This document shows, piece after piece, positions 1 to 64,000 of a stretch of DNA of 64,000 nt (the first letter of the stretch is position 1; the number at the start of each line of letters is the position of its first letter). Position numbers and translations under genes: made by a program. The DNA lies in NCBI GenBank assembly GCA_002269645.1, contig NIVC01000991.1:1-64000 (forward strand), in the 5' to 3' direction. Below the pieces are notes generated by a model. It saw only the letters and a program-made list of their open reading frames with translations. It was not told the origin of the DNA and searched no databases. This DNA is from Macrostomum lignano (Eukaryota).

Positions 1-1044
1 TTATAGCACATCGTACCATATCAGATAGTCTAGGATGAAAAATTCCTGATAACTGAGCTAGCTACTAGTTGGGCCGCATCGATTTCGATAATCGGCCTCC
101 AAAACTCTCCATCATTTTCAGTGACCTCCAAGTCAAAACTGTTGACTACGCACTCAGTATTTAGCTGTCAGTTTACTGCATACATTTATATACTATACAA
201 AACTGCATTTTATTTACTCAATGTTTCTCTTGTATTTGCCTGTTATGAGCTGAGCATTTTACCAGCCTTTATTACTTATATTTTCGGCATAGCGCATCTT
301 TGTGCTGGGTTTCATTTTTGTGCATATGAAAAGAAGTGTTTAAGAACAATTATATTTTTTTATATAATATCAGTATGTATACAGAATATATCTATTCATT
401 TCTTTTAATACTTTTTAATACACATAATATATATTATAATCAGCAAAATTCTTGCAAGTAAAATTATGAAAAGTTCACATTGTACAGGAGAGAAAAAAAG
501 TTTTGTCTGTTAATTTTACTCAAATAAAAGTGAAGTTCTTCACTTTGGGAGTTAATCAATATGAAAGACAATGCCAGCAAAAATGAAAACTGTACAATGA
601 GTGTGGGAGGCCAGTGTCAGCCAGCAAGCAGTTGAATAACCGCAGTCACATCTTGAAGCAGTGCACAATAGATCAGCATCAATGCTTGATGTTGTCTGGT
701 TAGCAGCCAGAGCATAGCCATCTTTTGTATGTTGACAGCCAAACCAATTGCTGGCACAAAAGCAACCAGCCTGCCTAGCTTCCTAGGGACAAGTGGGCTG
801 GACATAGAACACCTTGCCAGTCATTAGGTTGGACAAATATGAAGCATTGGCCAATACAAAGCATGGTAGATAGGCTTAGAAGGTAGATAAGAGACCAGGA
901 AAGTAGTTCAGGCTTGTTGCTAGTGGCTGGAAGAAAGAAATATTAAAAGGTGAACTACTCAGGTTTAATGTAAAAATGGATGCTGGTCAAAGATATACAA
1001 AAGTTATTTAAAATTATATAAGGCATTAAATATATTTGGCAACT
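1..1044. repeat. Partial unit of a ~3.86-kb tandem macrosatellite, up to the LTR insertion site
   Basis: Sequence recurs at ~13341-14390 and ~17202-18251 (same spurious 95-99 aa and 62 aa ORFs). Confidence 0.95.
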
Positions 1045-1798
1045 TGTCGTAGGGCACTTTTATTATTTTCTAAATCCCACCGCTATCGCCAAATTTGTTG
1101 CAGGGATAATTAACTATTATAAACTATTCCACCGATGTCACCAAGTTGTTGTAGGGGGTTTGGCTATAATTCTAGAATTTCATTATATTAGCTTATTGGA
1201 TTCGTTATGAGCTACTAAAATACGGCGTAACTGAGGTAAGACTATGGCTTTCACGTAAGCACGGATTGCCCTGGTAGCGCGCAGTGCCCGAGCGGCAAGA
1301 CACTGTTCAGCTAGGGGAGAGGGGGAAAGACTAAGTCCTAAAGCAGCGTCCTCCAATGGATCGAGGTTGCCCGGTGAATTTCAATTTCCTCTTACGGATT
1401 TGCTCTTGTCAGGTACGACTTTCTCATTGGTTGTTCAATTCGAATATTACTAATGGGATATATCTCCCTTTTCTATTGGCTCTACGCCTCTGCTCTTTGC
1501 AGGTACGCAATTGGCTCTTAGACTACTCGTCTTTTTCTCTTGGTAATTTCTACCTTCTGTCCAATGAGCATTCGCTCTTAGTTTTCTAGCAAATGAAGGA
1601 AGGCTTGAAACACTTCTTCAATTTTATAGGCAATTCGCCTATGAACCAGAAGGTGTAAAACTTCGGTTGCCTCTCTGGGCACAAAATTCGCTTCTATTTA
1701 TACTAAAATTGGGGTGGGGAACAAGACGCGTTTAAACAAAGTTCTAAAAATATACGTTTCCATAGTAAAGGCGGGAATTTAAAACTTGGCCTCTCTCA
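1045..1798 (-). repeat. 3' LTR of copy 1 (754 bp)
   Basis: Matches 9779-10534 apart from two homopolymer-G indels I could see; minus-strand termini TGAGAG...CGACA. Confidence 0.95.
1353..1565. promoter_or_regulatory. Cluster of CCAAT/ATTGG boxes in the LTR (putative U3 enhancer)
   Basis: CCAAT at 1353 and 1561, ATTGG at 1426, 1475 and 1510, partly inside the direct repeat TGCTCTT(G/T)(T/G)CAGGTACG...ATTGG. Function is inferred. Confidence 0.45.
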
Positions 1799-1812
1799 AC
1801 TGGCTTCCCTAA
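1799..1812 (-). other. Putative polypurine tract (TTAGGGAAGCCAGT) abutting the 3' LTR
   Basis: Position is as expected for a PPT, but it is only moderately purine-rich. Confidence 0.45.
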
Positions 1813-2306
1813 GGATAATTTTCGAATGGTAAAAAAAATAAAAAGTGAGAAAATTATTCTATTTGATACAATGAGTAGTCTATAACGCACGCCTAACAAA
1901 AAATGCAACATAATGTGAGTATTAATGGAATATAAAAGCGCGAAATTAGGTGCACAGAAAATGTGACAGTCATAAACTAAATACGGAAAGTGTGAACTAA
2001 ATATGGATGCACGCACAAAGTTCAAACAGTTATGGTGAATAAAACGGTGTAGATGATAAAACAAATGTGAAGTGGTTTTAATGAGTAAGCAAAAACACAA
2101 AGTTAGACAGTAGTAATTAGATAAGCAATTTTATAGATAGCACAATAAAAAAATGGAGCACAAATGCCAGCAAATATATGAATAAGCAGAAGGCTACGCA
2201 ATTTTATTAAAGGATGAACGCACACTACTAATTTGTAAAATTTTTACGATAAATTGCAGAGGCAGAATTATATTGCAAATGTTAATATTTGGCAAAGTCA
2301 CCTGTA

Positions 2307-3668
2307 TTAGTTCATATTAAACTCCTCTGGTAACCCACGCTCGTCCGTCCAGCCGAGAAGATCTCCCATCCAGCGTACTTCGATACGCAGGAGGATCCCG
2401 TAATACGGGTGGCCCGCCTGCTGAAGCGCGTGGAGAGTGTAGGCGACCGCTCGTCGCCATGCCGCAATTGCTTGCTCGGGCGTGTAGCTGCTCATCAACA
2501 TCTGTAGTACTGGCCGAATATGCGCCCGTTGCGGCAGAGCGCGGTCAAGACGCACGTTGGCAATTCGCATCAAATAAGCCTTGATGAGGGCTATCATTCG
2601 CTTAAAGTGCGCATGGCGGCCTTCGGGTATTTCAGCCAGAGCCCGGCTCAAGTTGGCACCGAAGTCATTGACATCAGCCGGGCGAGGGAACTGGCTCGAT
2701 TGTGGTTGAACTTGAAATTGCGCCTGGTTCGCGTCCATGCCGCAAGCAGCGTTTGATGATGGAGGCACCGTTAATATCGGCTGCGGTGGTTGCTGTGACT
2801 GTGGCGCTGGCGACGGCTGCTGCGGGGGCTGCTGCGACGGCTGCTGAGCTGGCGACGGCTGCTGTGAGTGCGGCGCTGGCGTCAGCTGCTGCGGGGGCTG
2901 CTGTGACAGCTGCTGAGCTGGCGGCAGCTGCTGTGTTGGCGCTGACTGCGGCGGACGACGCTGAGGGCGCTTCCGCGGAGCAGGCTGCCGCTGGCGGCTT
3001 GAGTGTGCTGTCGCCTGTGTCGGCTGTCGCTCTTGCAGCGGGGTCCGCGGCAGAATCCGCCGTACAGCCGGGCCGAGCCGCATCATTATAGTGGAGCGCG
3101 CCTCTGTTGGACGCCGAGCCATTGCCGTGGCGCTCGCCTCTGGTGCCTTCGCAGCCTGTCGCCGCAAAATAGCAGCCCGATTCTCAGCTGCCTGTGGCAC
3201 CGGAATCTTTGAAGGGGCTGCTCGCTTAGGCTGTGTGGGCGCTTGCACTGGCGAGCCGACCCTTTTTACGACAGATCGCAGCCGGCCTCCAGGCTTCGAT
3301 GGTTGCGTAGGCTGTCGCTCGGGCGCCTCCAGCTCTTGACCATCATTGATGGGCGGCCGCTTCGGGACCGTACTGCGATTGTCAACTTCTGCAGTTGCTG
3401 CCGTGGTGGCGCTCGTGCCAGCTGCCTCACTACTGCCAGTGTCGGCTGTTGCTTCCGTGTTTGCCATGCCGGCCGCTCTGCTGTCTATTTCGACTGTTGT
3501 GCTTGTCACTTCGACTGGTGCGTTAGCCATTTCGGCTGCTGCATTCGCCCTTTCGGCTGGTTCGTTGGCCCTATCGGCCGTAGTACTATCAAGTCCATCG
3601 AACGTATCAAATGGATCCTCAATATCGAGTAATTCTCTAAGCCACGAAAAATCCTCTTCTTCACTCAT
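2307..3668 (-). CDS. ORF3 of the LTR element: 453-aa protein of unknown function
   Basis: Open frame between pol and the 3' LTR on the element sense strand. Acidic/Ala-Thr N-terminus, basic middle, Q/P-rich linker and ~125-aa globular-looking C-terminus; no signal peptide or TM segment seen. Confidence 0.75.
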   Translation of the reverse strand: MSEEEDFSWLRELLDIEDPFDTFDGLDSTTADRANEPAERANAAAEMANAPVEVTSTTVEIDSRAAGMANTEATADTGSSEAAGTSATTAATAEVDNRSTVPKRPPINDGQELEAPERQPTQPSKPGGRLRSVVKRVGSPVQAPTQPKRAAPSKIPVPQAAENRAAILRRQAAKAPEASATAMARRPTEARSTIMMRLGPAVRRILPRTPLQERQPTQATAHSSRQRQPAPRKRPQRRPPQSAPTQQLPPAQQLSQQPPQQLTPAPHSQQPSPAQQPSQQPPQQPSPAPQSQQPPQPILTVPPSSNAACGMDANQAQFQVQPQSSQFPRPADVNDFGANLSRALAEIPEGRHAHFKRMIALIKAYLMRIANVRLDRALPQRAHIRPVLQMLMSSYTPEQAIAAWRRAVAYTLHALQQAGHPYYGILLRIEVRWMGDLLGWTDERGLPEEFNMN

Positions 3669-3733
3669 TGCTCTTCCGAAATTCTCGGTCTCTCTGGAAA
3701 TCTGTGGGGCTTCCGGGGCGTCAGGGGTCTTGC

Positions 3734-3828
3734 TTATATAAGCCTCTCCGGGGAGGGGTCCCGGGAGAGGGATCGTGGCCTCCGATTTGCTTAGACAAGC
3801 AAATTTCCAAATAACGCGCTCTCATTGG
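3734..3828 (-). promoter_or_regulatory. Putative internal promoter (CCAAT + TATATAA) upstream of ORF3
   Basis: Minus strand GAGCCAATGAG (CCAAT at 3824-3828) and TTATATAAG (3733-3741), ~70 nt before the ORF3 ATG, in the 246-nt gap after the pol stop. Confidence 0.45.
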
Positions 3829-3914
3829 CTCTCCGCACTCAATTCCTTTCTTCCAATGGGATTGCTTCCTCACGCCTTCGCGCCTGTGCGCGCCTTCCTT
3901 CTGCTTCCCGTCTC

Positions 3915-6900
3915 TCAATAGGTCAGATTGGGCAATAGGCGCCACACTGTAATCAGCCTTTTCAGATAGCACGAGCATCTGTTCGGGGGCTTGATCTGAC
4001 TACGAGTGTTGTACCTCTTCTCGGGCCTAGCCGCCTCTTCGGTAATCTCGTTTGCCTCTTGCTCAGTTTCGAGCTCTTCTCTTTCTTCCTCTTGCATTGG
4101 CTCTGCTTCCTCTACCTCACTGCCTTCTTCCTCAAAGATCTCACTATCAGACTCACTTGATGCTTCATCCTCGCTTTCTCTTTCTGACTCTGAGTTATCA
4201 TTGTCTCGGAGATTGCATTGCCAATTCAGGCGGTCTTCATCTTCTGACTCTTCAACTTCTTCTATCTCTTCCCTCCGGGGGTGGCTTCCCTTAGCTTGTG
4301 CTTCTGCGGTGCCGCGCTGGCTTCCCTTAACTTTAGGCTCTCTCGTAGCTTTATCTGACTGACTGGCGGCAATCTCTTTAGCTGAATTTGGTACTACTGC
4401 TAAATTATCTCTATGCACTAACAGCTCCTTTCCTATTAACTTTCCTTCTTCCTCCTTCTGTACTTTAAATACTACCTCTGAGATCTGCTTTAATACTCGA
4501 TATGCTGATCTTCGCTGTCTATGGAATTTATGCGACTCCTCGTTATCTAGCTGCGGGTTATTAATAAGCACTAAACTTCCTAACGGTACTTCTTTTGGCT
4601 GTTTGCTAGTTTCAGCGGCGGTCTGTCTTTGGTTTATCACCTTCTCCAATTTCTCTTTTACGAGTTTCTGTGCGACAATTAGTCTTTCGGCATGTTCGGC
4701 AACATAGGATGGATAGCCTGCGTAGTGCTTTGGGTCCTTGATCTGATTGTCCATAGGTAACACAGCTTCCCTTCCAAATAACAGGAAATGGGGTGTGAAA
4801 CCTGTTGTCTGATTGACACTGGTTCGGACAGCAACTAGCGCAGCTGGAATCATCAGATCCCAGTTATTGTGGTCTTTCTTGATAAGGCAGGTAATAATAG
4901 ACTTTATCTGTTTATTGAACCTCTCTACCAAGCCGTTGCTCTGGGCATGATAGGGGGTAGTGAATGTCTGTTTGACATTATAGAGTTCACAGAAAGCCTT
5001 GAACTGTCTGCTGGAGAATGTTTTACCATTATCAGTATGAATCCAGTGGCACTGTCCGTACTCACTGAAGATTCTCTCCTGCAGGATTTTAATGACAGTG
5101 TCTGATTTCTGGTTGCGGATTGGGAAGGCAAAGGGGTATCGCGTGGTGCTATCAACCACTGTGAGCACATATCGATGCCCTCTTCTACTCTGCTTGGATA
5201 TTGGCCCGATTATGTCAATATGGAGGCGGTGAAATGGCTCGCTAATAGGGAAGGATTGGATGGGGGCTTGGACCTTATGTCCTCGTTTGCTTTCCAGGCA
5301 GGGTATACATTCAGAGATGTACTTCTCAACTGCCGTGGTCAGACCGGGTCTCCAAAATCTCTCGCGGACTTTTTGGATGGTCTTGTCTCTGCCTAAGTGT
5401 CCAGCTAGTGGGCTATCGTGGAGATCGCCAAGAACTAGTCTGTCTAATGACTCTGGCAAGACAACCTTCCATTTTTCGTCCTCTTTCACGATTAACAATT
5501 CGTTTTCGATTCTCATAGCCTCGTAGGCTTTGCACATTTGCTTTAGCAGCGGGGGGTCGGTTCTCTGGGGCACTGGGATTTCAACTTTCGCACATTTCCA
5601 TTGCACGAGGGTTCGGATCGAGGGGTCCTCTCTCTGGGCTTCAACGATTTGGTCACGCTTCAGGGGGACTGGGAGGTAGTCAGTCAAGAGCTTATCGACT
5701 CTTCGTACCTCGCTCTCTCGTTCGTGTCTGGACATTACAGAGATTTGGCTCGATTGCGCAAGGCTCAAGCTCAGTGGCTCCAAATTGTTATCCTGAACAC
5801 AATTACAAGGGGCAGAGGGCTGGGGGACTGAATGGCACGGGGGCTGGGCGGCTAAATGGTTCAGCGAGAGGGGGGTTGGGGCAGGGCAATCGGGTATTGA
5901 GTCCTCAACTGGCGGCTGGGCCTGGCTTGTACAGCTGTCCTCTGCCTTTGCCTTCTGACTCAGTTCGGCCAATTTGGCTCTGTTGGGGAAGGGAAATTCT
6001 GGGTTGGCATTATCGCCTTGAATCACCAATTCAGTGTTTGATTTATCACTCTGGCCTGTTTCGGCTGTCTCAGCGGGTCTCCTGGACAAGCTGTCCGCGT
6101 TGGTATGCTTGGCGCCACTTCTGTGTTCAATGTCAAATTGGAACTCAGTCAGGCGCTCAATCCAACGTCCTAAGATACCCTGGGCTTCAGTCTGCCGTAG
6201 CAACCAGAGGATTGCTTTATGGTCAGTTCGGGCAAGAAATCTTTTTCCGATCAAATAGAAACGAAAGTGTCTCATAGCGTCTACTAGTGCTAACAACTCT
6301 TTTCGAGTGATAGGGTAGCGCTTTTCCGACTCTTTCATTGCGCGGCTAAAATACGCAATAGGCCTTTCGATACCATCGGACTGGATCTGGCCTAAACAGG
6401 CCCCAATCCGTCCTTCACTGGCATCGGTATCCAGAACCATTTTGACATTTTCGTCATCTACGAATTCAGGATACGCAAGCACCTCTGTTGACATCATGCG
6501 CTGTTTTAATGATTCAAAAGCCTTATCATGCACATCTGTCCACTTTGCTGAGAAATTTTGCACTCCCTTTCGGGTGAGCTGAAACAGTGGATGCGCGGCT
6601 TCAGCATAGTTTTTCACGAATCGACTGTAATAATTACACAGTCCTAGAAAGCTGCGTAGCTCTTTCACCTCTTTCGGTTTGGGCCAGCTTTTGATCGCTT
6701 CGATCTTTGCTTCGTCAGTTCGAATACCATCTCTACCTATCACGTGGCCTAAATATTTTAGCTCTCTATGGAACAAATTGCACTTTTTCGCTCTAAGCTT
6801 TAATCCGGCATTGATTAGTCTCTGGAAAACTTCTTTCAAATGAGACAAATGGTCTTCGAACTGCTTTGAATAAGTGACAATATCGTCAATGTAGGACATA

Positions 6901-8726
6901 GCAAACTTGTGCTGAATTCCAGCAAGTACTAAGTTCATTAGCCTCTGAAAGGTACCGGGGGCATTGGATAATCCCTGTGCCATCACCTGGTACTCGAACT
7001 GTCCTCTAGTCAGGGTGGAGAAAGCTGTCATGAACTTATGTTCTTCCTTAATTGGGACCTGCCAATAGCCTGAGTTAAGATCGAGGCTGCTGAAGAATTG
7101 GCTTCCTGTGAGATTAGAGAAGGTTTCTTGGATGTTTGGGAGAGGGTAGGGGAAATAGTTCACTCGCGAGTTTAACACTCGGAAATCGCTGACAATGCGA
7201 ATGGTGCCATCTTTCTTTGGCACGATGACTAGTGGGGTGGAATAGGTGGAATAGCAGGGACGGATGAGATTTTTCGCTAGCATATCGTCTAGCTGGGCGT
7301 CAACCTGCTTTTGGAGATGGGGAGGAATTCGGCGGGTAGGGATTCTCACAGGGGTCTCGTCTTTCAAAGAAATTTCGTGGGTCACTAAATGAGTTAGCCC
7401 CATATCGAGGTCATTTTGAGAGAAAGCTTCTCGGTGTTCTTTTACTAATGCTACTACTGCTGCTCTCTGTTCAGTAGTCAATTCAGGACCAATGCTAATT
7501 TCACTCACCCACTCTTCTTCAGTGGCTTGAACTTGATTGACACGGGCTGAGTCTTGTACTTCTGCTGCTGCTTGCTGATCTGATGTCGGCGGCGGCAAAT
7601 AGAGCAGATCCTTGGCCTTCACGGGCTTAGCGAGCCCTACCAGTGCAGATTTGGGCAACTTGACTTCAACGGGGTGCCGATTCACAATTTCGACGACTGC
7701 GGTGCCCTGCTGCATGGTGACCAGAGTCGGGATCATTTCGATCGTTAGCTCTTTGGCTCTTACGCCATCTCCAATCGTTTCTATGGTCATTGGGGCGCCA
7801 TAGTTAGCTTCGGCATTTTTCGCCATTCTTACTGGAATGCGCAGTGCGCTGTTCGCAGGGATAGTTGCCTTTTCTTGAGTGTACACTCTGCAGACTCGTA
7901 CAGGCATGTGCGTGTACTGCATAGGTATACAGGCTCCTTCTTTCAGGATCAGCATCCCTTTTGTCAAGTGAATGCTTTCGCACTGCTCAAGAAAGAACTC
8001 CATTCCCAAAATGTTGTCACATTCGTGGCCACACAATAGGAATGTTATTTCAATTCGAATGTCTCCAAACTCAACAGCAACGGAAATTTCTCCTTCTAGC
8101 TGTACTGTGGCTCCGTCAAAAGTAGATACTCTTCTACTTGTACTTTTAATTTGCTCAGGCTTGAAAATTTTAGACCAGACTGACTTACTCAGGAAATTAT
8201 TGCTAGCTCCAGTATCTAGCAGGAAGTCAATCTCTTGGCGATTGATGTTGCCTACTACGATTGCTTCGTAGCTCTTGGGGCTGATTAGCTCGAGTTTGGC
8301 ATTGGCTGGAGTCTTCTTGGATTTGCGGCGGCGGTTTCGACGCGACTTCTTGGGCTTGACTGTCATCGGCGTGATGACTGAGGTCTCGGCGGCTGACACA
8401 TTGGGCGAAGTAAGCAATTGGGATGCTGCGGCGGCAGATGCGGGTGCTGCAGCAGCGGGTGCTGATACTGTAGACATAGATGATGCAGGCATAGTAGACG
8501 CAGTTGGTGCAGACATAGTGGACGCAGTTGGTGCATTTCGCATAGATACAGGGTGCATTTTCGCATTGGGTGCATAAGCATTTCGCTTGCGCCTTTTTAC
8601 AAGTTGCCATCCTCCGTTTGCTGTATCACAAGCGGGTTGGCGGGGATTTTGGGAGGCCTGCATTTCGCTTGGGGCTCTGCTTGAGGGACGTGGCCTCGAC
8701 TTCCGACCCTCGCCATTCAGTTTCCC
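3915..8726 (-). CDS. pol: Pol polyprotein (protease, RT, RNase H, integrase), entered by -1 frameshift from gag
   Basis: PR LLDTGAS; RT LDLNSGYWQV, QGLSNAP, YIDD; RH DTDAS, ELLAL, RTDH; IN zinc finger H..GH..C..C and catalytic HIDIIG, HTDNG, NGLVERFN. Frame is open from the slippery site at 8726 to the stop at 3915. Confidence 0.97.
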   Translation of the reverse strand, partial: GKLNGEGRKSRPRPSSRAPSEMQASQNPRQPACDTANGGWQLVKRRKRNAYAPNAKMHPVSMRNAPTASTMSAPTASTMPASSMSTVSAPAAAAPASAAAASQLLTSPNVSAAETSVITPMTVKPKKSRRNRRRKSKKTPANAKLELISPKSYEAIVVGNINRQEIDFLLDTGASNNFLSKSVWSKIFKPEQIKSTSRRVSTFDGATVQLEGEISVAVEFGDIRIEITFLLCGHECDNILGMEFFLEQCESIHLTKGMLILKEGACIPMQYTHMPVRVCRVYTQEKATIPANSALRIPVRMAKNAEANYGAPMTIETIGDGVRAKELTIEMIPTLVTMQQGTAVVEIVNRHPVEVKLPKSALVGLAKPVKAKDLLYLPPPTSDQQAAAEVQDSARVNQVQATEEEWVSEISIGPELTTEQRAAVVALVKEHREAFSQNDLDMGLTHLVTHEISLKDETPVRIPTRRIPPHLQKQVDAQLDDMLAKNLIRPCYSTYSTPLVIVPKKDGTIRIVSDFRVLNSRVNYFPYPLPNIQETFSNLTGSQFFSSLDLNSGYWQVPIKEEHKFMTAFSTLTRGQFEYQVMAQGLSNAPGTFQRLMNLVLAGIQHKFAMSYIDDIVTYSKQFEDHLSHLKEVFQRLINAGLKLRAKKCNLFHRELKYLGHVIGRDGIRTDEAKIEAIKSWPKPKEVKELRSFLGLCNYYSRFVKNYAEAAHPLFQLTRKGVQNFSAKWTDVHDKAFESLKQRMMSTEVLAYPEFVDDENVKMVLDTDASEGRIGACLGQIQSDGIERPIAYFSRAMKESEKRYPITRKELLALVDAMRHFRFYLIGKRFLARTDHKAILWLLRQTEAQGILGRWIERLTEFQFDIEHRSGAKHTNADSLSRRPAETAETGQSDKSNTELVIQGDNANPEFPFPNRAKLAELSQKAKAEDSCTSQAQPPVEDSIPDCPAPTPLSLNHLAAQPPCHSVPQPSAPCNCVQDNNLEPLSLSLAQSSQISVMSRHERESEVRRVDKLLTDYLPVPLKRDQIVEAQREDPSIRTLVQWKCAKVEIPVPQRTDPPLLKQMCKAYEAMRIENELLIVKEDEKWKVVLPESLDRLVLGDLHDSPLAGHLGRDKTIQKVRERFWRPGLTTAVEKYISECIPCLESKRGHKVQAPIQSFPISEPFHRLHIDIIGPISKQSRRGHRYVLTVVDSTTRYPFAFPIRNQKSDTVIKILQERIFSEYGQCHWIHTDNGKTFSSRQFKAFCELYNVKQTFTTPYHAQSNGLVERFNKQIKSIITCLIKKDHNNWDLMIPAALVAVRTSVNQTTGFTPHFLLFGREAVLPMDNQIKDPKHYAGYPSYVAEHAERLIVAQKLVKEKLEKVINQRQTAAETSKQPKEVPLGSLVLINNPQLDNEESHKFHRQRRSAYRVLKQISEVVFKVQKEEEGKLIGKELLVHRDNLAVVPNSAKEIAASQSDKATREPKVKGSQRGTAEAQAKGSHPRREEIEEVEESEDEDRLNWQCNLRDNDNSESERESEDEASSESDSEIFEEEGSEVEEAEPMQEEEREELETEQEANEITEEAARPEKRYNTRSQIKPPNRCSCYLKRLITVWRLLPNLTY

Positions 8727-9682
8727 TGATTCGGGTTTCTTGGCGGAAATCGGTGCTGGTTGGGTCTAGCCGATGGTGGCTGAGACTGCGCTTGGAACCT
8801 GGGGCGCTGGTTCATTAGCGGGGGTGGCTGTGGCTGATACGCCCTGGGCTGATATCGCACAGGCTGGGGCTGAGGAGCCATTTGCTGATAACGTACAGGC
8901 TGAGGCTGTACTACAGCAGGCTGATAGTGCATTGGCTGAGTAGCCATTGGCTGATACGCCTGCACCTTCTCTTTGCGGCTTTCTGCCTGTAGCTCCTGAA
9001 TGAGTTTTCGCTGCTTTTCCAGCTCCTCTTTCTGCTTCTTGACAATTTCTGTCAGACTCTCCTTCTCCCCTTCTTCATCTTTCATCACTCTTACTCCGTT
9101 CTTGTGAGACATGTGCCAAGCAGCTTCAATGCGCCTCAACATGCGCCTAGCTTCCTGCAAGCTAGCTGGCTGCGCAAAAATCAGTTTCTCCCTTGTATCT
9201 GAGGGGATTCTGACACCTTTTATGAATTGTTCTACCACCTCCTCTTCTCGTTGCTCGGCATTCATGTTTGGGAATGCTCGGCTTGACAGCTCTATCAGGG
9301 CATCCGCGAACATGTCGGTCGCCTCATTTCTTCCCTGCATCCTTCCCCTAAATTCTTCACGGAACTCGGAAGCACTTCCTAGCCTACCAAATCTTTCTAC
9401 AAGCCTATCCTTGAACTCCTCGTAGGTCAGCTCTTCTGGCAAATTCAATCGCTGAACTGCAGCGAAAGCAGTGGACAAGTCCAAATTAGCTACTAACTCA
9501 GTTTTCCTATTGGCTACGTCTATTCCTTCGGCGTCACATCGCTGATCAAAGGCTACCAGCCAGATTCGGATGTCTTGGCTGGGGGTATACTTCTGAATTT
9601 TAATATGTCTCATGGGCCCTAGTTCTAATCTATTCCTCAACTCTTCTGCTAATAGTCCAATAGCATCGTTGATTGCTGCCAT
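8717..9682 (-). CDS. gag: Gag-like protein (321 aa)
   Basis: First ORF after the PBS. Capsid-like helical core with MHR-like FRGRMQGRNEATDMFADAL, coiled coil and YQP-rich tail; no CCHC knuckle. Confidence 0.9.
   Translation of the reverse strand: MAAINDAIGLLAEELRNRLELGPMRHIKIQKYTPSQDIRIWLVAFDQRCDAEGIDVANRKTELVANLDLSTAFAAVQRLNLPEELTYEEFKDRLVERFGRLGSASEFREEFRGRMQGRNEATDMFADALIELSSRAFPNMNAEQREEEVVEQFIKGVRIPSDTREKLIFAQPASLQEARRMLRRIEAAWHMSHKNGVRVMKDEEGEKESLTEIVKKQKEELEKQRKLIQELQAESRKEKVQAYQPMATQPMHYQPAVVQPQPVRYQQMAPQPQPVRYQPRAYQPQPPPLMNQRPRFQAQSQPPSARPNQHRFPPRNPNQGN
8720..8726 (-). other. -1 ribosomal frameshift heptamer G GGA AAC
   Basis: In-frame X XXY YYZ immediately before the gag TGA. The -1 frame reads GKLNGEGRKSRPRPSSRAPSEMQAS into pol. 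Conserved in copy 2 (25925-25931). Confidence 0.85.
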
Positions 9683-9754
9683 GGCTTCCGAGTCTATAAT
9701 TTCTCTTTGTCAATTCGACTTTTTCAGCAATATCGGGTCTTTTCACCGGATCTC

Positions 9755-9775
9755 GATCCCTTTCCGCTGCCACCA
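9755..9775 (-). other. Primer-binding site, tRNA-Leu-like (TGGTGGCAGCGG...GGGAT)
   Basis: 3 nt inside the 5' LTR boundary. The first 12 nt are complementary to the conserved metazoan tRNA-Leu(AAG/TAG) 3' end ...CCGCTGCCA-CCA (from recalled sequence). Confidence 0.85.
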
Positions 9776-9778
9776 AGT

Positions 9779-10534
9779 TGTCGTAGGGCACTTTTATTAT
9801 TTTCTAAATCCCACCGCTATCGCCAAATTTGTTGCAGGGATAATTAACTATTATAAACTATTCCACCGATGTCACCAAGTTGTTGTAGGGGGTTTGGCTA
9901 TAATTCTAGAATTTCATTATATTAGCTTATTGGATTCGTTATGAGCTACTAAAATACGGCGTAACTGAGGTAAGACTATGGGCTTTCACGTAAGCACGGA
10001 TTGCCCTGGTAGCGCGCAGTGCCCGAGCGGCAAGACACTGTTCAGCTAGGGGGAGAGGGGGAAAGACTAAGTCCTAAAGCAGCGTCCTCCAATGGATCGA
10101 GGTTGCCCGGTGAATTTCAATTTCCTCTTACGGATTTGCTCTTGTCAGGTACGACTTTCTCATTGGTTGTTCAATTCGAATATTACTAATGGGATATATC
10201 TCCCTTTTCTATTGGCTCTACGCCTCTGCTCTTTGCAGGTACGCAATTGGCTCTTAGACTACTCGTCTTTTTCTCTTGGTAATTTCTACCTTCTGTCCAA
10301 TGAGCATTCGCTCTTAGTTTTCTAGCAAATGAAGGAAGGCTTGAAACACTTCTTCAATTTTATAGGCAATTCGCCTATGAACCAGAAGGTGTAAAACTTC
10401 GGTTGCCTCTCTGGGCACAAAATTCGCTTCTATTTATACTAAAATTGGGGTGGGGAACAAGACGCGTTTAAACAAAGTTCTAAAAATATACGTTTCCATA
10501 GTAAAGGCGGGAATTTAAAACTTGGCCTCTCTCA
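9779..10534 (-). repeat. 5' LTR of copy 1 (756 bp), containing two extra PBS-like modules
   Basis: TG...CA termini; followed on the + strand by TSD AACT and macrosatellite sequence. Confidence 0.95.
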
Positions 10535-10896
10535 AACTCAACTAATATACTAGTAATTATATAGCTACAAGTATAGCCATATTGTTTAAAAAAATTGAAG
10601 TTGATTTGAGAAAATCTAAAAAAAAGCTTCTACTAAAACAAAAGATGAAATAATTCAATTAAGAATTTAAAAAATTAAGGATATCAAATTTATTTTTGTA
10701 AAAAAAGTTAATCATTATTATATTAAAATAAAGAACAAGCTAATAATATAACAACTAGCTAATCAGTGGAAACTTTAAGGGAGTGACACAGGACATGTAT
10801 AGTGTACCTTGTTAGGTTTAATTTTTTAAATGGAAAATGCATCATAAAATACATGTGCCTTGGTAATCTAAAAAAACAAATAATATAATATGTACC

Positions 10897-11076
10897 CAGT
10901 GGCGCAACCAGGGGGGGGCGGTCGCCCCCCCCCCTTAGGCGGGGGACCGAAAAAAAATCAAAGGGGGACCAAGCGAATTTTCGCCAAAAACAGAGCCACC
11001 CCTCCGCCGCCCCCCTCCCGGGACTTTACCCTCAGAATCCGCCCCCCCCCTTGAAAAATTTCTGGTTGCGCTACTG
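10897..11076. mobile_element. MITE, hAT-type (180 bp)
   Basis: TIRs CAGTGGCGCAACCAG / CTGGTTGCGCTACTG; perfect 8-bp TSD TATGTACC. Second copy at 14751-14940. Confidence 0.85.
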
Positions 11077-11708
11077 TATGTACCTTTTGTAATACCTTAG
11101 TTCTATATAGGTACAAACTAAAAGCAAATAATAAATTATATATAGTTACTTAATGGCCAATGATTCAATAAATTTAAATATCTTACGGTACTATAAATTA
11201 AAAACATTTTTTTCAAAGTTTATATAATTTATTATATAAATTAAAATATCTAACTAATTCAAGAAAAAAGCTTTTCAAATTTGTAATATAATAATGATAT
11301 TGGCCTTTAAAATGAAAATTATAAATGAATTAATTATGTTTTTTATAGATACCTAGTAAAAGTGGTACATAGTGGCCTATTTTTGTGATTAAGTCTATTC
11401 TTCTCAAATCTTAGGTCTAGTCTAAAATATAGGCCTCGCTTAAAAACTGATAATACAACTTTCTCAAGCCTAGGTAAAAAAACAATATGAAATTACACAT
11501 AGGAAATCTATATATTATGAAACTAAAGAATCATTGTCTAAATTTAATTACTTTTTAGCCTAGATAGATAGCCTAGATAGGTGATGGTCTAGTTCTAGGT
11601 GTAGCCAGAAATGGGTATAGCCAGGAATTTCCTATGGTCTGGGGGGATACAAAAGGTGAATTTTCTGTGGGGGATTCACCAAGGTAAAAGTGCTCACATG
11701 ATGCCGAC

Positions 11709-12156
11709 ATGGATGCTATGGACGGGCTTCCAGATAAAGTGAACAATATTACGCAGGAAGAACAAGCATCTTTGTATTACGTCTGCGGATATATTGCTTT
11801 CAAAGATAGCCTTGATTCTCCGTACGATGGGCCAAGCACCTACGATAATTCCTGCGAATTCGCATCAATGGTGTCGCGTGGCAGGCTAAAACATCCTCCA
11901 GAGTGGTTGCTACTTTTTTCCTTTTTTTGCTACTCGTTTTTTTGCCACACTAATTCCAGATGCGTCAATAACACAGCCAAAGCATTTGCTACAATCTATG
12001 ACGCGTTTTTTGATGTGCCAATTGAGACTGCTTTATTGCAACGCATCTCGAAGAGACTAACGAACATATTTTTTTAAGGGGCTCGTTAGACGAGACTCAG
12101 AGCCTCAGAGAGAAACGAGCTCCACCGCACGTCGGCTGCGCAAGTTGAATCCTTAA
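11709..12156 (+). pseudogene. C-terminal fragment of a P-element/THAP9-like transposase
   Basis: LYYVCGYIA...EFASMVSRGRLKHP...RLTNIFF(K)...RRLRKL resembles the P-family C-terminal YxxGY/SRGxLxxP pattern. Frameshifted in T-runs; N-terminal part absent. Confidence 0.6.
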
Positions 12157-12471
12157 CAGATTTTTTGGAGATTTTACAATCATTTTACAATTTGTTTTTT
12201 ATTTTCCAGTTTGCTGTTTGCTTTTTCAGCCTGAATCCTTTGCTCATAACGTTGCTCGTTGCTCATAACGCTATAATTTCTATATTCCCTTTTTTGTTTA
12301 CTATTTTCCCTTCTATCATAGTTTAAAGTTATACATGTACGCTTGCATTTTCAGCCCAAAAACCTTCATAAATTTATTTTTGTCTAACTTACATTTTTGT
12401 AATACTTCGGGTGTGTCATATTATTAAGTAGCTAATGTCAATGTCACTACCAGAGCAGATTCACTTGCCAT

Positions 12472-12606
12472 CAGTGGCGCAGCCAGGGGGGGCCCGGGCC
12501 CCCGAAATTTACCCCCCCCCATTCGGAGAAAAAATTCTAACCCCCCTCCTCTGGGTGTTAAATGCTCCACCCCCCCCCCCCGAAATAATGTCTGGCTGCG
12601 CCACTG
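12472..12606. mobile_element. MITE (135 bp), related termini to the 10897 MITE
   Basis: Perfect 15-bp TIRs CAGTGGCGCAGCCAG / CTGGCTGCGCCACTG; TSD degraded. Second copy at 16335-16467. Confidence 0.75.
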
Positions 12607-14750
12607 CTCATCACCATCCAGCCAGAAAATCCGAAACCACCTTACAGTTAGTTGTGCGACCGTGCATTGTCTATCTGCCACAGAAGCTCGTCCAGGTGAA
12701 TCGTGAATTGTGGACCTGATTAGAGCGTGCGACTTGTCGAGATTCATGGTGATTTTTGTTCGCTGCGTAGACGAGTTTTCAACGCGTATGCGTTGCGCTG
12801 GCTATAGCTATCGGCTTAACGAATTATTGCCGTAGGTTGGGCCATAAACATCCAATGCATGTCTCGATTGCACTGGTATCGATTCACTATCACTAAGAAA
12901 CTTTGCAGCTGCTCTACATGCACGCGAACACCCGACACACCCAAAATAATGACACACCCGAAATAACTCACCCGCATTTGATGTAGAGATACATTCTGAA
13001 AAAATAATGTTGGTCTTCCACAGAAAATATCGAGCGCTTGATATTGTCTGGTCTTCCAGTTTTGTCTAAATAAGCTCTTTATTATTGGTGCACATTGTTC
13101 TGTAACTGTTTACTGCATTCATTTAAGCAAGTTTTCTACAAGCTAAAGTACTTTTGTGCTGCTTGATAATTGCAATGCCAGGACCAAAACTTCAAAGGCA
13201 TGGTCAAGAGAAAAGGAATCAGAGCGCCACAATACGCTCACCGAAAAATGTTTGCAGCAATTAGAGCACAATTTGCATAACGTTAATGTATAAGATTCTT
13301 AAGATTTCTAGACCTATACTGCTAGAGTTTACTAAAACTTTTATAGCACATCGTACCATATCAGATAGTCTAGGATGAAAAATTCCTGATAACTGAGCTA
13401 GCTACTAGTTGAGCCGCAATCGATTTCGATAATCGGCCTCCAAAACTCTCCATCATTTTCAGTGACCTCCAAGTCAAAACTGTTGACTACGCACTCAGTA
13501 TTTAGCTGTCAGTTTACTGCATACATTTATATACTATACAAAACTGCATTTTATTTACTCAATGTTTCTCTTGTATTTGCCTGTTATGAGCTGAGCATTT
13601 TACCAGCCTTTATTACTTATATTTTCGGCATAGCGCATCTTTGTGCTGGGTTTCATTTTTGTGCATATGAAAAGAAGTGTTTAAGAAACAATTATATTTT
13701 TTATATAATATCAGTATGTATACAGAATATATCTATTCATTTCTTTTTTAATACTTTTTAATACACATAATATATATTATAATCAGCAAAAATTCCTTGC
13801 AAGTAAAATTATGAAAAGTTCACATTGTACAGGAGAGAAAAAAAGTTTTGTCTGTTAATTTTACTCAAATAAAAGTGAAGTTCTTCACTTTGGGAGTTAA
13901 TCAATATGAAAGACAATGCCAGCAAAAATGAAAACTGTACCAATGAGTGTGGAGAGCCAGTGTCAGCCAGCAAGCAGTTGAATAACCGCAGTCACATCTT
14001 GAAGCAGTGCACAATAGATCAGCATCAATGCTTGATGTTGTCTGGTTAGCAGCCAGAGCATAGCCATCTTTTGTATGTTGACAGCCAAACCAATTGCTGC
14101 CACAAAAGCAACCAGCCTGCCTAGCTTCCTAGGGACAAGTGGGCTGGACATAGAACACCTTGCCAGTCATTAGGTTGGACAAATATGAAGCATTGGCCAA
14201 TACAAAGCATGGTAGATAGGCTTAGAAGGTAGATAAGAGACCAGGAAAGTAGTTCAGGCTTGTTGCTAGTGGCTGGAAGAAAGAAATATTAAAAGGTGAA
14301 CTACTCAGGTTTAATGTAAAAATGGATGCTGGTCAAAGATATACAAAAGTTATTTAAAATTATATAAGGCATTAAATATATTTGGCAACTCAACTAATAT
14401 ACTAGTAATTATATAGCTACAAGTATAGCCATATTGTTTAAAAAAATTGAAGTTGATTTGAGAAAATCTAAAAAAAAAAGCTTCTACTAAAACAAAAGAT
14501 GAAATAATTCAATTAAGAATTTAAAAAATTAAGGATATCAAATTTATTTTTGTAAAAAAAGTTAATCATTATTATATTAAAATAAAGAACAAGCTAATAA
14601 TATAACAACTAGCTAATCAGTGGAAACTTTAAGGGAGTGACACAGGACATGTATAGTGTACCTTGTTAGGTTTAATTTTTTAAATGGAAAATGCATCATA
14701 AAATACATGTGCCTTGGTAATCTAAAAAAACAAATAATATAATATGTACC

Positions 14751-14940
14751 CAGTGGCGCAACCAGGGGGGGGCGGGGGGGGCGGTCGCCCCCCCCCCTTA
14801 GGCGGGGGACCGAAAAAAAATCAAAGGGGGGACCAAGCGAATTTTCGCCAAAAACAGAGCCACCCCTCCGCCGCCCCCCCTCCCGGGACTTTACCCTCAG
14901 AATCCGCCCCCCCCTTGAAAAATTTCTGGTTGCGCTACTG
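14751..14940. mobile_element. MITE, hAT-type (copy in second unit)
   Basis: Same TIRs and TATGTACC TSD as 10897-11076. Confidence 0.85.
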
Positions 14941-15572
14941 TATGTACCTTTTGTAATACCTTAGTTCTATATAGGTACAAACTAAAAGCAAATAATAAAT
15001 TATATATAGTTACTTAATGGCCAATGATTCAATAAATTTAAATATCTTACGGTACTATAAATTAAAAACATTTTTTTCAAAGTTTATATAATTTATTATA
15101 TAAATTAAAATATCTAACTAATTCAAGAAAAAAGCTTTCAAATTTGTAATATAATAATGATATTGGCCTTTAAAATGAAAATTATAAATGAATTAATTAT
15201 GTTTTTTATAGATACCTAGTAAAAGTGGTACATAGTGGCCTATTTTTGTGATTAAGTCTATTCTTCTCAAATCTTAGGTCTAGTCTAAAATATAGGCCTC
15301 GCTTAAAAACTGATAATACAACTTTCTCAAGCCTAGGTAAAAAAACAATATGAAATTACACATAGGAAATCTATATATTATGAAACTAAAGAATCATTGT
15401 CTAAATTTAATTACTTTTTAGCCTAGATAGATAGCCTAGATAGGTGATGGTCTAGTTCTAGGTGTAGCCAGAAATGGGTATAGCCAGGAATTTCCTATGG
15501 TCTGGGGGGATACAAAAGGTGAATTTTCTGTGGGGGGATTCACCAAGGTAAAAGTGCTCACATGATGCCGAC

Positions 15573-16019
15573 ATGGATGCTATGGACGGGCTTCCAGATA
15601 AAGTGAACAATATTACGCAGGAAGAACAAGCATCTTTGTATTACGTCTGCGGATATATTGCTTTCAAAGATAGCCTTGATTCTCCGTACGATGGGCCAAG
15701 CACCTACGATAATTCCTGCGAATTCGCATCAATGGTGTCGCGTGGCAGGCTAAAACATCCTCCAGAGTGGTTGCTACTTTTTTCCTTTTTTGCTACTCGT
15801 TTTTTTGCCACACTAATTCCAGATGCGTCAATAACACAGCCAAAGCATTTGCTACAATCTATGACGCGTTTTTTGATGTGCCAATTGAGACTGCTTTATT
15901 GCAACGCATCTCGAAGAGACTAACGAACATATTTTTTTAAGGGGCTCGTTAGACGAGACTCAGAGCCTCAGAGAGAAACGAGCTCCACCGCACGTCGGCT
16001 GCGCAAGTTGAATCCTTAA
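15573..16019 (+). pseudogene. P-like transposase C-terminal fragment (copy in second unit)
   Basis: Same sequence as 11709-12156 with different T-run indels. Confidence 0.6.
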
Positions 16020-16334
16020 CAGATTTTTTGGAGATTTTACAATCATTTTACAATTTGTTTTTTATTTTCCAGTTTGCTGTTTGCTTTTTCAGCCTGAATC
16101 CTTTGCTCATAACGTTGCTCGTTGCTCATAACGCTATAATTTCTATATTCCCTTTTTTGTTTACTATTTTCCCTTCTATCATAGTTTAAAGTTATACATG
16201 TACGCTTGCATTTTCAGCCCAAAAACCTTCATAAATTTATTTTTGTCTAACTTACATTTTTGTAATACTTCGGGTGTGTCATATTATTAAGTAGCTAATG
16301 TCAATGTCACTACCAGAGCAGATTCACTTGCCAT

Positions 16335-16467
16335 CAGTGGCGCAGCCAGGGGGGGCCCGGGCCCCCGAAATTTACCCCCCCCCATTCGGAGAAAAAATTC
16401 TAAACCCCCTCCTCTGGGTGTTAAATGCTCCACCCCCCCCCCGAAATAATGTCTGGCTGCGCCACTG
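16335..16467. mobile_element. MITE (copy in second unit)
   Basis: Same 15-bp TIRs as 12472-12606. Confidence 0.75.
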
Positions 16468-18251
16468 CTCATCACCATCCAGCCAGAAAATCCGAAACCA
16501 CCTTACAGTTAGTTGTGCGACCGTGCATTGTCTATCTGCCACAGAAGCTCGTCCAGGTGAATCGTGAATTGTGGACCTGATTAGAGCGTGCGACTTGTCG
16601 AGATTCATGGTGATTTTTGTTCGCTGCGTAGACGAGTTTTCAACGCGTATGCGTTGCGCTGGCTATAGCTATCGGCTTAACGAATTATTGCCGTAGGTTG
16701 GGCCATAAACATCCAATGCATGTCTCGATTGCACTGGTATCGATTCACTATCACTAAGAAACTTTGCAGCTGCTCTACATGCACGCGAACACCCGACACA
16801 CCCAAAATAATGACACACCCGAAATAACTCACCCGCATTTGATGTAGAGATACATTCTGAAAAAATAATGTTGGTCTTCCACAGAAAATATCGAGCGCTT
16901 GATATTGTCTGGTCTTCCAGTTTTGTCTAAATAAGCTCTTTATTATTGGTGCACATTGTTCTGTAACTGTTTACTGCATTCATTTAAGCAAGTTTTCTAC
17001 AAGCTAAAGTACTTTTGTGCTGCTTGATAATTGCAATGCCAGGACCAAAACTTCAAAGGCATGGTCAAGAGAAAAGGAATCAGAGCGCCACAATACGCTC
17101 ACCGAAAAATGTTTGCAGCAATTAGAGCACAATTTGCATAACGTTAATGTATAAGATTCTTAAGATTTCTAGACCTATACTGCTAGAGTTTACTAAAACT
17201 TTTATAGCACATCGTACCATATCAGATAGTCTAGGATGAAAAATTCCTGATAACTGAGCTAGCTACTAGTTGAGCCGCAATCGATTTCGATAATCGGCCT
17301 CCAAAACTCTCCATCATTTTCAGTGACCTCCAAGTCAAAACTGTTGACTACGCACTCAGTATTTAGCTGTCAGTTTACTGCATACATTTATATACTATAC
17401 AAAACTGCATTTTATTTACTCAATGTTTCTCTTGTATTTGCCTGTTATGAGCTGAGCATTTTACCAGCCTTTATTACTTATATTTTCGGCATAGCGCATC
17501 TTTGTGCTGGGTTTCATTTTTGTGCATATGAAAAGAAGTGTTTAAGAAACAATTATATTTTTTATATAATATCAGTATGTATACAGAATATATCTATTCA
17601 TTTCTTTTTTAATACTTTTTAATACACATAATATATATTATAATCAGCAAAAATTCCTTGCAAGTAAAATTATGAAAAGTTCACATTGTACAGGAGAGAA
17701 AAAAAGTTTTGTCTGTTAATTTTACTCAAATAAAAGTGAAGTTCTTCACTTTGGGAGTTAATCAATATGAAAGACAATGCCAGCAAAAATGAAAACTGTA
17801 CCAATGAGTGTGGAGAGCCAGTGTCAGCCAGCAAGCAGTTGAATAACCGCAGTCACATCTTGAAGCAGTGCACAATAGATCAGCATCAATGCTTGATGTT
17901 GTCTGGTTAGCAGCCAGAGCATAGCCATCTTTTGTATGTTGACAGCCAAACCAATTGCTGCCACAAAAGCAACCAGCCTGCCTAGCTTCCTAGGGACAAG
18001 TGGGCTGGACATAGAACACCTTGCCAGTCATTAGGTTGGACAAATATGAAGCATTGGCCAATACAAAGCATGGTAGATAGGCTTAGAAGGTAGATAAGAG
18101 ACCAGGAAAGTAGTTCAGGCTTGTTGCTAGTGGCTGGAAGAAAGAAATATTAAAAGGTGAACTACTCAGGTTTAATGTAAAAATGGATGCTGGTCAAAGA
18201 TATACAAAAGTTATTTAAAATTATATAAGGCATTAAATATATTTGGCAACT

Positions 18252-19005
18252 TGTCGTAGGGCACTTTTATTATTTTCTAAATCCCACCGCTATCGCCAAA
18301 TTTGTTGCAGGGATAATTAACTATTATAAACTATTCCACCGATGTCACCAAGTTGTTGTAGGGGTTTGGCTATAATTCTAGAATTTCATTATATTAGCTT
18401 ATTGGATTCGTTATGAGCTACTAAAATACGGCGTAACTGAGGTAAGACTATGGGCTTTCACGTAAGCACGGATTGCCCTGGTAGCGCGCAGTGCCCGAGC
18501 GGCAAGACACTGTTCAGCTAGGGGAGAGGGGGAAAGACTAAGTCCTAAAGCAGCGTCCTCCAATGGATCGAGGTTGCCCGGTGAATTTCAATTTCCTCTT
18601 ACGGATTTGCTCTTGTCAGGTACGACTTTCTCATTGGTTGTTCAATTCGAATATTACTAATGGGATATATCTCCCTTTTCTATTGGCTCTACGCCTCTGC
18701 TCTTTGCAGGTACGCAATTGGCTCTTAGACTACTCGTCTTTTTCTCTTGGTAATTTCTACCTTCTGTCCAATGAGCATTCGCTCTTAGTTTTCTAGCAAA
18801 TGAAGGAAGGCTTGAAACACTTCTTCAATTTTATAGGCAATTCGCCTATGAACCAGAAGGTGTAAAACTTCGGTTGCCTCTCTGGGCACAAAATTCGCTT
18901 CTATTTATACTAAAATTGGGGTGGGGAACAAGACGCGTTTAAACAAAGTTCTAAAAATATACGTTTCCATAGTAAAGGCGGGAATTTAAAACTTGGCCTC
19001 TCTCA
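18252..19005 (-). repeat. 3' LTR of copy 2
   Basis: Matches the copy 1 LTRs except for G-run length. Confidence 0.93.
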
Positions 19006-19513
19006 ACTGGCTTCCCTAAGGATAATTTTCGAATGGTAAAAAAAATAAAAAGTGAGAAAATTATTCTATTTGATACAATGAGTAGTCTATAACGCACGCC
19101 TAACAAAAAATGCAACATAATGTGAGTATTAATGGAATATAAAAGCGCGAAATTAGGTGCACAGAAAATGTGACAGTCATAAACTAAATACGGAAAGTGT
19201 GAACTAAATATGGATGCACGCACAAAGTTCAAACAGTTATGGTGAATAAAACGGTGTAGATGATAAAACAAATGTGAAGTGGTTTTAATGAGTAAGCAAA
19301 AACACAAAGTTAGACAGTAGTAATTAGATAAGCAATTTTATAGATAGCACAATAAAAAAATGGAGCACAAATGCCAGCAAATATATGAATAAGCAGAAGG
19401 CTACGCAATTTTATTAAAGGATGAACGCACACTACTAATTTGTAAAATTTTTACGATAAATTGCAGAGGCAGAATTATATTGCAAATGTTAATATTTGGC
19501 AAAGTCACCTGTA

Positions 19514-20874
19514 TTAGTTCATATTAAACTCCTCTGGTAACCCACGCTCGTCCGTCCAGCCGAGAAGATCTCCCATCCAGCGTACTTCGATACGCAGGAG
19601 GATCCCGTAATACGGGTGGCCCGCCTGCTGAAGCGCGTGGAGAGTGTAGGCGACCGCTCGTCGCCATGCCGCAATTGCTTGCTCGGGCGTGTAGCTGCTC
19701 ATCAACATCTGTAGTACTGGCCGAATATGCGCCCGTTGCGGCAGAGCGCGGTCAAGACGCACGTTGGCAATTCGCATCAAATAAGCCTTGATGAGGGCTA
19801 TCATTCGCTTAAAGTGCGCATGGCGGCCTTCGGGTATTTCAGCCAGAGCCCGGCTCAAGTTGGCACCGAAGTCATTGACATCAGCCGGGCGAGGGAACTG
19901 GCTCGATTGTGGTTGAACTTGAAATTGCGCCTGGTTCGCGTCCATGCGCAAGCAGCGTTTGATGATGGAGGCACCGTTAATATCGGCTGCGGTGGTTGCT
20001 GTGACTGTGGCGCTGGCGACGGCTGCTGCGGGGGCTGCTGCGACGGCTGCTGAGCTGGCGACGGCTGCTGTGAGTGCGGCGCTGGCGTCAGCTGCTGCGG
20101 GGGCTGCTGTGACAGCTGCTGAGCTGGCGGCAGCTGCTGTGTTGGCGCTGACTGCGGCGGACGACGCTGAGGGCGCTTCCGCGGAGCAGGCTGCCGCTGG
20201 CGGCTTGAGTGTGCTGTCGCCTGTGTCGGCTGTCGCTCTTGCAGCGGGGTCCGCGGCAGAATCCGCCGTACAGCCGGGCCGAGCCGCATCATTATAGTGG
20301 AGCGCGCCTCTGTTGGACGCCGAGCCATTGCCGTGGCGCTCGCCTCTGGTGCCTTCGCAGCCTGTCGCCGCAAAATAGCAGCCCGATTCTCAGCTGCCTG
20401 TGGCACCGGAATCTTTGAAGGGGCTGCTCGCTTAGGCTGTGTGGGCGCTTGCACTGGCGAGCCGACCCTTTTTACGACAGATCGCAGCCGGCCTCCAGGC
20501 TTCGATGGTTGCGTAGGCTGTCGCTCGGGCGCCTCCAGCTCTTGACCATCATTGATGGGCGGCCGCTTCGGGACCGTACTGCGATTGTCAACTTCTGCAG
20601 TTGCTGCCGTGGTGGCGCTCGTGCCAGCTGCCTCACTACTGCCAGTGTCGGCTGTTGCTTCCGTGTTTGCCATGCCGGCCGCTCTGCTGTCTATTTCGAC
20701 TGTTGTGCTTGTCACTTCGACTGGTGCGTTAGCCATTTCGGCTGCTGCATTCGCCCTTTCGGCTGGTTCGTTGGCCCTATCGGCCGTAGTACTATCAAGT
20801 CCATCGAACGTATCAAATGGATCCTCAATATCGAGTAATTCTCTAAGCCACGAAAAATCCTCTTCTTCACTCAT
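19514..20874 (-). CDS. ORF3 of copy 2, with a 1-nt deletion near 19947 (real frameshift or sequencing error)
   Basis: Translation identical to copy 1 ORF3 on both sides of the indel. Confidence 0.65.
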
Positions 20875-21119
20875 TGCTCTTCCGAAATTCTCGGTCTCTC
20901 TGGAAATCTGTGGGGCTTCCGGGGCGTCAGGGGTCTTGCTTATATAAGCCTCTCCGGGGAGGGGTCCCGGAGAGGGATCGTGGCCTCCGATTTGCTTAGA
21001 CAAGCAAATTTCCAAATAACGCGCTCTCATTGGCTCTCCGCACTCAATTCCTTTCTTCCAATGGGATTGCTTCCTCACGCCTTCGCGCCTGTGCGCGCCT
21101 TCCTTCTGCTTCCCGTCTC

Positions 21120-24100
21120 TCAATAGGTCAGATTGGGCAATAGGCGCCACACTGTAATCAGCCTTTTCAGATAGCACGAGCATCTGTTCGGGGGCTTGAT
21201 CTGACTACGAGTGTTGTACCTCTTCTCGGGCCTAGCCGCCTCTTCGGTAATCTCGTTTGCCTCTTGCTCAGTTTCGAGCTCTTCTCTTTCTTCCTCTTGC
21301 ATTGGCTCTGCTTCCTCTACCTCACTGCCTTCTTCCTCAAAGATCTCACTATCAGACTCACTTGATGCTTCATCCTCGCTTTCTCTTTCTGACTCTGAGT
21401 TATCATTGTCTCGGAGATTGCATTGCCAATTCAGGCGGTCTTCATCTTCTGACTCTTCAACTTCTTCTATCTCTTCCCTCCGGGGGTGGCTTCCCTTAGC
21501 TTGTGCTTCTGCGGTGCCGCGCTGGCTTCCCTTAACTTTAGGCTCTCTCGTAGCTTTATCTGACTGACTGGCGGCAATCTCTTTAGCTGAATTTGGTACT
21601 ACTGCTAAATTATCTCTATGCACTAACAGCTCCTTTCCTATTAACTTTCCTTCTTCCTCCTTCTGTACTTTAAATACTACCTCTGAGATCTGCTTTAGTA
21701 CTCGATATGCTGATCTTCGCTGTCTATGGAATTTATGCGACTCCTCGTTATCTAGCTGCGGGTTATTAATAAGCACTAAACTTCCTAACGGTACTTCTTT
21801 TGGCTGTTTGCTAGTTTCAGCGGCGGTCTGTCTTTGGTTTATCACCTTCTCCAATTTCTCTTTTACGAGTTTCTGTGCGACAATTAGTCTTTCGGCATGT
21901 TCGGCAACATAGGATGGATAGCCTGCGTAGTGCTTTGGGTCCTTGATCTGATTGTCCATAGGTAACACAGCTTCCCTTCCAAATAACAGGAAATGGGGTG
22001 TGAAACCTGTTGTCTGATTGACACTGGTTCGGACAGCAACTAGCGCAGCTGGAATCATCAGATCCCAGTTATTGTGGTCTTTCTTGATAAGGCAGGTAAT
22101 AATAGACTTTATCTGTTTATTGAACCTCTCTACCAAGCCGTTGCTCTGGGCATGATAGGGGGTAGTGAATGTCTGTTTGACATTATAGAGTTCACAGAAA
22201 GCCTTGAACTGTCTGCTGGAGAATGTTTTACCATTATCAGTATGAATCCAGTGGCACTGTCCGTACTCACTGAAGATTCTCTCCTGCAGGATTTTAATGA
22301 CAGTGTCTGATTTCTGGTTGCGGATTGGGAAGGCAAAGGGGTATCGCGTGGTGCTATCAACCACTGTGAGCACATATCGATGCCCTCTTCTACTCTGCTT
22401 GGATATTGGCCCGATTATGTCAATATGGAGGCGGTGAAATGGCTCGCTAATAGGGAAGGATTGGATGGGGGCTTGGACCTTATGTCCTCGTTTGCTTTCC
22501 AGGCAGGGTATACATTCAGAGATGTACTTCTCAACTGCCGTGGTCAGACCGGGTCTCCAAAATCTCTCACGGACTTTCTGGATGGTCTTGTCTCTGCCTA
22601 AGTGTCCAGCTAGTGGGCTATCGTGGAGATCGCCAAGAACTAGTCTGTCTAATGACTCTGGCAAGACAACCTTCCATTTTTCGTCCTCTTTCACGATTAA
22701 CAATTCGTTTTCGATTCTCATAGCCTCGTAGGCTTTGCACATTTGCTTTAGCAGCGGGGGGTCGGTTCTCTGGGGCACTGGGATTTCAACTTTCGCACAT
22801 TTCCATTGCACGAGGGTTCGGATCGAGGGGTCCTCTCTCTGGGCTTCAACGATTTGGTCACGCTTCAGGGGGACTGGGAGGTAGTCAGTCAAGAGCTTAT
22901 CGACTCTTCGCACCTCGCTCTCTTGTTCGTGTTTGGGCATTACAGGGATTTGGCTCGATTGCGCAAGGCTCAAGCTCAGTGGCTCCAAATTGTTGTCCTG
23001 AACACGTTTACAAGGGGCAGAGGGCTGGGGGACTGAATGGCACGGGGGCTGGGCGGCTAAATGGTTCAGCGAGAGGGGAGTTGGGGCAGGGCAATCGGGT
23101 ATTGAGTCCTCCACTGGCGGCTGGGCCTGGCTTGTACAGCTGTCCTCTGCCTTTGCCTTCTGACTCAGTTCGGCCAATTCGGCTCTGTTGGGGAAGGGAA
23201 ATTCTGGGTTGGCATTATCGCCTTGAATCACCAATTCAGTGTTTGATTTATCACTCTGGCCTGTTTCGGCTGTCTCAGCGGGTCTCCTGGACAAGCTGTC
23301 CGCGTTGGTATGCTTGGCGCCACTTCTGTGTTCAATGTCAAATTGGAACTCAGTCAGGCGCTCAATCCAACGTCCTAAGATACCCTGGGCTTCAGTCTGC
23401 CGTAGCAACCACAGGATTGCTTTATGGTCAGTTCGGGCAAGAAATCTTTTTCCGATCAAATAGAAACGAAAGTGTCTCATAGCGTCTACTAGTGCTAACA
23501 ACTCTTTTCGAGTGATAGGGTAGCGCTTTTCCGACTCTTTCATTGCGCGGCTAAAATACGCAATAGGCCTTTCGATACCATCGGACTGGATCTGGCCTAA
23601 ACAGGCCCCAATCCGTCCTTCACTGGCATCGGTATCCAGAATCATTTTGACATTTTCGTCATCTACGAATTCAGGATACGCAAGCACCTCTGTTGACATC
23701 ATGCGCTGTTTTAATGATTCAAAAGCCTTATCATGCACATCTGTCCACTTTGCTGAGAAATTTTGCACTCCCTTTCGGGTGAGCTGGAACAGTGGGTGCG
23801 CGGCTTCAGCATAGTTTTTTACGAATCGACTGTAATAATTACAAAGTCCTAGAAAGCTACGCAGCTCTTTCACCTCTTTCGGTTTGGGCCAGCTTTTGAT
23901 CGCTTCGATCTTTGCTTCGTCAGTTCGAATACCATCTCTACCTATCACGTGGCCTAAATATTTTAGCTCTCTATGGAACAAATTGCACTTTTTCGCTCTA
24001 AGCTTTAATCCGGCATTGATTAGTCTCTGGAAAACTTCTTTCAAATGAGACAAATGGTCTTCGAACTGCTTTGAATAAGTGACAATATCGTCAATGTAGG

Positions 24101-25931
24101 ACATAGCAAACTTGTGCTGAATTCCAGCAAGTACTGAGTTCATTAGCCTCTGAAAGGTACCGGGGGCATTGGATAATCCCTGTGCCATCACCTGGTACTC
24201 GAACTGTCCTCTAGTCAGGGTGGAGAAAGCTGTCATGAACTTATGTTCTTCCTTAATTGGGACCTGCCAATAGCCTGAGTTAAGATCGAGGCTACTGAAG
24301 AATTGGCTTCCTGTGAGATTAGAGAAGGTTTCTTGGATATTGGGAGAGGGGTAGGGGAAATAGTTCACTCGCGAGTTTAACACTCGGAAATCGCTGACAA
24401 TGCGAATGGTGCCATCTTTCTTTGGCACGATGACCAATGGGGTGGAATAGATGGAATAGCAGGGACGGATGAGATTTTTCGCTAGCATATCGTCTAGCTG
24501 GGCGTCAACCTGCTTTTGGAGATGGGGAGGAATTCGGCGGGTAGGGATTCTCACAGGGGTCTCGTCTTTCAAAGAAATTTCGTGGGTCACTAAATGAGTT
24601 AGCCCCATATCGAGGTCATTTTGAGAGAAAGCTTCTCGGTGTTCTTTTACTAATGCTACTACTGCTGCTCTCTGTTCAGTAGTCAATTCAGGACCAATGC
24701 TAATTTCACTCACCCACTCTTCTTCAGTGGCTTGAACTTGATTGACACGGGCTGAGTCTTGTACTTCTGCTGCTGCTTGCTGATCTGATGTCGGCGGCGG
24801 CAAATAGAGCAGATCCTTGGCCTTCACGGGCTTAGCGAGCCCTACCAGTGCAGATTTGGGCAACTTGACTTCAACGGGGTGCCGATTCACAATTTCGACG
24901 ACTGCGGTGCCCTGCTGCATGGTGACCAGAGTCGGGATCATTTCGATCGTTAGCTCTTTGGCTCTTACGCCATCACCAATTGTTTCTATGGTCATTGGAG
25001 CGCCATAGTTAGCTTCGGCATTCTTCGCCAGTCTAACTGGAATGCGCAGTGCGCTGTTCGCAGGGATAGTTGCTTTTTCTTGAGTGTACACTCTGCAGAC
25101 TCGTACAGGCATGTGCGTGTACTGCATAGGTATACAGGCTCCTTCTTTCAGGATCAGCATCCCTTTTGTCAAGTGAATGCTTTCGCACTGCTCAAGAAAG
25201 AACTCCATTCCCAAAATGTTGTCACATTCGTGGCCACACAATAGGAATGTTATTTCAATTCGAATGTCTCCAAACTCAACAGCAACGGAAATTTCTCCTT
25301 CTAGCTGTACTGTGGCTCCGTCAAAAGTAGATACTCTTCTACTTGTACTTTTAATTTGCTCAGGCTTGAAAATTTTAGACCAGACTGACTTACTCAGGAA
25401 ATTATTGCTAGCTCCAGTATCTAGCAGGAAGTCAATCTCTTGGCGATTGATGTTGCCTACTACGATTGCTTCGTAGCTCTTGGGGCTGATTAGCTCGAGT
25501 TTGGCATTGGCTGGAGTCTTCTTGGATTTGCGGCGGCGGCTTCGACGCGACTTCTTGGGCTTGACTGTCATCGGCGTGATGACTGAGGTCTCGGCGGTTG
25601 ACACATTGGGCGAAGTAAGCAATTGGGATGCTGCGGCGGCAGATGCGGGTGCTGCAGCAGCGGGTGCTGATACTGTAGACATAGATGATGCAGGCATAGT
25701 AGACGCAGTTGGTGCAGACATAGTGGACGCAGTTGGTGCATTTCGCATAGATACAGGGTGCATTTTCGCATTGGGTGCATAAGCATTTCGCTTGCGCCTT
25801 TTTACAAGTTGCCATCCTCCGTTTGCTGTATCGCAAGCGGGTTGGCGGGGAATTTGGGAGGCCTGCTTTTCGCTTGGGGCTCTGCTTGAGGGACGTGGCC
25901 TCGACTTCCGACCCTCGCCATTCAGTTTCCC
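21120..25931 (-). CDS. pol: Pol polyprotein, copy 2 (intact)
   Basis: All PR/RT/RH/IN motifs retained, with a few substitutions versus copy 1 (e.g. YPSP vs YPLP, MNSV vs MNLV). Confidence 0.96.
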   Translation of the reverse strand, partial: GKLNGEGRKSRPRPSSRAPSEKQASQIPRQPACDTANGGWQLVKRRKRNAYAPNAKMHPVSMRNAPTASTMSAPTASTMPASSMSTVSAPAAAAPASAAAASQLLTSPNVSTAETSVITPMTVKPKKSRRSRRRKSKKTPANAKLELISPKSYEAIVVGNINRQEIDFLLDTGASNNFLSKSVWSKIFKPEQIKSTSRRVSTFDGATVQLEGEISVAVEFGDIRIEITFLLCGHECDNILGMEFFLEQCESIHLTKGMLILKEGACIPMQYTHMPVRVCRVYTQEKATIPANSALRIPVRLAKNAEANYGAPMTIETIGDGVRAKELTIEMIPTLVTMQQGTAVVEIVNRHPVEVKLPKSALVGLAKPVKAKDLLYLPPPTSDQQAAAEVQDSARVNQVQATEEEWVSEISIGPELTTEQRAAVVALVKEHREAFSQNDLDMGLTHLVTHEISLKDETPVRIPTRRIPPHLQKQVDAQLDDMLAKNLIRPCYSIYSTPLVIVPKKDGTIRIVSDFRVLNSRVNYFPYPSPNIQETFSNLTGSQFFSSLDLNSGYWQVPIKEEHKFMTAFSTLTRGQFEYQVMAQGLSNAPGTFQRLMNSVLAGIQHKFAMSYIDDIVTYSKQFEDHLSHLKEVFQRLINAGLKLRAKKCNLFHRELKYLGHVIGRDGIRTDEAKIEAIKSWPKPKEVKELRSFLGLCNYYSRFVKNYAEAAHPLFQLTRKGVQNFSAKWTDVHDKAFESLKQRMMSTEVLAYPEFVDDENVKMILDTDASEGRIGACLGQIQSDGIERPIAYFSRAMKESEKRYPITRKELLALVDAMRHFRFYLIGKRFLARTDHKAILWLLRQTEAQGILGRWIERLTEFQFDIEHRSGAKHTNADSLSRRPAETAETGQSDKSNTELVIQGDNANPEFPFPNRAELAELSQKAKAEDSCTSQAQPPVEDSIPDCPAPTPLSLNHLAAQPPCHSVPQPSAPCKRVQDNNLEPLSLSLAQSSQIPVMPKHEQESEVRRVDKLLTDYLPVPLKRDQIVEAQREDPSIRTLVQWKCAKVEIPVPQRTDPPLLKQMCKAYEAMRIENELLIVKEDEKWKVVLPESLDRLVLGDLHDSPLAGHLGRDKTIQKVRERFWRPGLTTAVEKYISECIPCLESKRGHKVQAPIQSFPISEPFHRLHIDIIGPISKQSRRGHRYVLTVVDSTTRYPFAFPIRNQKSDTVIKILQERIFSEYGQCHWIHTDNGKTFSSRQFKAFCELYNVKQTFTTPYHAQSNGLVERFNKQIKSIITCLIKKDHNNWDLMIPAALVAVRTSVNQTTGFTPHFLLFGREAVLPMDNQIKDPKHYAGYPSYVAEHAERLIVAQKLVKEKLEKVINQRQTAAETSKQPKEVPLGSLVLINNPQLDNEESHKFHRQRRSAYRVLKQISEVVFKVQKEEEGKLIGKELLVHRDNLAVVPNSAKEIAASQSDKATREPKVKGSQRGTAEAQAKGSHPRREEIEEVEESEDEDRLNWQCNLRDNDNSESERESEDEASSESDSEIFEEEGSEVEEAEPMQEEEREELETEQEANEITEEAARPEKRYNTRSQIKPPNRCSCYLKRLITVWRLLPNLTY

Positions 25932-26887
25932 TGATTCGGGTTTCTTGGCGGAAATCGGTGCTGGTTGGGTCTAGCCAACTGGGGCTGAGACTGCGCTGGG
26001 AACCTGGGGTGCTGGTTCATTAGCGGGGGTGGCCGTGGCTGATACGCCCTTGGCTGATAGCGCACATGCTGGGGCTGAGAAGCCATTTGCTGATAGCGTA
26101 CAGGCTGAGGCTGTACTACAGCAGGCTGATAGTGCATTGGCTGAGTAGCCATTGGCTGGTACACCTGCACCTTCTCTTTGCGGCTCTCCGCCTGTAGCTC
26201 CTGAATGAGTTTTCGCTGTTTTTCCAGCTCCTCTTTCTGCTTCTTGACAATTTCTGTCAGACTCTCCTTCTCTCCTTCTTCATCTTTCATCACTCTTACT
26301 CCGTTCTTGTGAGACATGTGCCAAGCAGCTTCGATGCGCCTCAACATGCGTCTAGCTTCCTGCAGGCTAGCTGGCTGCGCAAAGATCAGCTTCTCCCTTG
26401 TATCTGGGGGGATTCTGACACCTTTTATGAATTGTTCTACCACCTCCTCTTCTCGTTGCTCGGCATTCATGTTTGGGAATGCTCGGCTTGACAGCTCTAT
26501 CAGGGCATCCGCGAACATGTCGGTCGCCTCATTTCTTCCCTGCATCCTTCCCCTAAATTCTTCACGGAACTCGGAAGCACTTCCTAGCCTACCAAATCTT
26601 TCTACAAGCCTATCCTTGAACTCCTCGTAGGTCAGCTCTTCTGGCAAATTCAATCGCTGAACTGCAGCGAAAGCAGTGGACAAGTCCAAATTAGCTACTA
26701 ACTCAGTTTTCCTATTGGCTACGTCTATTCCTTCGGCGTCACATCGCTGATCAAAGGCTACCAGCCAGATTCGGATGTCTTGGCTGGGGGTATACTTCTG
26801 AATTTTAATATGTCTCATGGGCCCTAGTTCTAATCTATTCCTCAACTCTTCTGCTAATAGTCCAATAGCATCGTTGATTGCTGCCAT
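25922..26887 (-). CDS. gag: Gag-like protein, copy 2 (321 aa)
   Basis: Near-identical to 8717-9682; substitutions concentrated in the Q/P tail. Confidence 0.9.
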   Translation of the reverse strand: MAAINDAIGLLAEELRNRLELGPMRHIKIQKYTPSQDIRIWLVAFDQRCDAEGIDVANRKTELVANLDLSTAFAAVQRLNLPEELTYEEFKDRLVERFGRLGSASEFREEFRGRMQGRNEATDMFADALIELSSRAFPNMNAEQREEEVVEQFIKGVRIPPDTREKLIFAQPASLQEARRMLRRIEAAWHMSHKNGVRVMKDEEGEKESLTEIVKKQKEELEKQRKLIQELQAESRKEKVQVYQPMATQPMHYQPAVVQPQPVRYQQMASQPQHVRYQPRAYQPRPPPLMNQHPRFPAQSQPQLARPNQHRFPPRNPNQGN

Positions 26888-26983
26888 GGCTTCCGAGTCT
26901 ATAATTTCTCTTTGTCAATTCGACTTTTTCAGCAATATCGGGTCTTTTCACCGGATCTCGATCCCTTTCCGCTGCCACCAAGT

Positions 26984-27740
26984 TGTCGTAGGGCACTTTT
27001 ATTATTTTTTAAATCCCACCGCTATCGCCAAATTTGTTGCAGGGGTAATTAACTATTATAAACTATTCCACCAATGTCACCAAGTTGTTGTAGGGGGTTT
27101 GGCTATAATTCTAGAATTTTATTATATTAGCTTGTTAAATTCGTTATGAGCTACTAAAATACGGCGTAACTGAGGTAAGATTATGGGCTTTCACGTAAGC
27201 ACGGATTGCCCTGGTAGCGCGCAGTGCCCGAGCGGCAAGACACTGTTTAGCTAGGAAAAAGGGGGGGGGTGACTAAGTCCTCTAGCAGCGTTCTCCAATG
27301 GATCGAGTTTGCCCGGTGAATTTCAGTTTCCTCTTACGGATTTGCTTTTGTCATTTACGACTTTCCATTGGTTGTTCAGTTCGAACAGTTTATTTGGATA
27401 TTTCTCCTCTTTCTATTGGCTGATTACGCCTCTGCTCTTTGCTAGTACGCTATTGGCTCTTCGACAATTCGTCTCTTGCTCTTGGTAATTTCTACCTCTA
27501 GTCCAATGAGCATTCGCTCTTAGTTTTTAGCAAATGAAGGAAGGTTTGGAACGCTTCTTCAATTTTATAGGCAATTCGCCTATGAACCAAAAGATCTAAA
27601 AACTTCGGTTGCCTCTCTGGGCACAAAATTCGCTTCTATTTATACTAAAATTGGGGTGGGGAACAAGACGCGTTTAAACAAAGTTCTAAAAATATACGTT
27701 TCCATAGTAAAGGCGGGAATTTAAAACTTGGCCTCTCTCA
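26984..27740 (-). repeat. 5' LTR of copy 2 (diverged variant, 757 bp)
   Basis: TG...CA termini, PBS at ~26960-26980, many substitutions relative to the other three LTRs. Confidence 0.93.
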
Positions 27741-30347
27741 TTCTACGCGAACGGTCTGGAGAGATGGCGACACCGCATGGAGAAGTGCCTGACCCTGTAG
27801 GGGCACTATGTAGAAAAGTAAATTCCTATTTGAAGTTTGACACTCGTGAGAACAAAATTACGCTCGCATCATTACTTGTTGACTTCCTCTCGTATGTGTA
27901 GCGGCTGTCGTCACAGCGCAGAAAACCGCCACAACGCAGTATATACATTGTAGTTCACGACCAAGATAAAAAGCAGAGGGCCAGTGTGTTGTCCTTGAGT
28001 GCACCAGAGCTCTCGTACTGATTTACTGGTCTGCTGAGCACAAAAGCACATGAAAATACTTACATGTGATGTAACCACGCTCTGGTCGCGGGATAGGGCA
28101 TGGGAACTTTTTCGTAAGTGCCTCCTATCCCGTGTACCCCCCTGCACAGAGCCGTCGAGACTCGGCCAGGTTTCCGACCAGGCCTGGAGACTCCCGCTCT
28201 GCTGCACCCCCTGCTGCCTTGGGTCCGTCTCCCCTGCCGCCACACCTGCCTTTCCGGAGCTCCCTGTCCCTCTCTGTACCCTCCCCTCTACCTTATCTCC
28301 CCTGCACTCCACCCTATTCTTCTTGTACTTTCCCTATCCCCCTCTTTTTGTCTCTCTCTGCACTCTTTTCTTGCGCTGTCCCCTCTTTCTCTACGTCTAC
28401 TTACAGTATGTTGTGTGCTCACCGTCCTCCCGTCCTTTCCCAAACTCCCAAACGGTGACGCAAGTCGTGTGACCCCTTCTTCCCCTCGATGACTCATCGA
28501 TGACTCATCCCCCTCTCTTGCGCAACCTTTTCTCATGCCATTGTTCTCCTCCCCAAATTTCTCATGCGACACCCACCCCACCTCCGCTTCTATTGTTCTC
28601 GTTTTTGATTCTTTTGTTCTCTCGACCCCCACCAATTATCACATTTTCTCCGATTTTCTCTTTCTTTTGTTCTCGTTTTCGCACCTAATTATCACCTTTT
28701 CTCCAATGTTTACTTTTCCATTGTTCTTGATTCTCCTCAATTATCCCCGTTTTCCAATTCCTTTGTTCTCGACCCCGGCCCCATTGTTCTCAATGTTTGC
28801 TTGCGCAACACTTTCGGCAAGTAGGAATGACAGTAGGAAGGTTGCACCCCATGCTGACGCGTCCCTTCGCCCTGAGCAATCTAAACTGTAGACAGTACAT
28901 GTTCGCCTCATACTACTCTTAGTAATCAAGGTCGTAAGTCAGCCTCGCTCACAGCCACAAAGGATCCCCTGCTGAGAAATCCTCCAGATTGAGCCCAGAG
29001 TTCCCGATCATGCCCCAAGCAGAGTCCCTGTACTCGGCTGCATGTGTCTCACCTGTTAGCCTAAATCCCCTGGTAACCATCCCAGGCGGGGCTCTAGCCT
29101 CGAGAGGTCTGGTAGAAAGATCCAGGTGCGCCAGGTCACATAAAGTGGTGGCAGCCACTCGGTCATACTATGACCGAGTGACCAACTATTGCACCTTGGC
29201 TACAGGTGGGGTCCATGTGGGTCCTTGGCCCTCTGGTCACAAAGCGCTACCAAAGCTATCAATCATGTGGGCGGGACAGTCTGGTGCTGGAGGTCCGTCA
29301 GGTCATTGCCCGGTCATAGGCAGCCTACGGTCATTGCCCCCTCTAGTCATGCGTTCGTCTCTCTACGGAGCGGACAGGCGACAAGGGCGGTTACATCACA
29401 TGCATATAGGACGCGAGTTACAGATGTCGTACCTTCTAACTCGGACAGTAATGCAAATCCAATTTTGCTTTACCGCTTTGCAGACGCTTTGACGCTTTGT
29501 ACCAACATCTAGCGAAGATGGCACAAATTCCACTAGCTTACATGTGATTGTACTTGTATGCGAACGAATCTAATTAAAGTAGTATCTGAAGCACGTATTT
29601 TTATTTATATTTGAACAACTTTGCTATATTTTTCTTCAATCAAAGAAGGTAAAGTGCAAGTCTACAGTTAATTGTTACTCATACTAATGCAGCAACAAAA
29701 ATGGAAGGCGCGTGTACATGTGGATATATTGAATGTGTCTATATCGGCAGATAGGCTAGTATACGTCGTACATGTACGTATCATTGGCCCAAAGAGTGGT
29801 GAGAAATTGTCAGCTGAGCACAGAGATTCAAGTGGGCACCTCCGAGGCGTAGCTGTAGATCTGCAGTGTTAAAGATTTAATGAAAATCAAAACTCACTGA
29901 TAAGAGTACACACTGATGAAATCCGAAATGCCTGAGTTCCATACTTTTTCTGTCTTTTTTATCAGAATCTATCTAACTCTACCCTACAAATTATTCACTT
30001 AACCTCTCTGACCACAGAAGTTGCAGAGGTCTGCAGACTCCATGGTTACAGTTTAGCTCGTACTCAAATTTGATTCAAACAATCCATAGACGTCTTGAGT
30101 CCCAAGAATGCCTAGAATTACTCGTAATACTGATGCTTCAAATGATATATATGAATTCTAGAAAGTATGAAACCTCAAGGCAGATAAATTCTTCATGACA
30201 TACGCTAGGACACAAAAACTCAGCTACCCTGAAGTTACATTGTTTAGCAATTTGACGATCATTATTCACATCTTTAATGCAGAACAATCCATTACATACA
30301 AACAATGCATTGTCTGTAGGATCGTCAAACAGAAAAACAATGCAAAG

Positions 30348-30437
30348 AATCAGCGGTCCCAGTGCGTGACAACGATTGTCTGGCGAGCGCGGGCGCGAGC
30401 CATAGACAATCGTTGTCACGCACTGGGACCGCTGATT
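30348..30437. repeat. Long perfect inverted repeat (34-bp arms, 22-nt GC-rich centre)
   Basis: AATCAGCGGTCCCAGTGCGTGACAACGATTGTCT and its exact reverse complement. Confidence 0.9.
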
Positions 30438-30539
30438 ATATTTATCCATTGTACCATGACCTTTCTGCCCGCTGGGCACTTATTCTTGCCTTTTAATTCC
30501 ATGGACTACATTTAAGCCCGCTTGCAGGAAAGAAATATC

Positions 30540-30639
30540 AAAATTAGCGGGCAGTTAATGACATTTAACGCCCGATTGTCTATGTCAAACTTACTTTAAT
30601 GCAAATTAGCGGACAGTTAATGACATTTGACGCCCGATT
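30540..30639. repeat. Two-copy ~38-bp direct repeat (period 62)
   Basis: CAAATTAGCGG(G/A)CAGTTAATGACATTT(A/G)ACGCCCGATT twice. Confidence 0.8.
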
Positions 30640-32326
30640 ATTCTGTCCCACTTTGTCAAGGACACAAATGTCTATGGCACAATAATAGTAATACACATGC
30701 TTTAAGGGCGTTAATGGGAAATCAGAGGGTGCCGTTAGGTACACCCATAGATAATAAAAACACTTTAGTATCTGTGGGTACACCAAATTTAACAGACGGT
30801 AAGACACTAGTCGCTAAATGATACTCACAAGTATCTCATAAATTTATGTGAAAAAAATTGAAATTGTTAATAAAAAACAGAAAATCTGCTCAATTATCGA
30901 CTTGCTTTGACGTCATCCTAGCAGAGATCAGGGACCACGGTCCCTACCGCGTCCTTCTGGCTCCTTATGTCAGCTCCTCAACAGCTCTTTTGCCAGTCGA
31001 GTATTGCCACCTCGCCCTGTCCACGTCTCATTCTGGCTCAACCTGCTGCGATAGGGTTAGCAGTTCTGATCTCCAGTAGAAATACAAGTCAAGAATTGCG
31101 ACCCACGTAGTTTTACATTTTATTTCTACATGTATTAAACTTCTTTATTACCCGAACGCATTAACGGCAGGTTCATTGTTGAGACAGCCCCTTGAAATCT
31201 AGCACAATATTTTATTACTCATACGCTCGTATCTTGATACCTCGTAGATATATTATACTTTAATCTTTATGAGGGTTAAACCCACTAAATAAAAAACAGT
31301 TATATCAGCAAAAGCGGAAACTTTTCACATGCGTAAGGAGTAGGTAATAATTTTTTACGGAGGTTTTGGTACAATTTCCCCCATTGAGGGTCAATTAGGT
31401 AGTATACGCGTTTTTCTCTGGGGCCTTTGAGTTTGTGTTCTCACTTTCTTAAGATAGATGTCTAGCGGTCTAAGGTTCGTACAGCTCTAATTTCTCCAAT
31501 CAGGCCGTCAGAGAAAACCGTATAAACTGACGGGATCTCCTAGTATCTAAGCTGAGTTCGATTCTTTCTCGGATATGCTCTGCGCAACAATTAAGACAAA
31601 TAATTATATTGAAGACTTGGATTTGTGCCAACTGGATCATCCAGAGACTAATTCAAAGGGAGCAATTTGAGATCGAAAACTGCGCAGGCCAAAAAAACGA
31701 AGCGCCGCTCCAGTTTGAGATGAGCGTCTATTTATACCAATTAGCATTTTTGACCTCCCCCGCCGCCGGTGGGGTGTCTTCGAATGTCTTCGATAGGAGT
31801 CTGTAGGTGGGCCTCACGTTTTCTCCCTCAGGGTGCGCCAGGGTCTGCCGCGTGCCGCGTTGTTCTCTAAGCTGGCCGCTGCTCAGTTTGCTTTTCCCGG
31901 CCGGTTTAGTCGCCATTGTTCCTGCGGTGGGGTGTCGCTACTGACTGGAATGGAAAGGGGCTTTATTAGATTCGGCTATTCAAATTGACTTGACAGTTGA
32001 TTAATTATCTTAAAGCTGCTTCTGTTGGCTGTTCTCATAAGTAACTAGAGGCTCTATTGTGCTTTTCTGCTTCGCCCTTCACTGCGCCTGGGCATTTCAT
32101 AAATTTCTACCTATCTTCTAACTTAGGGTCAAAACTTCAGATTTCTAACTCTTATAGGTAGTCGAATATACTAAAGTTCAATACTTCAATTGAGTCGATA
32201 AACTTCCAATACCACATCAGACCAAAGACAAAAGCTTCAAACAATTTTCAAAAGTTCGGTTAGAAATCGATCATTGTGTGCATAAAAATGATAAGTACAA
32301 CCTCGATAATATAATGTAACGATATA

Positions 32327-32415
32327 TACCGATTTTTTTCGGCAGCAATTGCGTAAGCTGAAGCCGCGTAGCGGCTGAAGCTTAGTAGAGCAATTGCTGC
32401 CGAAAAAAATCGGTA
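32327..32415. repeat. Long hairpin: perfect 26-bp arms plus nested inner stems
   Basis: TACCGATTTTTTTCGGCAGCAATTGC ... GCAATTGCTGCCGAAAAAAATCGGTA, inner TAAGCT/AGCTTA and AGCCGC/GCGGCT. Confidence 0.9.
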
Positions 32416-32510
32416 CATGTCATTATTGTACCCTTTTGACTTCCCTTGTCTATGGCCCAGACATAGTGCGGATGCTGAGTATGAAATGCGATTGTTGCCG
32501 GAATGCGCTT

Positions 32511-32607
32511 TGAAAGGGTTGTAGAGATAATCAATCGTCTATGGCAAATTTAGTTGCTCTCTAAATGAAAGGGTTGTAGAGATAATTAATCGTTTATGGC
32601 AAATTTA
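32511..32607. repeat. Two-copy 42-bp direct repeat upstream of the YR gene
   Basis: TGAAAGGGTTGTAGAGATAAT(C/T)AATCGT(C/T)TATGGCAAATTTA at 32511 and 32566. Confidence 0.8.
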
Positions 32608-32711
32608 AAGGACAGTGAAGACAGCTAGCCTGGCTGCCATGAGTTAATTCTCAAGTTGATTTTGAGCTTGAATTAATTCTCCTATTCGGAGTGCAAATAG
32701 GAAAAGTAGCT

Positions 32712-34128
32712 ATGATTCGCTACGCAAACATTCCTGGCGGAGAAATATGTGGACTCTCCACGGACGAGTTGGCTTTTGTCACCCGAGAGTCGAGCACGCG
32801 CTACGTTCTGGAGATGGACAACCTGGATGCGTCGTCCAGTTCCAACGGGCTGCCTGAGCTAGGTAGCGAAGATCTGGAAATGTTGGACCGACTTGAGAGT
32901 GACTCAGTGCCGAAATCGACCGAGACGCAACGGAAGCTTCACGTGGCAAGGTTCCGACAGTTCCTCAACGAGAAGGGGCTCTGCCAGGAGTTTGAGCGTG
33001 TTCCGGATCGATTTTTGAACGATTATCTGAGGCTTTTCTATTCATCCCTTCGAAAGCAGGATGGAACTTACTATGCGCCAAAGTCTCTCATCTGTTTTCG
33101 TGCGGCTATTCAACGCCATCTGCAATCCCCGTCCGTTAATCGCCAGGTGAACATCATTACCGGAGAAGCCTTCAAGCGTTGCAATGGCGTTCTTGTCGCC
33201 ATGGTGAAAATGTACATGGAAGGACACGTAGAGAAGGTAGACAAATACGAAGCTATTTCCGAGGACGACATGCAAACAATTCGCGCATACTTTGATCGAA
33301 CGTCCCTTCGTAAACTGCAGGACGAAAACATTTTCAACGTTCTGCTCCATTTCGCACTGCGAGGCCGAGAAAATCTGAGAGAGTTGACACCTGGATGTTT
33401 TGAGATAGTGTCAGAAGGAGGTACGGAGTTTGTACGCGTCGCTGTCGCCATGCTGTCGAAAAATGTTAAAGCGTCGTTGAACGAGAAGGCATTCAAGGAT
33501 CTCAAGTTAGCACGGATGTACAGCGTGCAAGACAAAGCTGTTTGTCCCGTCGAAGCCTTTAAAATGTACGTCTCTCAACTACCGAATGGATGTGAGGTGT
33601 TGTTCCCAAGGCTCAATAAGTCTGGCTTCTCAGCCTGCCAACGACTCGGCAAAGATTCACTTGGAGATTTCATGAAGAATCTGAGTGCGTGTCTGGCTCT
33701 GCAGCGGAAGTACACCAACCATTGTGTGCGAGTAACCACGGTGAGTAAAGATTGCATGGCCTACTCACTTCAGTAAAACTGTAAGAATACTGTCTTACCC
33801 AACTGCTGAAACTTAGGTGAACTGTTTGGCCAAGGCCGGTTTCGATAATCAAGCGATTACACTAATGACGGGACACAAGAATTCGAGCTCAGTGGATGTA
33901 TACAAGCGGCGAGACATGGACTGTGTGGCCCGAATGAGCGCTTGTCTGGCTGCCTATGGGTCCAAAGTCACCAAGATTGACGACGATGCGGAATCCACCA
34001 TCGAAAGTGTGACAACTGGGTCTGATAGAGGCGAGCTGATGAAAGCACCCGAGGGCGGCCAAGACCTGCCGAGAAGCCTCTGTGGTGGTCAGTTCTACAA
34101 CTGCACATTCAACTTTTACGGAAAGTAA
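32712..34128 (+). CDS. Crypton-type (DUF3504/KCTD1-ZMYM-like) tyrosine recombinase, 2 exons (32712-33740, 33817-34128), ~446 aa
   Basis: Catalytic set R (HFALRGRE), HxxR (NHCVR), H (MTGHK) and Y (VDVY); C-terminal FYNCTF. A phase-0 GTGAG...TTAG intron at 33741-33816 joins RVTT to VNCL. Start codon uncertain. Confidence 0.85.
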
Positions 34129-34326
34129 AACAATTGATTCGATCGGTTTGTTCTTAAGAACTTTTTGTGACTATGAAACACTTTCGCCGTGTTGCTATTG
34201 TTGTTCCTTGTTTTGATAGCCAAATACATTCGTCTGAAATCCGGCAACAATCGAAAAAAGCCGACAAACAATTAAATTGTTACCGCAAGTATGAATGCCG
34301 GAAACCATAGACAAAAGGGAACAATA

Positions 34327-35625
34327 CGAGGGTGCTCTGAAAGTTTCCGGATACGTAATAATGAACCAAGTTAACAAAGTGAAACTAGTTACAACTTTTC
34401 AAAGTACTCTCCAGCAACTTGCATGCACCGATTAATTCTCTGAAAGCAGTTGGTGAAGCATTGGGACCATTCACTTTGTCCTATGGTTGCCACGGCATCG
34501 TGGTACGCTTGAACAGCCTCCACACTGGATGAAAATCGACGCCCCTTTAGCTGACTCTTAACTTTCGGGAACAAAAAAGAGTCACACGGGGCCAGGTCAG
34601 GTGAGTAGGCTGGGTGTGGCAGCAATTTTACTCCAGAATCGGTCAAGAAGTCAACAGTCAAAGCAGCCGTGTGTGCCGGGGCGTTGTCATGGTGCCACAG
34701 AAGACCACGGACTCCAGTTCCAAGACGTCGTTCGGCCCATGCGTTGAGACTTTTGGTACACAGACGTTGGTGTACCAATGTGCTGTCACCGTCTGCTGAC
34801 CCTCGAGCGCTACTGTGGCCACATAGCCCGAGCAGCTGAAGAATGCTGCGACCATCTTCTTTCCTGAACTCCTGGATCAGTTGGCCTTCTGAGAGGCATC
34901 CTCATCGGGAAAGCACCACTGCGATGATTGACACTTTGTCTTGGGGTCGAAATTGTAAATCCATGTTTCATAACCTGTTAGAATGTCAAAAACAGACCGC
35001 TGGTGTCCACTGTTGAATTTGGTGAGCATGACCCGGCACCACTCCACCCTGGCAGTCTTCTGGTCAGCAGTGAGGCAGTGGGGGATCCACCGGGCACACC
35101 TCTTTTGCACTCGAAGGTGTTGGTGCAGGATCTCATTAAGTGCCCCTGATCCAATCTCCAGGCTTGCCTCGAGCTGGCGGTAGGTGATTCGAGGATTCGA
35201 AGATAAGCCGCTCTGCCTCATTAATGTTTTGCTGGGTAACTGCGGTTGCAGGCCTGCCACAACGGGGCTCATCTTGGAGGTGCTGCCGACCGCGTCTGAA
35301 TTCCGCATACCAGTCAAAAACTGTTGTCCGCGATGGTGCAGAGTCTTGAAAACAGCTTTGAAGCCGATTTAGTGATTCTTGGGGTGATGAACCCATTTTG
35401 TAGTCTTAATAAATCATGGCTCTCAAATGCTCACGAGAGAGTTCCATGGCTGCAGTGTGTTCCTGGGTGGGGGTACGATCGAAAAATCCTAATAGCTCAA
35501 GACAGCAAACCCGTCAGGCTAAAATTGGAGGTACAAACTCAGAACATATTTTTATACCAACAAATAAACTATCTAAACCCTAAAACAAGCCATCTTGCTG
35601 CATCCGGAAACTTTCAGAGCACCCC
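34327..35625 (-). mobile_element. Mariner (Tc1/mariner DD34D) transposon, defective
   Basis: TA TSDs, TIR (CGA)GGGTGCTCTGAAAGTTTCCGGAT at both ends, ~1.3 kb. Confidence 0.92.
34389..35400 (-). pseudogene. Mariner transposase, frameshifted
   Basis: HTH (TVFDWY...EPRCGRP), WIPH, TG(Y)ETW (first catalytic D lost), HHDNAPAH, HPAYSPDLAPCD; split over several frames. Confidence 0.92.
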
Positions 35626-36263
35626 TACTCAGTAAAATCGAAAATTCGCCATCACAGAAGAAGGTTCCATCTGATGGTCGCCACTTTTGAGAGTGCAGGT
35701 AAAGTCTCTCAATCTTTGCGAGTGACGCAACTCAGCTACGCCGCGGCAGACTTGAGTTCAGGAATGAAGTGAAGGGAGCGGTGTGCGAGGGTTGGACGGA
35801 TTAAAGCTACCCCGATCAGTTTTTTCGTATCTTTTATTTCAGAATTGTCCAAGACGCTCACTGATGCATTAAGTGGCGATTTTTCTATGTTGCTGAGTAT
35901 AAATGCATTCTAAAACGAAGCTACATGTAAGCCTTCAAATAAATTTCCATACATTTCAAGCGTTGCATCCTTGAACTGTACTGCTGGTGGTTCTTAACCA
36001 GAAGAAATGACTAAGCAAACAAATAACGCCTGGTCTTGATGAAACCGAATCTAAAACTGTTAGTTAGAAACCGATAGTTACACTTAATTTGTCAGCTGGA
36101 TGGTGTACTTAAAACGAACTAGATGTACGTCAATATGTAATGTCTGACTGAAATACAGTATGCTTAAGTTCAAAGTTTATAGCTTTAATAACCTAAAATG
36201 AAGCCTCGCTAATTAGTTCGGTTTCAATCGAGCGCAGTCCAGTTCCGCAGACGAACTCTATTT

Positions 36264-37871
36264 TTACATCTTCACTTCCACCTGCATGCCTCTGGCATCC
36301 GACAAGCCACCGCGGTTGCCCTCAAACAAGCGTTGCACCTTCGGCTTGACGTACTCTTTATCCGCGTCCTTCAGCGACTCTGGCAGGTGAGCCCCCTTCG
36401 TCTCGGGCAGGAGCAGCGCCAGGAAGGCCGTCAAGAGGCTGACGGAGGCGAAGATGATAAACGGCAACGGCTTCCAGACCTCGCCGAGGATGTTGATGAG
36501 TGGAGCGAGGATGCCGCCAACCCGAGCAGCGGTGGAGGAGCTGCCCATGCCGACATTCCTCACCAGGGTGGGGAAAAGCTCTCCAGAGTAGGCCCAGCTC
36601 GTATCGAACGATGCAGTGGAAAAGAATCTGCCCGTGATGGCTAAAGCAACAACTAAAGTACCGAATTCCGGATTTCCAAGCAGAAAGGCGATGGTGAACA
36701 TGCAGGCTGATGACAGAAAGTACACGAGACTGAAGAGTAACGGTCGACCGATGATGTGAGCCGTGATGATGGAGAAGGCGGATGCTGGAACTCCGACGGC
36801 GCTGCCGAGCAGGAAGGTGAGATAGATGTTACCGGACAGGGTGCCGGTAGACAGGATGAGGCCGTAGTAAACCATGGACGAGGCGAAGAAGTTATTCCAC
36901 AGAAGCAGAGTCGGTATCCGCATGGTAGGCGAGCGGAGCAGATCGATGAGTCCAGCGTTGGGGTGGCTGCCCTGCTGGTCAATGAGGGTGCGGCACACTC
37001 GCCGCACGTCCTCATCAAAGCAGGCGGGAGGCCGACGGCAGTTGATACGGGCAATTCGCTGACAGACACGGTTGGCGTCGTCAGGTCGGTTTTTGGCGAG
37101 CAGCCAGCGAGGCGACTCTCCGAGCAGCAGGAGCAGCGGTATGGACAGGATGGCGGGGCCAGCGAGCGTGAGCTCGAGCTTCCAGTGGCTGCGGATGCCG
37201 AATGCGATGATGCTGCAGACGCAGAGCGCGATGTTCCAGCCGTTGGTTCCCAGGAGAACGGCGGTCAAGCGGTAGCGCTGCGTGACGGACTCTGCCATCA
37301 TGGCGTTGCACACGCTGAGGATGCCGCTGGAGCCGAGGCCGCAGAGGAAGCGCAACGCAGCGTACACCTCCACGGAGGGGCTGAAAGCGAGCGCGATGCC
37401 AGCGACCCACACATTGATGGTGGCGGCGCAGGCGGCTCTCAGACGGCCCCAGTGATCAGACAGAGCTCCGTAGCCCGTACTGCCAATCAGCAGGCCCAGC
37501 ATGTACAGCGTGCTGCACAGGTTCACCAGCTTCTCTCTGCTGCACACAAGCGAGAACTGCGACCTCCAACTGGACTCGAACGGGCCACTGGTGCTGTTGA
37601 ACACCCAGACGTTGCAGGCCTCGCTTCCATTAAGTCTGTAGCAACGATCGACAGCCGGTTCAGTCCAGTTGGACGCCACCTGCTGCTGCCAGGAGCTCGA
37701 CGACTCGTTGCCGGACTCGGCGCACTGGAAGTCCATTCGGCCGGCCGTGAAGACGACGGCGACCGTTTGGAACGCGGCGAAAAACTTGACGAAGGACAGG
37801 ACAATGAGGAGCAGGACCTGGTAGGGACCGCGGTCCCCGATCTCGGGTAAGATGTCGTCGAAGCGAGTCAT
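36264..37871 (-). CDS. slc22: SLC22-family organic cation/carnitine transporter (MFS), intronless, 535 aa
   Basis: N-terminal TM then Cys-containing loop, SDHWGR, ESPRWL, ELFPTLVRNVGMG, LLPETKG and ~12 hydrophobic segments. Symbol is family-level. Confidence 0.93.
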   Translation of the reverse strand: MTRFDDILPEIGDRGPYQVLLLIVLSFVKFFAAFQTVAVVFTAGRMDFQCAESGNESSSSWQQQVASNWTEPAVDRCYRLNGSEACNVWVFNSTSGPFESSWRSQFSLVCSREKLVNLCSTLYMLGLLIGSTGYGALSDHWGRLRAACAATINVWVAGIALAFSPSVEVYAALRFLCGLGSSGILSVCNAMMAESVTQRYRLTAVLLGTNGWNIALCVCSIIAFGIRSHWKLELTLAGPAILSIPLLLLLGESPRWLLAKNRPDDANRVCQRIARINCRRPPACFDEDVRRVCRTLIDQQGSHPNAGLIDLLRSPTMRIPTLLLWNNFFASSMVYYGLILSTGTLSGNIYLTFLLGSAVGVPASAFSIITAHIIGRPLLFSLVYFLSSACMFTIAFLLGNPEFGTLVVALAITGRFFSTASFDTSWAYSGELFPTLVRNVGMGSSSTAARVGGILAPLINILGEVWKPLPFIIFASVSLLTAFLALLLPETKGAHLPESLKDADKEYVKPKVQRLFEGNRGGLSDARGMQVEVKM

Positions 37872-39037
37872 TGTGCTGGTTTCCCGTTTTCTTAATTGAA
37901 TCTAGCTAGATCTTGGTGCCTTTAGCTTAGCTTTAAGCAGCGACTTTCTTATCGGGTGTCAAGTAGATTTGGTTCTGTTTTTTTCTTTGCTTATCCAAAT
38001 ATAATCTTTTTTGGCCTTGCCTGCTGCAGCACTCGACTGATTTAACGTTGAAGCTAGCAATGTTTTGTTTCCTTCTGACTATCTAGATATGAGTACGTTA
38101 GCTGTAGTATCTAAACTTTGCTGGATATATCAGGCCCAATTCTAATTCGTTCACTTTGCTCGACAAGTCAATAAACGCAGTTTAGACTTTGTTTAGGCGT
38201 GCTTAGCCAAGCCTGTGGTGCGTTTTAATCTTGATCGGAGAAAATATCTCTTTTTTGTTGATTGTTTACTTTAACAAATATTATATGCTACCGCACAACG
38301 AAAAACTATCGATTAGGTTTGAAATAACGACTTTTGCGGGTTATTTTTGCGACAAAATAATAATTACAGCAACTAACAATTTTATAATAAGCGCGAATTA
38401 GTTAGTTAAGTTAATTAGACACAACACCACAAACTATTCTGTAGCTATACTCGTAGATGGCAGGATTTCTATTGCAGAAAAGTCGCAGGTTTAGTCTAAG
38501 ATTTACTCAAAGATATAAGCCAAAAGCAGTTTCTTAAACAAATTAGTTTAAAGCGCTGCAAAACAAAAACAAACACGAATATAAATATTATTTCATTTGC
38601 TGAATTGGACAAACCAAGTTCTAGTGATGTAGCTAGCTTAATTAATAAATGTTTAAACGATGACAATAAGATTCGAGAAAAACACTAAAATACTAAGAAT
38701 AAGCGCGAAACACACTGCAGAATTTTCCATCTTGCACTTATAAGCCTGAGCCCTTACCGAAAATTAAAACCGTCGCAATTCGCCATCTCGAACGTGGACA
38801 GCTAAACGAAGCTCTGTGCTGCGGCTGCTGGGTGCATTTTTGTTAAAGCGACAGGTGCCCTGAATTAGTTCGCGTGCGATAAAACTGAGACAATAAGCGC
38901 ATTAAAACAAAGGGTTCTGTTGGGATTTTCCTTTTCATTTTCTTTGGAGAAGGGGAAAAGTTTTTTTTCAAATCCGCAACGTCTTTCGAATTCTCCTGTA
39001 TGCTCAAAGATTCTCTGTGAAACTTCAGTGCTTCCTT

Positions 39038-39395
39038 TCACTGCCTTAGCGACAAATTTAGCGGCTCGTTCGATAAGCCATTGGTCACCTGCCGGATGTT
39101 TCCCGACATCTGATCCGGGTTGGCTGCAGCTTCAGACATTGTCTTCATCATCAAGATGTTGGACAGTCGATTGTTTAACTGCCGTCCTCCAGGCGTCTCC
39201 GAAGCGCCATGTGTCGGCGGTGTCAGCCAGCGAAGCATCTCCGCCTGATGTTGCGGCTGCGGCGGTGGTGGCGGCGGCTGAGGCTGCGGCGGCGGCGGAA
39301 AGCCGAAGCCTGGTAGAAACGAGCCGCCTCCGTTTGACATCAAGCTGGCGAATACTGCGGCACCCATGGATTGCTCCATCAGTTGGGCCATTTGC

Positions 39396-39430
<35 letters not shown>

Positions 39431-40951
39431 CCACTGACGGACACGCACATTGGGACTGTCGACCATCATGTTGCTCCAACTAGCTGTAAGGTCCTGATCC
39501 GAGCCTGGCAAACTTGGTGGCATTGAATGCTTCTGCTGATGTCGCATCGGCTCTTTCTGCTGTTTAATTTTAAATCGTAGGTAAGACCATGTATCAAAGA
39601 GCGAGAGAACTGAAAGATCATTACATGGCTAAAGAAAGTGAAAAAGCGATTAGGAGATATTTGAGAATATACATATTGGCACCTTAACTTACCTTATTAA
39701 CTAGCGACTGCTGCGGTGGACTACCAGAGCTGCCGCAGCCACTTCCACTGCCGCTTCCGCTGCCTCTGCCACTGCCGCTGCTGCAGCCTCTGTCGCCGCT
39801 ACCGGTAGCACAGCTCGAGCGTAGCTCGTCGCTGGTTGAAGACAACTCAACGGTAGTGCCTGTAGCTGGTGAACCACCAGCTGCAGCACCGGAGAAGCCC
39901 GCTCTGGCGGCGTTAGCGGCTGCGGCGACGGCTGCAGCGGTGGCCGCCGATTGAAAAAGTCGACCAGCGGCAGCCATTGGACAACCGGAGAGGCTGATGC
40001 GGATCAAAAAGGCAAAAGGGGACGGGGGCAAGGGAGAGCGCACGGTGCTACTCACAGAATTATTTTTTTGAGGACAGTGCATTTCAATTGAATGCAACTC
40101 TATCATGGAAGATTCTAATCCAAATTATACTTATCTGCTATGCCTGAGCTGGGTGGAATTTGCACCTGACAGCCAGCGAGTGAAGCAAGTCTGCAGAAAT
40201 GAATCTATACAACTCTGCCAGACAGGCTGTATAACAGGAGCGAATTTAACACGAGTTTAGGTCTATCAATATAACTTGATCTATGCACGTTTGAATATAG
40301 TTTGGGTACCCATCCCTTCTATACCGCTATTTCGTGTTGTAAGAAGCCTCACCTGCGATGCGTTGACCGACTCCCGTTGGTATGCCCCTGACCGTTGCAA
40401 CCGATTGTTGGGCAGCGCAGGGTGTTTGGCCTAATACCGAGCACTGTAAGTAGGGATGAAATTAAAAACTGTCAATTATTGGTTATAAAGGTCGATAGGC
40501 TCTGATGGGACAGCAGTTGAACCATGAAAGTCCATTCAGCGACGCTATTTTGAGCTTAGCTTGAAGGAATAAGGACTTACTCTCCACTGTTCGCTTGTTC
40601 TTCCTTGGACAGCCGCTCAGACTTCGATGATGGGCGTAAAGTCCAGTCACGTGACCCGAACCGTCGCATCCGGGAGTAGGGCAGCGATTCTGCAGCTGAT
40701 GATGGTGCGACGGAGGCTGATGAAACGGACTGTAATATAACTGCTGCTGCGGCTGCTGATGGTGATAAACATTCCATCTGCCCGCCGCGTCCGATGACAT
40801 TCTTTCGTCGGCTTCCGCCATCGGAGCGTCAGCTGCAGCAACCGTCACCCTCTCAACAGTCTCCGCCTCCTCCGTCACCGCTGACGCTGCCTGCGCCGCT
40901 GCCATTGCGGCAGTCGGCGATGTCCCAAAGACAGCTCCTCTCTCACTGGAG
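39038..40951 (-). CDS. myt1: Myt1/NZF/ST18-family C2HC zinc-finger transcription factor (3' exons 40951-40581, 40443-40353, 39993-39693, 39559-39038; 5' exon not located)
   Basis: [26 protein letters not shown] and [20 protein letters not shown]|SLSGCP (second finger split by a GT-AG intron); splice phases are mutually consistent; C-terminal PLNLS motif. Confidence 0.88.
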
Positions 40952-42620
40952 CTGAAAGAATGCAGACAGGATAATAGATTACACGATGAAAAGGTCTTTA
41001 CGAAGCATTCAGTGAGTTTACTTGGACAAGGAGGAACCGTCAGCATTACTTATACACAGGTGTCTTTGAAATGTTTTAATCAAGCATTATTGTCAAACGG
41101 AATTGTTAACTACGTATTAACGAATTAAAAAACTTACACTTCTGCGGACGATGCAATCTCTGAAGCTCTAGAAATTTTCATTAGTAGATTAGATGTGCGA
41201 TGCAAGCTCAGCAGGTTGTCGTTTTGTTTGGCTCCCCTTATATCTACTAGTGATGCCCGGCGGCCGACGTCCGCGCCCAGTTCTGATTGGACTGCAGAGA
41301 AATGTCGGGATTTTTTTAAAGCAAAAAATGCTCAAAGCAAAATTGCTTGAAAAAATCACATGCGATGCGAAATGACGATTGTATCTACCAATTGGACAGA
41401 AGAAAACACAATCAAGCAATCGTCTCCGAAGCCAGCTATTTTAGGCGGCTTTGATCAACCGTAAATTATTGCGATACAGCCGATTATCTTCTTGTTGATA
41501 GCTCGCCCGTTTCCACTTGATCTTCCGAGAGTCTGTGCAGTGAAAAATCTGGGTGAAGGATCGAGTTGATCTGGAATTCTATCGACCTAAAGCATTCCCT
41601 AAAGCGCATATTAGTTGCATGTGCTATAGTAAACCTGCATAGTGCATAATCCGCCTCAGAAATGCGCTCGCCCAGACGTCTGGTGCGTCTGGCCTAATCG
41701 GCTCGTGCCGAACCTCTGAACGACTGCAGCAGGTACCCAGAGGCAGCCGGCTGTAGTCATTTAAGGCCACGAGACGCTCTTTTCGAGTCAACGGCTCGAC
41801 CTACAAGCTATGTGGATCAAAATTGCTTTGAAGTCTTACCTTAAGTAAGAATTGTCAAACTTCCACGACCAAACCTATCACAGCCAGTCTAGCTAGACGG
41901 CAGCTCTTTGCACTGCTGAGGGCCTTCGTTGGGTCATCACCAACGTTATCGAGCCGCGCTGCCTGATGCCGACAACCCAACTGCTTGCTGGCAAAAATGG
42001 CATTGTCGTTCACTAGATCATCTCCAATAGCTTCTTGGACTGTTTGACAGCTGGATGCCCCAATGGTTTCGGAGTCGATACCACTTCCAGCCCATGGGGG
42101 TTGAGTAGCTCACCGACAAACGCATCTGACTCTTGCGCCACAACCCCTAGTTTGATTTCACCATATAAAAAATTGGGGCTGTTGCGTCAGGGTGCTCACA
42201 GACTCCTGTGTATGCTATTTCTAATAATTTATAGTCGACTGCTGCATGAGCATCTCACTCGCTGGATCAGGCGTATGATCTCCCACCAGACTGTCGTCTC
42301 TAACCTCCTAGGGGCCCTATACCGTTCGTTCAGTTCAGAAAGGAGGACCGGGAGGCGGTGTCCTCCAGCCGGTTCTCTGAAACCTTGTCACTGATGTGCA
42401 GCTCCATAGCCCTGGTACAAACAACCGGCTGAATGCATGCTGTCACTGCCTCCTGGCAGACCTCTTGCAGGGTTTTCTTATTCACCACTCCGAAAGCTGG
42501 GCTCGTAGCCAGTAAAAACCATTGTGTGTAAGATTATGGCAGTCATATTCATCAGCAGAAGAAACTAGATGACCAAGCCGCTCTGTCTTCCTTTCTCCTC
42601 TCTCTGTCTGTGGGGTCTAT

Positions 42621-43098
42621 GGAGAGGCGCGTCTACACCGGGAGGGACCGGGGGGACATGTCCCCCCGTAAAAACTATGGGGGGACTTGTCAATGCTTTG
42701 TCCCCCCACCACCCCACCTTGTGACCCGTTGTGGTAACCACCAATAATTTCTCTTCAGGATGCCAAAATATAGCGCCTTCGGCGCCAAAATGAGTACTTG
42801 CGGCGCCAAAATGAGTGGCTGCGGTGCCAAAATGAGTGCCTGCGGCTCTAAAATGAGCGCCTGTGGCGCAAAAATGAATGCCTTTAGCGCCAAAATGAGT
42901 GCCTGCGGCTCTAAAATGAGCGCCTGCGGCGCCAAAATGAGTGCCTTTGGCGCCACAATGACTGCCTGCGACACCAAAATGAGCGCTGACAACACGATTC
43001 TCAAAATAATGGAAATGTAGGAATTTAGTCATGTACATGTACATGTTGAATTCTTGGCTTTGTTCCCCCCCCACTATAAAATCCATGGCGATGACCCC
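42621..43098. mobile_element. Degenerate MITE-like element containing a 21-bp tandem repeat
   Basis: G/C-run-rich ends (AGAGGCGCGTCTAC...; ...CCATGGCGATGACCCCTCTG) of the style seen in the other MITEs here; TIR match weak, no TSD found. Confidence 0.4.
42781..42990. repeat. 21-bp minisatellite GGCGCCAAAATGAGTGCCTGC, ~10 copies
   Basis: Direct inspection. Confidence 0.9.
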
Positions 43099-44769
43099 TC
43101 TGATGCGAGTTCGGATTCAGCTGATTCGTCTAGCTATTACTCAACTGCTGACGAGGCCGTTGATGAGTTTGAAGATGAGGTAGAGAACCCAGGAGTCGAA
43201 CACATTGGTGAGTAGCACATGGTTCAAGGTGACACTGATAATCGACCATCAGCCTTGCCTGAATTCCTCGGTACTCCCGGTGCACGACCTGATTGGCATT
43301 CTCCACATGCTGCGGATGGAAACGAATAAGCTTTCCTGAAGCTATTTCTGACGGATCAACTGTTTGAAGATATTAGCCGATGGACCAACGCAAAAGCTTG
43401 GAAGATCTTTCAGGAGGCAGAGACTCAGGATGCTGTACCGAAGCTGGTGTTAAACTGGCGTGATTGCTCCACTAATGAAGCTCGAAAGTTGGTGGGCATT
43501 GTGCTGCTCATGGGAGTCGACAAGAAGCCAGAAATAGCCAGCTACTGGTCAACCGACCTGATCTTTCACTTTTCCAAGCCTTTCTCTCTATTGAGACCGA
43601 TTTAAGCAGCTCCTGTCGTGTCTCCCTTTCTACGACTGCTCCGAGGCTTTAGGTGCTGGTCCATTGGCAAAGATGGAGCCCTTTCTCGATCGTGTGAGGC
43701 ACCTCTGCAGCAATAACTACATGCCCCGACAGCGACTTTCAATTGATGAGACGCTGGTGCTTTACAAAGGGAGAGTTGCTTTCAAGCAATATATCCCGTC
43801 GAAGCGAAGCGAGTATGGCATAAAGCTGTACTGTCTCTGCATAAATAGAGTTCATATTTATGGAACTTCGTCATGCACACGTCTCCTGAGGTTAATCAAC
43901 AGTTTGGTGAACGACTCGGATGTCAAGGCTTGAGTATGAGCGAGAGAGTTGTGGCAGAGCTGTGCCAGGGTCTCCTCCATCTCGGACATCATGTGTTCAC
44001 TGATAGTTGGTTTACATCACGCCGGCTGGCCGATTGGTTGCTGCAACACGATACGCTGCTGACCGGGACGGTGCGGAAGGATCGCGGCATTCCCGCTGAT
44101 TTGCAGGCTGTCAACATACACCCAACTTCATCTGCATTCACATGTTCAGGTGACCTCTAAGCGTGTAAATTTGTCGACAGGAAGCAAAGCGGCACCAAGA
44201 CCCTGTATTTGCTGGACACGGCTGGCAAGGCAGAATGCATTCAGGTTCAACGCAACCGTCGCGGTGGTCCAATGCAGGTGGTGCAAAAGCCTGCTAGCGT
44301 GCTTGCCTATTCTTCCAGTATGGGCGGGATTGACCATTTGGACGCCTCAATGCACCCGTATCTCGCGAACCGAAAGAGCATGCGCTGGTTCCACAAGCTG
44401 GGATTTCATCTTCTTGCGATGCTTGTGCGGAACTCATGGGTGATCTACCGACAGTCAGATGGCACAAAGACCTTTCTGCAGTTTCTGAGGCTGGCAATAA
44501 AGAGTCTTGTGGAGGACACTGGGGCTGCCAGGAGACGTGGACCTACACCAGGTGGTGCTGGCGCTCTTGCTATTGGCGGAGGAGATGGTGCTGACGCCCA
44601 TTCACCAAGCAAGGCTCCAAGAATCGGAGACCAGGTCCGACGACGCAAAAGATGTCGTATGTGCTATGCAGCTGGCCAGGTCAAGAAGACTATATTCGTT
44701 TGCGAAGCCTGCCCGGGAGTTCCAGCCCTTTGCCTAGGTGCCTGTTTTTCACACTGGCACTCGCACTAA
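43099..44769 (+). pseudogene. piggyBac transposase with frameshifts and stops
   Basis: Acidic N-terminus; LSIDETLV..YKGR..FKQYIPSK..YGIKLY; VFTDSWFTS; GTVRKDR; MGGIDHLD; C-terminal CRMC..CEAC..LC..CF..WH Cys-rich domain. Confidence 0.9.
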
Positions 44770-45459
44770 CTATTATCTATTAGCTTTATTACCTTTAAAC
44801 CATTAGATGAATCAAAACCGTTTTTACGTAATCGAATTTTTGTTGATGTTAATGTTCGTTATTCACTGAATTGTTATGCGTTGCATTATTCGTGTATGAA
44901 TTTTTTCGGCTCTATTGCAGCCTCATGCAAGTGCATGTACCACAGTTCTGAGTCTCCTATTCAGGCACAATCCCTTAACTGGCCGTTCCTTTTCATCACC
45001 TACCCACATGTACCTAACCACCTACCTAACTACCTACCTACCTACTCATTGTACCAACCTGCTTACTCGTATCTTACAGATGCTCCAGTGCTTACATCTT
45101 TTCCTACTTGGAAATTGTCCCTTATAAGTCATGTAATTAGACTATTCCGGCTTCATTGGGAACAAGCTTACTTCGTACAAGCAATTTTTACAGTTTTGTT
45201 GAAAACTTCGACGGTAGTTTTATTATTAGCGAGCAATTAAAATTACAGGTATGACATATCTAAGCTAATAATTCTCATTTTTGCGTCATCTACTATTTGC
45301 AATATTCTTAGACACTGACCCGAAATCGGGCCATTCCCGTCGGGAACGGGTGTGCTGAGATGATGATTGATTTGCCATAGACTTTTACAAACGCGCAGCC
45401 GTTCGCTTCGGTGCTGGCGGGATGACCCGAAATCGGGCCATCCTCCCGCTCATGGTTAA
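43099..45459 (+). mobile_element. piggyBac (PGBD4-like) element, defective, left end not found
   Basis: Transposase fragments, right end TCCCGCTCATGG|TTAA (45455|45456-45459), and subterminal repeat TGACCCGAAATCGGGCCAT at 45316 and 45423. Confidence 0.8.
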
Positions 45460-46542
45460 GGACCCTTCACGCCAATTTATAACCCCGCAAAGTCCTCGCG
45501 ATGCTCGTGTGCAGATCCGCAGAACTTTTCGTCCAACTTTTGGCCCCTCCTAGTCAACTCTGAGGGCTACGGCGATTGCATCGAAGAGCGAATTGAAAAG
45601 CTCTGAGATTCTAAAATCCTTTTTAAAAGCTTGCGAGACTCCTTGCTGGTCATTTTGCTGCTGTTTTTTTAGAAGCGAACCTCAGTCATTTTTAGCTCCA
45701 CAATATTTCTCAGTAGCCGATATTTGTTGCTTTAATTTTGCTTTACCATTTTCTTTGAGCTCAACACTTTTCTCTAAACTCCAAAGGCAAGACGTGCAAA
45801 AGAGCCGACTGGAAAAAAGCCTAGCGGGTACCCGAAAAGGAAAAAGGGCCAAACAGCTTTTTTTCCAAAATCCACCTGTCGCCATGGCTATTCTTTTCGC
45901 TTATCCCACGGTTGGGATAATTTGCACAGTTTATCGATCCTGCTATCAAAGGCTTTACCTTTTGCTAGATATCCAATGGGAGATCTTCCCTGCGTAGGCA
46001 TCAAAGCCAAAGAAGACTTCTTATACAGGTCCAGCTGAGCAGGAAAACAACTTTTTGCAAAGAAAGAAGCATGCAGAAAAGCTGAAAAGAGGGCTAAGCT
46101 TTGGTCTTTGACGGCAGTTTGATAATTGCAGCAACCGTCAAGCAAACAGCCTTTGCCCAGGGGAGATCAGCTGGTGTGAGGGTAATGAAATAAGAAATAA
46201 TTTGCCATCGATAGATTTCCAACTAGTTTTCTATTCATCCGAAAATTGGGAAACCTTCCCCAAAAAAGGAAAAGCAGAAAGGAGAAAAGAGGGCCAGTGA
46301 AACTTGCAAAAGGAAAAACGGGCTGGATTGCAGGCAATTTCGCCAGCGCCTTCATTGTATTTGAGTTGTTAGCAAAACGAAACACATGTTGCCTATTGAG
46401 TGAAAATTGGCGAACATGAAAAGATGCTGGAATCTACAAAGATTCGGATGAGAGTAGTAGAGTGTTTATGATTCCGAGATGCAAAAACAACTTCCGGCCA
46501 TTTCCAGTTCTTGCCTACTTGTTACTTTTACTTCCAAAAGCG

Positions 46543-46722
46543 TTAGTCGCCTTTTCTTTCGCAGGCTGCACGCATGGTCAGTCGTCTTGTCTGGTAGGCG
46601 ACGCAGCACAGCAGCATCAAGACCGCCGCCACGGACAGGAAGACAACTGCGCCAAACAGAGCGAACTCTTCGGCCTCGTCCATCACGTCGTCGATGATAT
46701 GGTCGCTGGATTTGTCCGCCAT
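46543..46722 (-). CDS. Candidate 59-aa single-pass membrane micropeptide
   Basis: MADKSSDHIIDDVMDEAEE-FALFGAVVFLSVAAVLMLLCCVAY-QTRRLTMRAACERKGD: acidic N-terminus, TM helix, CC, basic tail; GC-rich island in AT-rich surroundings. Confidence 0.45.
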   Translation of the reverse strand: MADKSSDHIIDDVMDEAEEFALFGAVVFLSVAAVLMLLCCVAYQTRRLTMRAACERKGD

Positions 46723-47578
46723 GTCTGTTGGACTTCGAGGTGTAGCTGAATCAGAGAAATCGGCCCAGATTTGGAACAGGAGAAGGCGGCGGTCTGCGAG
46801 CATCTTTAGGGCCGTTTGTGCACACGCGGGCGGGGTTTGGAATCGAGCTGTGCTGCCCACTATGCACGTCTCTTCTCGCTCCGTCTCTCTCCCTCTCTCC
46901 TCAGGTTCCTTCCCCCAATTTGACCTACTCAATTCCCTCTCTATCTTCCCTATCGCAGTCGCTCCGTCTCTCCCCTCTCGCGCTTAGAGTTGTTAACCCG
47001 AGTACATTCAGTGGGTGGGTGTACATTTCAATCAGATAGCAATTTTTTACTTGCGTGCAGCGTCAGATGGTGCTGAATGTACGAGCTCTCCTATCATGTG
47101 ATTTATTAGTCAATGAAAGATTGTATGATACTCTACAGTGTGGTTTGTGTTTGATTTTCTTTGTCCATGCTAGACAAGCTTATTTTCATACTCTACTTAT
47201 TACAAACATTATGTTCTGCTACCAATACTCTGTCTATATCAAACTACGCTCGTACGTTTTGTAAAGGCAAATTGTGCTTATCTGTCGAACTTACAAAGCT
47301 ATTGAAAGCCAACTCCACAGCGTTTTAAACACTTACGCCTCTCTCTCTCTCTCTCTCTCTTCCACCTTGTTCGCACCTATCAATCATTCTGCATTGAGTG
47401 TGTGCCTTGCTATCAGTAGATAAAACTGACAATATTAACCTGATACGCTTAGCCTAAACACAATGGTCTTTTCTAAAACCAGCACCGAATTACGAGCTAT
47501 AGTGTTAACTTGATGTTTCGCGCGCTTTCAGTTCTACTTAGTTTAGTAGAAAGTAGAGGATACTTTTCTGTATTTTAC

Positions 47579-47935
47579 AAAACGTTAGCCCAGTGGTCCA
47601 GCGCGGCGCTCCGATGTGCCAGGGGCCCAGGCTCGATTCCAAGTGCAGTCACATTAATTTTATGGGCTGAATTGGAATCTCGGCTTGGCTCTACTCGTGC
47701 AATTAACGGCCTTGAGGGCCAACCCCCAAGGCACAGTGAAGTGTACATGCCTAACGATAGATAAAGTTAGGGTCGCTGTATAGTCCTATGTGAGTGTGTG
47801 CCTGCGTACGTATCCGCGCGCTTGTATGCCTGCCCAGGGGAGTCGGCGGAATGGGCAGCAATGTCTCTCGCCGGTTGTGCGACAATGTCGCTTAAAGTGC
47901 GCCAGGGTGCACACAGCCCCCTGTGAAGAATAAGA
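47579..47935 (+). mobile_element. tRNA-derived SINE-like element
   Basis: A box TAGCCCAGTGG (47586) and B-box-like GGCTCGATTCC (47630), GC-rich body, A-rich end; does not fold as a full tRNA. Confidence 0.5.
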
Positions 47936-48420
47936 AAAGGTTAGCTCATCCATCGATAGTTTCGATCGGGTTTAAAATTTCAATTCGAAATCAAATTCTG
48001 CGGACGGAGACTGTCGGCTGGCCATCTGAGCAAATATTGAAACACGGAGAGAAGGAAGTGAAGGAAGTGAGGATGGATGAAAACGCGTCCGAGGCAGCGG
48101 AGAGTAGGCGAAATGCAAATATGGCTTCCAACTGATGAAGATGGTGAGTCGCGTATTCTCGATGCGACTGGTATAATACTAAACTATATGGCAAATTATA
48201 TAGTTTGCTCCGGAGAGCTGCATGAGAAATGAGGGGCTTCGATGCCGTTTCTCTCTCGTCTCTAACTCTCTCTCTCTCCCTTGGTCCTCCAGGGAGAGAG
48301 AGACGAACCAAAAATGAAGATTGAGAGAGATCGTAAATTTCTCGAACTCTGGGCAGGGCTCGGGCGCAGCAGTTCCTTGCTCTGTGCGTGCTGGAGAGAC
48401 TGCGCCAGCTCACCCTTCCT

Positions 48421-48423
<3 letters not shown>

Positions 48424-48453
<30 letters not shown>
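48424..48453. repeat. (CT)n microsatellite
   Basis: Direct inspection; a shorter (CT)n run lies at ~47339-47360. Confidence 0.9.
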
Positions 48454-48457
<4 letters not shown>

Positions 48458-48650
48458 CCCTCTCGCCACCGAAACCCGATTGCTTCTTTATGGATTTCTC
48501 TTCCCAGGGGGTCCGGGACCACTGGGAGTTAACAACTGGATTAGAGGTATAATCAATGTCCATGTGGCTTATGAGAGTTTTCATTTTTTAAGTTTTAATA
48601 CCATCAAGAACTATTATCTTACAACTGCTTCTTCTTCACAACCTTGATCC

Positions 48651-51600
48651 TTGTGTGCAAAAGTGATTTTTTTGGGTGCTAAAATGATTGTCTTGTGTGC
48701 TAAAATGATTGTCGTGTGTGCTAAAATGACTGTCTTGTGTGCTAAAATGATTGTCTTGTGTGCTAAAATGATTGTCGTGTGTGCTAAAATGACTGTCTTG
48801 TGTGCTAAAATGATTGTCTTGTGTGCTAAAATGACTGTCTTGCGTGCTAAAATAATTGTCTTGTGTGCTAAAATGTGTGCAGTGTGTGCTAAAATGTGTG
48901 CAGTGTGTGCTAAAATGTGTGCAGTGTGTGCTAAAATGTGTGCAGTGTGTGCTAAAATGTGTGCAGTGTGTGCTAAAATGTGTGCAGTGTGTGCTAAAAT
49001 GATTGTCTTGTGTGCTAAAATGATTGTCGTGTGTGCTAAAATGATTGTCTTGTGTGCTAAAATGATTGTCTTGTGTGCTAAAATGTGTGCAGTGTGTGCT
49101 AAAATGATTGTCGTGTGTGCTAAAATGATTGTCTTGTGTGCTAAAATGATTGTCGTGTGTGCTAAAATGATTGTCTTGTGTGCTAAAATGTGTGCAGTGT
49201 GTGCTAAAATGTGTGCAGTGTGTGCTAAAATGATTGTCGCGTTTGCTAAAATGTGTGCAGTGTGTGCTAAAATGTGTGCAGTGTGTGCTAAAATGATTGT
49301 CTTGTGTGCTAAAATGATTGTCGTGTGTGCTAAAATGATTGTCTTGTGTGCTAAAATGATTGTCGTGTGTGCTAAAATGATTGTCTTGTGTGCTAAAATG
49401 TGTGCAGTGTGTGCTAAAATGATTGTCGTGTGTGCTAAAATGATTGTCTTGTGTGCTAAAATGTGTGCAGTGTGTGCTAAAATGATTGTCTTGTGTGCTA
49501 AAATGTGTGCAGTGTGTGCTAAAATGATTGTCTTGTGTGCTAAAATGTGTGCAGTGTGTGCTAAAATGATTGTCTTGTGTGATAAAATGTGTGCAGTGTG
49601 TGCTAAAATAATTGTCGTGTGTGCTAAAATGATTGTCGTGTGTGCTAAAATGATTGTCTTGTGTGCTAAAATGTGTGCAGTGTGTGCTAAAATGATTGTC
49701 GTGTGTGCTAAAATGTGTGCAGTGTGTGCTAAAATGATTGTCTTGTGTGCTAAAATGATTGTCTTGTGTGCTAAAATGATTGTCTTGTGTGCTAAAATGT
49801 GTGCAGTGTGTGCTAAAATGATTGTCTTGTGTGCTAAAATGATTGTCTTGTGTGCTAAAATGATTGTCTTGTGTGCTAAAATGATTGTCTTGTGTGCTAA
49901 AATGATTGTCTTGTGTGCTAAAATGATTGTCGTGTGTGCTAAAATGATTGTCTTGTGTGCTAAAATGATTGTCGTGTGTGCTAAAATGATTGTCTTGTGT
50001 GCTAAAATGATTGTCGTGTGTGCTAAAATGATTGTCTTGTGTGCTAAAATGTGTGCAGTGTGTGCTAAAATGATTGTCGTGTGTGCTAAAATGATTGTCT
50101 TGTGTGCTAAAATGTGTGCAGTGTGTGCTAAAATGATTGTCTTGTGTGCTAAAATGTGTGCAGTGTGTGCTAAAATGATTGTCTTGTGTGCTAAAATGTG
50201 TGCAGTGTGTGCTAAAATGATTGTCGTGTGTGCTAAAATGTGTGCAGTGTGTGCTAAAATAATTGTCGTGTGTGCTAAAATGATTGTCGTGTGTGCTAAA
50301 ATGTGTGCAGTGTGTGCTAAAATAATTGTCTTGTGTGCTAAAATAATTTTCTTGTGTGCTAAAATGATTGTCTTGTGTGCTAAAATGATTGTCGTGTGTG
50401 CTAAAATGATTGTCTTGTGTGCTAAAATGATTGTCTTGTGTGCTAAAATGATTGTCTTGTGTGCTAAAATGTGTGCAGTGTGTGCTAAAATGATTGTCTT
50501 GTGTGCTAAAATGTGTGCAGTGTGTGCTAAAATAATTTTCGTGTGTGCTAAAATGATTGTCGTGTGTGCTAAAATGTGTGCAGTGTGTGCTAAAATGATT
50601 GTCTTGTGTGCTAAAATAATTTTCTTGTGTGCTAAAATGATTGTCTTGTGTGATAAAATGTGTGCAGTGTGTGCTAAAATGTGTGCAGTGTGTGCTAAAA
50701 TGATTGTCGTGTGTGCTAAAATGATTGTCTTGTGTGCTAAAATGTGTGCAGTGTGTGCTAAAATGATTGTCGTGTGTGCTAAAATGTGTGCAGTGTGTGC
50801 TAAAATGATTGTCTTGTGTGCTAAAATGATTGTCTTGTGTGCTAAAATGTGTGCAGTGTGTGCTAAAATGATTGTCGTGTGTGCTAAAATGATTGTCTTG
50901 TGTGCTAAAATGTGTGCAGTGTGTGCTAAAATGATTGTCTTGTGTGCTAAAATGATTGTCGTGTGTGCTAAAATGATTGTCTTGTGTGCTAAAATGATTG
51001 TCGTGTGTGCTAAAATGATTGTCTTGTGTGCTAAAATGTGTGCAGTGTGTGCTAAAATGATTGTCGTGTGTGCTAAAATGATTGTCTTGTGTGCTAAAAT
51101 GTGTGCAGTGTGTGCTAAAATGATTGTCTTGTGTGCTAAAATGTGTGCAGTGTGTGCTAAAATGATTGTCGTGTGTGCTAAAATGTGTGCAGTGTGTGCT
51201 AAAATAATTGTCGTGTGTGCTAAAATGATTGTCGTGTGTGCTAAAATGTGTGCAGTGTGCTAAAATGATTGTCGTGTGTGCTAAAATGTGTGCAGTGTGT
51301 GCTAAAATAATTTCTTGTGTGCTAAAATGATTGTCTTGTGTGCTAAAATGATTGTCGTGTGTGCTAAAATGATTGTCTTGTGTGCTAAAATGTGTGCAGT
51401 GTGTGCTAAAATGATTGTCTTGTGTGCTAAAATGTGTGCAGTGTGTGCTAAAATGATTGTCTTGTGTGCTAAAATGATTGTCTTGTGTGCTAAAATGATT
51501 GTCTTGTGTGCTAAAATGATTGTCTTGTGTGCTAAAATGATTGTCTTGTGTGCTAAAATGATTGTCTTGTGTGCTAAAATGATTGTCTTGTGTGCTAAAA

Positions 51601-54600
51601 TGATTGTCTTGTGTGCTAAAATGATTGTCTTGTGTGCTAAAATGATTGTCGTGTGTGCTAAAATGATTGTCTTGTGTGCTAAAATGATTGTCTTGTGTGC
51701 TAAAATGATTGTCTTGTGTGCTAAAATGATTGTCTTGTGTGCTAAAATGTGTGCAGTGTGTGCTAAAATGATTGTCTTGTGTGCTAAAATGATTGTCGTG
51801 TGTGCTAAAATGATTGTCTTGTGTGCTAAAATGATTGTCGTGTGTGCTAAAATGATTGTCTTGTGTGCTAAAATGTGTGCAGTGTGTGCTAAAATGATTG
51901 TCTTGTGTGCTAAAATGTGTGCAGTGTGTGCTAAAATGATTGTCGTGTGTGCTAAAATGTGTGCAGTGTGTGCTAAAATATTGTCGTGTGTGCTAAAATG
52001 ATTGTCGTGTGTGCTAAAATGTGTGCAGTGTGTGCTAAAATATTGTCTTGTGTGCTAAAATAATTTTCTTGTGTGCTAAAATGATTGTCTTGTGTGCTAA
52101 AATGATTGTCGTGTGTGCTAAAATGATTGTCTTGTGTGCTAAAATGATTGTCTTGTGTGCTAAAATGATTGTCTTGTGTGCTAAAATGATTGTCTTGTGT
52201 GCTAAAATGTGTGCAGTGTGTGCTAAAATAATTTTCGTGTGTGCTAAAATGATTGTCGTGTGTGCTAAAATGTGTGCAGTGTGTGCTAAAATGATTGTCT
52301 TGTGTGCTAAAATAATTTTCTTGTGTGCTAAAATGATTGTCTTGTGTGATAAAATGTGTGCAGTGTGTGCTAAAATGTGTGCAGTGTGTGCTAAAATGAT
52401 TGTCGTGTGTGCTAAAATGATTGTCTTGTGTGCTAAAATGTGTGCAGTGTGTGCTAAAATGATTGTCGTGTGTGCTAAAATGTGTGCAGTGTGTGCTAAA
52501 ATGATTGTCTTGTGTGCTAAAATGATTGTCTTGTGTGCTAAAATGTGTGCAGTGTGTGCTAAAATGATTGTCGTGTGTGCTAAAATGATTGTCTTGTGTG
52601 CTAAAATGTGTGCAGTGTGTGCTAAAATGATTGTCTTGTGTGCTAAAATGATTGTCGTGTGTGCTAAAATGATTGTCTTGTGTGCTAAAATGATTGTCGT
52701 GTGTGCTAAAATGATTGTCGTGTATGCTAAAATGTGTGCAGTGTGTGCTAAAATGATTGTCGTGTGTGCTAAAATGATTGTCTTGTGTGCTAAAATGTGT
52801 GCAGTGTGTGCTAAAATGATTGTCTTGTGTGCTAAAATGTGTGCAGTGTGTGCTAAAATGATTGTCTTGTGTGCTAAAATGTGTGCAGTGTGTGCTAAAA
52901 TAATTGTCGTGTGTGCTAAAATGATTGTCGTGTGTGCTAAAATGATTGTCTTGTGTGCTAAAATGATTGTCTTGTGTGCTAAAATGATTGTCTTGTGTGC
53001 TAAAATGATTGTCTTGTGTGCTAAAATGATTGTCTTGTGTGCTAAAATGATTGTCTTGTGTGCTAAAATGTGTGCAGTGTGTGCTAAAATGATTGTCTTG
53101 TGTGCTAAAATGTGTGCAGTGTGTGCTAAAATAATTGTCGTGTGTGCTAAAATGATTGTCGTGTGTGCTAAAATGTGTGCAGTATGTGCTAAAATGATTG
53201 TCGTGTGTGCTAAAATGTGTGCAGTGTGTGCTAAAATAATTTTCTTGTGTGCTAAAATGATTGTCTTGTGTGCTAAAATGATTGTCGTGTGTGCTAAAAT
53301 GATTGTCTTGTGTGCTAAAATGTGTGCAGTGTGTGCTAAAATGATTGTCTTGTGTGCTAAAATGTGTGCAGTGTGTGCTAAAATGATTGTCTTGTGTGCT
53401 AAAATGATTGTCTTGTGTGCTAAAATGATTGTCTTGTGTGCTAAAATGATTGTCTTGTGTGCTAAAATGATTGTCTTGTGTGCTAAAATGATTGTCGTGT
53501 GTGCTAAAATGATTGTCTTGTGTGCTAAAATGATTGTCTTGTGTGCTAAAATGTGTGCAGTGTGTGCTAAAATGATTATCTTGTGTGCTAAAATGTGTGC
53601 AGTGTGTGCTAAAATGATTGTCTTGTGTGCTAAAATGATTGTCTTGTGTGCTAAAATGATTGTCTTGTGTGCTAAAATAATTTTCTTGTGTGCTAAAATG
53701 ATTGTCTTGTGTGCTAAAATGATTGTCTTGTGTGCTAAAATGTGTGCAGTGTGTGCTAAAATGATTGTCTTGTGTGCTAAAATGTGTGCAGTGTGTGCTA
53801 AAATGATTGTCTTGTGTGCTAAAATGATTGTCTTGTGTGCTAAAATGATTGTCTTGTGTGCTAAAATGATTGTCGTGTGTGCTAAAATGATTGTCTTGTG
53901 TGCTAAAATGTGTGCAGTGTGTGCTAAAATGATTGTCTTGTGTGCTAAAATGTGTGCAGTGTGTGCTAAAATGATTGTCTTGTGTGCTAAAATGTGTGCA
54001 GTGTGTGCTAAAATGATTGTCTTGTGTGCTAAAATAATTTTCTTGTGTGCTAAAATGATTGTCTTGTGTGCTAAAATGATTGTCTTGTGTGCTAAAATGA
54101 TTGTCTTGTGTGCTAAAATGATTGTCTTGTGTGCTAAAATGTGTGCAGTGTGTGCTAAAATGATTGTCTTGTGTGCTAAAATGTGTGCAGTGTGTGCTAA
54201 AATGATTGTCTTGTGTGCTAAAATGTGTGCAGTGTGTGCTAAAATAATTGTCATGTGTGCTAAAATGATTGTCGTGTGTGCTAAAATGATTGTCGTGTGT
54301 GCTAAAATGATTGTCTTGTGTGCTAAAATGATTGTCTTGTGTGCTAAAATGATTGTCTTGTGTGCTAAAATGATTGTCGTGTGTGCTAAAATGATTGTCT
54401 TGTGTGCTAAAATGTGTGCAGTGTGTGCTAAAATGATTGTCTTGTGTGCTAAAATGTGTGCAGGGTGTGCTAAAATGATTGTCTTGTGTGCTAAAATGAT
54501 TGTCTTGTGTGCTAAAATGATTGTCTTGTGTGCTAAAATGATTGTCTTGTGTGCTAAAATGATTGGCTTGTGTGCTAAAATGTGTGCAGTGTGTGCTAAA

Positions 54601-55335
54601 ATGATTGTCTTGTGTGCTAAAATGTGTGCAGTGTGTGCTAAAATAATTTTCGTGTGTGCTAAAATGATTGTCGTGTGTGCTAAAATGTGTGCAGTGTGTG
54701 CTAAAATGATTGTCTTGTGTGCTAAAATAATTTTCTTGTGTGCTAAAATGATTGTCTTGTGTGCTAAAATGATTGTCTTGTGTGCTAAAATGTGTGCAGT
54801 GTGTGCTAAAATGATTGTCTTGTGTGCTAAAATGTGTGCAGTGTGTGCTAAAATGATTGTCTTGTGTGCTAAAATGTGTGCAGTGTGTGCTAAAATAATT
54901 TTCTTGTGTGCTAAAATGTGTGCAGTGTGTGCTAAAATAATTTTCGTGTGTGCTAAAATGATTGTCGTGTGTGCTAAAATGTGTGCAGTGTGTGCTAAAA
55001 TGATTGTCTTGTGTGCTAAAATAATTTTCTTGTATGCTAAAATGATTGTCGTGTGTGCTAAAATGATTGTCTTGTGTGCTAAAATGATTGTCTTGTGTGC
55101 TAAAATGATTGTCTTGTGTGCTAAAATGATTGTCTTGTGTGCTAAAATGTGTGCAGTGTGTGCTAAAAATGATTGTCTTGTGTGCTAAAATGATTGTCTT
55201 GTGTGCTAAAATGATTGTCTTGTGTGCTAAAATGATTGTCTTGTGTGCTAAAATGATTGTCTTGTGTGCTAAAATGATTGTTTTGTGTGCTAAAATGATT
55301 GTCGTAGGTGCTAAAATGATTTGTCGTAGGTGCTA
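48651..55335. repeat. 21-bp satellite array (~6.7 kb, roughly 318 units)
   Basis: Constant core TGTGCTAAAAT with interleaved variant halves GATTGTCTTG, GATTGTCGTG, GTGTGCAGTG, AATTTTCTTG. Confidence 0.98.
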
Positions 55336-56800
55336 TAAACGTGCATTTTATGTGCGTTGATGAGAATTTAATACCCGTCCAGATACAAACTCCAGAAATC
55401 CATGTTCGGTACGTATTCCAGCAATTCTTATCCACGACTTCCTTGATCTCTTTCTCCTTTCTCGTCAAATTTACAATCTACCCCGTGAGCCTTTTTCGAT
55501 CCCTCTCCCCTTCTCCTTTGGTCTGTCAGTCTGCATAATCCGATTTCACTTTCTTTGACTAAGCTACTCGTATGTAACGAACTGTAACCCCACTGCCCGC
55601 CTGTAGATCCTATTGCTCCCGAAGTTTCTCATAAACCTTTGATCTGTTGAGTCTGTCCGAACCTGTTAGACGTTAGATCGGTGTTACTGTTAGCCGGAAG
55701 CGGTTCTATGATCAAGGATTCATGGTCGCTAAAACTGAAACTCAACTCTCAATCAAAGCAGATGGGTAGCTCATAGTGTCAGTAGCGCTTTTCCAACAGC
55801 AGTTCTGCTTCTTCTAGAGGTAATTCTTTCCTCAGTTCTTTGATACTTATATAATTATAGTTGGTTTATTAAAATACCGCCACAGGAAGCCGCATGAAAG
55901 GCGCTTTGACTGTATGAGATTTCAGCTGGTGAGAGATCCCTGTCTCACAGCCTGGTGATGAAGCTTGAGATTGGGAAGTCCTGTGCAGCATCTGGCCGGC
56001 AAGAAGATTGAGTGAGGGGGGATCGCGGAAGAAGGGAGGCTCAAAGAGGAAGGAGGGAGAGGCACACGGGACGACCCCATTGCTGCTTCTAGCGGGAGCG
56101 CACAATTTTACTCTTTATCAGCTTCATCAAAGAGAGAACGGAGAGACTGCTCTCTTGTTAGGTTTCTGAACTCACGATGTTAAGAGCAATGAGCAATACA
56201 GAGATTTTCGCAGACGAGCAGCTTGAGGTAATCTGATACGGCTGTGCGCACAGAAAATCTAGTCAAAGGAATATTTGAGCAGTGCAGAATGAGCTTATGA
56301 CAGTTGTTTCTTGGAAAAGGGTTCAATAGTTACGCTTTAGAATATTATAATACTGTAGATCGTATTTTGGTAAATTCTAATTGAATTAGGTCCCAAGAAA
56401 ACTATCTGGAAAGTGGTTGATTTGAATGGCTGAATCTATGACTTGAATTTAAAGACACGGGTCCCGAACAAAAATTTAAAACTCATAAATATTTAATCCT
56501 GGTTTCTTTTGTGATTTTATTTCATTAAACCTTGATATCTGTACAACAAACAATAAGCGATGAAGAGGCATCATATGGTATATACTGCAGCGTGCACAAT
56601 GGAAATAGTGTACAAAACTACAAGTATTAGTACTTGACTTGATTAGTTTCTTTAATGGAATGGTTAAAAGCAGTTACATTAATTTGCTTTTATTCGTAGC
56701 TTTCAAACCGACAGAAGATGTTTTCGGCAATTTTAACCTGTGGCACATCTAAATGGCGCTTAGAAGTCCAAAGGGCACCAATATTATATCGGCCCTAAGT

Positions 56801-57620
56801 GTAGGGCACCATGACATACGAGGTACGTCTCTAGGGCACCACGACACACGAATCTAGGGCACCACGACACACGAATCTAGGGCACCACGACACACGTCTC
56901 TAGGGCATCACGACACACGAATCTAGGGCACCACGACACACGAATCTAGGGCACCACGACACACGTCTCTAGGGCACCATGACATACGTCTCTAGGGCAC
57001 CACGACATACGTCTCTAATGCACCATGACATACGTCTCTAGGGCACCACGACACACGAATCTAGGGCACCACGACGCACGTCTCTAGGGCTTCACGACAC
57101 ACGAATCTAGGGCACCACGACGCACGTCTCTAGGGCATCACGACACACGAATCTAGGGCACCAAGACACACGTCTCTAGGGCACCATGACATACCAGTAC
57201 GTCTCTAGGGCACCATAACATACGTCTCTAGAGCACCATGACATACGTTTCTAGGGCACTACGACATACGTCTCTAGGACACCATGACACACGAATCTAG
57301 GGCACCACGACGCACGTCTCTAGGGCTTCACGACACACGAATCTAGGGCACCACGACGCACGTCTCTAGGGTTTCACGACACACGAATCTAGGGCACCAA
57401 GAGCACCAAGACACACGTCTCTAGAGCACCATGACATACGTCTCTGGAGCACCATGACATACGTCTCTAGGGAATCACGACATACGTCTCTAGGGCACCA
57501 TGACATACGTCTCTAGGGCACCATGACATACGTCTCTAGAGCACCATGACATACGTCTCCAGAGCACCATGACATACGTCTCTAGAGCACCATGATATAC
57601 GTCTCTAGGGCACCAAGACA
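56801..57620. repeat. 23-bp minisatellite CTAGGGCACCA(C/T)GACA(C/T)ACG(AAT/TCT), ~35 copies
   Basis: Period 23 by inspection (56831, 56854...). Confidence 0.95.
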
Positions 57621-57692
57621 TCAGGGCAATCATTTTTACCTTACTAGAAGTAGTAAGGAATTAGTCAGCTTAAAAGCCAGTCATTGTCCACA

Positions 57693-58970
57693 TTAGGCTC
57701 CTTGGCCGATCCCGGTCAGATCCGATCTCTGCAACAGCCGCAGATACCGACGCCAAAAGCCTCGCATCCGCCTTGGCGACAGGTCAGTCGCTGACATGAC
57801 CAAACCGCGCAGGAAAGCCTCCGGATTAAGGCTGCCCGCGTGATTGAAGTACTGACAGGCGAAACCAGAGTTCTCCGGGGCCAGGTGCAACCCCAGTGCA
57901 GCCGGGAGCACCCCTGTGACGAAGGCGTCCTCAACTGGCAGCAAAGGAAACAGCTCAGCAGCGGCGACCAGCTTGCAAGCATCCACGCGCAGCACGTAAG
58001 CGCCGCCGAACATGTAATCTGGAAACCTGGACATCGGATAGTCCTCCTTGGACACGAGCCAGCGACCGACACGGCGAACAATGGGAGCTCGGTACAGGTA
58101 ACCAGCGACGTATTCCAGGCCTGGAAACCTACCGGAGTTCTTATCCAACCATCGAGTCCGCAGTGCTGGCAGGTTCAACACGGAATCATCGTCAACTTTT
58201 GCGACCATCTCGACGCCCGGACACAGTTGGCAGGCGAACTTCAGAGCCGAAAGAATTTTCAGCGTCAAATGGCGATAAGTGTCGACAAACTGCGGCACCA
58301 GAACGATGTCGCCGAATGAGTAAATCTCGTTGGCTAACGATTGAGACATCGTTGAGTTGGAACCATCTGCTGCGAGGAAGAACACCACTCGAGCTCCGGC
58401 TGAGTCCGCCTCAGAGGCCCAGGTCTGACGGATGGCCTCTCGCCTATCCACCGCTTGTTTGGTTGTCATGACAACAACAAGGATCCTGTCAATGCCTGGA
58501 CGACACGATCGTTTTCCAGCTCGGCCTAGAAAACTAAATCGAAGTTTTTGACGATTCTCTCTACGTATTTTTGCCTCAACTGATTCCGAATCCGACTGTG
58601 ACAAATGGATTCGCCTTGCAATGTTGAAGTAGGCAGTGGAAGCCTCGGTTTCGTTTGCAGTTGATAAAATTGGAAGCTGAGCAACCTGGAACCCCGAAGC
58701 GTTCAATGCATCTTCGTTATAGTTGGTAATGAACTTGGCAACGTCGGGTTTGTCGTACGGTTGCTGGCGAAACAACTGCCTGGCTGGCGGGTGACGCGGA
58801 GGGGAATCCAGCGGTCCCATGCTCAGCTGAGAACGCTCAGAGTGTTGCTGCTGCTGTTGTTGTTGAACTGATGGCGACTGCAGAGGTTGCGCGGATAGCG
58901 ACAGGCCTAGTAGTCGCCACAGGAGGCACACGCTGGCTAAGCAGTATGCAGCAATTGCAAACAGTCGGAT
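57693..58970 (-). CDS. b3galt: GT31 beta-1,3-galactosyl/GlcNAc-transferase, main exon
   Basis: RREAIRQTWA, DIVL..FVDTYRHLTLK, KVDDD (DxD), YP...FPDYMFGGAYVL, PVEDAFVTG; TTTCAG acceptor at 58971 gives a TM anchor. Symbol is family-level. Confidence 0.93.
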   Translation of the reverse strand: MRLFAIAAYCLASVCLLWRLLGLSLSAQPLQSPSVQQQQQQQHSERSQLSMGPLDSPPRHPPARQLFRQQPYDKPDVAKFITNYNEDALNASGFQVAQLPILSTANETEASTAYFNIARRIHLSQSDSESVEAKIRRENRQKLRFSFLGRAGKRSCRPGIDRILVVVMTTKQAVDRREAIRQTWASEADSAGARVVFFLAADGSNSTMSQSLANEIYSFGDIVLVPQFVDTYRHLTLKILSALKFACQLCPGVEMVAKVDDDSVLNLPALRTRWLDKNSGRFPGLEYVAGYLYRAPIVRRVGRWLVSKEDYPMSRFPDYMFGGAYVLRVDACKLVAAAELFPLLPVEDAFVTGVLPAALGLHLAPENSGFACQYFNHAGSLNPEAFLRGLVMSATDLSPRRMRGFWRRYLRLLQRSDLTGIGQGA

Positions 58971-59029
58971 CTGAAAAGTGATGGAGGAATAATGCTCTGG
59001 GCTCTGCCGAAATAAAATAAAATATTTGA

Positions 59030-59660
59030 GACAGGCGCCACTATGTGAGTCTATAGACGAGGCGCCACTATGTGAGTCTATAGATGAGGCGTCACTATGT
59101 GAGTCTATAGATGAGGCGCCACTATGTGAGTCTATAGATGAGACGCCACTATGTGAGTCTATAGATGAGGCGTCACTATGTGAGTCTATAGATGAGACGT
59201 CATTATGTGAGTCTATAGATAAGACGCCACTATGTGAGTCTATAGATGAGGCGTCACTATGTGATTCTATAGATGAGACGCCACCATGTGAGTCTATAGA
59301 TAAGACGCCACTATGTGAGTCTATAGATGAGACGTCACTATGTGAGTCTATAGATGAGGCGCCACTATATGAGTTTATAGATGAGACGTCACTATGTGAG
59401 TCTATAGATGAGGCGCCACTATGTGAGTCTATAGATGAGACGTCACTATGTGATTCTATAGATGAGACGCCACCATGTGAGTCTATAGATAAGACCCCAC
59501 TATGTGAGTCTATAGATGAGACGTCACTATGTGAGTCTATAGATGAGACGTCACTATGTGAGTCTATAGATGAGACGTCACTATGTGAGTCTATAGATGA
59601 GACGTCACTATGTGAGTCTATAGATGAGACGTCACTATGTGAGTCTATAGATGAGATGCC
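59030..59660. repeat. 27-bp minisatellite GAGTCTATAGATGAGGCGCCACTATGT, ~23 copies (intronic)
   Basis: Direct inspection; lies inside the predicted GT31 intron. Confidence 0.95.
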
Positions 59661-60077
59661 AGAGTCTATATTCTGATGTCTGATTATTTCAAGAATAGAG
59701 CTCGTTAAAGACTCTAGCTATTTTCTCTCCTAAAAATTTTTAGTCCAAGTTATAATTCGGCTGGGATCAATTAGTGAGCTACTGCTTGCTTGTGCACTGC
59801 ACCGATTGGCTTGCAGGATAAAATCCTGCTGGGGCAGATAGAGAGAAAATATGGCCAAATTAGATTTCTATAAATTTCTAGCTGGCTAAGTCTGACGCGT
59901 ATAACACTTCAATTCCTCTTAAATTCTATTCGCACTAATTGCTGCTCAATGTCTCTAAACTTTTTTGAAATATTCAGGATATCTGAAATTTCAATTTATG
60001 TGGCTAGAGAGGGAATTTAGTATGCTCTCTAGAGCAAGCATAGCTCTGAATGGGGTTCTGCCTCCAATCATTCATAC

Positions 60078-60122
60078 CCTCCTCCGGCGAGTGTCTGCTT
60101 CAACAAGCCGCTGAAGGTCCAT
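60078..60122 (-). CDS. b3galt: Predicted first coding exon of the GT31 gene (MDLQRLVEADTRRRR)
   Basis: ATG, 15 codons and a phase-0 GTATGA donor join in frame to IRLFAIAAYCLASVCLLW, giving a type II membrane topology. Confidence 0.65.
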
Positions 60123-60370
60123 CCCAGGCTATTTTGTATTGTTGCTTTTTTTCTGCTTTTTTTAAACAGAAGAAATGTATTGCGTATGTACGCTCGTACA
60201 AGCCTAGAAGCAAAGCATAGCAAAGCTACATAAAACTTTAGATGGAGGTTGAAACATCGAAGTTAGGTTTAACTATAGGCCATTTTTGGATTTCGCTGAA
60301 TCCCTCAATATTGTAACAGTTTAGGGACACAATGTTTAGAAACAATGTGCAGATGCACTGTTGTATAGCG

Positions 60371-61016
60371 GTGTATGTGACTGTGGTGTATGTGACACTG
60401 TGGTGTATGTGACACTGTGGTGTGTGTGACACTGTGGTGTATGTGACTGTGGTGTATGTGACACTGTGGTGTATGTGACACTGTGTTGTATGTGACACTG
60501 TGGTGTATGTGACTGTGGTGTATGTGACACTGTGGTGTATGTGACACTGTGGTGTATGTGACACTGTGGTGTATGTGACTGTGGTGTATGTGACACTGTG
60601 GTGTATGTGACACTGTGTTGTATGTGACACTGTGGTGTATGTGACTGTGGTGTATGTGACACTGTGGTGTATGTGACACTGTGGTGTATGTGACACTGTG
60701 GTGTATGTGAGACTGTGGTGTATGTGACATTGTGGTGTATGTGAGACTGTGTTGTATGTGACACTGTGGTGCATGTGACACTGTGGTGTATGTGACACTG
60801 TGGTGTATGTGACACTGTGGTGTATGTGACACTGTGGTGTATGTGACACTGTGGTGTATGTGACTGTGGTGTATGTGACTGTGGTGTATGTGACACTGTG
60901 GTGTATGTGACACTGTGGTGTATGTGACATTGTGGTGTATGTAAGACTGTGTTGTATGTGACACTGTGTTGTATGTGACACTGTGGTGTATGTGACACTG
61001 TGGTGTATGTGACACT
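60371..61016. repeat. 17-bp minisatellite TGTGGTGTATGTGACAC with a 15-bp variant
   Basis: Direct inspection. Confidence 0.95.
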
Positions 61017-61854
61017 AAGTTTTATGTCAAGCCATGATAAATAAGAAAAACTTACCGTTAATTTTGAACTGGCCATATTTTATTGAAAAAACGTGCAGAG
61101 AGTTAAAGCCTAAAAAATCGAACAGTGATTGTGTCTGTATAGAGAAAAAACCAAATAGTTTTTTAGCATCCGGAAACAAAATAGTTATCGCAGAGAGCAA
61201 GCGGAGAGGCTTTCCGCTCCAGTCGCTTCAAGTTTTATTTTGCCTTTTTTCTGACTGTGAATTGTTGGCTGGTCTGGTGGTTTTAGGGGGGGGGGTGATG
61301 GCTGCGTCACCGAAGTTTGCTGGAACCCTGCTCCCAGCCAGTCAGATGTGGGGAGCTGAGCCAATAGGGTGACTGGAGAGAGAGAGCGAAAGAGATGGAG
61401 ATGGAAGCAGGAAGGAAGCGGGATTCTGGGCAGGGAAACAGAACTGGAAAACCGAGATGGAGCGGCTAGGGGTGAGCAGTAGACAGACGCAGACTCAGGC
61501 TGGATGCTGTGAGGAAGAGAAGAGAGCAAAGAGGCGCGCGTGCAGAAGAGACAGGGTGTGTGTTGGAGGCTGGCTTCTCAACAACAAACGGGCGGATTAG
61601 AGAGAAAAGAGCAGAGGCGATGTTTTTGAGTGGGCAAGCAAATAATAGGATTTCCAGTTTGCTTTGGCGAAGGCCGAGTGTAGGTGACAACTGCAACTGG
61701 GGGAATGATTGAGGCGCGGCACAGGAAGCAGAGAGGGGGGTTGGGAAAAGAGAGAAAGGGATTAAGTACAAGGTGAGAGGGTTTGGGAGCAGTGGGAATG
61801 ACAGTGGGAAAGAATTTTGAGGAAATTTCTGAGCTGGTGAAAAAAGGAAGAGAG

Positions 61855-63100
61855 TGAAGAGAATGAGGGAGAGTGGGGAGAGTGAGGGAGAGTGAGGAGA
61901 GTGAGGAGAGTGAGGAGAGTGAGGAGAGTGAGGAGAGTGAGGAGAGTGAGGAGAGTGAGGAGAGTGAGGAGAGTGAGGAGAGTGAGGAGAGTGAGGAGAG
62001 TGGAGTGGGGGAGAATGAGGGAGAGTGGGGAGAGTGGGGGAGAGTGAGGAGAGTGAGGAGAGTGAGGAGAGTGGAGTGGGGGAGAATGAAGGAGAGTGGG
62101 GAGAGTGGGGGAGAGTGGGGAGAGTGGGGGAGAGTGAGGAGAGTGAGGAGAGTGAGGAGAGTGAGGAGAGTGAGGAGAGTGGGGGAGAGTGAGGAGAGTG
62201 AGTAGAGTGAGGAGAGTGGAGTGGGGGAGAATGAGGGAGAGTGGGGAGAGTGGGGGAGAGTGAGGAGAGTGAGGAGAGTGAGGAGAGTGGAGTGGGGGAG
62301 AATGAGGGAGAGTGGGGAGAGTGGGGGAGAGTGGGGAGAGTGGGGGAGAGTGAGGAGAGTGAGGAGAGTGAGGAGAGTGAGGAGAGTGAGGAGAGTGGGG
62401 GAGAGTGAGGAGAGTGAGTAGAGTGAGGAGAGTGGGGGAGAGTGAGGAGAGTGAGTAGAGTGAGGAGAGTGAGTAGAGTGAGGAGAGTGGAGGAGAGTGG
62501 AGGAGAGTGAGGAGAGTGAGGAGAGTGAGGAGAGTGAGGAGAGTGAGTAGAGTGAGGAGAGTGGAGAGAGTGGAGGAGAGTGAGGAGAGTGAGGAGAGTG
62601 AGGAGAGTGAGGAGAGTTAGGAGAGTGAGGAGAGTGAGGAGAGTGAGGAGAGTGGAGTGGGGGAGAATGAGGGAGAGTGGGGAGAGTGGGGGAGAGTGAG
62701 GAGAGTGAGGAGAATGAGGAGAGTGAGGAGAGTGAGGAGAGTGAGGAGAGTGAGGAGAGTGGAGGAGAGTGAGGAGAGTGGAGGAGAGTGAGGAGAGTGA
62801 GGAGAGTGAGGAGAGTGAGGAGAGTGAGGAGAGTGAGGAGAGTGGAGGAGAGTGTTGAGAGTGAGGAGAGTGGAGGAGAGTGTTGAGAGTGAGGAGAGTG
62901 AGGAGAGTGAGGAGAGTGGAGGAGAGTGTTGAGAGTGAGGAGAGTGAGGAGAGTGAGGAGAGTGAGGAGAGTGGAGGAGAGTGTTGAGAGTGAGAAGAGT
63001 GGAGGAGAGTGTTGAGAGTGAGGAGAGTGAGGAGAATAGAGGAGAGTGGAGGATAGTGGGAGAGAGGGAGAGACCGTGAGGGAGAGTGGAAGAGATTGAG
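61855..63100. repeat. Purine-rich 9-bp repeat (GAGGAGAGT)n with longer G-rich blocks
   Basis: Direct inspection. Confidence 0.95.
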
Positions 63101-63484
63101 GGTAGAGTGTCGGAGAGAGAGCTGCTTGTGGTGAGTCCTTTGACAAAGATAAGTCCAACGCCCCTTACAAATCCCACACACGGCCAGCCCCAGTCAGTCA
63201 AAGCATGCAAACAAAAATATAGTAAAAGAGTGATGAGAGACGGGACAGCTGTTTATTCCCCCCCCCCATCACCCATGGGTTGATTTTGCACACCCGGCAA
63301 TCCGCAGCCAACGCGAGTGTAGAAGAGGAAAGTTTTAACGATTCGGCGGAAGCAGCTTCCAGCATCAATCGTTTGGACTCTGACAGATGGAAGTGATGAG
63401 TCAGACTTGCTTGTATATGATGGAGTGCGTCTGTTTGCGTTTCACGACAGAGTTTTGCAGCTTTCCTGTCGGTGACATTTGTAT

Positions 63485-64000
63485 ATAGTGTATGTGATTG
63501 TAGTTTGGGATCATAGTGTATGGGATTGCAGTGTGGGATCATAGTGTATGGGATTGCAGTGTGGGATCATAGTGTATGGGATTGCAGTGTGGGATCATAG
63601 TGTATGGGATTGCAGTGTGGGATCATAGTGTGTGGGATTGCAGTGTGGGATCATAGTGTGTGGGATTGCAGTGTGGGATCATAGTGTGTGGGATTGCAGT
63701 GTGGGATCATAGTGTATGGGATTGCTGTGTGGGATCATAGTGTATGGGATTGCAGTGTGGGATCATAGTGTATGGTATTACAGTGTGGGATCATAGTGTA
63801 TGGGATTGCAGTGTGGGATCATAGTGTGTGGGATTGCAGTGTGGGATCATAGTGTATGGGATTGCAGTGTGGGATCATAGTGTATGGGATTGCAGTGTGG
63901 GATCATAGTGTGTGGTATTACAGTGTGGGATCATAGTGTGTGGGATTGCAGTGTGGGATCATAGTGTATGGTATTGCAGTGTGGGATCACAGTGTGTGTG
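63485..64000. repeat. 28-bp minisatellite GTGTGGGATCATAGTGTATGGGATTGCA, runs off the window
   Basis: Period 28 (63531, 63559...); internally a degenerate dimer. Confidence 0.95.

What the first reader, a model, noticed from the sequence alone, without database searches (positions are those of the whole stretch)
9755..9890. Stacked array of three 'LTR-end + primer-binding site' modules, each matching a different tRNA 3' end
Seen: on the element strand three ~51-nt modules follow each other. (a) CCCTACAACA-ACT-TGGTGACATCGGTGGAAT (PBS at +9860-9877); (b) CCCTGCAACA-AATT-TGGCGATAGCGGTGGGAT (+9808-9825); (c) CCCTACGACA-ACT-TGGTGGCAGCGGAAAGGGAT (true LTR end at 9779 plus the positional PBS). The att-like decamer and TGG start are conserved, while the linkers between modules are unrelated AT-rich sequence. 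Modules a and b lie INSIDE the LTR, so they occur in all four LTRs (e.g. 1074-1091, 1126-1143). Read as tRNA, a and b fit 3'-end geometry exactly: AT|TCCAC|CGATGTC|A|CCA and AT|CCCAC|CGCTATC|G|CCA (T-loop|T-stem|acceptor|discriminator|CCA). Established: c resembles tRNA-Leu(AAG/TAG); A73 is Leu-like and G73 is Ser-like; LTR elements normally carry one PBS outside the LTR; 3' tRNA fragments can repress LTR elements via the PBS. Inference: this is either a fossil record of successive primer switches (each new att+PBS added downstream, the old one absorbed into U5), a multi-primer system giving LTRs of three lengths, or decoy/sponge sites for tRNA fragments. I do not know a described example of this layout.
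Basis: partly seen in the sequence, partly recalled or inferred. Interest (0 to 1): 0.88.

Follow-up and report, generated by a model that had tools for sequence, protein, structure and literature searches.

The report
Self-renewing primer-site arrays in retrotransposon ends
A lineage of jumping genes in this animal stacks one to seven short units, each an integration end plus a weakened landing site for one and the same leucine tRNA, at the end of its terminal repeats, and footprints in related copies suggest that the inner sites are likely used and rewritten during reverse transcription, which would make the array grow and reshuffle itself.

Summary
The stack is real; the 'three different tRNAs' reading is not. 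All three sites are variants of the site for host tRNA-Leu(AAG/TAG), and no tRNA gene was found for a or b.

The window shows one state of a variable array. Related Ty3/Gypsy copies carry 1-7 modules in changing number and order, and three lineages that share only 54-58% RT identity all have such arrays.

The inner sites carry footprints of use:
- Some hold an exact 18-nt tRNA copy patched onto an unchanged linker.
- Exact modules are mostly last in the array (7 of 10).
- Divergence rises upstream.
- One insertion has a 3' LTR that ends at an inner integration end with an intact target-site duplication, and an exact tRNA copy at that same junction on the 5' side.

Best model: occasional internal priming plus plus-strand transfer adds, deletes and shuffles modules. 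Why the array is kept remains open. Three marine-metagenome contigs, with no DNA likeness to the fetched loci beyond the junction, show the same layout, and this scan noted similar stacks in other genomes. Ten literature searches found no description.

The parts
9779..10534 (-). 5' LTR of element 1 (756 nt, TG...CA), with the two-module array at its 3' end
   Evidence: 99.7% identical to the 3' LTR; target-site duplication AGTT
9881..9890 (-). att-like end of the LTR core, first junction of the array
9830..9880 (-). module a: 3-nt spacer, weakened tRNA-Leu site (9860-9877), A/T-rich linker, att (9830-9839)
   Evidence: predicted duplex with the tRNA-Leu 3' end -20.3 kcal/mol against -39.0 for an exact site; this module type is last, followed by a target-site duplication, in solo LTRs L018, L019, L020
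9779..9829 (-). module b: 4-nt spacer, weakened tRNA-Leu site (9808-9825), linker, att that is the true LTR end (9779-9788)
   Evidence: duplex -26.1 kcal/mol
9756..9775 (-). terminal primer-binding site: 12 nt exact to tRNA-Leu(AAG/TAG), a family-specific A-rich bulge, then the last 5 nt of the 18-mer
   Evidence: duplex -32.4 kcal/mol
8717..9682 (-). gag ORF
   Evidence: nearest named relative is a Macrostomum lignano protein, 72% identity
3915..8765 (-). pol ORF, order protease - RT - RNase H - integrase (Ty3/Gypsy)
   Evidence: Pfam scan
2307..3821 (-). third ORF, Pro/Gln-rich, no known family
   Evidence: no Pfam hit, no usable atlas hit
1045..1798 (-). 3' LTR of element 1 with the same modules a and b, preceded by a short purine tract (1799-1810)
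26961..27740 (-). 5' LTR, array and terminal primer site of element 2
18252..19005 (-). 3' LTR of element 2 with modules a and b

Best explanation
The stack is a variable array of 'integration end + weakened tRNA-Leu primer site + linker' units at the 3' end of the LTR of a Ty3/Gypsy lineage, and it is likely maintained and reshuffled by reverse transcription itself. Shown: one tRNA for all sites; 1-7 modules in changing order; exact 18-nt tRNA patches; a young-to-old gradient from the terminal site upstream; and LTR pairs that differ by whole modules yet keep their target-site duplication. Inferred: tRNA-Leu primes mostly at the strong terminal site but sometimes at an inner one. The plus-strand strong-stop DNA, which ends in an 18-nt copy of the tRNA, then lands on that inner site and overwrites it. 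Within one RNA this gives a shorter LTR with the leftover modules outside it, and these rejoin both LTRs in the next cycle. Between two co-packaged RNAs it would append the partner's modules to the 3' end of the array. Mismatches at site positions 5-6 likely keep inner priming rare. Each module keeps a usable att because any module can become the last one.
For: One tRNA. Variable number and order within the window's family and 1-7 modules in 65 parsed arrays. Patches: 18 of 26 contexts that follow an exact 18-mer have a sister with an inexact site and at least 21 of 26 identical bases downstream, 7 of them 26 of 26; none of the 26 continues with the tRNA's next four bases; 0 of 138 units carry the terminal-type bulge, so they were not copied from the usual terminal site. 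Polarity: distance from the exact site rises upstream (rho 0.37, p 3e-7, copies not independent); the exact module is last in 7 of 10 hand-checked arrays against 3.06 expected (p 0.009). Caught in the act: L122/L188 has a 3' LTR 51 nt shorter that ends at an inner att with duplication AATA, an exact 18-mer at that junction on the 5' side, and the family's bulged terminal site behind it; its sibling L130/L190 carries that exact module in both LTRs. The terminal site binds tRNA best (-32.4 against a module median of -19.7 kcal/mol), and 35 of 56 module types pair only 4-5 nt from the tRNA 3' end, which fits 32 of 35 informative elements being symmetric. Depth: three array-bearing lineages form one clade (100/100) at 54-58% RT identity. 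Retroviruses copy the primer tRNA into the plus strand, and ERV sites revert to the perfect form (PMC7472051, passages).
Against: Only one clean inner-priming product was found. Two other asymmetric elements have the longer array in the 3' LTR (L132/L191, L159/L208); inner priming does not produce this, and it needs early strand transfer, two templates, or deletion after insertion. LTRs with no module are nearly absent in the window's family (1 unchecked hit), so the first site is seldom used. Ty1 and Ty3 do not inherit the tRNA copy (PMC5371799, passages), so the model needs this lineage to differ. The G-to-A excess in the sites (32:3 in the 3' block against 27:11 in the middle, p 0.037) also fits a plain AT mutation bias. 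Module exchange between families is only suggestive (best pair 84% against a shuffled-linker ceiling of 74%). The R/U5 border is unmapped and no cDNA data exist here.
Confidence: 0.62

Rival explanations
1. Neutral tandem repeat: one duplication of the LTR end plus primer site, then unequal crossing-over or slippage at the shared 10-14-nt junction in chromosomal DNA changes number and order. The modules do nothing.
For: Adjacent identical modules occur (L018, L089/L116, L238). The two cases with a longer 3' array fit deletion after insertion. Tandem TRIM arrays are ascribed to recombination (PMC4528315, passages). Substitutions are mostly G-to-A and C-to-T.
Against: It cannot make clean 18-nt tRNA patches while 0 of 138 units carry the terminal bulge, nor the L122/L188 layout. 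Conservation is uneven along the site (position 6 changed in 18 of 27, position 9 in 6 of 27, p 0.002). Arrays occur in three lineages at 54-58% RT identity.
Confidence: 0.15
2. Decoys for 3' tRNA fragments: the modules keep the fragment's seed match and the CCA-end match with a mismatched centre, like non-cleavable target mimics, and soak up tRF-Leu, while the terminal site breaks the seed match. This could be the reason for keeping the array and is compatible with the best model.
For: The 3' 8-mer is conserved (mean 5.9 of 8 against 3.9 in shuffles). The terminal site is inexact in 40 of 50 junctions although overwriting happens, which suggests selection against the perfect site. The same trade-off is described for mouse ERVs (PMC7472051, passages).
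Against: G-to-A changes in the seed region would give A-C mismatches with the fragment. The second lineage has mostly exact sites in modules and at the terminal position. A decoy does not need an att in every unit. There are no small-RNA data.
Confidence: 0.12
3. Auxiliary tRNA contacts: the modules help load or package tRNA-Leu, or pair with its T-arm while the 3' end sits on the terminal site, like the bipartite sites of Ty1 and Ty3.
For: The terminal site is exact for 11-12 nt and then bulged, while modules best keep the T-stem-complementary part. Bipartite sites exist in Ty1 and Ty3 (PMC5371799, passages).
Against: It does not explain the att in each unit, the exact patches or the variable number. 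The L159 5' LTR has no module. Modules do not form self-hairpins (mean z -0.08; 4 of 56 below -2).
Confidence: 0.08
4. One reading: each module matches a different tRNA and records past primer switches.
For: Sites a and b are 18 nt long with TGG start and AT end. The host tRNA set could not be listed in full (63 of about 62,000 candidates scored; 30 of 71 T-arm loci read).
Against: No tRNA gene was found for a or b. There are 75 unit types at under 85% identity (67 kept), and among the 56 with a recognisable core the sites are 14-21 nt long and centre on the Leu sequence. All overwrites seen are to Leu.
Confidence: 0.03

Closest known systems
Ty3/Gypsy (Ty3/Mdg4) LTR retrotransposons of animals, including those of Macrostomum lignano (PMC12801592, passages)
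   Same: gag-pol layout PR-RT-RH-IN, TG...CA LTRs, 4-bp duplication, tRNA primer site 3 nt behind the 5' LTR
   Different: One to seven extra att + primer-site units inside the LTR. That paper's main text has no occurrence of 'primer binding', 'tRNA' or 'tandem'; its supplements were not examined. The clade (Mag, CsRN1, Gmr1/Osvaldo) was not assigned here.
Retroviral and ERV primer sites that revert to the tRNA sequence and carry tolerated mismatches (Cullen and Schorn 2020, PMC7472051, passages)
   Same: Imperfect common site, scattered perfect revertants ascribed to copying of the primer tRNA
   Different: There it is one site outside the LTR; here the overwriting also hits several sites inside the LTR and marks where the array changed.
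Engineered retroviral vectors with two primer-binding sites (Voronin and Pathak 2004; title seen only in a reference list; paper not held)
   Same: By its title, initiation at both sites is frequent
   Different: Laboratory constructs; here a natural, heritable, variable array in which each site has its own integration end.
Tandem TRIM and Cassandra arrays with multiple LTRs (Wukong, PMC4528315, passages)
   Same: Repeated LTR end + primer site units, variable copy number, one target-site duplication around the whole
   Different: TRIM units repeat a whole LTR with PBS and PPT in non-coding elements and are ascribed to chromosomal recombination; here the unit has only about 10 nt of LTR end, sits inside both LTRs of coding elements, and units differ from each other.
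Bipartite primer sites of yeast Ty1 and Ty3 (PMC5371799, passages)
   Same: Short exact site plus further tRNA-complementary stretches
   Different: Those are parts of one site and the tRNA copy is not inherited; here whole sites are repeated and exact tRNA copies are inherited.

Membership tests
Ty3/Gypsy LTR retrotransposon | pol order protease, RT, RNase H, integrase | tested here: met
Ty3/Gypsy LTR retrotransposon | direct LTRs with TG...CA ends and a short target-site duplication | tested here: met
   756-nt LTRs, AGTT in element 1; 4-bp duplication in 27 of 32 symmetric elements
Ty3/Gypsy LTR retrotransposon | tRNA primer site just behind the 5' LTR and purine tract before the 3' LTR | tested here: met
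   12-nt exact match to host tRNA-Leu; short purine tract at 1799-1810
Ty3/Gypsy LTR retrotransposon | a single primer site, outside the LTR | tested here: not met
   1-7 further sites inside the LTR. This is the usual layout, not the taxonomic criterion, so it marks the variant.
named animal Gypsy clades (Mag, CsRN1, Gmr1/Osvaldo) | RT phylogeny with named reference elements | not tested
   the tree held no clade references
   host tRNA list incomplete
tandem TRIM array | whole LTR repeated between primer sites | tested here: not met
   units are 38-66 nt with an att of about 10 nt
tandem TRIM array | non-coding element | tested here: not met
   open gag and pol ORFs
retrovirus-type inheritance of the primer copy | 18-nt tRNA copy replaces the site in progeny | tested here: inconclusive
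   genomic footprints fit; no cDNA seen
tRF target mimic | binding of Argonaute-loaded 3' tRF without cleavage | not testable with these tools
   no small-RNA data
Ty1/Ty3 bipartite primer site | one tRNA pairs with two separated RNA segments | not testable with these tools
   only pairing energies computed

The most novel reading that the evidence does not exclude
LTR retrotransposons in several animals carry a polarised, self-updating cassette array. Each cassette is a selfish cis-unit that captures the tRNA-copy end of plus-strand strong-stop DNA, so new cassettes enter at the primer-proximal end stamped with the tRNA sequence and then drift to a form that is poor for priming and for tRNA-fragment attack. 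The array would serve as a built-in backup of primer sites and integration ends and as a recombination switchboard between co-packaged elements, leaving a readable record of reverse-transcription events.
Probability: 0.3. Interest if true: 0.85.

Novelty: new variant of a known kind. Interest (0 to 1): 0.72.

Why it matters
Textbook LTR elements have one primer site, outside the LTR, and two identical LTRs. This lineage breaks both rules in a regular way and has kept doing so over deep divergence. The arrays make two old questions testable from genome sequence alone. One is whether Gypsy elements inherit the tRNA copy (yeast Ty3 does not; these appear to, at a countable rate). The other is whether imperfect primer sites are selected against tRNA fragments, since one lineage keeps imperfect sites despite overwriting while its sister keeps perfect ones. 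Practically, such arrays will mislead tools that call LTR ends and primer sites, and LTR-pair dating.

Tried and rejected
Different tRNAs for a and b: rejected.

Module self-hairpins: not supported (mean z -0.08), so no covariation test was run.

Intron-like units, a lead from earlier scan notes: by inspection there is no AG at the place where excision would regenerate the junction; not tested further.

Conversion from the terminal site: 0 of 138 units carry its bulge.

Selection for G-T wobble in the DNA heteroduplex: weak (p 0.037) and confounded by AT bias and by the choice of best window.

Cross-family module exchange: suggestive only.

Searches that gave nothing usable:
- Rfam: no family in the window.
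- Viral contigs: no gag relative.
- Sequencing runs: no RNA holder listed; contigs cannot show RNA ends, so R/U5 stays unmapped.
- No 3' LTR partner for L244 or L238 in the stretches fetched; no pol in L282 or L283.

Corrections and dropped rows:
- The automatic polarity count (9 of 11) misparsed L129 and counted L170/L171 twice; the corrected count is 7 of 10.
- Dropped: 5 satellite-like or non-array loci before parsing; 8 of 75 unit types without an att pattern; 11 of 67 with a 3' core score under 5; 12 of 50 elements with no 3' LTR in the fetched stretch; 3 of 38 whose partner was another element or a tandem copy.

Full report
Observation. They belong to a Ty3/Gypsy element on the minus strand: 5' LTR 9779-10534, gag 8717-9682, pol 3915-8765 with protease, RT, RNase H and integrase in that order, a third ORF of no known family, and 3' LTR 1045-1798, with the 4-bp duplication AGTT. 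A second copy spans 18252-27740. The nearest named proteins are from the flatworm Macrostomum lignano (gag 72%, RT region 60%). The own genome G000 has 764 Mb. Contigs from four public runs of four studies lie on the stretch, so it is not an assembly artefact.

One tRNA, not three. A T-arm pattern gave 71 places, of which 30 were read. The only intron-less tRNA genes ARAGORN called on the pattern were Leu(AAG) and Leu(TAG), five loci, which share one 3' end. Site c matches it for 12 nt, has an A-rich bulge, and regains the last 5 nt. A pattern for tRNA genes ending like a or b gave 4 exact and 154 one-mismatch hits. Of the 100 listed I fetched 20, including all 4 exact ones. ARAGORN called none, and the exact ones are primer-site modules of another LTR family read backwards. 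The Rfam tRNA search scored only 63 candidates, so the host set is incomplete. Module a would also need U at position 61, where C is invariant (recalled). Predicted duplexes with the Leu 3' end are -39.0 (exact), -32.4 (c), -26.1 (b) and -20.3 (a) kcal/mol.

The stack is one state of a variable array. In the window's family, 30 of 52 matches were read: copies carry one to four modules in different orders, with adjacent duplicates. Solo LTRs with 1, 2, 3 and 4 modules have intact duplications, and module a is the last unit in three of them. A pattern for LTR ends with no module gave one unchecked hit. Genome-wide, the tandem junction pattern has 349 hits against 33 in the reversed control. From 173 loci I parsed 138 distinct units, 75 types at under 85% identity, of which 67 had an att pattern and 56 a recognisable 3' core. 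65 of 71 arrays parsed fully, with 1-7 modules. The 3' 8-mer of the Leu site is kept (5.9 of 8 against 3.9 in shuffles), while positions 5, 6 and 11 are usually changed, so 35 of 56 types pair only 4-5 nt from the tRNA 3' end. The units do not fold on themselves.

Footprints of reverse transcription. First, exact 18-nt Leu sites occur as clean patches. 18 of 26 downstream contexts have a sister with an inexact site and at least 21 of 26 identical following bases, 7 of them 26 of 26. None continues with the tRNA's next four bases, and none of 138 units has the terminal bulge. The terminal site itself is exact in 10 of 50 junctions, three of which share flanks; that search required the first 11 nt. 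Second, the array is polar. Distance from the exact site rises from 3.2 at the last module to 4.7-4.9 upstream (rho 0.37; copies are related), and the exact module is last in 7 of 10 hand-checked arrays against 3.06 expected (p 0.009). Third, of 50 elements 35 gave an informative LTR pair: 32 are symmetric (27 with a 4-bp duplication) and 3 differ by whole modules with the duplication intact. In L122/L188 the 3' LTR ends one module early, and the 5' side has the exact 18-mer at that junction, then the leftover linker, att and the family's bulged site. This is the product expected from priming or plus-strand transfer at an inner module. Its sibling L130/L190 has that exact module in both LTRs, as expected one cycle later. 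L132/L191 and L159/L208 show the reverse, one and three more modules at the 3' end, which needs another route.

How far it reaches. Among 60 places read from the 185 exact-site hits, a second lineage appears with another att, a 1-nt spacer and mostly exact sites in one to three modules, and a third with yet another att; Leu-primed families without modules also exist. The second lineage's junction pattern has 269 hits against 0. An RT-RNase H tree of 39 rows puts the three lineages in one clade (100/100), at 54-58% identity to the window's RT. The outgroups were only database hits from other sources, with no other families from this genome. One scan of metagenome contigs gave 3 stretches from one marine assembly, with no DNA likeness to the fetched G000 loci beyond the 29-nt junction. 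They carry two to five att + Leu-site units; one is bracketed by a 4-bp duplication, and one has diverged upstream and exact downstream sites. No gag or pol was seen in these stretches. Earlier notes of this scan report similar stacks in other genomes; I did not check them.

Mechanism. Retroviruses copy the primer tRNA into the plus strand, and ERV sites revert to the perfect form, while Ty1 and Ty3 inherit their own site (PMC7472051 and PMC5371799, passages). Strand transfer between co-packaged RNAs makes mosaic LTRs (PMC6894440, passages). The stop after 18 nt at methylated A58 is recalled. From these and the footprints I infer that tRNA-Leu primes mostly at the strong terminal site and rarely inside, and that the tRNA copy lands on the inner site. 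This shortens the LTR, or with two RNAs appends modules at the 3' end (confidence 0.62). Why the array persists is less clear: backup sites and a self-propagating unit follow from the model, while tRNA-fragment decoy and auxiliary tRNA contacts are untested additions. Against the model: there is one clean case only, two opposite asymmetries, weak evidence for exchange between families, an unmapped R/U5 border and no cDNA data.

Novelty. Ten full-text searches (multiple, tandem, duplicated or repeated PBS; PBS-like repeats in U5; Macrostomum LTR elements; tRF decoys; dual initiation; tandem TRIMs) found no natural element with this layout. I saw passages of PMC3212995 (a copia cluster whose copies have one or other of two sites), PMC7472051, PMC5371799, PMC6894440, PMC12801592, PMC3601003, PMC13524379 and PMC4528315, the reference-list title of Voronin and Pathak 2004 in PMC4227088, and only search listings for the rest. 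No supplements were read. Subscription journals and Repbase entries are not covered and could hold a description.

Verdict: a real, deeply conserved and dynamic new variant of the LTR end; interest 0.72.

Noticed in passing
window 10535-14390 and 14387-18251: A 3.86-kb host unit is tandemly duplicated between the two elements. Element 2 is chimeric: its 5' LTR and flank match the copy on contig C1817 (L004), its 3' LTR and flank match element 1 (92% between its own LTRs, no duplication). This is recombination or an assembly join.
   Followed up: partly
window 2307-3821 (-): Third ORF behind pol, Pro/Gln/Ala-rich with a short C-terminal domain; no Pfam or atlas match. It is in two frames in element 2.
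   Followed up: partly
L222-L279 (e.g. L278/L279, L280): Second array-bearing Gypsy lineage with mostly exact Leu sites, a 1-nt spacer and units of about 60-90 nt; many solo or 3' LTRs.
   Followed up: partly
L244, L242, L281: Third lineage with a C-rich att and one module whose site starts differently from the terminal Leu(AAG/TAG) site.
   Followed up: partly
L284-L287, L297-L300: Primer sites whose match to tRNA-Leu runs to about 22 nt, into the T-loop, rather than 18.
   Followed up: no
L305:1325-1690 (minus strand numbering, approximate): Marine-metagenome element made of a 48-nt near-palindromic start plus five modules, bracketed by a 4-bp duplication; the linkers are themselves palindromic.
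   Followed up: partly
L011, L019, L020, L028: A subfamily of the window's LTR with a different 5' start; L020 appears to have a 5-bp duplication.
   Followed up: no
L100-L109: Weak tRNA-like repeats in many copies, possibly a tRNA-derived SINE family.
   Followed up: no
window 48500-55300 and 57700-64000: A 21-nt satellite of about 305 copies and purine-rich simple repeats with strong strand skew.
   Followed up: no
window 36264-37901 (-) and 57693-59717 (-): Single-ORF host genes: a sugar/MFS transporter and a galactosyltransferase.
   Followed up: no
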